Assembly: GCF_963921235.1 (NCBI RefSeq)
Contig: NC_086108.1
Coordinates: 32,862,001-32,926,000 of the forward strand
DNA from: Mobula hypostoma
Taxonomy: Eukaryota
Direction: 5' to 3'
DNA length: 64,000 nucleotides
Shown: positions 1-64,000 of the stretch, piece after piece
How the letters are laid out: each line of letters opens with the position of its first letter
Position numbering within the stretch: position 1 is the stretch's first letter
The notes under the pieces: generated by a model
Databases searched by the model: none
What the model was told of the DNA's origin: nothing
Seen by the model: only the letters and a program-made list of their open reading frames with translations
Position numbers and translations under genes: made by a program

Positions 1-394
1 CTATCATTACTTTGAGATCCAATTTATTTTTAAAAAAGAACTTAATAGTTGAAAAATATATGCCAGCATTTTGTTATTCCAAACAAATATCTTTAGTTTA
101 TAATTTCCACAACTGCTGCTACAATTCTCCTTTTTTTTAACTCGGGCATTAGGTGTTAAAACAAATCTAATGAATTTGCATTTTATTGTGTGTATCAATT
201 TTTTATTGCCTCATATATTTTGCAATGTAATGCTAAACAAAAATAATATAATCAAGTTGCCTTCCTATTCGTTAGTTTCATAAACTTTTAAAATGCTCTT
301 CATTAGGGGTTTGATCACAGGGTCTTAATTTAATAAAGGATACATTCTTGTATATTACTTTCCACTGAAGGCCCTTTCAACGCCTTTTGTGCAC

Positions 395-1856
395 CCACTG
401 AAAGAGAGAATAAAACCACAGCTATGAGGATCCCTGCTGCATCCAGTGACCCTGTAATCTGTCTCAGAGGGTGATGTCAGAACGTCATTGAAAAGGGAGA
501 ACCCTTGCAAGGCGACAGGCCCCAAATGATGCACCTGGTAAGGTTCTGAAAACCTGTGCCAACCAACTGGCAAGTATGTTCAAAGACATTTTCAATCTCT
601 CATTGCTACGGACAGAAGTTTCCACCTGCTTCAAAATGGCAACAATCATACCAGCATCCAAGAAGAGCAGGGTGGGCTGTCCTAATGACTATCGTCCAGT
701 TGCACTCATATCTTCCGTGATGAAGTGCTTTGCGAGTTTGGCTATGGCTAGAATCAACTCTTGCCTCAGCAAGGACTTGGCCCCACTGCAATTTGCATAT
801 CATCACAATAGGTCCACAGTAGATGCGATCTCATTGGCTCTTCACGGAGCCTTGGATCATCTGGGCAATAGTAATTGTCAGGCTGCTGTTTATTGACTAG
901 AGCTCAGCGTTTAACACAATCATTCCTACAGTTCTGACCAAACAGCTCCAAAACCTGGGTCTCTATACCTCGCGCTTAAACTGGATCCTCGACTTCCTCA
1001 CCAAAAAACCATAGTCAGTGATGTGACCGGGTCTTGAATTACCCCTATGAAATGTGCTTTTGAAAAGAGAGAGATAGAGTTGTTCAACACAGACACCTTG
1101 TTAAAAAGAGAGAGAAAGAAAGAGAGAAGCGAAGACTGCTCACAGTTCGTTTATACTTTCTGCAAGGACACTAGCAGCTTCCAAGTTCTTACAGAGAGAG
1201 AAGGGAGGAGCTGCTTGATGGACAGCTAGTAGTCAGCACGGGAAGATAAATAGAAGGTCAGCTGTTAGACCTACAGACACATGGTTTTGGACACTGAATG
1301 AGCTTTATTGTGCCCACAGAAAAGGTGGGTTTTGGAGGATCGATCAGTGGCTCTCGCAGTGTGAAAAGGGTGTGACCGGTGGGGAGTTAATCGTGTGTCC
1401 AACCCTCACCTAGGTTGATAATTCCACCACAGAAGAATGGTCCCCTTTGTTGTAGTCACAGTCGGTGACTTCGAAAGGAATTCGGAGGACAAGGGGAAGA
1501 TCGATGGCGTCAGCTCACCTGAAGACCCAAATCTCTCCCTCTCTCTCTCCATCACTACTCAACTAAATACCACGAACTGAACTGTACTCATCATCGTAAG
1601 ACTATCTATTTACCCCTAGACGTGAAGAAGCTTGGTTTTCATATATTTCCACACATATATATAATCATTGCTAACCCGTTTGCTATATCTGATTTTATAT
1701 TACTGTATTGCGTATTTAATAAATACCATTAGTTAATAGCAATACCAGACTCCAAAGTGTTTCCATTTCTGCTAGTTCTTTAAACCGTCACGGGGTACAT
1801 GACAGTGAGGATCAGAAATAACTTCTCCACCTTGCTGATAATCAATACTGGTGCAG
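395..1856 (+). mobile_element. Rex1/Babar-type LINE RT fragment, interrupted by a solo LTR
   Basis: FKDIFNLSLL...TIIPASKKSRVGCPNDYRPVALISSVMKCF...PLQFAY is the RT start typical of this clade. The sequence resumes after 1804. Confidence 0.8.
1022..1804 (+). mobile_element. Solo LTR (783 bp, TG...CA) with 4-bp TSD GTGA
   Basis: TGTGAC...ATGACA termini, GTGA at 1018-1021 and 1805-1808, AATAAA at ~1718. The host LINE is continuous once it is removed. Confidence 0.8.
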
Positions 1857-1889
1857 CTTAAATATATCTGCTTAACCTACTAAGCATGA

Positions 1890-2675
1890 CAGTGGTTATA
1901 TTTGATTCAGAGCTTGAGGAGAATTGATAGAAAATCGGAGGGGCAGAGCGAACGGTGACCCCTCTGCTTGCATCTTTGGAAACAGCTCTGTTTCTATCAT
2001 TGATATCTCTTTTTTTTCCTCTTCAAGATTACACCCTGACTTTGGTTCTTTGCGAGAATGGGACCTGCTCTCAGGGCCTCACGACTGGCCGCTTTGTGAT
2101 ATCCCAAGGACGTGGCCTGGAAGACTAGCGCGCCTTCAAGGTGCCGGATTTTCGTGGCTCTGGAGACGGGTTGATTCTAGGCTGATGCCCCTGAATTAGG
2201 CATCGCGGGAGAACACGGAAGCAGTGGGTTAGCTGACATGGGCTGTGTGTCTGAGGACGACTCTCTGGGCGCAGAGCTCTGAAAAAGTGACACAACAGAC
2301 TTTTAACATCATAAATCAGCGAGCTATTTGTTATGTCTCCCCTCTCGCTATGAAACAGAGTCACCTCTTTTTCCCTTACTGGGGAGAGAGAGAGCCCGTG
2401 GTATGTCGAATTACCGGGTGAACGAGTCATCTTTGGGGGTACTGCAAGTCTGTGTCTTTATTGATGCTTTACTGCATGCTTGAGTGCTCGGTGGAGGGTG
2501 CTGATACTTTTTTGCTGGTGGGGGTGGAGGGGGGAGCTGAGGGGTTGCTTTGGGGATCTAATGTTTAACTGTCATTCATTCTTTGGGGCACTCCCCTGTT
2601 TTTGTGGATGTTTGCAAAGAAAAAGAATTTCAGGATGTATATTATATACATTTCTCTGACATTAAATGTACCTAT
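1890..2675 (+). mobile_element. Non-autonomous retroelement with Rex1-like 3' tail (second copy at 46995-47750)
   Basis: Clear homology to the inverted copy at ~47 kb. Ends AAGAATTTCAGGATGTAT...(ACCTATTGA)2. Confidence 0.65.
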
Positions 2676-3200
2676 TGAAACCTATTGATATATCACCAAG
2701 GGCACTTGCAATTTTCTACAGATGTACCGTGGAGAGCATTCTAACTTGTTGCATCACCATCAGGTATGGAGGGGCCACTGAACAGGATTGGAAAGAGCTG
2801 CAGAAAGTTGTAAACTCAGTCAGCTCCATGATGTACACTAGCCTCCTAGCAACCAGGACAACTTTAAAGAGTGATGCTCATTGCTACTATCAGGAAGGAG
2901 GTACAGGAGCTTGAAGGAACACACTCAGTGATTCTGGAACAGCATTTTCACCTCTGCCATCAGATTTCCGAATGGATGCTGAACCCATGAAGACTATCTC
3001 TACTTTTTTTCCCTGTTTTTGCACTACTCATTTAACTTGTGTGTGTATATACACACATACACACAATACACTTATATACACTTCTTACTGTGATTTAGTT
3101 ATTATATATTGCAATGTAGTTCTATTTCTTATGTTCTTAGTCTGTCATATAACAACAAATTTTACAACATATGCCAGTGATATTACACCTGATTTTAACA
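2676..3200 (+). mobile_element. Rex1/Babar LINE 3' fragment
   Basis: LAIFYRCTVESILTCCIT.. C-terminal ORF remnant plus 3' UTR. Confidence 0.7.
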
Positions 3201-3208
3201 CACTGCTA

Positions 3209-3560
3209 TTCATTCATTCAGGTGCCTTGCTGTTCAGCGTGGGCGGTCATGTCTTCCCATCCATCACGGTCGCTGACCCTCCGAATTGTAGCTGTTGCCT
3301 CCCCTGTTTCTAACCACGATGTTATTCCATCTATCATTTTCATTCTCTGTTCAAGCCTCTGCCTCTTTTTCCTTCCAGCTTTCCAGTTGTAAAAAAATGT
3401 TCTAATGTCTCTGTTCGCATGATGTGTCCAAAGAATTTTGATTGCTGTTTTCTGATTTTTTTAAGTAATGTACGTTTTGTTTTTGTTCTCTGTAGAACTT
3501 CTTCGTTGGTTATCCTGTCCGTGTATGATATGCTCTGCTATAGAAGATGCAGTTCATTTG
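3209..3560 (-). mobile_element. RTE-clade LINE 3' fragment
   Basis: The minus strand reads QQSKFFGHIMR..LEH..TTGKLEGKRGRG and ends in a (TGAA)n tail. Confidence 0.65.
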
Positions 3561-4219
3561 GAAATTTGGAGATATTCTTATGTGGGAGATTTGATCACAA
3601 TGAATATGGGCAGGATGCATGAAACTTCAGTATTTACGTAGTTCCTAACAGACCAGAGATCGAGGATGGAAACCAGGATTAAGACTGGAATGCAAACGAA
3701 GACATTGTGAATTGGGATGAGGCCTCCTCCACAAAACTAAGCGAATGTTAAAGCCCTCCTTGGTGAATCAGCTGCTAAGATAAGAAAGACATCAGCAAAG
3801 CAGAACATTACAAGGAAATCCTTATTTGTAAGCTGATCAGCAGCAACCATTGCAGCATTCAAAGCTAGAATCCCACAGGAATGACAGTGAGAAAAACTGA
3901 ATAACTTTTTTGCCATTTTGCTCCTTTCACTTAATCATTTTTTTTTCAGATTCATTCCTCACCTCCTGAAATTATTTATTTTCATATAGTCCTTTCCAGT
4001 ACATAAGTGGACAATGATTACAATAAATAATTTCTACGCATGGTTTGCTAACTTCTGCAAGAAAAGGTGGCATTTCATACTCCATTTTGGTTTCAAACAT
4101 TCCAAAATCCTGTGTTACCTCAGCCAAATATGGAAGCAGGTTTTGACCGCTTGGAAGGAGAAAAGAAACTACAGCAATGCAGCATTGACACCAAATTGAT
4201 AAATTTGCTTATTACTCCC

Positions 4220-5370
4220 ACATGTACAGTGAAAAATTTGTCTTGCATACTGTCCATACAGATCAATTTATTCCAATGGTGCATTGTAGAAGGTACAAGG
4301 TAAAATAATAGTAGAATGCAGAGTAAAGTGTTGTAGTGGAAGTGCAATGCAAGTAAACAGTAAGGTGCAAAGTCACAATGAGATAAATTGTGCGCCAAGA
4401 GATCATCTGATCGCACGAGAGAGTTTATAAAAGCAGGATAGACTACGTCTTTGAGCCTGGCTGTATGTGCTTTCAGGGTTTTACTCAGCCCAATGGGAGG
4501 GGGAGAAGAGAGAATATCTCGGGTGGATGGAGTCTTTGATTATTCTGGCTGTTTTACTGAGGCAGTGGGAAGTGTAGACGGCGCAAGGAGGGGAGGCCTG
4601 TTTCCATGACGCACTGATCTATATCTGCAGTTTCTTGTGATCATGTTGCCATACCAAGCTGGGATGTAATGAGAGGATGCTTTCTATAGGTGCATTAATA
4701 AAAATTGATGAGGATTAGGAGGGACATGCCAATTTTTTTTTTGCTTTCTGAGGAAGTAGAAGCACTGGTGAGCTTTCTTGGCCTGACAAGCTATTAGTGA
4801 TGTTTACTTCGAGGAAATTGAAGCTCTCAACATCAGCACTGTTAATACGAACAGGAGTATGTGCACCTACCCACTACCTGAAGTCAATGTGCAGCCAAAA
4901 TTGAGGGAAAGGTTGTGTCATGGCACCCTGTCTCTTTCCTTTACTTCAACTTAAAATTTATTTGAGATTCAGCCCATCTACAAACTTGCAGATATTATTA
5001 CAGCAGAATTTGGCCATACAGTCATGAGTGCATAGGGAGCAGTATATGGGGGTTGAGGTCATAGTCTTGTAGGAGCCAGTGATGAGAATAATCATGGGGG
5101 AGGTATTGCTGCCTATCCTTACTGACTGCAGGTTTTTGCTGAGAAAGTCAAGGATTCAGTTGTCAAAGAAGGTGTTGCATCATAAATCCAGGAGCTTGGA
5201 GATGCATTTACTTGGAATTAGAGTGTTAAAGACAGAGCTGTAATCAATGAAAAATAGTGTAACATTTCACTGTCCAGATGCTCCAGAGATGAGCATAGAG
5301 CCGGGAGATGACATCTGCCAAGGATCTGTTTTGGCAGTAGGTGAATTACTACGAGTCAGGGTTGTCTGGA
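4220..5370 (-). mobile_element. Old Rex1-like LINE fragment
   Basis: Degenerate similarity to 5641-7260. Confidence 0.55.
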
Positions 5371-5640
5371 GTTAATGTGCATGTAATGTGTAAGCCAGGG
5401 AATCGGTAGTGGGGCAGAATATTCAGAATAGTCTTTCAATGCCTTGATTCAGTAAAGCACACAGAACTCATAACTCAAACCATAGGATATTTAACATGAT
5501 TACTTTTCCAAGATGGAGCAGATTATAGTTATAAAGTAAAAAAGATGAGTGTTAAAAAATTCTGGTCAATCATAATATTGCACTTACAAGTTTGATTTAA
5601 ATAATATGAATAAACTTGAGAGGATTTGTGTTACTATCGT

Positions 5641-7260
5641 ATCAGAATCAGGTTTATTATCACGGCATGTGATGTGAAATTTGTTAACCTAGCAGCTGCA
5701 GTTCAATGCAATACATAATCTAGCAGAGAAAAAAAAATAGAAATAATAAATAAACAAGCAAATCAATTACATATATTGAATAGATTTTTTAAAAAATGTG
5801 CAAAAACAGAATTACTGTAAATTTAAAAAAAGTGAGGTGGTGCCCAAGGATTCAATGTCCATTTTTAGGAATCAGATGGCAGAGGGGAAGAAGCTATTCC
5901 TAATCACTGAGTGTGTGCCTTCAGGCTTCTGTACCCCCTACCTGAGGGTAACAGTGAGAAAAGGGCATGCCCTGGGTGCTGGAGGTCCTTAATAATGGGT
6001 GCTGCCTTTCTGAGACACCGCTCCCTGAAGATAAACTGGGTACTTTGTAGGCTAGTGCCCAAGATGGAGCTGACTGGACTTACAACTTCCGCAGCTTATT
6101 TCGGTCCTGTGCAGTAGCCCCTCCATAACAGACAGTGATGCAGCCTGTCAGAATGCTCTCCACAGTACAACTATAGAAGTTTTTGAGTGTATTTGTTGAC
6201 ATGCCAAATCTCTTCAAACTCCTAATAAAGTATAGCCGCTGTCTTGCCTTCTTTATAACTACACATCGATACGTTGGGACCAGGTTTGATCCTCAGAGAT
6301 CTTGACACCCAGGAATTTGAAACTGCTCACCCTCTCCTCTTCTGATCCCTCTATGAGGATTGGTATGTGTTCCTTTATCTTACTCTTCCTGAAGTCCACT
6401 ATCAGCTCTTTTGTCTTACTGACGTTGAGCGCCAGGTTGTTGCTGTGGCACCATGCCACTAGTTGGCATATCTACTCCTGTATGCCCTCTTGTCACCACC
6501 TGAAATTCTACCAACAATGTTTGTATCATCAGCAAATCTATAGATTTTTTTTGAGCTATGCCTAGTCACACAATCATGTGTATATAGAGTAGAGCTGTGG
6601 GCTAAACACACACCCGAGGTGCACCAGTGTTGATCATCAGTGAGGAGGTTATGTTATCACCAGTCCGCATAGATTGTGGTCTTCTGGTTAGGAAGTTAAG
6701 CATCCAATTGCAGAGGGAGGTACAGAGGCCCAGGTTCTGCAACTTCTCAATCAGGATTGTGGGAATGATGGTATTAAATGCCAAGCTATAGTCGATGAAC
6801 AGCATCCTGACGTAGGTGTTTGTGTTGTCCAGGTAGTCTAAAGCTGTGTGGAGAGCCATTGAGATTGCGTCTGCCATTGACCTAATGTGGTGATAGGTAA
6901 ATTGCAATGGGTCCAGATCCTTGCTGAGGCAGGAGTTCAGTCTGGTCAAGACCAACCTTTCAAAGCATTTCATCACTGCAGATGTGAGTGATACCAGGTA
7001 ATCGCATTAAGGCAGCCCACATTCTTCTTCTTAGGCACCGGTATAATTGTTGCCTTCTTGAAGTAAGTGGGAACTTCCCCCCATAGCAGAGAGAGGTTGA
7101 AAATGTCCTTGAATACTCCCACTAGTTGGTTGGCATGGGTTTTCAGAGCCTTACCAGGTACTCCATTAAGACCTTCTGCCTTGCGAAGGTTCACTCTCTT
7201 TGAAGACAGCCTGACATCGGCCTCCGAGACAGAGAGATCACGGGGTCATCAAGTGCAGCA
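5641..7260 (-). mobile_element. Rex1/Babar LINE, 5'-truncated (RT to 3' end)
   Basis: [33 protein letters not shown] and [23 protein letters not shown], frameshifted, with a (GATTCT)-type tail at 5641. Confidence 0.9.
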
Positions 7261-7614
7261 GAGTTTTAGCTTATCCTTTCCAATGTAATGGCACACAAAA
7301 CTGCAACATCAGATCAAAGGCGACTTTTTGGAATCACGTGGAGTATGTTGCTAAGTCTTGGACCCTTGGTAGTTTCAGAAATGATTGAGAACTGAGTCAA
7401 ATTTTTTACAGCTCTGAGAATGATCACTAGAGATTTAAAACAGACTGGTGATGATAGGAGAGCAACCCAAAAGTGCAACCACCAGTGCTATTTACCCTCC
7501 TGAGTGAGGAACTATTAAGTGCAGAAACCAAATCTTGGGGTTTGGGAGTGGGGTAAGTTTTGAACGTGGATTGACAATTCAACTGTGGCTTTCGAAGGGG
7601 TGGCTGGAGATCCA

Positions 7615-7680
7615 CGGTACCATGCAAAAGCCTTAGGTACATATGTATCGCCAGGTGCCCAAGACTTTTCCACATTACTG
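7615..7680. mobile_element. ~66-bp Tc1-type hairpin MITE, copy 1
   Basis: Imperfect inverted repeat (GTACCATGCAAAAGCCTTAGGTAC...GTGCCCAAGACTTTTCCACATTAC). Confidence 0.55.
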
Positions 7681-8084
7681 TAGTAATTTTATGTATCGCA
7701 CTATACTGTTGCTGCTGCTGCAAAAAATTTTTTTTCTTAACATACAGTGATGATAAATGTGATTCTGATATGGGTGTCTATTGGGGACGGATGATGGGAA
7801 GGGGACAGGGAGAGGGGAATCATGGTTGGGAAAAGGAAGAGAGGGAAAGGAGTAGGGAGAACCAGAGAGACATTTTGTAATGATCAATAATTCAATCGTT
7901 TTGAATCAAATGACCTTGCCTGGTTTCTCAGTGCTGGGTGCTAGGTGTGAGTGCACACACTCCACCCCCACCCTGGCACTCCTCCTCTGCTACATCCCTC
8001 CTGCAGCATCCCACCCTCACCACTCCCAGCTTCCTTTGTATCCGACAGATTTGCACACTTGCTCTCTGCTTCACGTTGACAAGT

Positions 8085-8151
8085 AAGTACTGTCCAGAAG
8101 TCTTAGGCACCCTAGCTATATAAAAGCGCTGAAGAATTTTGCACAGTAATG
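8085..8151. mobile_element. ~66-bp Tc1-type hairpin MITE, copy 2
   Basis: AGTACTGTCCAGAAGTCTTAGGCAC...GCTGAAGAATTTTGCACAGTAATG, followed by TA. Confidence 0.55.
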
Positions 8152-8426
8152 TAGCATGGATAGAGATAGAGAAAGATTAATAAGTAGATTATAGTTTAGA
8201 TAGGTTAAAGTTTATTATTGCAATCTCCTTGAATTCTACAACAAAAACTAAAACTTTCCTTTTGGTTAAACTCAGCATTAGGTGTCTAAAATAAAGTTAA
8301 TGAATTTGCTTTTTATTGCATGATACCAACTTTATCTGCCTCACTTGGTTGCACATATTTTTCTTTTATTTATAAACTAGATTTGTATAGTTGTTAACAC
8401 TGAACAAAGTATAATCAACTGCCCTT

Positions 8427-8513
8427 GAAGGGTCCCGGCCTGAAACGTCGACTGTACCTCTTCCTAGAGATGCTGCCTGACCTGCTGCGTTCACCAGCAA
8501 CTTTGATGTGTGT
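8427..8513 (+). mobile_element. Penelope-derived short element (partial hammerhead motif)
   Basis: GAAGGGTCCCGGCCTGAAACGTCGACTG..., flanked by TGCCCTT (8420-8426 and 8514-8520). Confidence 0.8.
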
Positions 8514-10379
8514 TGCCCTTCTTACATGTTAGTTTCATAAACATTTAAAATACTCTTCATTTGGAGGTTTGAATACAGGGTGTCAATTGGTGCTGTGCAA
8601 GAACTTGCGGGGAGTAGGAGTAAATATGCACGCTTTAACCAATCAAAGTGAACCTTCCTCCCCTGGATTCCCAATACTGTCCTCGACAGGACCCTTTTAA
8701 ACATCACTGCTGTTAGCCTAACAGTGCTATAAACCTGATATTCCAAGAGTGATCAACATTGCATATCCCTTAAAACTATACATGTTTGTATGCTGCCTGT
8801 GAAATTAGGTCCAGTAGGAAATAACTGAGTTTAGTCCTAAAAAGTACAGGAGAAACTGCACCAGGCAACTGCATTCTACAGTAGGTCCAAGGCCCTCAAT
8901 TACAGTGCAGTAGCACTTTTCAATACTGTAATTAAGTGAAGTGGGATCTTTAAATCTGAGCATATTGTCTGAAAGATTTTTTAAGTATTCAACAGGGAAT
9001 ACACAAAACAAAGGAAGTTCACATTTTTTTATTGTAGAAAATAATTTAGGAATTAAATGTAAATACATTTACATAGTTGCAACAATGATTAACAATTAAA
9101 AAAGATTACCATAATATACCCTATTTTTAGAAGATAAATAGGGGTTTCTTGAAATCGGGAATCATTTATAACTAACAAGAACTAGGAAAACAATGTTACA
9201 AGCAAATATAAAAAAATCTTTCCTTCTGATTTCACCACAAAAAGTGATAACCTCCTGATTAACTGAGACATTGCAATCAGAGGTACCAATTAGCAGACAT
9301 TTATTTGACAGATCACTTCTGATGCCACAGTCTACAAAAAAAGGACTTCCCAAATTCAGAACAACCCCAGAAAAGACTTGCAGATGGATAGAACCCCTTG
9401 CTGTTGCATATTAACAATTTGCTCAGTGCATTGCATTATTTCATATCACTTCGGATTTATTTAAGAAATCTCTCTCCAATATGACCTCACTTAATATCAC
9501 TCAGGATTTTTTTTTCTAATCAGGGAACTACATAAGAAAATCAATTAATGCAAGTCAGGAGACTGGCCCTATTTCACCAGTCCAGAAAACCAGCCTGTAA
9601 CTTCATAAAGCATCATACTTGGATTATAATCCCTTCAGTTTGGAATGAGTCAAAGCAAAGTTGTGTTGAGGAACTTCTTTACAAAGCCCCTTTTGGACTA
9701 TCAACTATCCATTTGATAATTCCCACTTTCAAAAAATTATCATACCCAAGAGAAGGCAAACAGGAATGCATTTTAAATCAATAAGCAAGCTCACAGTAGA
9801 ATCAAAAACTAACTAAAAAATTGGACAACAAAAATGGGGCAGGCAAGACAAGATACCGTGAGATGGGGCAATTATCAATTATTAAAAAAATAAATGATGC
9901 ATTTTTGTACAAAAAAGTTACTACAGCACTGATACTTATTATCATTTTGATAGTTATATTTGAAGTTCTTTCAAGATTGAGAGAATAGTGACTGGCCTGT
10001 TCACCAAGTCTAAAATATTCTGGAATTTATGACTATTCAAAGCTATTTGGAGTTTGGCCAAACTGTGATGGGAAAATGTAGTAGTCAAATCTATTCCTGC
10101 AGGCACTAAGTAAAATAGCAGGTTCAGTCAGAATTCAAAAAGGAAATGTTGTGCTTCCATTAGTTTATTTTTGGAAAAGCAACAAATACATTCACAGAGT
10201 CATACAGCCTGCAAAAGAATGGTTGAATAATAATTGGATTAGGATGGTTGATTTTTGAATGGAATGCTAATCCTGAGATTTGCAATAGCACTACAAACAG
10301 AGTTTGTTTAGTAAGCTTCAAATAATCTTGCATTACAACACAGGTGTAACTTTTCACATAACATTATTTTCTAAGTATA

Positions 10380-13033
10380 AGCATTTATTACTGTAATTAA
10401 CTGTTCCATAAAAACTTTCATTTTATTTCCTAAATTACACAGCACAAATATACTTTAGATATATGACTATATTTCAGAACAGGTACACAAGTACAACTAC
10501 ACACCACAAATACTAGGTTCACAATAGTGTAGCTTTGTGTTATGGAAAACCAAAGGTTTATTTCATACATACCAGAACCATTTTTCCCCTCAGTTGTCGA
10601 CTTCATAATTCATATTAAAATGTTTATTGAACACTTTAGCTGCCATACCGAAGATCATAATTATAAAAACAATGTCAACATAACATTTTTCATTTACTCT
10701 TGAAAAAAAGTCAAAAGCTAGTCTCAAACACAATAAGATCATTGGTATTTCAGCTGAGTGTAAAACAAGTCTACTCAAGTGGTATGAAAAAGAAAAACCA
10801 CAGCAGCTTACACTGAGCGTAACTGCATCTGTATATTGCTGGTATAGTCCATATTTTTAACTCATCAGGTTTAACTTGGCATGTTATTAAAAAGGTTTTA
10901 ACTTCACAGTTTGTAATACATTCTGTGCACTGATTTGAAGGCAACAACTTCCTTGCTAGCTATTTGGCACATCCGCAGTATATTTTGGGAAATCTGTAAA
11001 CCTCTCAAAATATAAACTAATATTTTTGACCACAGCAGGATGTGCTGGTGAATATGGGGTAAGTCAATTACCTGCTGCCTCATCTAATGGACAAGAGCTA
11101 CAGCTCTGTCAGCCGTGCTTGTCTTGCGGAAATATACATAACTGTTATATAATAAAACAAGATCAATTTACTCTAAGTTGTAATTCAGCAGAGAAAAACA
11201 ACAGATGCAGCAGTTGTACGAATACAAAAATCAGTACTGCCACAGGTAAACAATCATTTTACATTGTACATGCTCAAAGTAAGAAGCTGATCTTGAATCT
11301 CTATTAACATGGAGGACTTGAGGTTCTGTAAAGTCAAAGATGGTCACCAAGTGTTGGAACTACTACAGTTGACAGTTAACTAAAAGGGTTCTGCAAGGAA
11401 GATATATTTTGCACAATAGTTATACCTAAATATTTCCTGCATTTGTGTCATATGTTTTGAAACTACCTGGTCAGAGGCAGTTTTGGGATAGACATTTTAA
11501 TAGGATTTTAAAAAAAAATTCTGATAGGAATAATGATTAAAATTCAGCATTCCCCATTCATAACAGATCACAGTAACTGCCAAGAATAAAGGCACTGGCT
11601 GGGGCTCAACTACTTCACTGAATAAAGAAGAAAAGCAATACATGAATAAAATGAAGAGACATTTAGATCATCGTTGGGTTCATACACAAAATTTTGTTTT
11701 ACTAACATATGTGGGGACAGGAATAAAAAAGGGAAGGCTCCTGAATGTTATGAACTATTACATTTTACACCGTGATTTTTCACTCTATAGCTGGGCAAGG
11801 TGCATTAGTTATTCCTTGGACAGAAAGCTTTATTTTAGGATGGCCAATTCCCAGACATTGCGGGCTTCCCTCTTCTAGCACACAAGATATGACAAATAGA
11901 ACAAGATCCACATAGTTAAACTTTGACCATTTAAGGGAAAAGCTGTAAGTACATTATACAATAAATGAGTCGCTAGTCGCGGAAATAAACCTCTAGCAAC
12001 CAAATGAGAAAATTGTTCTGATTCAAAGTAGTACTCACTGGGTTTCAGTTTTTAAAGTGGCGGTCCACTAAGTGGCAAGACTTTACAGGGGTCCTAATGT
12101 GAATGAGTCCATTTCTTAGTAATCTACTCAAACATTTTAAGAGTTCGCTGCAGCAACCTCATCTACCATTATCATTTCCTGACAGAAACTTAAAGACAAT
12201 ATGAACAGAAAAGGGGGGGGGGGGTGGAAGCAGGAAGGAGGAGGAAGAGGGAGAGATGTGGGTGGACAGAAAAGTAATGAGAAGAGTAGTTTGGTTAGTC
12301 ATACCTACAAACCTCAAACCAAACCTTTGAACAGAACTCTAAGAAAAAGAGACGAAGCAAGAGGTTGGCAGATTGGAAGAGGTGGGATAGAAAAAGAAAA
12401 ACTGATACACAAAGATAAAAAGGCACAAGTAAAAACAGCCAGAGAGGGGGAATAGTTTAAAAGGTGTCACAGAAGGAAGCAAATCATCTGGAAAAAACAA
12501 ACCAGGTTACAAAAAAAAATTGCATGAACATCAGATAGACAGCCATTTACCTTTTGAGGGTTATCAGTCAGTAGATGTATACAAAGGAACAGATAGGAGT
12601 GCACCAGAAAAAAACCCACTACAGGCAGTAAAAATATGATCAAGACAACGTCCTGTTGAGAAAAAAAAGTTGGTTTGAATTTCTGACAAACCCAAAAACA
12701 AACATTATTGCAAAATCAGGCAGAATAGTTCCCAATTTTTTGGTTAAACCTCAATTTAAAAACACAATATTTTGCACATACCTAATTGAAAAGTAATTAC
12801 AAGGAACAATGGAAAATTAATTTATTTTTGTTATTTCTGAATTTGAAAAAAATATATAATTTACAGATTAAGTTTCATGCTAAACAGAAATTATGTGAAA
12901 CACAAGTACAGAAGTCATAGAAAACCATGAGCCAAGACTGGTTTTGTCTCTGTCAATCTACATATCAGATTGAAAATATAGTACCTTTGTTGGCTGGATA
13001 CATAAAAATTAAACATTTTGCACTACTATTTAT
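10380..13033 (-). other. PLPP6: Probable PLPP6 3' UTR
   Basis: TE-free AT-rich sequence after the stop codon, with minus-strand AATAAA at ~12821-12826, ~10557, ~10422 and ~10384. The true end is unknown. Confidence 0.35.
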
Positions 13034-13407
13034 CTATTTGAGTCCCCATAATCTTAGGAAGGTCTGCAGGTTATTGGATGACAGCCACATATATTCCACC
13101 AGGGTAAACTGTAAATACCCCATGATAAATCCGCAAAGAACATCCGTCACATTGTGTCTTCCTAGCATCACTCTTGAGAGTCCCACAATGAACACCCACA
13201 GCACGACCAAAATGCGAAGTGGAACAGCTAAAACCAAGTGATTAAGGAAAAATCGACCTCCCATCGCTGCTCTTGTTGCATGTCCTGATGGGAAGGAGTA
13301 TCTGTCCACAGAAAATGTAGCAAACATATCCATCCTGTTGTGTGTGGGGCGCCGCCTGCGGACCAATGACTTGACAATTCCAACCAGGACCAGGTCTAAG
13401 ATTAGAG
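13034..13407 (-). CDS. PLPP6: Phospholipid phosphatase 6, coding exon 2 (PAP2 catalytic domain, stop TAG)
   Basis: Acceptor TTTCCTTGTTTAG| ends at 13408. G+CT gives Ala and an in-frame [18 protein letters not shown]1 [10 protein letters not shown]2 PSGH and C3 [12 protein letters not shown] are intact, as in PLPP6 (PLPP7 has degenerate motifs). The joined CDS is 481+374=855 nt, i.e. 284 aa plus stop. Confidence 0.95.
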
Positions 13408-14156
13408 CTAAACAAGGAAACAAACTATTGTTACTATTACATGCAGGAATACCACGAAGTGTGCAAATAAAGCATTTCTAAAGCAACAAAACATCTTGAA
13501 CTAGTGAATCGATTTGAGACAGAAGCAGATTAGGGCAACTGACCAAGATTTGGTTGAAAAAGTATGTTTTGATGAGCATCATAAAAGATGAAAGGCAGAG
13601 AGATGAAGTTTTAGAGAGGATATTACAGAACGTGGGTCCAAGGGAGTAGAAAGGCTGAACATTACTATTGAAATAATTAGGACTGGGCAAAGAGTCTAAT
13701 GAAGCACTGCAGAGAATAGGTTTCAAAAACTGCAAGAAATACTGTGGTGCTAGGAAGTTTGTGAATCCTGCAGAATTTTCTCTATTTCTGCATAAACATG
13801 ACCTAAAATGTGATCAGACTTCACAGAAGTCCTAAAACTAAATAAAGAGAATCCAATTAAATAAATAACACAAAAAACATTATACTTGTTAGTTATTGAG
13901 AAAAATAATCCAATATTACATGTATTTACCATATAACCATATAACAATTACAGCATGGAAACAGGCTATCTCAGCCCTTCTAGTCCATGCCGAACTCTTA
14001 CTCTCACCTAGTCCCACCGACCTACACTTAGCCCATAACCCTTCATTCCTTTCCTGTCCATATAGCTGTCCAATTTAACTTTAAACGACAACATCAAACC
14101 TGCCTCAACCACTTCTGCTGGAAGCTCGTTCCACACAGCTACCACTCTCTGAGTAA

Positions 14157-14260
14157 CACACATCAAAGTTGCTGGTGAATGCAGCAGGCCAGGCAGCATC
14201 TGTAGGAAGAGGTGCAGTCGACGTTTCAGGCCGAGACCCTTCGTCAGGACTAACTGACTT
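14157..14260 (-). mobile_element. Penelope-derived short element with 12-bp TSD CTCTCTGAGTAA
   Basis: TSD at 14145-14156 and 14261-14272. The empty site is visible in the related CR1 copy at ~24611. Confidence 0.9.
14215..14252 (-). ncRNA. Minimal type I hammerhead ribozyme motif (Penelope-associated)
   Basis: Minus strand: UAGUC CUGACGA AGG-GUCUCGG-CCU GAA ACGU C^GACUG. Stem I is UAGUC/GACUG, the core is intact, and stem III is reduced to the palindrome ACGU. Confidence 0.75.
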
Positions 14261-17200
14261 CTCTCTGAGTAAAGAAGTTCCCCCTCATGTTACCTCTAAA
14301 CTTTTGCCCTTTAACTCTCAACTCATGTCCTCTTGTTTGAATCTCCCCCACTCTCAATGGAAAAAGCCTATCCATGTCAACTCTATATACCCCCTAATTT
14401 TAAATACCTCTACCAAGTCCCCCCTCAACCTTCTACGTTCCAAAGAATAAAGGCCCAACTTGTTCAACCTTTCTCTGTAACTTAGGTGATGAAACCCAGG
14501 TAACATTCTAGTAAATCTTCTCTGTACTCTCTCTATTTTGTTGACATCTTTCCTATAATTCGGTGACCAAACTATACACAGTAATGTGAACCTTCTACAA
14601 AAGCTATTTGCAGTCAGGTGTTCCAATCAACGAGATGAGATCTGAGGTGTGGGTTGTAGAGGTGCCCTGTCCTATAGAAAAAAAGACTCCAAGTCAGGTT
14701 ACTGACAGAGGCTGTTCTTCTCAAGAAAAATCTGTTTATGTGCCTCAAACAAAAAAACTTTCAGAAGACCTTAGAAGAAGAATTGTAGAGATGCATGAAG
14801 CTGGAAAAGGCTACAAAAGCATTTCTAAAGACCTGAGTGTTCATCAATCCACAGCAAAAGAAATTGTCTACAAATGGAGGAAGCTCAGTACTGTTGCTAC
14901 TCTCCCTATGAGTGGGCATCCTGGAAAGGTCACACCAAGAGCACAACGTGCAATGCTGAAGGAGGTGAAAAAGAACCCAAGGGTAACAGCAAAAGACCTG
15001 GCAGAAATCTCTAGAACTTGCTAAAGTCTCTGTTTTTTGTGTGCTCACTATATATAAAAAAACACCAAACAAGAATGGTGTTCATGAAAGGACATCACGG
15101 AGGAAACCACTGCTCTCCAAAAATAAAACATGGCTGCGTGTCTCGAGTTTGCAAAAGACCACCTGGATATTGTACAACGCTTCTGGGACAATGTTCTGTG
15201 AACAGATGAGACACAAGGTGAACTTTTTGGCAGAAATGCACATTGCTTTGTTTGGAGGAAAAAGGGCACTGCACACCAACACCTCATCCCAACTGTGAAG
15301 CACGGTGAAAGGAGCATCATGGTTTGGAGCCGCTTATGCTGCTTCAGGGCCTGGGCAGCTTGCAATCGCTGAGGGAACAATGAATTCAAAATTGTATTAG
15401 GACATTTTACAGGAGAATGTCAGGGTAGCAGTCCGTCACCTGAAGCTTAATAGATGTTGGATAATGCAACAAGTCAATGATCATCAGAAAGACAAGAGTA
15501 AATTAACAACAGAATGGCTTAAAAAGAAGAAAATTTGTGTTTTGAAATGGCCGAGTCAAAGTGCTGATGTTAATCCTGTAAAAATGTTGTGGAAGGACCT
15601 GAAGCAAGCAGTTCATGCAAGGAAGCCCAGCAATATCCCAGAGTTGAAGCAGTTTTCTAAGGAGGAATGGCTTAAAATTCCTCCAAGCTGATTTACAGGA
15701 CCGATCAACAGTTATACATGTATCACTGGATCATTTTTCTCAATAAATAAATGAACAAGTATTATGTTTTTGTGTTATTTATTTAACTGGGTTCTCTATC
15801 TAATTTTAGGACTCGTGAAGATCTGATCACATTTTAGGTCCCATTTATGCAGAAAATTCTACAGGGTTGATAAACTTTCTAGCACCATTGTAGCTGAAGA
15901 TAAGTGTTGACATGGTCAGTAGGAAAGCTATGAAGAATCTTGCAAATGAAGAATGAGCATTGTAACATTGAAAATTGCAGGAGTAGAAACCACTGAAGAC
16001 CAGTAACCACAGGCATTGCCGGCAGAAACTTGGACAAGCATAATTATATGGGGAAAAGAAATGAGATGCCAAAAGTTGATTGGAACACCTAAGCCTGGAG
16101 GCAAAATAGGGATGCAGGTTTCAGCAGACGATAAACTGAGGAAGGGTGACGGTAAGGAAGTGTGATATGAGGCCCTGGAATGGTCCACAGGAGTGCTGAT
16201 GAGCCAGAATTGGAAGTACCAGCATGAATGATGTTTTGTCTTCTAATGATTTTTCTGAAGAGCAGCATCTACTATATAAATTATAAATATGAAGGGAACA
16301 AAAGAAAGATCTTTAGTGGACTGAAAAGGGAAAAAAAAACACAGGAAGCTAAACAATAAGTATGCCCGTCTACACTATAATACAAGAATTGCACCAAGCA
16401 AAAGGAAGTGTATAACAAAAGAGGAAAGTTGAACAAGGATGAAATGGTTAAATATATCACAGTTCCTCAGGATGGACTGATTACCATAGCCAAAGTTGCA
16501 AACAGCAACTTTTGTGATTTTAAAGAGGTGGTTTTTGGATAGGCTCAGTAATATGACTGGAAGGATTTAGGAAGCAACATCCTTATTCAGGTAATTTTCA
16601 TTGAAAGAGAAGGGGACTATGAGAGAGGCAATAACTTACAAGGGCAGTGAAGACTGCATACTTTTATTGTGAAAGGAGAATTAATTGTAGAAAATTTGAA
16701 ATCTGATTGGTGGGTATGGGGAGGGCATACAGAATGGAAGGCAGTATCTAAGAAAGCATACCATTTAACAATATCAGTAATGTTAGACACAAGAGGAGAA
16801 GTTGGGGTCAACTGTGCATCAGAATAGAATTAAGTAGAAAAGAAAGGGAACGATTTGAGTTTGGGGAGAATGTGCTTGGCAGGGTAGGTAAATGCAAGAG
16901 CGATAAATGCAATCTTAGTTCTAGGGCAGCAGAGAAAATTTGGAGAGGTTTGAGCCATTAGGTAAAGCGAAAGGAGGGAAATAGCAACTGGCATCTCAAC
17001 AGAGTAACCCAATGAAAAACTACTGCCTCTTTATATCTATTGGAGAATGGAGAGGATAGTTTGCTAGTATGTGACAGAAAAAATTGTGTTTTATCATTGC
17101 ATTTCCAGTAATTCTGATTAATTATCAATAATTGAAATAATAATCCTTAATGCATTGCAGTCAAATTTGCTAATGTTTGATGAGACTAACATTCTGCCAA

Positions 17201-17994
17201 TGATGTACAAGCCCACTTGAACTCTTAAGAGCTGATAAGAGTCTAATACAGAGGATGATGAAGATGAACATCATTCAGATGGCATCAAAAGTATTAGAGG
17301 GGCAATGATTCAGCAAATCAATGTCTGCATGATGGATAATGGGCTAGACATAGAAATAGTCAGGAACTCAATAAAATCAGTGGTGAGATAATCAAAATAA
17401 TCGAGATTTTCCAGAGTGAATATGTGGTATTTGGAGGATTAAGGGATGTGAGGAAGAAGGACAAGAAACCATTTCCCTTTTTGGTATCAGATACATTAAG
17501 AGGAAAATGAGAAATAGAAGTACAAATCTCAAGTCTTGAGCAGCAGCTAAAATACAGGGAAGGCTAAATTATACAGCTGTGCTTAGATGCTAGCTATAAT
17601 TAAACCACATCTTTAGGTACTTAGGAAAGGAAAAATAGATTTAAAAATCATAACTCTATAGGTGGATGTAGACTGTTGATTCCAACAAATTAAGGTCAAG
17701 GTGCTGAGATAATTGAAAGCTGCTAATCAAAAGGTTACAATAATAAAACCAAGCTGGTGCAACTTAAAAAGTCAAGTTGTTCAAGTAGTACAAATGTGAT
17801 AGTTTCCTATTGATTTATAATCATTTAATATTCATGAATCCAGATTAGATCACACAAATTATTGATAGAAATTTCCCAATAAATCAAATGTTACTAGTGC
17901 AATGATGGTAAATTACATCAGCTAGAGTGGTAAGTTAGCGAGTCACACTCCCATTGTGAAACAAGGCATTCAAAAGCAGAGCTGGCCAGAGTAA

Positions 17995-19790
17995 GACACA
18001 AGAAATAGGAGCAGGAGTCGGCTATCTCTCCCATCGAGCCTGCTCTGCCATTCAATAGATCATGGCTGATCTGGCCATGGACTTATCTCCACCTACCTGC
18101 CTTTTCTCCATAACCCTTAATTCCCCTACTATGCAAAACTCTATCCAACCTAGTCTTAAATATATTTACTGAGGTAACCTCCACTGGTTCATTGGGCAGA
18201 GAATTCCACAGATTCACCACTCTCTGGGCAAAGTAGTTCCTCCTCATCTCCGTTCTAAATCTACTCCCCTGAATCATGAGGCTATGTCCCTAGTTCTAGT
18301 CTCACCTACTAGTGGAAACAACTTTTCTATCTTATCTATCCCTTTCATAATGTTATGTTTCTGTAAGACCTCTTCTCATTCTTCTGAATTCCAGCTAGTA
18401 CAGTCCCAGTTGACTCAATCTCTCCTCATAGTATAACCCCGTCAACTCCGAATCAACCTAGTGAACCTGCTCTGCACTGCCTCCAAAGCCAGTATATTCT
18501 TCCTCAAGTAAGGAAACTAGAACTGCACGCAGTACTCAAGGTGCGGCTACAGTTGCAGCATAACCTCCCTGCTCTTAAGTTCAATCCCTCTAGCAACAAC
18601 GGCCGACATTCCATTTGCCTTGACAGCCTGCTGCACCTGCAAACCAACTTTTGTGATTTGTGCACGAGCACTCCCAAGTCCCTCTGCACAGCAGCATGCT
18701 GCAATTTTTTTTTACCATTTAAGTAATAATCTGCTCTTTTATTTTTCCTTCCAAGTGGATGACCTCACATTTGCCAACATTGTACTCCATCCGCCAGACC
18801 CTTGCCCACTCACTTAACCATCTATATCTCTCTGCAGACTCTCCGTATCTTCTGCACAATTTGCTTTTCCACTCAATTTAGTACCATCAGCAAACTTAGA
18901 TACACTACGCTTAGTCCCCTGTTCCAGATCATTAATGGATATTGTAAACAGTTGCGGGCCCAGCACTGACCCCTGTGGCACACTGCTCACCACTGAGTGC
19001 CAACCAGAGTAACACCCATGTATCCCAACTCTCTGCTTTCTATTAGTTAACCAATCCTCTATCCATGCCATTACATCACCCTCAAATCTATGCATCCTTA
19101 TCTTGTGATAAGTCTTTTATGTGGCACCTTATCGAATGCCTTCTGGAAATCCAAGAAAATAATGTCCATCTATTGAGGTCCTCACCTTCCATCGCACTAT
19201 AACATCTCTCTTTAGCATGTTAGATGTGTCCTCCACCATGAAGACTAACACAAAATAGTCATTCAAAGCCTTGGCCATTTCCTTATTACCCAATATCAAT
19301 TCCCCCCTCTCGTCCCCCAAGGGACCTACATTCACTTTAGCCACTTTTTTCTGCATTATATAATAAAAACTTTTACTGTCCATTTTATATTTTGTGCTAA
19401 TTTATTTTCATAATCTAGCTTCCCTTTCTTTATTGCTTGCTTAGTGGTACTTAGTTGCTTTTTAAAGTTTACCCAATCTTCCAGTATCCCACTACTCTTG
19501 ATGACTTTGTACTCACGAGCTTTTAGTTTGAATTCTTTTATTTCCTTAGTTATCCGAGGCTGACACTCCCCTCCCTTACTGTCCTTGCTTTTAACTGGAA
19601 TATACTTTTGTTGAGCACAGTGAAAAATTCCTTTGCAAGTCTTCTACTGTTCCTCAACCGTCCCACCCTATAGCCTGTGTTTCCAGTCTATGCTGGCCAA
19701 ATCCTCCCTTATCCCATTGTAGTCTCCATTGTTTAGGCATAATACACTGGTTTCAGATTGAACTATTGCACCCTCTATTTGTCTGAATGG
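17995..19790 (-). mobile_element. CR1/HER1-type LINE fragment (RT to 3' end)
   Basis: WIEDWLTNRKQRV..SSVPQGSVLGPQLFTISINDL..SKFADGTKL. Confidence 0.9.
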
Positions 19791-22589
19791 ATCTGCAATT
19801 TAAGAGGGTAACCACTGTAACAAAAGAAGCTCACATTAGCAGATGACAATATTGATAACGAATAAAGCAAATGCAATTGATCAAGTAGCCAGATCTTCAC
19901 TGCAAGACCATCCAACACAACCCCGTGTTACTGTGAAATCCAATGGAGAGATATCACAACATGACATGGATCAGTATTAATATCATTTAACCGCCATTAT
20001 TTCTTTACTAACTGCTCAGTGAATTCCTAACCTCGAAATATAGTAAGAAAACTTGAATCATTTTACAAGCAATTTTGATTAGGATTTGATTCCATTTGTG
20101 AGAAAGGCCATTAGTAATTCAGTCACCACTTCACTTCCCTCTATAGATGGAGCTAGTCTCCTGCACTTTCTTAAGGAGATGCACGTGTGAAATTATTCCT
20201 CAAGCACAGACAACACCCTCCCCCCAACCCATTCTATGAATGTGCAGAACCAGAATTCTCAATCCCCATTCATTTTAAGTAAAACTATTTATTTTGGAAC
20301 CCATTCATAGCAGGAATGTCTTCTGCAAAGGCATGAAGGCTTAGTATATGGATAGGCAAGGAACTCTGGGAATCTATCAATATGAAGTCTTCACTCAGAG
20401 TGGTAAAGCCATAATTATTAGTACAAGCTGTACACAAAATTTGCTTTTAATAAATTTTTAAAATCATGTTTGGGATGAGTCTGTACCAACAAAAGCATTC
20501 TGAAAACATGAAAGTATAGACCAAATCATTTATGAAGTGTTGGTACAGTTGTAATATATTAAACTCATTTCATGCGTTAGGGTTACAAGCATGTAACTTC
20601 ACTTAGTTGGAGAGCTGCTCAAACCTACATCTCTCTTGTAAGACTGAAAAGGAATGTACGTCATATTTTACATACATACCAGCTGATTAGCTGCTGCAAT
20701 GCCCATCTTAAACTGGAGAAAACTATATGGAGCACAGAGTTAGTGTTAAATTAACATGATTATCATTTCTTATTCTTGCTTATTTTAATATGTAACTGCA
20801 TAGCAATGTTCTGTGATTAAAGAATCAGAACAATGAAGTAGCTGCTGGAGGTGATACAATTGACAAATTGGTTTATTATTAACATATGCACTGAAATACA
20901 GAGGAAATATTTGTCTTTTGCGTACCATCCATACAGATCAATTCATTACAATGGCACATTGAGGTATTACAAGGTAAAACAATAGCAGAACACAGAATTA
21001 AGTATTACAGTACAGAGAAAGTGCAACGCAGATAGACATTCAGGTGCAAGGTTACAATGAGGTGGATAAGGTCAAGAGTCAAACTTATTGTACTAAGGAA
21101 CCACTCAATAGTCTTATAACAGTGAGACAGAAGCTGTCCTTGAGCTCTATCTTCTGCCTGATGGGAAAAGGAAAAGAGAAAATGTCTGGGACAGTGTGAA
21201 GCAACTGTGCTTCTCCTAAATACATAATATTCAAGAATTCTGTCTTAGAATCTTATCAGGAAATGTAAAATAATGTACTTAATTTGATATTAGAAAACTT
21301 CCACAAAAAAGAAACAAAGCTGGGATGAGGAGAGAGAGACAGACCATCAGACAGAGGAAAATGACACAGAAAAATACTTACAGTCTCCATCAAAGTTAAA
21401 CATTTTAAGTCCAATATATTAATTGCTTGAATTCATTTCAGGAAAAAAAGTGTTCAGAAAAGCAGTCAATTCACGTTACCTTCTTCCAAACTAGAACCAG
21501 AAATCTACAAGGATTTGTCAATATGCCAACTTCTCTCATAATTAACATTCAAACGATCTGATCACATCGAGGTTTTGGAACCTGCATTCACTTTCTGTTA
21601 ATGAATGATGAAGCAACACACAAGTAATGAATTTGTGTCTATCTAATGAAGGGAAGCCAAATGCAAAATTATTTCATCTTGGGTCAGAACATCCACAGAA
21701 ATTCTGTTTACCACAAACTGGCCAAAGGTAGAGTATGAAGAGTCTGAATACCTGAAACTTGTCATTAAAGTACTGCTGACTTATTTTACTGGCATTCTTT
21801 CACTTCCCATCTGCCACAAGCAAAACAAACCTGTTTCTCTTCACTCAGCCTTTTTCGGGCGGTTAGTCAGGAAGAAACTCATTTTTATGGAAGGAAGATG
21901 CAAGAACAGGAACTGTCTTTGGGTAGGGAAAATCAGACTACAGAAATCAAACTAAAAGTGACTGTCCTGCATTTGTTTGGCCAAGAATGAATAAATATCA
22001 GCCTAGCCAACTTGCAAATTTTAAACACAAAATGCCTTGGGAACATGGATTCGAAACTGCCACATGGCTAATTTGTCTTTCCAATTAATACCACATTTAT
22101 TTTAATGCATAATAATTTTATAGGTAAAAACTAATTGAGAATAAAATGCTAGGAACAGCAAAGTATTTGTCACTTGTTTGAAATACTCATTGATCGGCAT
22201 TAGAATGAAATGCATGGTTATACTAACAATTTGGAGCTGAACTGCTGAGTCAATTACTTGTCTCAAAATGTATAGAAAAAATGTAACCGAAAGAAAAATC
22301 ACTGCAATGTGAGAAAAATATTGGTCTTGCACGTTCAAATGCTTTTAAGTACAACAGTGCTTGGTAAGTCTTACGAGCTAGTAAAGTATTCTACGTACAT
22401 TTTAGCATGCCTTTACTAACCAAGTTCCAATTTGTAACCTTCTAATCCTAGGATTTAATAGAAGGTATTGCTGTAACCTGAACTGATCCTTTAGGCAAAA
22501 CGGCTAGATAAAGTGGGTAGTAACTTATTCATGTAGCCAAATGACAACAATTTCCCAAAGCAGAATCTTGCTTCTCTCCTTGAAAACAT

Positions 22590-23465
22590 ATCTACTAAGT
22601 GGATGATACGAAGATAGGTAGAGGGTTAGGTAGTGCTGAGGAAGCAATGCAATTGCACGGAATACAGTGTTGGGAAATGTATGAAAATGTATTTTGGTAA
22701 AAGGAACAATAGTGTGGACTATTATCTAAACAGGGAGAAAATTCAAACAGCAGAGGTGCAAGGGAACTTAGGAGCCCTCGTGCAAAACTCCCAAAAAAGT
22801 TAATTCACAGGTAGTAAAGAAGGCAAATGCGATGTTGGCATTTATTTCAAGGGGAAGAGAATATAAAAGCAGGGAGATAATGCTGAGGCTTTATAAGACA
22901 CTAGTCAGGCTGCAATTGGAGTTTTGTCAACAGTTAAGGGCTCCTTATCTCAGAAAGGATGTATTGTCATTGGAGAGAGTCCGGAGGAGGTTCATGATGA
23001 TAATTCCAGGAATGAAAGGGTTAACATATGAAGACGTTTGGCAACCTTGGGCCTGTGCTCACTGGAATTTAGAAGAATGCGTGGGGATCTCAGTGAAACC
23101 TACCGAATGTTGAAGGACTAGATAGGGTGGATGTGGAGAGGATGTTTCCTTTGGTGGGGGTATCCAGAACTAGAGTGTACAGCCTCAAAATTGAGGGGTG
23201 ACCTTTTAGAACAGAAGGAAAGAGGAAGTTTTTAGCTGAAGTGTGGTGAATCTGTGGAATGCTCTGCCAGGGACTGCGGTGGAGGCCAAGTCCATGGGTA
23301 TATTTAAAGCAGAAGTTGATAGATTCCTGATTGGTCACGGCATCAAGGGATATGGTGAGGGGGTAGGTGTATGAGATTGAGTGGGATCCGGGATCAGCCA
23401 TGATGAAATTGTGGAATGGACTCGGGGGCTGAATGGCCTAATTCTGCTCCTGAATCTTATGGTCT
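22590..23465 (+). mobile_element. CR1-type LINE 3' fragment
   Basis: MLAFISRGREYKSREIMLRLYKTLVRLQLEFC, with a 3' tail ending CTTATGGTCT. Confidence 0.85.
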
Positions 23466-24477
23466 AAAATGTGAACAATAAACTAACATTCTCTTCTCCT
23501 TTCATAGGATATTAATAAACATTTTACTTTAATTTCAGACTAATAATAACTCAAAAAATTTAAAAATATCCAGATTCTGAAAGTCTGACTTTAAAGAAAA
23601 ACTGGGAATGCTCGGCAGGTCTGGCAGCATCTGTGGAAAAAGAAACTGAATTAATGCTTCAGATCAAACATTTTTCATCAGAACTCTTTCACAGTTTTAA
23701 AAACTAGAAAAAAAAAGTCTTCAATCTATAATTTGGTGGTTCCCATTATAAAAAAGTATTCTTTTATTGTTTCTTTTCATGCACCCCACCCAAGGACTAT
23801 GATGCTAATTTCTGCTCTGTTAGAGAGTATCAACTTTTCCCAAGTGAGATAAACGTATAACATCTGTTCTCAGAATTAATGGGGATCACGTTCTGGCCTC
23901 TAGAGGTGCAGTTCATTTTGTACAAACATCACTTTCTATAAGTAAGCTGCTTTTGTATTATTTCTTGCGTAGGTTAGACTTTATTCTATTTGAAGCACAA
24001 GGTGGAAGACACATCTCCACCTACTCTTTATCTCCTTTGAAACTGCAGTATCTGTGAGTCTTAGCTATTTGTTACTATTTATAAACACTTAGTAGATATA
24101 TTTTGAAAAAAGTATGTTTATCGTTGTGCCATGAGTTTACTCTTGTTCACACTGCATAGTTATGGAGTGTTGTGTATGTGTATTATCTTCGTTAACACTG
24201 GATGTGAGAATATTCAACAGTATTAGAATATTCAGGCACTTGATGGTTCTGTATTGAATTTAATACATATTTTACTTAACTTTGCAGTTTCACAGAAAAG
24301 AGATCTCATTAAAAACACTAAGGAAAGCTTCCACCTCAGGCGATTTTTGAAAAGTTGCTTAGCTCACTGTGTACATATGCACAGTGAAAGCAAGAGAGTG
24401 AAAAGAAAGCTCATCTTCAAAAGCATCGTCCATAGACTGGAGAAGTGTCTAAAAGCTGTAGATGATAATTTCAGCTT

Positions 24478-24797
24478 CCAACCCGAGCAACATCAATTGG
24501 TCCATAACCCTCCATTCCCTTCCTGTCCATATATCTATCCAATTTAACTTTAAACAACATCGAACCAGTCTCAATCACTTCTGCTGGAAGCTCGTTCCAC
24601 ACAGCCACCACTCTCTGAGTAAAAAAGTTCCCTCTCACGTTACCCCTAAACTTTTGCCCTTTAACTCTCAACTTGTTTGAACCTCCCCCACTCTCAATGG
24701 AAACTCTATCAATCCCCCTCATAATTTTAAACACCTCTATCAAGTCCCCTCTCAACCTTCTACGCTCCAAAGAATAAAGACCTAACTTGTTCAACCT
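24478..24797 (-). mobile_element. CR1 3' fragment nested in BEL
   Basis: RLNKLGLYSLERRRLRGDLIEVFKIMRG; similar to 13929-14580. Confidence 0.85.
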
Positions 24798-26847
24798 TAT
24801 GCTCAGCGTGAAGTTGAGATGCAAATAGAGAAGGTACGTATAGATATGGAGAAGGCACATATAGACATGGAGAGAGCATTAAGTGTGCTCAAGGAAGACC
24901 ATGAAGCCAAGGCTTCCTCAGCAGAGGCAAAAATGAGTGAAGCAGCAACTGACTTAGATAATTGTGAATCTATAACTGAAACTACTCATATTGCCATCAC
25001 AAAAGCCAATGCATCTTACTAAAGAATGTGTCCAACTAGAAAAAAAGTGCTCCAGCTCTACAAGAAGCAGCTGTCCTCACCACTCAACCAGCCTGTCTTT
25101 CACTGTCCAAGTACTGACAGTCAAGGTCTACAGCAGCAAAGATCCACAACACCCCCTTCCTTCGTTCAACCACAGCAAACACCTTTGTCAAAAAGTTGCT
25201 ACTGATGCCAAACTCATCTGCACGGACATGGGCAGACTAAACTCCCACCTATTCCAGGAAACACATTTTGTGCACCAGTCTCCACAATGTTCTCATTCAG
25301 GAGCTGCAGGTGCATTAGATTTGGCTTGGTATCTGGCTGGTCGAGACCTAGTCACAGCTGTACTGAAAGTGTTCAACATCCAGTCTGCCAGTTACCTGTA
25401 GTGAAAATCAAGATATTGCAATGCCATGGAAGGACTAGGTCTCAAACCTAGTGAAGAGTTAGGCCAATGGTTCCCAAAGTAGCAATATTGAACACCCCTC
25501 CCTCCCCCCCCCCTCCCGGGATTAGTGGGGCTTTCTAAAGGAGTGATAAAGGAGACAGTCAGGGGCACTCAGTAGTAAGGGAGAGCAGCTGAGGGAGAGG
25601 GATTATAATTTAAGAAATGAATTATTTATTATACACATTTGATCCTCAGTGCCTCATAATTGATTACAATGATCACGTAACCACCTCATCTCTTGCTAAC
25701 TCATTGTTCTCTTAGAGCAATACTTGGGCATGCACTGTGATCCCAGAAGCAATTTCTGTCTGCACACTGAGAAATGACCCGGGACCTTTGCAGGCTGGAA
25801 AAGAAAAGAGAGCACTCTAGTTGTTGCTGCTGTCCTCGGGCTGGCAAGGAATTAAAGGACATCCTCTTGGTTCAGCGCTACTTTAAAGTGCATTAAGTTC
25901 TTTAAGCATTTAATTAGGTTGCCCCTTTAAAGCTTTTGCTTTAAATCCGATAATGAATCTGTTGCCAATAGTGTTTTGCGACAAACGTGGTGAGAACTCC
26001 AGTGTTAAATGGAGAAGCAATTGTTATTGCAAGGAATATGTAATGCTGTAGAATAACCTAAGGCTGTGGAAGCTCCTTTACAAATTCAAATCTGTCCTCT
26101 TACAATGCCTGACAGCTAAGACTTAAGACTTTGCTCGAAGCACTTAATAATTGTTGAAAAGCTATATGACACTTCTGTACTTAGCATATCATGAGAAATC
26201 TGGATTGAAAAAAATCATGTTATTTCTGGGCCTGTCCTGCACATTATTGTCATTCACTACTGTAGTACAGTGTTAGAAACATTCTGAAACTGAAAACAAG
26301 TTTGCCAACACTTCACAATAAAACATGCGTGTTTCATACAACATTTCATTGCTCATTGCTAAAACTGGAAAGCCCCATATAATTTGGAGGAAAACTGATT
26401 CTAACAGCAGAAATGGAGGTTCTGAGTGCAGTTTTGCACATCACCAGACCAAATACTTAAAACGATTCCGCTCAGTGACAACTCTATTCAAAGATGAATA
26501 CATGAAATGTCTGAGAATGTGGAAGACACATTGTGCGACATATTTAGGACACAAGAATTTGCTCTGCAGTTGGATGAGTCAGCAGTGCCAGGCAACAAAC
26601 CTTTGCTTCTTGGTTATGGCCCCTTCCATAAAAGAAAGAAGCATGGTTCAAGAGTTGTTGTAAGGGGACCAAAAGCATATTATGAAGGGGGGAGTCAATA
26701 TTTCGGGTTGTGGAGCAATATTTCAAAGGCAAGGACATTCAGGTCACCAGCATTCTTGCTTGTGCAACAGCTGGGGCACCATCAATGACAGGACGTCACA
26801 GTGGGGTTATTAATTTCTTGAAAAGAACAACTGTACCTAACATACAT

Positions 26848-26940
26848 AACCCTTCGTCTCGGCCTGAAACGTCGACTGCGCCTCTTCCTATAGATGCTGC
26901 TTGGCCTGCTGCGTTCACCAGCAACTTTGATGTGTGTTGT
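26848..26940 (+). mobile_element. Penelope-derived short element (partial hammerhead motif)
   Basis: GTCTCGGCCTGAAACGTCGACTGCGCC...; near-identical to 61268-61352. Confidence 0.8.
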
Positions 26941-27014
26941 TTAATGAAACAATCTTCAATTGCGAGATTATATGAATCTTATGAAGATCTAATCAGTTGC
27001 CTCTACATATCTGT

Positions 27015-27632
27015 CCAAGGCGGGTGGAGAGAGAGCAGCGCACCGTGTGTGCGCGCAGCCCTCTGGTGAAAAATGATATCGTATCCATTAAATAGGGGCC
27101 GTGGACAATTCTGATTTGATGGAGAATGGTCGTGAAAGCACAGAGGAACATCTGGAGAAATTTCTGAAACGCTCATTCGCTGCTGTCTTTACTGCGTGGT
27201 CAGGGATCTTTCGGAGGGTAGGCCTCAAAATCCCCGGCTTTGCCTGCTGTTGGCGACCGAGGTTGAGGTCGAATCGTTCGGACAGAGATGGCGCTCAGTA
27301 CTTGGTGTCGGAGAGTTGATCAGAGCTCAAAGTTTTCGGATGACTCAGAGTCGGACTGTGGTCGGCATGGCAGGGACAGTTCTTCCTTCTCCCGTCTGCG
27401 TGAGATGTGGGACATTTGAGACTTTGAACTTTTACTGTGCTCATGGACTTCATTAAGTTATGGTATTGTTGCACTGTTGTAACTATATGTTATAATTATG
27501 TGGTTTTGTCATTTTTTTCAGTCTTGGTCTGTCCTGTGTTTTGTGATATCACACCAGAGGAAATATTGTATCATTTCTTAATGCATGCATTACTAAATGA
27601 CAATAAAGAGGACTATGTGTCTTCATAATCTA
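27015..27632 (+). mobile_element. CpG-rich non-autonomous retroelement-like insertion
   Basis: Interrupts the hAT remnant. CpG-rich 5' part and a T-rich 3' part ending AATAAA...CATAATCTAA. Family unassigned. Confidence 0.45.
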
Positions 27633-30196
27633 AAAGTTAACTCTATTTAAGTGCAACACTGACCGTCATGACCTTTTCCAATTTCTGAGCCTCTGAATTG
27701 AAAGAGAAATAAAGAATACCAGATGATGATCTTTAAGTATACTGGGTGAGCTGCATAATGACACGTCAGAGAAATTTCAGGAACTTCCCTTGATCCAAAT
27801 TCCAGATTGGGTAATAAAACCATCTCTGAACACATGTAATAAGGAATTAATTGGATCGATTGAGGAAGAACTGATCTTGCTACAAAATGATATTGAGTTG
27901 AAGCAGAGGTGCAAAAAAAAATTCAGACTTTTGGTTGCAGAAAGAAATCTCTGAATCCCTGCACTGTGAAAAAAAGGTCAAGATGTTCTATACTGCCTTT
28001 CCAACATCATATTCAGTGCAGCGCAGTTCCCCTGCAGTCACCCAACTTCTTTCAAAGCAATGAAACAAGAAAGGTTAAAGCAATTCACATTAATAATCCA
28101 GCTACAGGTTTACAAATGCTGCTTTAAAGGCTTGACAAATGCTATGGCTCTCCAGAGGCAATCGAAGAATCTCTCTTCAGTAGACTTGAACATTTTTCAA
28201 AGCTAGAGGAGTTTGCAGACCTGTTGTCAAAACTGCAAGCCGCAAAAAAAAACAAGGGTTACCTACAGTGGAGAAACTACTGAACAATATCCAGAAACAG
28301 TGGATAACTGTTCAGATATAAAATGAAGCATCATGTGAAATGACTATAGTTTTATGCTCTCAACTTCCGGTAACACCTCATTCAAAGAAAGGTCTCCAGC
28401 AGAACCATGGAAAAACAAAATACCAATCACATCTGCAAAATTGAACCCCAAAAGACAATGTCCTGCCCTTAAGAAACCCCGCCCCTTAAGGAAGTGCAGA
28501 GGACTCGGAGAAAAACTGCAGGCGGATCGGAGACAGTTTCTAAAGGAGCACTCAATATATCAAATGTTGTGCTTCAACAGAGCACCAAGCAAACGATTGC
28601 GAAGCTATCATACACTGCACTGAGTATCACAGTGACCAGCACATATCAGCACTTCATTCAGGGCCAGCACTTTGGGCTACCATTTGTGCTGGCACACCTA
28701 TAGCAGAGCAGTGGGGAGCCAACTGATCATCCCTCAGATGTAGCTACATCTTCGTACACAGAGGTACGCGGGAAAGGCTTCCAAGGCAACTCCTACTCTG
28801 GAATATGTCTAGCCAACATCCTGAGCAAAAAATAAAGGCATACGTGATATTAGATGATCAGATTAATGTGTCATTGGCAAAAATCACCATTTGTTGACAT
28901 ATTCAGTATTTAAAGTTTTGTTTCCCCACACACTCTGAAGACGTGTTCTGGAACACGCTGGAAGAGGAGACAGTCGATTTGACATGAGTCAATAGAAGGG
29001 GAGATCTGCTTACCTTTGCTAACCCTCATTGAGTGCAACCATATTCCCAACAACAGGGATGAAATACCAACCAAAAACTGCACGCTGTCATTCATATCTT
29101 AAGGCCATAGCTGACAAGATCTGAGATTCTCCCGTTGCTTGGCGGGGACGCCATCCATGTACAGAAGGTGAATGAACAGTGCGATGGTCAGCACAATGCA
29201 CCTTATGCTCAATGACTGGACCTGGGTTGGGTCATAGCAGGTGAAGTCTTCCCCAACGGTGCTCAGCAGCCCACTGACAGCACTAATATCCCAGAGAAGA
29301 GGTGCCCAAGTAATTTCAGACCCTGAGAGAGTAAACTCTGTATGAAAGAGAAGATTGTAGGTAAACAAAACAGGCGCCCTGACATACTTACCTCTGCTCA
29401 ATCAGATTTAGGCAAGCTGGTCTTCTGTCACTCGGAAGATGATTATAACGTGGCACCTTCCATCGAAGATGATGTCTTCCTTTGAATCATGAACAAAGTC
29501 GTCAAACACTTGGGTAGCTTCCTTTCCTTTCTGCTCTCCACAACTCTTACCAAACAACAAAGAGCAGGCCCCTAGTTGGTCCATGTCCCTCAATTGCATA
29601 TTGAAAAGAAAACCATAAATGAAAGATCGTTACATGGAGTTCATGGAGAGATTCTTCAGGAACAATCATACTGAGCCAGCTCCTCCACCAGATACCAATA
29701 AATTTACCACCCCCAGAAACATGCAGAAATATGAACTATCTTTGATTGAAGTGTGAAGTTCAAAGTCATATCACGAAACAATGTCCTCTTGCAAGGTCTG
29801 GACCTTAATAACAGTCTGCTCAGGGTCCTCATGCACTTCTGAACTGAGTCTGTCGCAATGATGGCTGACTTCAGACAAATATCCCACAGTTTCCTTGTGA
29901 GATAGGATCACTGAGACTACCTCAGACTCTTGTGGTTTCATGACCACCAAATGGACAATAAGATTCTGGAATACAACATGAGAGTTCTTTTATTTGGTAA
30001 CTGTCCCATATCAGCTGTGGCAATCTAGTGAGGAGAGCTAGAGAGGGAGAGAAGGAATTTGGGACTGAAGCACGGAGGTACATAGAAAGGATCTATATAG
30101 GGACGGTCTTAAATCATTTCCTAGTGCAGAAGAAGCAATCCGCGTGCTGAAAGGAGCACAAGACACGTTGGCACAGTGTAATCTCAGACCTCATGA

Positions 30197-30616
30197 TTTT
30201 TACTTACGGTCCATTACACCACTGGTGTCTAGGACAGCAATGAAGGTCCTCCACCTCTGATGGTGTTCAGGACTTCCTCCATCGTGCCAGTAGCTTTCTC
30301 AGGTTTTCACTACCATCAGTCATGCAAATCCTGGGTGGCTCTCCGGAATACCGTCACACTAAAATGTAGAAAGATTCTTCATTGCTGTTTCCATAACAAT
30401 TCTGTTTTACCACTCAAGGTTAATAGCTCTGAGCTAAACTCCTGAACCTGGAGGACCGGTGAACCACTCTTAGTCTGGCCTCTACTCTTTGACCTGTTTA
30501 GCATGTGTGACCCTACCAAGAGCCAAAGCATAAGGCCCTGACTCAAGCCTACGTAGCTCTCCAGGTCACTGAGGCACACAAGCCCCCAAACCACCAGGTT
30601 GTGGTTCTTTTGGAGG
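30197..30616 (-). mobile_element. RTE-related short insertion in BEL pol
   Basis: Flanked by imperfect direct repeats CAGACCTCATGA / CAGATCTCATAA. The BEL frame (NLRLHKIASNS-like) resumes afterwards. Confidence 0.55.
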
Positions 30617-33244
30617 CAGATCTCATAAGATTGCATCCAACAGTGCTGAGGTCATGCAATGTTTCCCATCTGAAGATCTGGCCAAATAATCTTGATATTG
30701 GACAGGACTTCCCTGCTCTGCAGTGCAGTCTGGGCCTTGGATGGGACCTCATTACCAATCCCCTTACTTTCTGGGTTGCTGATACCAAAAGACCTTTTAC
30801 ATGTCGTAGCATGCTATTGAATATCAACAGTCTATTTGACCCTCTTGGATTTGCCCCTCCAGTCAGTATTCACAGACATTTTGTGTTAAAGATTGACCTC
30901 AGACATTTGTGGATGGAAATGGCCCACTTCCTAATGAGAAGCATGAGTTGTGTCCTTCCCTTCTGGATCTTGTAGGCTTTAAAATTCCAAGAACCTACAG
31001 AACAATTTCAGTATTTACAGCCCAAAAGAAAAACAGATCTGCACCTTCAGTGATGCATCAACTAAAGCAATTACTGTTGTTGCATACCTGAAGGTCGAGA
31101 TGCTGCTGGATATAGTGAAGTTGGATTTATCCTGGGTAAGGCAAAGCTTGTTCCCAAACCAGATCTCACCACTCAAACTTGGTGCTTCTGTTCTAGCAGT
31201 TGAGATGGCAGAAATGATAACCAAAGAGGTGGACATAGAACTAGACGATATCAAGTTCTTTACATAAAGCAAGGTCATGTTTAGTTATTTATTTAATGAA
31301 ACAAAGAAATTCTATTTTTATGTACATAATATGATTCAACATATCAGGCAACCAGCTCAGAAGAGCCAATATCCTACTGATTTCAACCCAGCTGATCATG
31401 CCACAAGATGGCTTCAAACTAACCAGTTCACCCTCTCCTCATGGTTAACTGGCCCAGCATTTCTTGCTGATCCCTAACAGGAACAGCGTCAGCAGGAAAC
31501 TTTCGACTTAGATGACCCTGAAGTAATGTCAAAATATGTCCTCAAGTGTCGACCAAAATCACTCAATTATCACTGCTCCAACTTGGGAGTGAACACTTCG
31601 TGTTTTTCAAGCTGTTTTTCGCCTACCAGAGCAATTGCCCGGCTCTCACACATTGCTCATTCCTTTAAAGGAGTAGCCAAACAGCCTCTGTGGTGGTTGG
31701 CACATTTATAAGCAACCTTTCAGCACAAAGCAACTGAATTGGGCAAAAGTTACAATCCTTCTTGTTCAAAGACAGATTTATGCAGAGATGTGCAGTGAAT
31801 CACAAAGCATGTGTCTCTCCCAAAACAAGTCCCCTTAGTAAATTCTGCCCCTTTCTAGACTCTGAGGGGATATAGCAAGTCGGAGAATGGATAAAGGCGG
31901 CATGATTCACTTCATAACTCACTCAATCATTATTCTGGGTAAACTCCTTGCCATCTGTCTACTCATTAGACATTGCCATGTGCAAGTATGTCATCAAGAA
32001 TGGCATTTTCGAAATGAGAACGGTTAAAGACTCTGTAGTAAGACTGTTTTCAAGACCAATCCGACACTATTTTTCTTTTGCCAAAGACATAATGATTATT
32101 TGACTTTCAGTTTCAGTAGTTAAGTTTGACATCCTATGGATGCCAGGTGGGGGGTGTTCCCGCCACTGGAGGCGTAGTTTGTTTTATATGAACATCCCTT
32201 CCTGTACATAAGCTGTTTTCTTAATATCATTTCTTGCGCAGGTTAGTTTTTATTCTATTTGAGGTGCACGGTGGAAGACACACATCACCAGCCACTCCTT
32301 ATCCACCCTTGAAACAGCAATATCTGTGAGTCTTAAGTGTTTGTTAATATTGGTACACAATCAGTAGATATATTTTAAAGGACGTATTATGTCTTAAGTT
32401 TAGAGTTGCGCCACGAGTTTACTCTTGTTCACACTGCATAGTTATGGAGTTTTTCTATGTGTATTAACTTGGTTAACACCGGATGTAAGAATAATCAACA
32501 GTATTAGTATATTCAGGCATGTGATGATTCTATATTGAATTTAACTATGTCTTTTACTTAACTTTCTGCAGTTTCACTTTCTGCCTTGAGTGATTTTTGA
32601 GAAGTTGTTTAACTCACTGTATGGCTCTGTACATACAGTATGTATAGTGAAGGCAGTAGAGATCATGCTGCTAATGGCCTAGGATGAAATAATTTACCCT
32701 CACAGAATCAGCTAGGAGTAGACTGGGTTATGGTCCCATAAATCCTTGAAGGGCAGTGATTATCAGCATGCATTAGCTCTAGAATTAACAACCATTTGAA
32801 ATGACCAAAGGAACTATAACTTTTAATGAAGCATTTCCAGTGCGTGCATATTCAGATATGGATATCTTAATGTTAGGTAAGCATATGCTACAGACAGAAT
32901 TAATTAGTTAAATGGATTTTATTGGATCACTGATTTACCTAGTCTTTTCCAAAATTAATTCCTGGAATGAGGACTTCCATTTCCTAGGCTGACATCTAGG
33001 TTGTCCTTAACTGAGAAAACTTGCTAGGACATTTTAGAGGGCAGCCAATCTGCATACCTGTGAGCGTAGAATTGAAATCACACACAAACTAGAGAAGTTA
33101 AAGATGACAAATTTTCCTCTTTAGTAAACTAGCGGTTGTATTTATGACAAATACATTTTTATTTTCATATTTAAAATAACTGTATATATTAATTTAGCTC
33201 TAGATTTTTAAACAACTATGGTAGCATTTGATCTGGTATCATTT

Positions 33245-33745
33245 CTGACACCTCCATTCCCTTCTGTCACTCAGTCTCCATCTCTGGAGACAAACTGTCA
33301 ACCAACATCTTTTATAAACCTAACTGATTCCATGATCATCTTGACTATACCTCTTTCCACCCTGTCTTCTGTAAAAATGCTATTCTCTTTTCTCATTTCC
33401 TTTGTCTCCATTGCATCTCTTCCCAGGATGCAGCCTTCCTTTCCAGGATATCAGGGATATTTCCTCCTTCAAAGAATGTGGTTTGCCTTCCATCATTCCC
33501 TCACCTACATTTCCTCTATTTCCCAAACGTCAGCGCTCATCCCATCTTTTCACTGCCTTATCAGTGATGGAGTTCCTCTTGTCCTTACCTACCATCCCAT
33601 GAGCCTCCGCATCCAACACATCCTCCGCAACTTCTGCCATCTCTAGTCTTGAAGAAGTCTTGGCCCGAAGTATCAACTGTTTATTCATTTCCATATATGC
33701 TGCCTGAGCTGCTGAGTTCCTCCAGCAGCTTGTGCGTTGCTTTGA
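33245..33745 (+). mobile_element. Penelope-like element fragment: RT C-terminal region joined to a degenerate hammerhead-bearing terminal repeat
   Basis: SVSISGDKLSTNIFYKP/TDS..HLDYTSFHP..CKNAILFS..FL and GVPLVLTYHP are PLE-type motifs. They are followed at 33645 by TAGTCTTGAAGAAGTCTTGGCCCGAAGTATCAACTG. Confidence 0.75.
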
Positions 33746-34204
33746 TCTGGTATGTCAATATTATTCCAGCAATTAAGGCAACACTATTTTCCCTGACTAC
33801 AGCATCTTGCTTTAAACTGAGATTCCCTTTTGTTGAAAATCACACCATAATAATCAAAATCCAGAAAAATTGATGAGAAATATAGAAACAGAGAACATTT
33901 ATTAAAAAAAAGATAATTCTGCACTTTTACCTCCTCTGGTACTTAATACAGTAAGTGTTAGCTACTGCAATTTATGAAGACAAATAACTTTCGCAGTGAA
34001 GAGCATGACCATGGGGACTATTGTAAAACCAAAGGGCCTAGGAGTACAAGTACATGGCTCATGGAAAGCGATATCACAAGTAGACAGACTGGTGGGGAAG
34101 ATGTAGGTATGCTGGCCTTTAGCAGTCAGGGCAATGAGTATAGAAGTTGGGATCTTATGATGCAATTGTCCAAAAGGTCGGTGAAGCTCCATTTGGAATA
34201 TTGT

Positions 34205-34399
34205 AAACACGAGGAAATCTGCAGATGCTGGAAATTCAAGCAACACACACAAAATGCTGGTGGAACGCAGCAGGCCAGGCAGCATCTATAGGAAGAGGTA
34301 CAGTCGACGTTTCGGTCCGAGACTCAAAATGTCGACTGTACCTCTTCCTATAGGTGCTGCCTGGCCTGCTGTGTTCCACCAGCATTTTGTGTGTGGTGC
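34205..34399. mobile_element. Inverted-dimer Penelope-derived element with 12-bp TSD
   Basis: Long palindrome centred at ~34320. TTGGAATATTGT (34193-34204) and TTGGAATACTGT (34400-34411) flank it. Confidence 0.85.
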
Positions 34400-34885
34400 T
34401 TGGAATACTGTGTACAGTTTTGGTCACCCTGCTATAGTCGTCATCATCATCATCATGTGCTGTGTTGTATGATGTGAGCGATCATGGTCCCATGACCATG
34501 ATCGGTCTTGGCAAATATTTCTAATGCAGTAAAAATTCCATTAAGCTTTAAAGAGTGCAAAGGATATTTCCTGAGATGTTACCAGAACTCAAAAGACTGA
34601 GCTACAGAGAGGCTGGGCAAGTTGGGGCTCTTTTCATTGGAGCGTAGGTGAATGAGGTGTGCCCTTTTAGAGTGGCAGAGATAGGGTTAACACACAGTCT
34701 TTTTCCCAATGTTGGGAAATCAAGAGCTAGAAAACAGAGGTTTAAGGTGAAGGGGTAGAAAGTTAATTGAAACTGAGGAACAACTTTTTCAACCCAAGAG
34801 GTGGGCAGTGTACAGAATGAACTGCCAGAGGAAGTGGCTGAGGCAGGTACATAAACAATCTACAAAAGATACTTGGGCAGGTATA

Positions 34886-36503
34886 CAGTGGCATGCAAAA
34901 GTTTGGGCACCCCAGTCAAAATTTCTGTTACTGTGAATAGTTAAGTGAGTAGAAGATGAACTGATCTCCAAAAGTCATAAAGTTAAAGATGAAACATTCT
35001 TTTCAACATTTTAAGCAAGATTAGTGTATCATTTGTTTTGTACAATTTTGGAGTGAAAAAAAAACAAAGGAACACCATGCAAAAGTTTGGCCACCCCAAG
35101 AGATTTGAGCTCTCAGATAACTTTTACCAAGGTCTCAGACCTTAATTAGCTTGTTAGGGCTATAGCTTGTTCACAGTCATTCTTAGGAAAGGCCAGGTGA
35201 TGCAAATTTCAAAGCGTTATAAATACCCTGACTCCTCAAACCTTGTCCCAACAATCAGCAGCCATGGGCTCCTCTAAAACAGCTGCCCAGCACTCCGAAA
35301 ATTAAAATAAATTATGCCCACAAAGCAGGAAAAGGCTATAAGAAGATAGCAAAGCGTTTTCAGGTAGCCATTTCATCAGTTGGTAATGTAATTAAGAAAT
35401 GGCAGTTAATAGAAACGGTGGAGGTCAAGTTGAGGTCTGGAAGACCAAGAAAACTTTCCGAGAGAACTGCTCGTAGGATTGCTAGAAAGGCAAATCAAAG
35501 CCCCCGTTTGACTGCAAAAGACCTTCAGGAAGATTTAGCAGACTCTGGAGTGGTGGTGTACTGTTCTACTGTCCAGCGACACCTGCACAAATATGACCTT
35601 CATGGAAGAGTCATCAGAAGAAAACCTTTCCTGTGTCCTCACCACAAAATTCAGCGTCAGAAGTTCGCAAAGGAACATCTAAACAGGGCCGATGCATTTT
35701 GGAAATAAGTCCCGTGGACTGATGAAGTTAAAATAGAACTTTTTGGCCACAATGAGCAAAGGTATGTTTGGAGAAAAAAAGGTACAGAATTTCATGAAAA
35801 GAACCCCTCTCCAACTGTTAAGCACAGGGGTGGATCGATCATTCTTTGGGCTTGTGTTGCAGCCAGTGGCACGGGGAACATTTACTGGTAGAGGGAAAAA
35901 TGAATTCAATTAAATACCAGCAAATTCTGGAAGCAAACATCACACCATCTATAAAAAAGCTGAAGATGAAAAGAGGATGGTTTCTACAACAGGATAATGA
36001 TCCTAAACACACCTCAAAATCCACAATGGACTACCTCAAGAGGCGCAAGCTGAAGGTTTTGCCATGGCCCTCACAGTCCCCCAACCTAAACATCATCGAA
36101 AATTTGTAGACAGACCTCAAAAGAGCAGTACATGCACGATGGCCCAAGAATCTCACAGAACTAGAAGCCTTTTGCAAGGAAGAATGGGCGAAAATCCCCC
36201 AAACAAGAATTGAAAGACTCTTAGCTGGCTACAGAAAGCGTTTACAAGCTGTGATACTTGCCAAAGGGAATGTTACTAAGTACTGACCATGCAGGGTGCC
36301 CAAACTTTTGCTTCGGGCCCTTTTCCTTTTTTGTTATTTTGAAATTGTAAAAGGTGGAAATAAAAAAGTAATCTTGCTTAAAATATTAAAGAAATGTGTC
36401 ATCTTTAACTTTATGCCTTTTGGAAATCAGGTCATTTACTCGCTTAGCTATTCACAGTAACAGAAATTTTGACCAGGGGTGCCCAAACTTTTGCATGCCA
36501 CTG
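34886..36503 (+). mobile_element. Full-length Tc1-like transposon (1618 bp, IR/DR type); transposase is a pseudogene
   Basis: TA|CAGTGGCATGCAAAAGTTTGGGCACCCC...GGGGTGCCCAAACTTTTGCATGCCACTG|TA, with inner direct repeats. RSGRPRK, WTDE, QQDNDPKH and WPSQSPNLNIIENL are present, with stops at ~35706 and ~36107 plus frameshifts. Confidence 0.95.
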
Positions 36504-38852
36504 TATGAATAAGGAATATTTAGAGGGATATAGGCCAAATATAGGTAAAAGGAGATTAGCTTAGATGGGAGTCTGGCTGGCATGAATTAGTTGGCCTGAA
36601 GGACCTGTTTCCGTGATGTATGACTCTATGACAATATAACAGCTAGAAGCTACTGCTGCAATGTAATTTCTTTTAAAAATCCATCAAGGAAGTTCAGGCC
36701 TTGAATGCATTGAGGACTTTATTAAACCTTATGATATAGGTTCTTACTGAGCTGACTTCTGTATGTGAGCTATTGACTAAGGGTGGAGCCCTTCTCTCCT
36801 TCTCATCAGTCTCTTCATCAACACTCAAGAGTAAGAAGAATTGCCTTAATAATGAAGGCAAGTACATCACTCCTTAGGTCAAGAAACCAAACTTGCTCAA
36901 AAATACTCACAATGATGCTATAATTCTGGTAAAAAAAAATTCTTGCTTCTGCAATCAAAACCTCTTGAAATGATGGCCATCATGTGCCTTCTTAACTCTT
37001 CGCTGATACTACATGTTTACTATTAGTGACCAATGTACAAGGACTACTAAATTTGGAAATATTAATGTACAAAGGGATTGAGTGCTATTTAATGCATTTT
37101 TGTTTTTCTCACCAAAGTAGATTACCTCACGCATATCCATTTCTTTGTGTCTACCATATAGCTGCTCATTCATTCAACTGATCTGAGGGTACAGTCCTTC
37201 CATTTGTTGTTTGTATGGCATGGGCAGAGCTGTATAGATGTATAATGTACTGATCAAATACATGAACAAAGAGATAGGCCTGTCAGACAACAAGTTGATG
37301 ACTGTTGATGATCAATGTGAACCATTTTAGCTTCCTTCTTCATCGAACCCAATTAACTTTTAGACCATAAGATATAGGAGCAGGATTAGGCTATTTGGTC
37401 CATTGAGTCTACACCGCCACCTCATCATGGCCAATCCAATTTTCCTCTCAGCCCCATCTCATTTACATTTCACTTTAACTCGCATCTCATCCTTAAAGCA
37501 GACTTCAACTTTACAAAAATCTCTTGGTAGAATTTCTTCAAAAGCACCTTTTGTATTTATTAGTGACTGATTTACATAATTTTCAGGCCTCCCCCACAAA
37601 CTGTAAGGTTTTCTCTAAATTTATCAAACAGTTTCACAATCCTTAAAGACCTTTTCTCAGATATCTCTCAGTCTTTTCTCCCAGAACAGAAGAGCCCATT
37701 CCATTTAATATTTCTTTATTTGGATTAACCACAGTTCTAGGACGAATCTAGTAAATCATTTAACACCTTCACCAGTGATTCCATTATTAGCTTTACTTTT
37801 GGAGACCAGTACGGGTCACAAAGCTCTAAGTGTGCTCTGACCTAAGTTGTTGTGGTTGCATTTCAATTCTATCCCTCTTGAAATCAATCTAAGTGCATGA
37901 TCATTTTGTCCCGCAATCTATCATTAATTCAGGGCTTTGTGTATGAGGTTCATACTGAAAGCAGCAGTGTGTCCAAATCAAAACTTCAGATTTTGGGAAT
38001 TGCTATGTAAAGCTTAAAGGGTTGAACAAAATTCAACTAAAACTGTCTTGTCAGATTATTTTCCTTACATAGTTGCAAAATAAAATGAAAGGTGCCCCAG
38101 ACAATTTGCTAAGACGTTTAACACTCATACCTTATGAAAGGAGGAACCAGGTTTTAAAAAAAATGCACCAACTAATGCTAAACACTTATAAATCTCTGGT
38201 CAAGCCTCATTCTACCATTAACTTAACATTTTACACTTTGAGAAATGTCAAGGCCTTAGAGCGAGTTCAGAAGAGATTAGAATGAAACCAATTACAAAGA
38301 CAGACCAAAGATTTTTACAGATTTTAACCCAAAAAGACAGGAGGCAAAAAAAAATCACGGATGTGCTGTTTTTGGAATTTCAGGCCTTCATAAAGATGTC
38401 ACAAGATGCTATTGAACAAAAGTAAAGCATTCAGTATTGGGAAATGGATTTAAGACTGAGAAACAAATAGAAAACATTAGAGATGGATCGAACATTTTTG
38501 GGTTTGTATGCTGTGACATGCGGGGAGTTTCAGGGATTGCTGTTCCAACCCAGTTATTCACAATCTATAACAATAGTTCTCAATGTGGACCATATGTGCA
38601 TCCCCCCTGCCCCACCGTCCCAGCAGCCATGTTGGGTTTTGTAGTGGTCATAAGTAAAAAAACAAGAAACTGGGGGCCACAGGAGTCTCCAAATGGCTCA
38701 TGATAAATTTACAGTTTTAATTAAATATTGCTAAAATACATAAATCAAAAAATCAACATATGTAATTAAATTGGAATCCTGAATAAAATGAATGGGAAAA
38801 TATGCTAGATGGTGCAAATGAGGAAGCAAAACAACCTGACTTTTGTGTGCCT

Positions 38853-39398
38853 AGTCTGCCACGCTCCACATCCAACCCCAAATCACAAACCAGCCTGCCA
38901 CGCTCCACATCTAACCCCAAATCACAAACCAGCCTGCCACGCTCCACATCCAACCTCAAATCACAAACCAGCCTGCTACGCTCCACATCCAACCCCAAAT
39001 CACAAACCAGTCTGCCACGCTCCACATCCAACCTCAAATCACAAACCAGCCTGCTACGCTCCACATCCAACCCCAAATCACAAACCAGCCTGCCACGCTC
39101 CACATCTAACCCCAAATCACAAACCAGCCTGCTACGCTCCACATCCAACCCCAAATCACAAACCAGCCTGCCACGCTCCACATCTAACCCCAAATCACAA
39201 ACCAGCCTGCCACGCTCCACATCTAACCCCAAATCACAAACCAGCCTGCCACGCTCCACATCCAACCTCAAATCACAAACCAGCCTGCCACGCTCCACAT
39301 CCAACCCCAAATCACAAATCAGTCTGCCACGCTCCACATCCAACCTCAAATCACAAACCAGCCTGCCACACTCCACATCCAACCCCAAATCACAAACT
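38853..39398. repeat. Minisatellite, 39-bp unit x14
   Basis: Unit AGCCTGCCACGCTCCACATCCAACCCCAAATCACAAACC with few substitutions. Confidence 0.97.
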
Positions 39399-39599
39399 GC
39401 AGATGGCGAGTGGCAGTCTGCAGTGAGGCCAGTCAGTGAGTGCAGCACGAGGCTGGTTCTATTTGCCTTCCATTGACCTGTGCGTGTTATAATACTTACA
39501 GAACACATATAGATCCAGTCATTACTTCTATTACAATTGTTTTACTCTTTTAAATCTAAATTCTGCGTCTAAGAATGATTAATAATACTTCCTTAAAAT

Positions 39600-41670
39600 A
39601 TCTGCACACAGGTTGATGATGTTCCAGCTTCCAGGATCTACCAACCCAATCTCTGCACCCAGACCAGCAGACCTTCGACGAGCCAGTCCATTTGGAAGCG
39701 CGCACAGGGTGAAGAGCTGATTTCACTGAGCCCACACTATCAAGACCCAACTCCTGGACTCCACGAGAGCACCTGACACAGAGACCCAATGCCAAGAACC
39801 TACCGGAGTGAAGGAGACCTGACAATGCTGACCACAAGGCAAAAACCAACACAACAGAAGCAGCAGGGGACGAGGCCCAGGCGTGAACCATAGAGTGAAA
39901 GGGAGCTATCGTGATGCCTGACTCAACTGAACCCCCGATGCTAAGGCCTGTCCAGATCAGAAGCCCAAACCTACAAAGAACCCAAGGTTGTCCCAATGAC
40001 AAAGCTAACCCAGATGCCCCACTTACCTGTTGGACAGCCCATTCCCCCTCAGAACTTTCAGACTTACACAGGAACAAGAACTGGTCAGAAGAAACCACTC
40101 CAGGTCTTCCAGGTCTGGCCAGAATAAATTAATTACCTTCCCGTCCACATGGCTCCACCCCCAGGACTAACCTGACCCAACCACTTACCCCAGAAGCAAG
40201 GTAAGCAGGCTGGACCGCAGGTGCACTGAAGCAACATGGGTTCAAATCTCCCTTCCCAAACATCCTACCAGCTAACATCCAGACTGTTGAGTACAAAGTT
40301 GATGAACTAAGAGGGAGACTGGCCTTTGAAAGGGAACTGAGAGGCTGCTGTGTGCTACATCTCACCAAAACATAGCTTACACCCTCTTCACCCAACTACA
40401 CCACACAATCTGAGGGCTTTTCAGTTCACCTGTTGGATTCATCATGAAATGCGGGTCATGGCACACGTATCTAGCCTCCAAAACAACCTTGACCTACTGC
40501 AATTTGCGTCCTGCCAAAACAAGGCTAATACAAACACCACCTCCTGGAGTATCAAGACAAAGATACCAACAACAATCTATTGTATATTGACTACAGCTCA
40601 ACCTTCAATACTGTAATTCCAAATAAGCACATCTCCAAACTTCATGACCTATGACTCACCTCCTTTTGCGACCAAATCCTTGACAACAGACTGCAATCAG
40701 TAAGGTTCGGCTACAACACCTCCACCAAGATAAGTCTCAACATTGCTGTCCCATAAGGTTGCATCCTCAGCCCTCTACTCTCTATACACTCACGAATGAG
40801 TGGCCAAATTCTTCTTTAACTCCAGCTACAAAGTTTGCAGATGATACCACCCTAGTGGGTCATATCTCAAATAGCAATGAATTAGAGTACAGGAGGGAGA
40901 TAGAGAGCTTAGTGACATGGTGTCATGGCAACACCCTTTCCGTCAACGTCAGCAAAATGAAAGAGATGGCCATTGACGTCAGAAGATGGGCTGATGCACA
41001 TGTTCCTGTTTGAATCAATAGTACTGAGGTCAACAGGGGTTTTGACAGCTTCAAGTTCCTAGTCCTGTCCTGGTCCAACCACATTGACACCATGGCAAAG
41101 AAAACTCCCTGGCACCTCTACTTCCTGGGGGGGAGTGGTTAGAAATCTGTCATGTCCCCACTGATTCTTACCATTTTACCATAGAAAGCGTTCTATCCTG
41201 ATGCTTCATAGCTTGGTATGGCAAGTGCTCTGTCTGTGACCACAAGGAGATATACAGAGTGCAGGATACAGCTCAAACAGCATTAAACCAGCCTACCCTC
41301 CATGGATTCTGTATATAGTTCTCACTGCCTTAATAAAGACCCTACCCAACCCAGACATTTTCTTTTTTTCTCACGGTGCCACCAGGCAGGAGATACAAGA
41401 GTCTGAAAGCACATACCACCAGGTTCAAGGACAGCTTCCGTCCTGCTGCTAGAAGAGAAATGAATGGTTCCCTAATACAATAAAATGGAGCCTTGACCTC
41501 ACAATCTACCTCGTTATGACCTTGTGCTTCACTGTCTACCAGTACTGCATTTTCTCGACAACTGAAACATTTTATTCTGCAACGTTATGCACTGTTGTAA
41601 TGAATACTGCATGAACAGTATGCAAGGCAAGTTTTTCACTGTATAAAACAACACAATAATAACCCAATTT
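39600..41670 (+). mobile_element. Internally deleted Rex1/Babar-type LINE
   Basis: Endonuclease start (PNILPANIQTVEYKVDELR) at ~40255, then LDLLQFA, KFADDTTLVG..WCHGNTLSVNVSKMKEM and a 3' UTR. The 5' boundary is uncertain. Confidence 0.7.
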
Positions 41671-42499
41671 ACCATTTATCATTCTAGACAGCAGTGCAAA
41701 CTCAGTCCTGAGTATGCTGGGGATTGACATTAGTGGAGTTTTTCGGCATTAGAGAGTTGGGAAAATGGCAGAGGCATGAGGTCAGTAATGATCTTACTGA
41801 ATGTTGGAACATTGAATCACTATATTTCTACTGTATATATTTTAAATTTGAATAGTTTATAGATAACCAACTCTATATTTTTCCAGTACCATCAGCATTA
41901 AGCTAAACCTACTTTTTTCTGTAAATCTATGCTTGGAGTTACAGACATTTTTATTAAAGGAAATAAATCCTTGCTGTTCATTCTATTCAACCAGATGATT
42001 AAATTTCCCTCCAGGTCTAGCTAAGCCCTTTTCATAACCGAGGTACACCAGCTCTGACGATATCCTTGTAAAACGTCTGTAACCTCTTCAACATTACCAC
42101 GTCTTTATTCTTAATGCAGCATTCGAACTGTAGCCTTACTGCAGTACTAAACATCTTGTGCATGACCATTTACATTCTGTGCTCTGCCAATGAAGGGAAA
42201 TATTCTGCACTCCTTCACATTCACATAAACTGCCATTCCTGCTGTCATTGACTGAGTGAATGTACACTTTAAAATATTCTGAATTTTGTGGAGGAAAAGG
42301 AATCAGTTCAATCATACATGCCTTTACCTCGCTTGACTTCCCCAAAAACACCAAAACTGAATTCCAATTATCGCATTTCTAACTATCTTCTTGCTCTTGC
42401 TAACTGCCAGGCTTTGAATCATTTACACAGAAGGCTCCTCCATTTCTAAATAATCAATAATATCCCAAAACACATGCAGCACAGGCATTGATTTCTTTC

Positions 42500-42768
42500 A
42501 TTTTCTTTGAAGTGTAGTGCAGAGTAGGCCCCCTGGCCCTTCCAGCCGCACTGCCCCAGCAACCCCAGCCTAATCACAGGACAATTTACAATGAAACCAA
42601 TTCACCTACCAAACAGTACACCTTCGGACCATGGGAGGGAACTGGTGCTCCCAGATGAATCCCATGCATTCCACAGGGAGGACATACAATCTCCTTACAG
42701 CGGATGCCAGAATTGAACTCTGAGCTCTGATTCCCCGAGCTGTAACAGCGTCATGCTAACCGCTACGC
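42500..42768 (-). mobile_element. tRNA-derived V-SINE (HE1-like)
   Basis: Minus strand has an A-box-like GTAGCGGTTAGC, a B-box-like GAGTTCAATTC, a V-domain-like core (GATTGTATGTCCTCCCTGTG...TTCCTCCCA) and a CR1-like tail. Confidence 0.7.
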
Positions 42769-43314
42769 TCTTTTCAGCTATTCTTTTCTTCCAGACACTA
42801 AAGCAGTTGCAGACCATTATCATTTGCTCTCAGCCACTGTTCCATTTTTAGATCCTCTTCCACATCCTCTTTTTACTCTGATTATTCCGCGAGGAAACTC
42901 CATCAAGTGCCCAATAAAACCCATGTAATCATCCTTTTGACTGTTAGTTCCTCAATGAGTTTGATCAATTAGGAGAGAGAAGTATCCCTGAAGATTTATC
43001 TTTTATTAATCTATGCCTTCCAAAAATTATGCCATAACTTTGAACATTTTCCAATTCATTCCACTTGTGGCTCTGAAAGAGTTACCCAATTAATCACTTC
43101 CTTCTGCAGTTACTACATTTTGACTATACACTGAATGCTATTATGATTGATACCATTAAACTCAACTTTCAGGCAATACATTCCATATCACTGCAAATTC
43201 CAATCAACAAAACCTCTTGGTTATGATCCCATTCCCTGCATTGCCATTTCTAATGACTGGTATGAGGGTGGATGTGAAAGAAACTGTTTAAACCCTACCT
43301 CTTGCATGGCTTAC

Positions 43315-44130
43315 ACAGAGACGCAAGACATAGGAGCAGAATTAGGCCATTTGGCTCATTGTGTCTACTCCGCCATTCCATCAGGGCTGATTTATTATCC
43401 TGCTCAACCCCATTCTCTTGCCTTCTCCCTATAACCTTTGCTTCTTGATTAGTATGGATTTCAATCAACCCCTGCTTTAAATATACCCAATGACTTGGCC
43501 TCCACAGCCATCAGTGGCAATGAATTCCACAGATTCATTACCCTCTGGCTAAAGAAAGTCATCCTCACCTCTGTTCTAAATAGAGGCTGTGCCCTCTGGT
43601 TCTAGACTCCCCCACTATAGGAAATATCCCCTCCACATCCACTCTAGACCTTTCAATATTTGATAGGTTTCAATAAGATCACCCTCATTCTTCTAAACTC
43701 CAGCTGGTACACGCCCAGAGCAAACAAACTCTCCTCATATGTTAACCCTTTCATTCCCAGAATCATTCTTGTGAACCCTCTTTGAATCCTTTCCAATGGC
43801 TGCACATCTTTTCTAAGGTAAGTGGTCCAAAACTGCTCACAATATTCTAACTGTGGTCTGTCCAGGGCCTTATTAAGCCTCAGCATTACAACCTCGCTTT
43901 TATATTCTAGTCCTCTCAAAATGAATGCTCGCATTGCATTTGCCTTCCTTACCACTGACTCAACATGCATGTTAACCTTTAGCGAAGCCTGCATGAGGAG
44001 TCCAAGTCCATTTATGCATCTGATTTTTGAATTTTCTTCCCATTTAGAAAATGATCTACAGCTTTATTCCTTTTACCAAAGTGCATGATCATGCTTTCCC
44101 TACACTATGTTCCATCTGCCATGTTGCACT
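43315..44130 (-). mobile_element. CR1-type LINE 3' fragment
   Basis: VRKANAMRAFILRGLEYKS..RPQLEYCEQFW. Confidence 0.85.
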
Positions 44131-44134
44131 TCAA

Positions 44135-45300
44135 ATCATCCCGACTGTAATTTTGCTTTTTCTTCCTCAGTCTCATTACACGCTACTTCTACTTGTATAC
44201 CAAGTGCCCCATTTTCAGCTCCATCAATCCAGCTCCCAAACCCCTGACAAATTAGTTTAAATCTTCTCCAATAACTCTAACAATCCTGCTCCCAAGGATA
44301 TTGGCCCCTTCAGGTTCAGGTATAACACAGGTCACACCTTCCCCAGAAGAGATCACAATGATCCAGAAATCTGAAACCCTGCCCCATATCCTCAACCACA
44401 CATTCATCTGCTAAATCATCTTATTCTTATCCTCACTGGCACATAGCACGGGCAGCAATCCAGAAATGACTACCCTCTTTTTAGCTTCCTACCCAACACC
44501 CAGTATTCTCTCTTCAAGACCTCCTCCCTCTGTCGTTGGTACCACGATTTCTGGATGCTCACCTTCCCCCTTGAGAATGCTGTGGACCCGATCCAGGATA
44601 TCTCTGACCCTGGCACCCGGGAGGCAACATACCATCCGAGCGTCTCGTTCACATCCACAGAATCTCCTGTCTATTCTACCTGTGGAATCCCCAACCACTA
44701 CTGCACCCTTCACTCCCTTTTCCTGCTGAGCCACAGAGCCAGACTCAGTGTCTGAAATCCAGTCACTGCAGCTTCCCCCGGTAGGTAGTTTCTCTTCCCC
44801 CAGTTTCCAAAGTAGCATACTTATTATTAAGAGGAATGGCCCTAGGGGTACACTGCAGTGGCTATTTATTCCCTTTTCCTCTCCTGACACTCACCCAGGT
44901 ATCAGCCTCCTGCAAGTTAGGAGTGACTACCTCCCTGCAGTTCCTATCTATCACTTCCTCATTCTCCTAGATGAACCAAAGGTCATCCGGCCGCAGCTCC
45001 ATGCACTTTGTGCAGATGTAGTTATCAGGGAGATTAAAGATCTCTCTGAGTTCCCAAATCCCATAAAGAGAACATAAGACCGACTGTGAACCCATTCTCA
45101 GCTAACAGACAAACAAAGAGGAAAAAGCTCACTAGAAACTTACTTAGAGTCTCTGTCTGTGCATGCATAAACCTGTTGAGCCAAAGCCTGACCACTGCTC
45201 TCTCACACCTTGATTCTTTTCATTGGCCTTTGCCAAAGTGCCTAGATCATTAAGATTGCAGCCCACCAAAAAGCTCCAAAAGGCCGAGTTCTACTGAAAC
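44135..45300 (-). mobile_element. CR1-type LINE 5'/ORF1 fragment (SGNH-esterase-like)
   Basis: AVVVGDS..RIDRRFCGCERDARMVCCLPGARVRDI is the CR1 ORF1 esterase block. Confidence 0.75.
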
Positions 45301-45349
45301 CTCGTGCCACCTCAAACAATCATGCAACTGCTCTCAATGATTGCAGCCC

Positions 45350-46183
45350 ACCGAGAAAGATTGCTGACGTCGTTGATAGTGAGGACAGTAATCTCCAGCT
45401 ACAGGATGCTGTTAATGAGACGGTAAGGTAGACAGAAACACTGCAGATGGAATTTAATCCTGATATATATGAGGAGTGATATTTTGTCATGACTAATAAA
45501 GCTAGTAGAGCCCTAGGGTACAGAGGAACAGAGAGACTCTGATATACATCCAAGGATTCCTGAAAGTGACATCACAGGTAGATAAACCAAGAAAGCATAA
45601 CAGATTCTTGCTTTAATTAGCCAGGGCATAGAATATAAAAAAGGGAGATATGGAACGATGTTATAAAACATTAGTTAGGCCACTCTTGCGCATTGTTCTG
45701 GTTACCGCACTGTTGGCAGGATGTGACTGTGGTGCAAACATTGCAAAGGATACTGTTGGGGATGGAACCTTTCACCCATGATGAGAAACTGAATATTTCA
45801 GGCTTGTTTTCCCTGGTGAAATGTAGATGCTGAGGGCAAATTTGATAGAGGTGCAATAAATTATGAGGGGCATATGTAAGGTGGACAGTGAGGAACTTTT
45901 CCCCTCAGTGGAACTGTATAAAACCAGACAGAAGTTCAGGATAAGAACCTAAACTTCTTTCAGGGAATCTGAAGGTGAAATTTTTCCATATCTAGAGACT
46001 AGCTGGAATTTCAAATGCATTGCATAAGACGGTGGTGTAACAAGAGACTCACAGCATTTTAAAAGGATCTCCAAATGGACCAAATATCAACAAATAGGAT
46101 TGGTGAATTAATGGGGACTCGGTGGTCAGGATGGGTAGCGTATGCCGAAGGGCCAGTTTCTGTGCTGACTTAATCATGACTCT
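45350..46183 (+). mobile_element. Old CR1 3' fragment ending at the PLPP6 donor site
   Basis: Degenerate RT C-terminus and tail GCCGAAGGGCCAGTTTCTGTGCTG...ATGACTCT. Confidence 0.65.
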
Positions 46184-46186
46184 TAC

Positions 46187-46667
46187 CCAAGAGCAGGTTG
46201 AGCAGCACTTCCTGCCCGGCGGCACTGTCGCTCTTCCACAGACAATACAAGGTGCCTGCTATCCAAGGGATGCCGTGGCCCGTCACCTCGATAAGCTTCA
46301 TGATGGGCCGGGCGCTGCCCCAAGGTGAGTCCTCGGTGGCGCACACACCCAGGCGCTTGGACAGCCACAGGTCAATGGCCAGCAACGACCGCAGGGCGAT
46401 ACCGAGCAGCGACGGGTTTAACTTCATGCAGTCTTCTTCGGGCAGCTGTGACTGTGCGGTGGCGGCGAGGCAGGAGGAGGAGGAGGAACCCGAGTCCCGG
46501 CGCAGGCCGTGGCCTTCCAGCTGCGTCGCCCGGTGCCGTGGTGATGGCGGCTCCAAGCCCGGTCTCTGCAGAAAGCCCGGCGGCCGACTCTGCACTAAGA
46601 ACTCCAGCCTCCCGCCTCCGCGCGTCTCCCGCTCACGACTCCTGGACTTCGGAGAGTGAGCCGGCAT
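46187..46667 (-). CDS. PLPP6: Phospholipid phosphatase 6 (polyisoprenoid diphosphate phosphatase, PPAPDC2), coding exon 1
   Basis: ATG at 46667 (AACATGC). Translation [12 protein letters not shown]...[69 protein letters not shown]...QEVLLNLLL matches the PLPP6/PLPP7 N-terminal half. The exon ends at the donor G|GTAAGA (intron starts 46186, phase 1) and lies in a CpG island. Confidence 0.95.
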
Positions 46668-46830
46668 GTTTGCGATCGGCGGCCGGGCTCGGGGTTTGGT
46701 CCCCGGGTGCAAAGCTACGCCGCCATCTTCCCGCCGGCGCGTCTCGCGGGAGCGGGGCGGCGCGTCACCTGTCAATCATCCGCCCGCACTGACATTGAAT
46801 GTGCCGCAGCCACCGAGTCACCGAGTCTCC
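46200..46830. promoter_or_regulatory. CpG island over PLPP6 exon 1 and promoter
   Basis: Sharp rise in GC and CpG density. GC boxes (GGGGCGG ~46754, CCGCCC ~46780) lie just upstream of the ATG. Confidence 0.8.
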
Positions 46831-46994
46831 CACACGCTCTGACACAACCACTGAATGAACTGCTACAATGCCTGCTTGCTGTCTTGGCATTGAATGAATC
46901 GCAGCAACAAAGCAACAACAGAACAGCAACTGCGGCGTTAAATCGACTGCGACAATGTTCGCCTGTTCTACATTGAACGAACGACAGCAAACGG

Positions 46995-47750
46995 ATATTT
47001 GGACTAAAGAAACAGAACATAGAACAATCCTGATATTTGTTCTCTTCGCAAACATCCATGAAAACAAGAGTGTCCCAAAGAATGAACGACAGTTAAAGTT
47101 AGAACCCCAAAGCTCCCTCCCTTCCCATGCACAAGCAGCAGCAAGCAACGATCCCCCACCCCCACCAGCAAAAAAGTATCGGAGTCCCCCACTGAGTGCT
47201 GAAGTGTGCAGCAAAAGACACAGACATCCCAAAGACTACTCGTTCACCCGGTAATTCAACATACCACAGATTCTCTCTCTCCCTAATAAGGGAAAAAGAG
47301 ATGTCCCCATTTCACAGCAAGAGGGGAGACATAACAAACAACCTGCTGATATATGATGTTAGAAGTTTTATCCGAGCTCTGCGCCCGGAGAGTCGGCCCC
47401 AGGGCTCAGGTCCCTGGACACACAGCCCACGGCAGCTAACCCGGTGCTCCCGATGTTCCGTGTTGTCCCACGACGCCTCAGGGGCACTGGCCTTGAATCA
47501 GTCCGTCTCCAGAGCTATGAAAATCCAGCACCCTGAAGGTGCACTAGTCTTCCAGGTCGCATCCTCGGGGTATCAAAAAGTGGCCGGTCATGAGGCCCTG
47601 AGAATGGGTCTCATTCCCGCAGAGTGTAACTCCAGGTCAGGATCTGCAAAAGAACCTTGAAAAGGGAAAAAAGAGATATCAAAGATAGAAATTGAGCGTT
47701 TCTGAAGATGCAAGCAACAGAGTCACACTTAGCACCATCATCACTTCGCT
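46995..47750 (-). mobile_element. Non-autonomous retroelement (same family as 1890-2675)
   Basis: Reverse-complement homology, e.g. ACTCGTTCACCCGGTAATTC..CATACCAC. Confidence 0.7.
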
Positions 47751-48089
47751 CCTAAGAATCTAAGAACATTTCAAACATTAAAAAATTTAAACATATTTGC
47801 CTTCACTATCACCCGTGGCAGTGGATTCCTGACACTCACCACCTTCTGTGCTGCACATCTCCTTGGAACTTTCCCCCTCTCACCTTTAATGCATGTCTTC
47901 TAGTATTGGACATTTCGATCCTGGGGAAAAGTGACTGGCTGTCTTTGCTTCACATAACCTTATAAACATCTATCATGTCTCCTCCTCACTTCTTTGAGAC
48001 GACAACCCAATTTTGTCCTTTCTCTTCTTATAGCACCTGCTCTAAAATCCAGGTAAACCCCTTCTGCACCCACTCCAAAGTCTCCACTT

Positions 48090-49605
48090 ATATCAGGATG
48101 CTCTTCATTGCCTACAGCTCAGCATGAAAACTATCATCCCCTCAAAACTGATCACTAAGCTCCAAGACCTAGGCCACCATATTTTGCTTGTGCAACAGGA
48201 TCCTGGATTTGCCCACTTGCTGACCCCAGTCAGCTCGGATTGCCAACAACACTTCCCCCACAATCACCATCAACACAAGTGCAGCACAAGGCTGTGTGCT
48301 CAGCCCCCTGCTCTGCTTATCACTGTGAGGTTGTATAGTTCCACCACACTCAGGTTTGCTGATGACACCTCTGCTGTTGGCGGATTCAAAGTTGGTGAGA
48401 AATCATCACAGAGGATGAATGAAAGTCTGGTCAAATGGTGCCACAACAACAACTTCTTTCTCAATGCCAACAAAACCAAAACGCCGATTATCGACTACAG
48501 GAGGAAGAAATTGGGGGTTCATTGGGGTGTTCAGAGGTCAGTAATTTTAAATTCCTTGGCATTCCCATTTCAGAGGGCCTGTTCTGGGGCCAGCGTGTTA
48601 GTGCCATTACAGAGAAGGCATGGCGGCACCTCTGCTTTCTTACAAATTTGCACTGATTTGGCCTGTCATCAAAAATGTTGACAAACTTCTATAGGTACAC
48701 AGTAGACAGTATCCTGACTGGTTGCATCATGGCCTGTTATGGTTGGAAACACCAATGCCCAAGAATGGAACAGTCTACAGAAGGTAAAGGATAGAATCCC
48801 GTCCATCACAGGAAAAGCCCTCTCCAAAAACGAACACATCTACAAGGAGCACTACCACAAGAAAGCAGCATCCATCATCGAGGGCATGCTCTCTTCTCAC
48901 CACTGCCATCAAGAAGGAGGTTACAGGAGCCTTAGTTCCCACACCATCAGGTTCAGGGACCGTTATTATTCTTCAACCATCAGTCTTCTGAACCAGCATT
49001 GATAACTTCACTCACCTCGACACCGAACTGATTCCACAACCTATGGACTCAAACTCAAGGACTCTACAACTCAGGTTCTCAGTATTATTTATTTTCTTAT
49101 TTATATATTTTTTGTATTTGCATAATTTGTCTTTTGCATATTGATTGTCCATCATTTTGTGTGATATTTCATTGATTCTGTTGTATTTCTTTGTTCTACT
49201 GTGAAGGCCTGCAAGAAAATGAATCTCAGGGTAGTACAGTATATTGTGACATACACATACCTTGTAATGTAGAAACTCTGATCTCAAACCTCTGCTGCGC
49301 TGTGGCTATACCTGCTCATGGGGAAGGCTTCGGGAATAAACACAGAGAAAAAATCTATAGCTGGACTACCTAAGGCAGTCCAATGCTGACTGGCAACTCC
49401 TGCGATGCCGCTGGTGCCAAATTGTATTGACCTCTACCATCTCCTTTGGATTCATTAGCTGTGTGGAGAGGTTTAGCCTGCTCTCCATATTGTACTGCCT
49501 GGCTTGCATATCAGGTAGACAACTAAGATGCAATATCCATGGTTGATCGCAACCAACAAAGGGCCTCAATGCATACTTTGTTAATAAATTTACTTCGAAC
49601 TTTGA
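48090..49605 (+). mobile_element. Rex1/Babar LINE fragment with a short insertion (~49270-49570) in its tail
   Basis: TIIPSKLITKLQDLG and RFADDT..WCHNNNFFLNANKTK. The tail ends AATAAATTTACTTCGAACTTTGA. Confidence 0.75.
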
Positions 49606-50674
49606 GCACCCTTCCTATAATGGGGCAACTAGATATTCCAGATATGCCCTAATTAGAGTTTTATAAAGCTGTGACATAACTTCCTGACTCTTGAACTCAG
49701 TGTCTCAATTAATAAATGCAAGCATGCCGAATAGCTTCTTTACCACCCCATCAAACTCTGCAGCCACTTTCAGAGAGCTGGGGACTTGGACCTGAAGATC
49801 TCTCTATACAACAACACTGTTAAGGGTCCTGCGATTAACTTTGTACTCTTCCTTTACATTTGATCTCCCAACTGCAACATCTCACAATTGGAATATTGAA
49901 CTCCACCTGACATTTCTCTGTAACTGATCAATATCCTGCTGTATTCTTTGGAAAACTTCTACACTATCTACAAAGTAGAAGAGCATTTGCCTCTTGCATC
50001 TGCTCTGCCAAGATCAATATTTCTAAATGATTTACAGCACAGAAGGAGGCTGCTTGTCCCATACCTCCCATTGCCAATTCACAGGGCAATCCCGTCCCCC
50101 CCACTAATTTTCTCCGGTAACTTCTCCACATTGTCATCAACTACCCCTATATCATCCGAAGAGGAGCTTAGAGTGGTCAGTAATCTTTTACTTCAGCAGT
50201 GCTGTCCTGCACTAATTCCATATACCTTGATGCCTTAGTTATATAGTTATTTGTTGATTTCTGTATTGAATATATTTAACGACAGAGCCTCCGCACCAAT
50301 CTTGGGTAGATAATTTCAAAACTGCACTGCCCTTTCTGCATAGAAATTTCTTCTCATTTCAGTCCTGAGTGGTTGGTATGTTATTTTGATACTGTGCCTT
50401 GATCCACCACACCCCAGCCAAATGAAGCCTTTTCCTCACACCTACTCTGAGAAGTCCCAGAAGGAATTTATAAGCTTCAGTGAGGTCACCCTTTGAACTC
50501 TAGAGGGTACATACTCAATAGATACGCTGGCACTGCATGAACTGCGGTAACAGAGCTGCAGATAACTACGTGGAATGAATTGCAGCAACATTACTGTATG
50601 CCTAGTATTGAGTGAAAGACAGTAGAGATATTGAATAAACTGCATTAAAGATTGCGTTCCTGTTTGCCTGCTCT

Positions 50675-51120
50675 CTACAGGAGCAGAATTTGGCCATTTG
50701 GCCCACTGAGACTGCTCTGCCATTCCATCATGGCTAATTTGTTATCCCTCTCCTGCTTTCTCTGCATAACCTCTTACTAATCAAGAACCTATCAACCTTC
50801 TCTTTAAATATACTCAATGACTAGGCCTCCACAGCTGTCTGCGGCAATGAATTCCACAGATTCACTGGCCTCTGGCTGAAGAAATTCCACCTTTTCTCAG
50901 CTCTAACTGGACATCCCTCTATTCTGAGGCTGTGCCCTCTGCTCCTAGACTAGAGGAAACATTCTATCCACATCCATGCTATCTTGGCCTTTCAATTGTT
51001 GATAGGTTTCAATGAGATCCCTCTCATTCTTCTAAACTCCACTGAGTATAGGCCCCGAGCCATCAATATTTTCATTCCTGGAATTATTCTCATGATCCTC
51101 CTCTGGATCCTCTCCAATGT
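50675..51120 (-). mobile_element. CR1 3' fragment
   Basis: Homologous to 43315-43800. Confidence 0.75.
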
Positions 51121-51929
51121 CTACTATTAGACGCCAAGATCTATTATTTTTAGAGTTCTGATTTATTATCATGCAACTAAATCAGGGATAGAACTTCAGT
51201 ATGATTTGCTTCAAAATGGAGACACAAGAGACTGCAGATGCTCAAATGTGGAGAAACACAAAGCATTGGAGGAACTGAGCAGGTCACGCAGTACCTGGGG
51301 AGGCAAGTGGACCATTGAATTTTGGATCAAGCCAAAATATCAGCTATTCATTTCCTTCCATAGATGCTGCCTGACCCATTGAGTTCCTCCAACAACTGTT
51401 TGATTAAAATCTGATATTTGTTCCAGTAAATTTTTAATTGGAAATGGATTTGGTTTATTAAAGATGAAGAGATTAGGCTTCAGTCCTGGATGGCTACAAC
51501 AATGGCTAGCTGAACTGAAACTGAATGACCCTCTCTCTCTTGGAACTGAAGAAACTGCAGCAGCATCTGTGTGCTTCAGATTAACCCAAACAACAGAGCT
51601 GCACACAATGACGTAGAATAAATTGCAGCATGCTTTTGCCCTACCATTACAAGACCATGACAGATCTTCCACTTCAACCCCATTTTCTTGTCCTGTCCCC
51701 ATATCCCTGATAAACCAGAAAATCTATCAATCTCTGTTTTGAGTAACGAGTGCCCCTTTGGGGTTAAGAATTTGAAAGATCACCAATATGATATGAGGGC
51801 GAGTTTAAGAGGTTGTTAGACACATGACTGTATGATGAATGGAGGGATATGGGTCATGCACACAGAAGAGATTCAGTTTATATCGGGACAACACACACAA
51901 AATGCCAGGCAGCATCTATGGAGAGAAAT

Positions 51930-52490
51930 GGGTAGGCTTCTGTGTTTGAGTGGTGTCTCTCTCTTTCGATAATGTCAGAGGATGTTTCCGAGGTTCTGTG
52001 TTTACGGATTTGGATGAAGGACTATGGACTTTTTCAGTCGTATGGTTTTTATATTCCATGTGGGTTGCCTGTTCTTTCTAGATGCCTTTTTGTTTGGAGG
52101 GGCAGTTGGGTTGGGGGTGGCAGGGGGCGGGTTGATGTTCTTGTGATGTTTTTGTTAGTTTTTTTGTGTGGGGGAGTGGGATTTGGAGGTCGATGTTCTT
52201 GTTGAGCTTTTGTTAGTTTTTTTTTGCAGGGAGGTGGGTGTTTGGGGGTGGATGTTCTCGTTGCATTTGTGTGGGGGGAGGTGGATTTTGGGCCAATATT
52301 GCAATTTTTGCGGGGGCGCAGGGTTTGGAGGTTTGATGATCATGTTGCTGTTCTTTTTTTGAGTGGGGAGTGGTTTGCTGTTTCTCCTTGAACTGACTTC
52401 CATGGTTTTCTTTGTTTCGTGGCTATCTGAAGAAGATGAATCTCAGAATTGTATACTGCATCATACTTAGATAATAAATTAACCTTCAAA
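51930..52490 (+). mobile_element. G/T-rich non-autonomous element with Rex1-like tail
   Basis: G/T-rich body ending GAATCTCAGAATTGTATAC..ATAATAAATTAACCTT. Confidence 0.5.
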
Positions 52491-55379
52491 CAGTCAATGT
52501 TTTGGGGTGATACACACAATCAGGTCTGATGATTCAGTATAACCATTAGTGTAGAACTGAAAGGCTGTTCCTGTGCTATATTGTCCTATGTTCCATTTGA
52601 TGTAGCATTTGAATGAAGAAATTTCTGTTTGCTTCATTCCTGAGGGACATTGAATAATCTGCAAGCACGATTGAAATTATTAGCATTTGATAAACTGCAA
52701 CTACATTGCATTTCTTGCCATTGAATAAATTGCAGCTAATCAACAGCACTAGTACATGTGCACTCACATAGAATTAACTGCCTGCTCACCCTGTACTGAC
52801 ATTACACAAATTGCAGCAACACTTGAGAAAACTAGTATCATATGACAATGATGAACTGCAGTGAGAGCTGCACATATTAGACGCAACTGAATTTCAACAA
52901 GAGCAAGGCACATGATGGCATTCAGTGGATTATAACAATGAAACTAGACACTAGAACATGAGAAATAAAAATAGATGACCAGTTGACTCTTCAAATTAGC
53001 TCCATCATTCAATAATTTTTTATCTCCACACCATTTCTTCCATATGCCTTAATACACTTAATATCTAGAAATCTATTGATCTTTGCCTTGAATATATTCA
53101 GTGACCAGGTCTCCAAAGATTCACTTCATTTTCCTTTCATATCTCCCATATAGAAGGCACCCTATTTTGAGACTTGGACCTCTGTTTCCAGATACACCAG
53201 TCGAGAGGAGCATTATCCCAACATCTACCCTGTGAAATCTCCCGATTGCCTCAAATTGTTTTAGTTTAGCAAGAGAGCTGCACTTGTCAGTTAATGACAA
53301 CAGCAGCTTTACTACATGCGCTAGCATGAAATGAATTGTGATTGCAGAACTGCATATGTGGCATTGAATGAAGTGTATGCTTGCTTGTACTGCACTGATA
53401 TTGAATGGCCTGCCTATACTTCCTTTAACTGAATCAAATCAATGTTTGCTCATCTTGCATTGGTATGGCATGAACTACAGTAACACCTATAAGAAGAGTG
53501 ATTGAGTATGCTTCCATCTCCTGACATTGAAGGAGCTGCAGCACAAAACTGGGCAGTAGAGTGAATAGCAGTAACAAAGCTATATGTGTTGATATCATTG
53601 TGAACAGCAGTAATGTCTCCCTGGTCTGGCATTGAATGACCCTTGAGCTGCAGCGGCAGAACTAGATGAACAGACATTGATCACATTCTGTTGCATTATT
53701 GAGTATGCCCACTAGAAAAAGAATCTCAGAGTTGTACATGTGACATATATGTACTTTGATGATAACTTTGCTTTGAACTTTGACCTTAAGCACTACCTGG
53801 CTGTATTAGCACTGAATAACATGTGCAGTGCTTGCCTGTCCTGCACTGATATTGCATGAACTGCAGCAACGCTTGAATGTGCAAGCATCAAATGAACACA
53901 ATATAGCTGTGCATTAACTGAACTAATGCAATGCCTGATTGTGATTGCATTGTACGAATTGTCCAGCAGAGATCCAGGTAATGAAATGTAATAAACTGTG
54001 GCATCGGAAGTGAATGTATTGTTATGGACTGTGTTGCAGCTAAGGGAGCTGCACTTATTGGTATTGGATGAACAGAAGCAGGTGTCTTTTTTAGGGTCTT
54101 TCTTTTCTGTATGAATTCCAGGAGGCTTAATAAGGTACATGAGACTCAAGGAAGTGATAATGATGATCTTCACATCGTCCTGGAGATGGATCGCTACTTC
54201 ATTTGTGTGGTGGTCCCTGTGCCGGATTGTTCAGCTGTCCTTTGCTGCTGGGTTGATCGGGATAAGTGAAACGGTGCAGATCTTGTTTGATCTACTGCCC
54301 AAAGTAGAATCCATCAGTTCCTGTAGAAAGTGCACTCTTCTCTTGACCTCATTTCTGATGTTCTCGAGATGTTGCTTGTGGGGCAATATATGATCAAGGA
54401 TATTGCTGAGGTAGTTAGGTATTGAATTGTGGGAACGCCCAGCTACAGAACTGCTCATTAAGTTCATAAATTATTTTCAGGCTGTTCAGATTGAATGCTG
54501 AAATGACAATCTCTTCAGTGTTAGATTGAAGTCTCCATTTTCTGATGTAGACTACTGGAGAATGAAGATTACCTGTGAGCGTCTTTTTAAAATGTCCTGA
54601 CATTCTTCATTTTGGTACACCAAGAAGCAATTATCAAAAAAAAAGTTAGACCTGTTGATTACTGATCATGGAATTAATTAGCAAATAATTTTTGGAGAGA
54701 TCAGCTGCAGGCCTACATGCCACTTGTGGCAGAGTTGCAGAAGAGATCAACAAAGTTAGCTCCTACTTTCAACACCTTGGAATTTGGCCATGATGGGAAA
54801 AGTCAGAGGCAGGGTCTGCCTAGAATGGTTATGCCCTATGTTAAAGTTACCTGCTGAGTGGCATTGTTGCTTCAAAGATTCAATGAACTGTGGCAACGGA
54901 GCTGTAAGCACTGGCACTGAATTGTTGCTCCCACTGAAATTGACTAAACTGCAGCACCAATGTTGCATGTAATTGCAATGAATGAATAGCAGTAGCAGAG
55001 CTGCATTACTGACAATGGATGAACTGCAGCAATACCTGAATAGACTGACATTGCACTAACCATAATGACTTTGAATGAACTGTTGCAGCAGAACTGCTTG
55101 CATTGGCAATGAATGAATTCCAATGGTTTTGTATACTGATATTGAATTAACCCTGGCAACTCCATAAGCTGACATTGAATAAACTGCCTTTATTGGGATT
55201 GAACAATCTAATGCAGTGGAATCACATATGCTGGAGTTGAATGAACTGAAATATGTATTTTCTTTTGAAAAACTGTAACTGTAACCCCGCATGTGAGCAG
55301 TGAATAAACTGGAGCTACAATTGCAAGTACTGGCGCTAGATGTATAGTAGCAGAAGGGCAAAAAACAAAGAACAGAGTA

Positions 55380-56140
55380 TTACTTAAGTAGCAAAAAAAA
55401 TGCAGAAAGATGTAGCACAAAGGGATTTGGGGTTCCTGTGAATGAAACAGAGAAAATTAACAGGCAATTGAGAAGCCTAATGAAATGTTGGTCCTCGTTT
55501 TAAGGGGACTGGAGTATAAAAGTAGAAGAGACTTACTACAACTGTACAAAGCACTGCTTAATCTCTTTTAGACTACTGTGAACAATTTTGGTCCATCTAT
55601 TTACTATAATATATTATAGAGGTATTCCTGCATTGGAGACAGTTCTGAGAAGTTTCACCAGGATATTTCTAGGTATGGAGGGTTGTCCCATAAGGACAGA
55701 TTAAATAGGATGGTACATTGTTCTTTGGAGTTTTGAAAAGTGCAACGTGATTTTCAATGAAGCATAAAAGCTTCTCAGAAGCTATGCAGGATAAATGCTG
55801 AGAGGATATTTCTTCTCACAGGGAAGTCCAGAACCAAAGGATATGGTCTCAGAATAAGAAGGCACCTATATAAAACTGAGATGTGGAGGAACTTCCTGAC
55901 CCAGTAGACTAAGAATCTTTGGAACTCATTGCCACAGAGGGCCATTTGGGCAGAGTCCTGGGGTGTATTTTAAGACTGATAATGATACATTTTCTAATTA
56001 GTATGGGGAATGATGGGCTTTCGGAAAAGGACAGGAAAATGGATTTCAGCAATGTCAGTTCAGCTATGACCTATTGTATTGCAGAACAGGCTTGAGGGAA
56101 TGGAATAGCTTACTCCTGTTCCCAGTTCTTTTGTCTTATG
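55380..56140 (+). mobile_element. Old CR1 3' fragment
   Basis: Degenerate GLEYKS..LQLYKAL region and a tail ending GTCTTATG. Confidence 0.7.
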
Positions 56141-56997
56141 AAAATTGAGGGACTGAAATACAGTAACGAAACTGCATGAATTTATTTTAAATAATGTGCA
56201 GCATTTTTTTTGTATTGAATAAACTACAGTTACGACTGCATGTACTGGATTGAATAAACCAAAGGTACAACCAAAGGTTTCTGGCACGGATTGTACTGCA
56301 GCACCAAAGCTGCAGTGAATGGAACTGATTGAACCAGAACAGCAGGAACTCATAAATTGCGGCTAAATAAACTGAAACAATAAAGCTGCTTCTGTTGCCG
56401 TTGATTAAACAGTCACAACTCTTCTTGCTTTGGGCTTTGAAAATAGGGTTGCAATGTTTGCAAGTAGTGAAATGCAACATTATAGCTGCTAAAATGCAGC
56501 AAACAAACTGCAGAAAGAGAAATGAACAACCTGGTTTTGAATAAATTGCCACTGCAGAATTGTATACCAGTGCTGAATCCACTCCGGCAATGCCTATGTT
56601 TATTAGCTTGAGTGTAATTCACAACTACACTGCATGCCTTGGCATTGATTGAAATACAGATATGCTGGTGTGTTATGGAGCTGAATGTACTGCAGCACCT
56701 ACTGCATCTAATGGCCTAGAATAAATTGTAGCCTCATAGACAGAGATGTTGGTGTTAAATAAACAGCAGCTTAAATTGCTTAGAATATATTGCCACTATG
56801 CTTACACATATCGACAAGGGATAAACTAGAACTATATTTGCAAGTAATGGAATTTAATGTATTGCAGAATCAGAGCTATACCTTCTGGTTTTATAACAAC
56901 ATATAAAGTGCAGCTAATGTGACGCTACATTGGCAATGAATAACATCTATTAACTGAGCCTGATGAGCTGTGGCAACAGGACTGCACTTCTAACAGG

Positions 56998-57170
56998 CAG
57001 CACACACAAAATGCTGGAGGAACTCAGCAGGCCAGGCAACATCTACGGAGAAGAATACAGTCGACGTTTCAGGCCGAGACCCTTCATAAATGCTGTCCAG
57101 CTTGCTGAGTTCCTCCAGTGTTGTGTGTGTGTTGCTTGGATTTCCAGCATCTGCAGATTTTCTCTCGTTT
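56998..57170. mobile_element. Penelope-derived inverted short element
   Basis: CACACACAAAATGCTGGAGGAACTCAGC...GTCGACGTTTCAGGCCGAGACCCTTCAT followed by an inverted arm. Confidence 0.75.
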
Positions 57171-58198
57171 GCACATTTACCAGACTGCAATTCAGAAATG
57201 GCATGAAACAAAAAACTCTTCTGATGAATATTTTTTAAAATTCTCTACCTAAAAGGGCTGTGGAGGCTCACTGAATAAATATGCTCAAGATGTGGACTGA
57301 AAGAGTTTGGCATGAGGGAAATCAAGAGCTAAAGGGTTAATATAGGAAAGTGATGCTGAGGTTAAGGTTCAGCTGTGATACTATTTAAATACAAAGGATT
57401 AAAGAATTACTCCGTCTGGCATTACTTATGTTCTTAATGGAACTGCATGGCATTGAGTGAATTGCAGCAATGAAGCTGCCATGTTTGCATTGAATTAACT
57501 GCAGCTACAATTGCAGCCATGGAGATGCGCACATCAACATTAAATCAACAGCTGCAGAGCTGTACAGTACTTGATGGTTTTGAATGACTTCTCATAAGCA
57601 CTCAAGGATGACTTTCTTCCGTTTTGCTCCATGGGTTCTTTTGTATTTGAAATGGGATGCGCAGGCTCCTCGATGGAGCTGAATGGTGATTTATTTGGAA
57701 CGTTGTGTGTTCCTTCTGCTGTTTGGAATGTCTCCTGTGTGTTGATAAAGACTTGGAGATGCTCAGTGTCCTCCCAGATACTCTTCGCATCTTGAGTGGG
57801 TTAGGACGAGAAGGTGGTGAAATTAGATCTTTTTGCAAGGGGACTTTGGCGAGGTCCTTAGACTTTTTTGTCGTCCTTCTGAAAACCTTTTGCTGCAACC
57901 AAGTTAAGAATGAGTTGTTGTTTTGCGAATCTGGTGTCAGGAATACGGATTCCCCTACCAGCTCCCTCCCCTCTACTTGCCTGTTAAGTGAATGTCTGAA
58001 GCCTCATTATTGTTGATGTTGGCTTGGGGAGGATAATGTGACACTGGTTTCTCCAAATGGCCAATTGATTGACAAGATCTTGCAGTGGTGTGTTGTATAA
58101 ATGTCATTTACAACTGTCTGTGATAGCACTGAATTAATTTGGTAAGAGGGCTGCATTTACTGCCATTGAGCAAATTGTAAATTGCAACGACAGCTGTA

Positions 58199-58739
58199 CA
58201 CTCAGTGGCTGCCTTATTAGCTACACCTGTACACCTGCTCATTAATGCAAATACCTCATCAGCCAATCACGTGGCAGCAACCCAATGCATAAAAGAATGT
58301 AGACCTGGCTGGAGGTTCAGTTGTCCAGACCAAACATCAGAATGGGGAGAATTGTGATCTAAGTGACTTTGACTGTGGAATAATTGTTCACACCAAATGG
58401 GGTGGTTTGAGTTTCTCAGAAACTGCTGAGCTCCTGGGATTTACACCAGTCTTTAGCGTTTACAGAGGATGGTGAGAAAAACATGAAAGCATCTATTGAG
58501 CAGTAGTTCTGTGGGTGAAAACACCTTAATAATGAGAGAGGTCAGAGGAGAATGGTGAGACTGGTTCAAGTTGATAGGAAGGTGACAGTACCTCAAGTAA
58601 CCATGCATTACAACAGTGGTGTGCAGAAGAGCATCTCTGAACACACAACACGTCGAACCTTCTACGGCAGCAGAAGACCATGAATATACACTCACCTTAT
58701 TAAGTACAGGAAGACACCTAATAAAGTGGCCACTGAGTG
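58199..58739. mobile_element. Non-autonomous Tc1/mariner element
   Basis: TIRs CACTCAGTGGCTGCCTTATTAG / CTAATAAAGTGGCCACTGAGTG, with TA on the left side. Confidence 0.8.
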
Positions 58740-60295
58740 TGTGTAATAACCATGAAAGAACTGCTGATATGCATTTATTACCAATGATTGACCTGCAGCG
58801 GCAAATATTCATTAATCAATTTTCAATGCACCAAAAGTTGATCTGTATGGATTGGTTTTGAATGGACTGCAGCAACACACATGAGCTGCTGCAACATGCA
58901 CCCATGTGTTAATAATGACAACACAGCCCTGCTCATTATGCATAAAGCATCAGACTTGTAGGTGATTACTATAAGAAATTCATACATTATACAGTACTGC
59001 TGCACCAGACCTACAAGGATTTGGGCTTCACAGTGACATGCATTTAGGTAGCACCATTCATTTCCCAGCATATTAATGGACCTTTGTCAATGGGTAATAA
59101 ATTATAAATACCTGCACCACTATCTTTTAAAATCCTTAGCTTTAGGGATTGTCCTCTCAGAGTGTAAAAGTTAAAATAGATTATTATACTATTACAGTTG
59201 TCTATTGAAATCTGTGAGAGAGAAGCAGAAAATAATAAACTGGCTGATATCTAATGTATGGTGGACAATTATTGAAATCTACAATATCAGGCAAAGGAAC
59301 AACTGATGTAAGAATTACAGACTAAGACAATATAAATTTATTAAGGATTGATGTTACCTAATTGCTTTTTCTTTGAGGAAGCATTAAAGTAGAGAGATGT
59401 CCATGGAAATATAAATGGATGTAGTTTATATGAGCATAAAGAAGTCATTTGAAAAGATTCCATATATAAGATCATTCACTAAGGATAGCACATAGAATTC
59501 AAAGCAAATTATTGATCCACATGAAGAAAGGCAAAGAAGTTGGATAATGGTTATATACTTAAATTGGAAGGAAGATGCTAAATGTGTCCTCCCATAAGTA
59601 TATTCTTTTCATGTATCGTGCATAGACAAGTATTCATTGCATTTATTAAATACCTGGATTACACTATAGAGAGCAATATATAAATACATGAGACTCTGCA
59701 GGTGCTGGAAATCCAGAGCAACAAACCCAAATATTGGAGGAACTCAACAGGTCAGGCAGCATCTATGTAAATGAATAAACAGTCGATGTTTCAGACTGAG
59801 ATTGTCTCGGCCTGAAATGTCAACTGTTTATTCACTTCCCCACTTACTGTCTGACCAAGAAAACAATTCATCCAAGTTTGCCAGAGATTATGGGCACAGT
59901 AGGTAGTTAGACAGGAAGATAACCTTTTAAAGAGAAACAGTTTGAGTGTAGCAGATAAACTTCAATGCAGATACTGTATAAGATCACAAAATTTGAATAA
60001 GGAATTATTGATCCATATACAGTATTACTTAAATGTTAAAAAGTTAGGAATAGTAGTGGTCCAAAAGATGTAATACTGGTGTAGAAAAATTTCTAAAGTA
60101 TGACAGCCAGGTACAAAAGGTAATTAAAAAGGTTAACAGAATGAAAGCCATTATAACAAGAAGTCTAGAGTATAAAAGCTGTACAACCATTTGTTTATAC
60201 TATATTTGAAGTACTGCACACATTTCTCACCACTGCAGCCAAGAAGTTGCACATTACCCTTGGACCAAGTGCAAACCATATTTATCAGAAATTTA

Positions 60296-60432
60296 AATGC
60301 AAACAACAGGAATTCTGCAGATGCTGGAAATTCAAGCAACATACATCAAAGTTGCTGGTGAACGCAGCAGGCCAAGCAGCATCTATAGGAAGAGGCGCAG
60401 TCGACGTTTCAGGCCGAGACCCTTCGTCAGGA
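60296..60432 (-). mobile_element. Penelope-derived short element with perfect 12-bp TSD ATCAGAAATTTA
   Basis: TSD at 60284-60295 and 60433-60444. The hammerhead core is intact but the 5' strand of stem I is truncated. Confidence 0.9.
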
Positions 60433-61165
60433 ATCAGAAATTTACTTGGGGCCCAATGTTTAGGTTAAATAAACCAGCATTCTTTGTACTATAGCCACTG
60501 TATTGAAAATTTGTTAATGCTGTTAGGAATTTTAAAGGAATTTATAATATAATTGACTTGTGTTCCACCATTAGTCCCTTAGTCCTCATGATGATAATAT
60601 CAGAGTCAGGCCACTTAAACGACAAATTAGGAAATACTTCGTGTACAGAGTGGGTAAAGTATGGAGTTCTCTTCCCTAAAAAGTGGCAATTGCTAACTTA
60701 ATTAAAAGCAATAAATCTGAAAAGAGAGATTTTTGCTAACCTGAGGTATTTAAGAACATTAAGTTAGGATCACAGCTTTGATTTTACTGAACCTTCCTTC
60801 CTACTTAGGCAACCCTTGGGGAAAGAGAATGGCTTGCTTCTAATCCAGTTTTACAGGGTTTGAGATGACTGATGGGGCTAGAGTGGGAACACTGAGGAGC
60901 AGAAGAAACATAAAGTAACGGATGGGTAGGTTGTTTGTAAGACAATGTGCTCCTGATGCTGCCAACATAACTGAAATGTTATACAGGACTAAATAACGCA
61001 TTGTCAACAGGGTCTTCTAGGGCCTCTATTAGTGATCTCATCTCTCTGGGTGCTGCATTGTCAGTTTAGATTGTCTTTTAAGTAGCACTCTAAGCACACA
61101 CCTTTCTAACTCAGAGGCCTGAATGTTAGCACTGAGCCACAATTGACATCTGAAAGAAGATTCAG

Positions 61166-61389
61166 GCAACACACATCAAAGTTGCTGGTGAACGCAGCAG
61201 GCCAAGCAGCATCTATAGGAAGAGGCGCAGTCGACGTTTCAGGCCGAGACCGCCGTCCTGACGAAGGGTCTTGGCCTGAAACGTCGACTGCGCCTCTTCC
61301 TATAGATGCTGCTTGGCCTGCTGCTTTCACCAGCAACTTTGATGTGTGTTGCTTGAATTTCCAGCATCTGCAGAATTCCTGTTGTTTAC
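61166..61389. mobile_element. Inverted-dimer Penelope-derived element with 14-bp TSD
   Basis: GAAAGAAGATTCAG (61152-61165) and GAAGGAAGATTCAG (61390-61403) flank it. The ~85-bp arms are almost perfect inverted repeats. Confidence 0.9.
61251..61292 (+). ncRNA. Minimal type I hammerhead ribozyme motif
   Basis: CGCCGUC CUGACGA AGG-GUCUUGG-CCU GAA ACGU C^GACUGCG. Core at 61258-61264 and 61278-61281; predicted cut after 61285. Confidence 0.72.
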
Positions 61390-61999
61390 GAAGGAAGATT
61401 CAGTCTTTTTTTTGGTAGATAGAAGTCATCAAACATTTTTACAAGCATATCATGCGCTAGGAATATCTAAAACACAATGCTACGATAGGCAGTGATAAAT
61501 GGTCCTGATTTTATTACCTCTCAAAAAGTTTACGGACCCATTTTTCATTTTCTTTACAAACGTTCAGAAAAGCAAAACAGAAAAAAAATTGCGGGTAATA
61601 AAAATCTGAAGTAAAACTTGAAAAAACTCTAAAGGCTGAGGAGCATCTTTGGAGAAAGGAAGACTTAACATTATCATACTGAAAGGCTAAATTGGTTTGC
61701 TCCTTCACAGTTCCTGCCGGACCTGTTAAATATTACAGCATTTCATGAATTTGGATTGGTTATTTGTTGATTTTTTTTGTGGAATTTACAAAAAAAAGAT
61801 GATCTAATGGCAAATTATTCTGGGTGCCGTGCAGATTATTTCATCAGGAGAGTATATTTCCAGCAGTATATAATGTAGAGTATATGCTGGAAATATAGGG
61901 GTGTCATCAGAACGGTTAGCAGTATAGGCACACCTAACATCAGGTCGGAGTTTGCCTATTTATTTCTTATCCAACGTGAATTCCCTCCCAGATAAATAC

Positions 62000-63025
62000 A
62001 GTTGTTTTATCTCTGCCATGGAGGTGCGTGAGAGATTACATTTAAATATATTCTCGTCCTATGGTTATTTTGGACTAAAGGAAACCGCTTTTTTACTTAG
62101 CGGGTCAAGCCGGCAGAAAACAGCAATCCGTTGCAATTAATCCAATGGCCGGAAAAGTTTAATTTAGCATATGAATATCGGAGCAACATATAATTACCGA
62201 TTTGATTATACAGGAACGATGCGATTCTTTCCTAACGCGAACGAGGAACTGGCCGTGCATAAGGGGGCGCCGCTCTATAGCGTAATCCCTGGGAATCCTG
62301 ATCCAGTGGGAAACCATTCTCTTGATCCCTGCTTTACTGGGATCACCAGCCTATTGAGTCCCAGGAGAAGCAAAACAAAAAAAGCATTTATTTTCGCAAC
62401 TGATCGCATTCATCTTCGGCAACACAGCAATGGACAGCGTGCGGTAAGAGCAGACAATGAAGGGAGCTTCCAGTAGCCGGGTAAATCTGCCATGCATAAT
62501 TGCAAGAAAAAGAAAAGAATGGGTTTATATTTCTGATGTCTGGCGATCGATTCATTTCTGTTTCAACGAAGGTCTGGACCCCAGAGTTTCTTAGCCGCTA
62601 CCTATGAGGACAGGAGAAAGACTGCGTTATTCCATGTGGTTCGAAAACAAATGCAGACTATGCTGGAACCAGTGGCTACAGCCCGCTTCCTCTGCTCCCA
62701 GTGCTACTATATTTCAGCGGAAAGCCAGCATATCCTCTCGTTCCTCTTATCTTTTTGCCAATATGCTGCCTCGTCTTCCTGCTGCTTCCTGCCGTTTGTG
62801 ACATGACAATAAGGAGGAGGAAAAAATTTTGAAAAGGGACTAGCCTGGAACGAATGACGAATTCAAACAGAAAATCAAATCCGAAGACAAACGACAGTGT
62901 CTAAATTACCGCGTCCGGCAAGATCGACTCGTGCCAGTGCTGAATATTGCCCAGCCTCTATTTCCCAACCCTTTGCTTTTTATAAACTATATATAAATCT
63001 CTTCATATAGTTTAACCCTGGAACG
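62000..63025 (+). promoter_or_regulatory. Probable FAM78B promoter / 5' UTR region
   Basis: Repeat-poor sequence with more CpG than background, immediately upstream of the FAM78B ATG. The transcription start cannot be determined. Confidence 0.45.
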
Positions 63026-63288
63026 ATGGGCTGCATTCAGAGTATAACTTGTAAATCAAGAATACGGCGAGAGAATATTGTGGTGTATGACGTTTCTGCA
63101 ACGATTGATCAATGCCCAACTATAATAGAAGAAAATTCCCCTATTGTTTTACGGTACAAGACACCATACTTCAAGGCGTCCGCTCGGGTGGTGATGCCTC
63201 CCATCCCTAGGAATGAAACATGGGTGGTTGGATGGATTCAAGCTTGCAACCAAATGGAATTTTTCAACACTTACAGCGACCTCGGAAT
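63026..63288 (+). CDS. FAM78B: Protein FAM78B, coding exon 1 (gene continues beyond the window)
   Basis: MGCIQSITCKSRIRRENIVVYDVSATIDQCPTIIEENSPIVLRYKTPYFKASARVVMPPIPRNETWVVGWIQACNQMEFFNTYSDLGM is nearly identical to the FAM78B N-terminus as I recall it. Donor AT|GTAAGG follows 63288 (263 nt, phase 2). Confidence 0.93.
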
Positions 63289-64000
63289 GTAAGGGAATTT
63301 AACATGGTATAGTATATGAAATGCACCGCCGTTCAGTTCTGCAATGTGCCGTGTTACCATCATAAGAGTCACAGTGGGGTCGCAAAATGACCATTTCAAA
63401 ACAGAAAACACCACCGCCGGTAAATGGATTTTAGTGTACAGAATTTACGTGTTGCCTCATTTTATTTTAAGTAAACTTGCGCGGCTGTTGTGTTAATTGT
63501 TCAATAGGGCTGTGGTGTTATAGATTTAATAAGCTGAATTACTGTGGAAGACTGAGGACTGTGTGTAATTCTTCGACAGCATGATGCGGGAATAGTGAAA
63601 ATGTGGTTTCTGTGCCGGGTTTACATTAATTTCATCCAGTAGGGCAGATAAATCGTTCCTGTTGTTTATTTTCTTGCCGCGAAACGCGTATCTATGTTTA
63701 CATTTAGTGATCGAAGTGTTACTGTGTGTGGCTTGGTGCAACGGAACGGTTAATTTCCGTGCAGACTGACACATTCAGACTAAACATTGCTTACCTGCCC
63801 ACGTTTCTTTCTAGGGAATGGAGTCAGTCCTGAGAGGCGGTTACTGCAATTGGATTAGATGTCTACCACGCAAACTATTAGGTTTATGTTTAAATAAACA
63901 AGACAATGTGCATATTTAAATAGATTTATTAATAACCTCTCATAATTTCAAATCAGTTCCAGAGATTCAAGTTAAACTTAAGCCGGGAATGATCGACTGA

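Follow-up and report, generated by a model that had tools for sequence, protein, structure and literature searches.

Minimal type I hammerhead ribozymes are found in the pLTRs of metazoan Penelope-like elements (PLEs). According to Cervera and De la Pena (2014, PMC4209133) a single minimal motif (min-HHR) shows no cleavage and its dimers are weak, and about 4,000 such motifs are given for coelacanth and 9,000 for Xenopus; cartilaginous fish are not named in the parts of that paper drawn on here. For the Anolis carolinensis Poseidon element PAc, the relevant sections of Frangieh et al (2024, PMC11167929) describe a ribozyme that cuts only with the element's protein, with no RNA-seq reads ending at its site, and two preferred 3' ends that delimit a tail of 30-40 bp. 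The intronic hammerheads of amniotes (RECK and others, PMC6155905) and the CPEB3 ribozyme (PMC10919898) are, in the passages used, single-copy and conserved across deep lineages, while the animal non-LTR retrozymes, which form tandem arrays with at least two ribozyme units, are reported from one chondrichthyan genome in the consulted part of the preprint (bioRxiv 10.64898/2026.07.22.740005). No dedicated paper on the family described below was found for rays in the literature covered, outside which lay most subscription journals and Repbase, as well as the supplements of PMC4209133 and of the preprint, which may list shark or ray motifs.

The motif considered here lies in an intron of the ray PLPP6 gene, within the 64-kb stretch of DNA that was analysed as a whole (the window). 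With a probability of roughly 0.88, it is a short end-repeat copy of an abundant Penelope-like retrotransposon that sits in older transposon debris, its hammerhead being a likely silent passenger.

The hammerhead motif in the PLPP6 intron

The PLPP6 protein of Mobula birostris maps to 46667-46209 (98%) and 13381-13037 (100%) on the minus strand of the window, and exon 2, which matches PAP2, is 100% identical to the M. birostris PLPP6 record, as befits a Mobula-like ray. The gene and the family copies in its intron are arranged as follows.

46187..46667, minus strand: coding part of PLPP6 exon 1, from mapping of the Mobula birostris PLPP6 protein
13408..46186, minus strand: PLPP6 intron of 32,779 nt, with GT donor at 46186 and AG acceptor at 13408
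34205..34402: two intronic family copies in inverted arrangement, each without the CUGANGA half
26856..26939, plus strand: family copy of 84 nt, antisense to PLPP6; its complementarity to the motif starts at loop II and takes in the cleavage site
14215..14252, minus strand: minimal type I hammerhead motif, from sequence, pattern match and folding
13034..13407, minus strand: coding part of PLPP6 exon 2, from the PAP2 domain match and PLPP6 identity

As the PLPP6 exons and splice sites are on the minus strand, the motif is in sense orientation, 808 nt upstream of exon 2. The preliminary description had reported a complete minimal hammerhead sense to PLPP6, about 810 nt upstream of the exon-2 acceptor, and both the minus-strand letters and the exon mapping bear this out; its reading of 14252-14215 was exact to the letter, and cleavage would fall between 14220 and 14219. 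The core is complete, with C3 U4 G5 A6 N7 G8 A9, G12 A13 A14, A15.1, U16.1 and H17 all present in the CUGACGA and GAAA segments. Helix I has 5 bp, within the 4-6 bp of the type I topology, and in place of a stable helix III there is a palindromic 15.2-16.2 stretch (ACGU), as in min-HHRs. Helix II has the expected unpaired base after A9 followed by a pair at 10.1-11.1, usually G-C and here a G-U wobble (U at 11.1). The stem II originally proposed, AGG/CCU, did not hold up, having a pairing probability of 0.02; a better parse is a bulged A and then GGGU/GCCU closed by a CUCG loop, with four pairs at probabilities of 0.87-0.97.

Scanned with a descriptor, the window contains one minimal hammerhead besides the present motif, a looser parse at 61258. 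Neither in the whole window nor in 14150-14320 did Rfam scans detect a hammerhead (E<=10); all they returned were sub-threshold hairpin hits. With no helix III, no Rfam hammerhead match and a probability of 6e-4 for the active fold, the motif is not a three-helix hammerhead of the amniote type. It is not a chance occurrence, as an exact 34-nt family pattern has 45,476 matches in the 3.48-Gb genome, evenly divided between the strands, versus 0 for a reversed control, and as the descriptor found 32 complete motifs in 1.59 Mb (31 of the family and 1 unrelated) versus 0, 0, 1, 0 and 0 in five shuffles. Judged by its sequence, 14215-14252 is a genuine copy of the Penelope-type minimal hammerhead, a known class; the core and stem match and the copy number thus agree with the original proposal of such a motif, with an ACGU palindrome replacing stem III, from an abundant family.

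Predicted folding of the motif favours inactive states, both as monomer and as dimer. In the 38-mer the pairing of the core with its own cleavage strand is worth -11.0 kcal/mol, versus -7.0 kcal/mol for the hammerhead fold, by nearest-neighbour energies, which leave out Mg2+ and tertiary contacts. An active form of the dimer, with 18 standard and 2 G-U pairs, can be constructed at -11.5 kcal/mol; two monomers come to -22.0 and the best dimer to -30.3 kcal/mol, which puts the active form about 19 kcal/mol behind the best dimer. In contexts of 238 and 438 nt stem I is lost in the predicted folds. A search of the PLPP6 intron for a second intact sense core found none. The antisense copy at 26856-26939, 12.6 kb away and transcribed earlier than the motif, could form a duplex with it of -158 kcal/mol.

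Two other features of the window were noted. In the head-to-head inverted family pairs at 61160-61387 and 34205-34402 the turning point lies inside the hammerhead, and the resulting long, perfect hairpins are the source of sub-threshold Rfam miRNA hits. The PLPP6 intron also contains a tandem array of 39-nt units (38736-39514) with open frames on both strands.

The Penelope-like family and its insertion

The family is linked to a protein-coding element at locus L032, where a near-complete RT-EN frame of a Penelope-like element is present in the genome. The frame (6018-8054, 679 aa) matches RVT_1 at E 2.5e-5 and GIY-YIG at E 6e-4, both below the Pfam curated cut-offs, and its translation contains DKG, YIDD and CCHH motifs and a Cx4CxxC linker between RT and EN. 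The family's end repeat follows the frame, and the longer family copies run upstream into it, as expected of the pLTR of an element encoding an RT with a C-terminal GIY-YIG domain. A CX2-5CxxC linker in this position is given as a trait of Neptune and Nematis PLEs, not of Poseidon, in the part of PMC8557442 consulted; the ray element carries such a linker. A PDB sequence search with the RT-EN frame gave nothing useful. A unit of 3.6 kb (97% identity) was also observed at both of the unlinked loci L031:1631-5261 and L032:4810-8431. It consists of an inverted 0.9-kb end repeat, a 5'-truncated RT-EN frame and then the end repeat, and the two loci agree in the inversion junction, which suggests that this inverted composite was copied as one unit.

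When stem II and its loop are freed, the family pattern has 64,120 matches, and 54,637 when the core is freed instead, so that the ray genome holds at least 64,120 intact minimal hammerhead cores. The 3' ends of 64 young copies fall into two groups about 35 nt apart, at +92 to +100 (24/64) and +122 to +129 (32/64) from C3. The two groups agree with the Anolis element, for which two internal RT starts and a tail are described. Among 57 young copies extending as far as the cleavage position, none starts at it, which indicates that cut RNA seldom served as template.

The 5' ends of young copies were seen to cluster, with 37 of 60 between -20 and +19 from C3 in both 3'-end classes and none at the cleavage site; the sample comprised window positions 8426, 14257, 26856, 34323, 60432, 61251 and 61255 and loci L036-L195 minus L176, chosen by an 88% filter for young copies that probably favours short ones. 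Genome-wide counts of 17-mers fall more gently, from 110,540 and 106,365 downstream to 78,146 and 65,619 upstream, the patterns being unmatched for subfamily. Such clustering over the front half of the motif may indicate where the RNA of the element begins.

The copy in the PLPP6 intron is a 5'-truncated piece within two older repeats.

13740..15500, plus strand: Tc1/mariner-like transposon relic, limits approximate, with PF25787 HTH_SB (E 9e-18) on 14590-15021
13928..14590, minus strand: CR1-type LINE 3' fragment hosting the Penelope piece, aligned over 67 aa (61% identity) with the C-terminal end of the RT frame of a LINE at locus L035
14155..14257, minus strand: Penelope-like pLTR end piece, 5'-truncated, 103 nt, 95% identity to the L032 copy
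14145..14156, no strand: first copy of the 12-bp target-site duplication; the final 2 bases fit the element end as well
14261..14272, no strand: target-site duplication, second copy

The 103-nt piece begins 10 nt ahead of C3 and ends at the shorter of the two family 3' ends, without the tail; it is followed by 3 extra bases at 14258-14260 and is 95% identical to other young copies. Its host, the LINE fragment 13928-14590, is presumably CR1. Contigs of other copies have empty-site joints that skip exactly 116 nt, and also 663 nt; as the 116-nt joints occur in organism A too, they may come from any CR1 copy. A joint from 13927 to 14591, at which the CR1 fragment is absent, is present in all four runs, and from the sequence the CR1 fragment appears to interrupt the Tc1-like transposon. 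Lying inside the CR1 relic, itself apparently inside the Tc1-like transposon, the hammerhead piece is the youngest of the three layers.

The identical insertion junction occurs once more in the genome, in another CR1 copy (locus L176, G000:C68:49041192). This was considered as an assembly duplicate and rejected: the host CR1 copy is only 88% identical and has a different 5' end, which points to an independent insertion there. A second insertion at the same base suggests a target hotspot in CR1 3' ends.

The element's protein probably nicked a TTA-rich target. Reverse transcription would have begun about 65 nt downstream of where cleavage falls, at the first of the two internal start points, and halted 5 nt beyond the front of stem I. 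As the copy extends those 5 nt past stem I, the template would have been uncut RNA.

Contigs from four sequencing runs were compared over 13380-14620, where the unique contigs end at about 13780, the point at which the repeats start. In the unique part of the intron 8 of 400 letters differ in organism B, 27 of 385 in C and 25 of 389 in E. A contig of 49-50 nt with the exact left junction is present in organisms A and B and is not among the eight pieces listed for each of C and D; in such contigs either flank is shorter than 31 letters, and C68 carries an independently formed junction of the same kind. This hints that the insertion is common to two close relatives, A and B. Relative to the CR1 flank, the contig depth added up across the Penelope piece was some 9-fold in organisms A and B and some 1- to 3-fold in C and D, while in E it fell short of the flank (runs X1, X5, X13, X17 and X18; depth is not a copy number), and this contrast hints at a recent lineage-specific burst of the family.

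Selection, orientation and the consequences for PLPP6

Across 121 copies the nine non-CpG core sites vary less than the other 77 non-CpG sites (mean 5.8% versus median 9.6%, p 0.011), so that selection acted on the motif, at least in source elements. The preliminary description had made conservation of the core nucleotides across family copies a test of its proposal, and such conservation is found. Likewise, ten core positions are kept in 83% of copies versus 71% for ten stem II and loop positions, a comparison unmatched for CpG. CpG sites within the motif have changed in about 30% of the 121 copies (C17 33%, 15.2 30%, 16.2 28%); after insertion copies decay in the core like dead DNA. The conservation favours a real ribozyme lineage and not a host function, and fits selection in source elements followed by ordinary decay. 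Position 11.1 (window 14228) was also observed to be divided between C (60) and T (55) in the 121 copies, with T predominating among the exact matches listed. The youngest wave of the family may have carried G-U here, instead of the usual G-C pair, as it spread.

Orientation relative to genes was scored in 1.59 Mb from six long genes, defined only by same-strand Laminin G exons. The 218 family hits divided sense to antisense as 30:34 with an intact core, 30:27 with a broken core and 45:52 when truncated. No sense depletion of complete motifs was seen in these introns: 14 were sense and 18 antisense (p 0.60), and those without a near opposite-strand partner were 8 and 10. The 95% interval of the sense share, 0.26-0.62, rules out strong purging of sense copies in the six-gene sample; the sample is small and mild depletion is still compatible with it. 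From the genome copy number, the chance of at least one sense motif in a 32.8-kb intron is 0.25-0.26, so that about a quarter of introns of the size of that in PLPP6 would be expected to have one by chance.

Within the silent-passenger reading, the motif, its nesting in older repeats, the target-site duplication, the copy number and the connection of the repeat with an RT and GIY-YIG frame count as established. The ribozyme would act in RNA of the element itself, either dimerised or helped by the element's protein, and would be conserved among source elements. In the intronic copy the core is predicted to pair with its own cleavage strand and there is no intact partner in cis, and it would seldom cut in the short interval before exon 2 is transcribed. 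The intact core and stems of this copy count against its being silent. The preliminary description had envisaged in it a latent cleavage site of every PLPP6 transcript, weak alone but open to activation by another family copy. That such a site has meaning for PLPP6 finds no support, given the expectation of about 25% by chance, the 14 sense motifs out of 32, the preferred inactive folds, the lack of a second intact sense core in the intron and the antisense copy. The motif would serve the retroelement, and regulation of PLPP6 is unsupported.

An alternative, thought unlikely, is conditional cleavage: expression of the Penelope family, in the germ line for instance, would supply RNA or protein that activates intronic copies in trans, and a fraction of PLPP6 and other pre-mRNAs would be cut, as a side effect of transposon activity rather than as a selected switch. 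The number of intact cores, the active dimer that can be drawn, the near-complete RT-EN frame in the genome and the reported activation of the Anolis ribozyme by the element's protein (in the sections of PMC11167929 consulted) are all consistent with this. However, the active dimer is by far the less stable, antisense copies are equally common and pair much more strongly, and no depletion of sense copies was seen in the six long genes. By analogy with Anolis, where according to the same sections the RNA must reach past the RT start sites, the stub probably also lacks the protein-binding part. The most far-reaching form of this idea, that family protein or RNA, once switched on, activates at least 64,000 intact cores in trans and cuts many host pre-mRNAs, PLPP6 included, is more improbable still; if true, transposon expression would be coupled to a transcriptome-wide intron-cutting response, with half of the intronic cores in sense. 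Cutting would seem to be rare, to judge from the even split between sense and antisense in introns and from the finding that no young copy begins where the RNA would be cleaved.

That the host has retained the hammerhead to tune PLPP6 splicing or output, in the manner of the amniote intronic hammerheads or the CPEB3 ribozyme, is very improbable: its sense orientation, intact core, closeness to the acceptor and the junction contig from another organism, with 2% divergence in the intron, would fit, but it belongs to the youngest layer of nested transposon debris, closely resembles other young copies, has neither a helix III nor an Rfam match, has a junction not among the pieces listed for two other organisms (which is not proof of absence), is matched by the chance expectation of a sense copy, and slow intronic ribozymes left splicing unaffected (Fong 2009, as quoted in the part of PMC10919898 used). 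As a silent passenger, the insertion is most likely of no consequence for PLPP6, and its value lies in the family.

Comparison with known systems

The comparisons that follow rest on the consulted parts of the sources cited. Like the amniote intronic hammerheads (PMC6155905) and the CPEB3 ribozyme (PMC10919898), the ray motif is sense, intronic and near the downstream exon. Unlike those, it belongs to a set of young copies numbering in the tens of thousands, is without helix III and lies in transposon debris. With the animal non-LTR retrozymes (bioRxiv 10.64898/2026.07.22.740005) it has in common a type I hammerhead from PLE pLTRs, but in contrast to their tandem arrays it is a single stub, with one ribozyme unit and a target-site duplication.

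The likeness to PAc (PMC11167929) extends to a hammerhead placed just 5' of two preferred 3' ends, an AT-rich target and no sign of cut RNA as template. The ray element differs from this Poseidon element in its Cx4CxxC linker, the Neptune/Nematis trait (PMC8557442).

The closest match is to the min-HHRs of metazoan PLE pLTRs (PMC4209133), with which the motif agrees in its type I form, full core, 5-bp helix I and lack of helix III, in the unpaired base between 9 and 10.1 and the palindromic 15.2-16.2, and, as a family, in occurring mainly as single motifs in truncated copies with frequent opposite-strand pairs. It differs in the U at 11.1 where C is usual, the ray family itself being divided between the two. 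In number the ray family, at 45,000-64,000 motifs or more, stands far above the published vertebrate counts, although the search methods differ, and being also young and uniform it is a good system in which to study the in vivo role of Penelope hammerheads, with thousands of identical sites that could be read in one RNA end-sequencing or nascent RNA-seq experiment.
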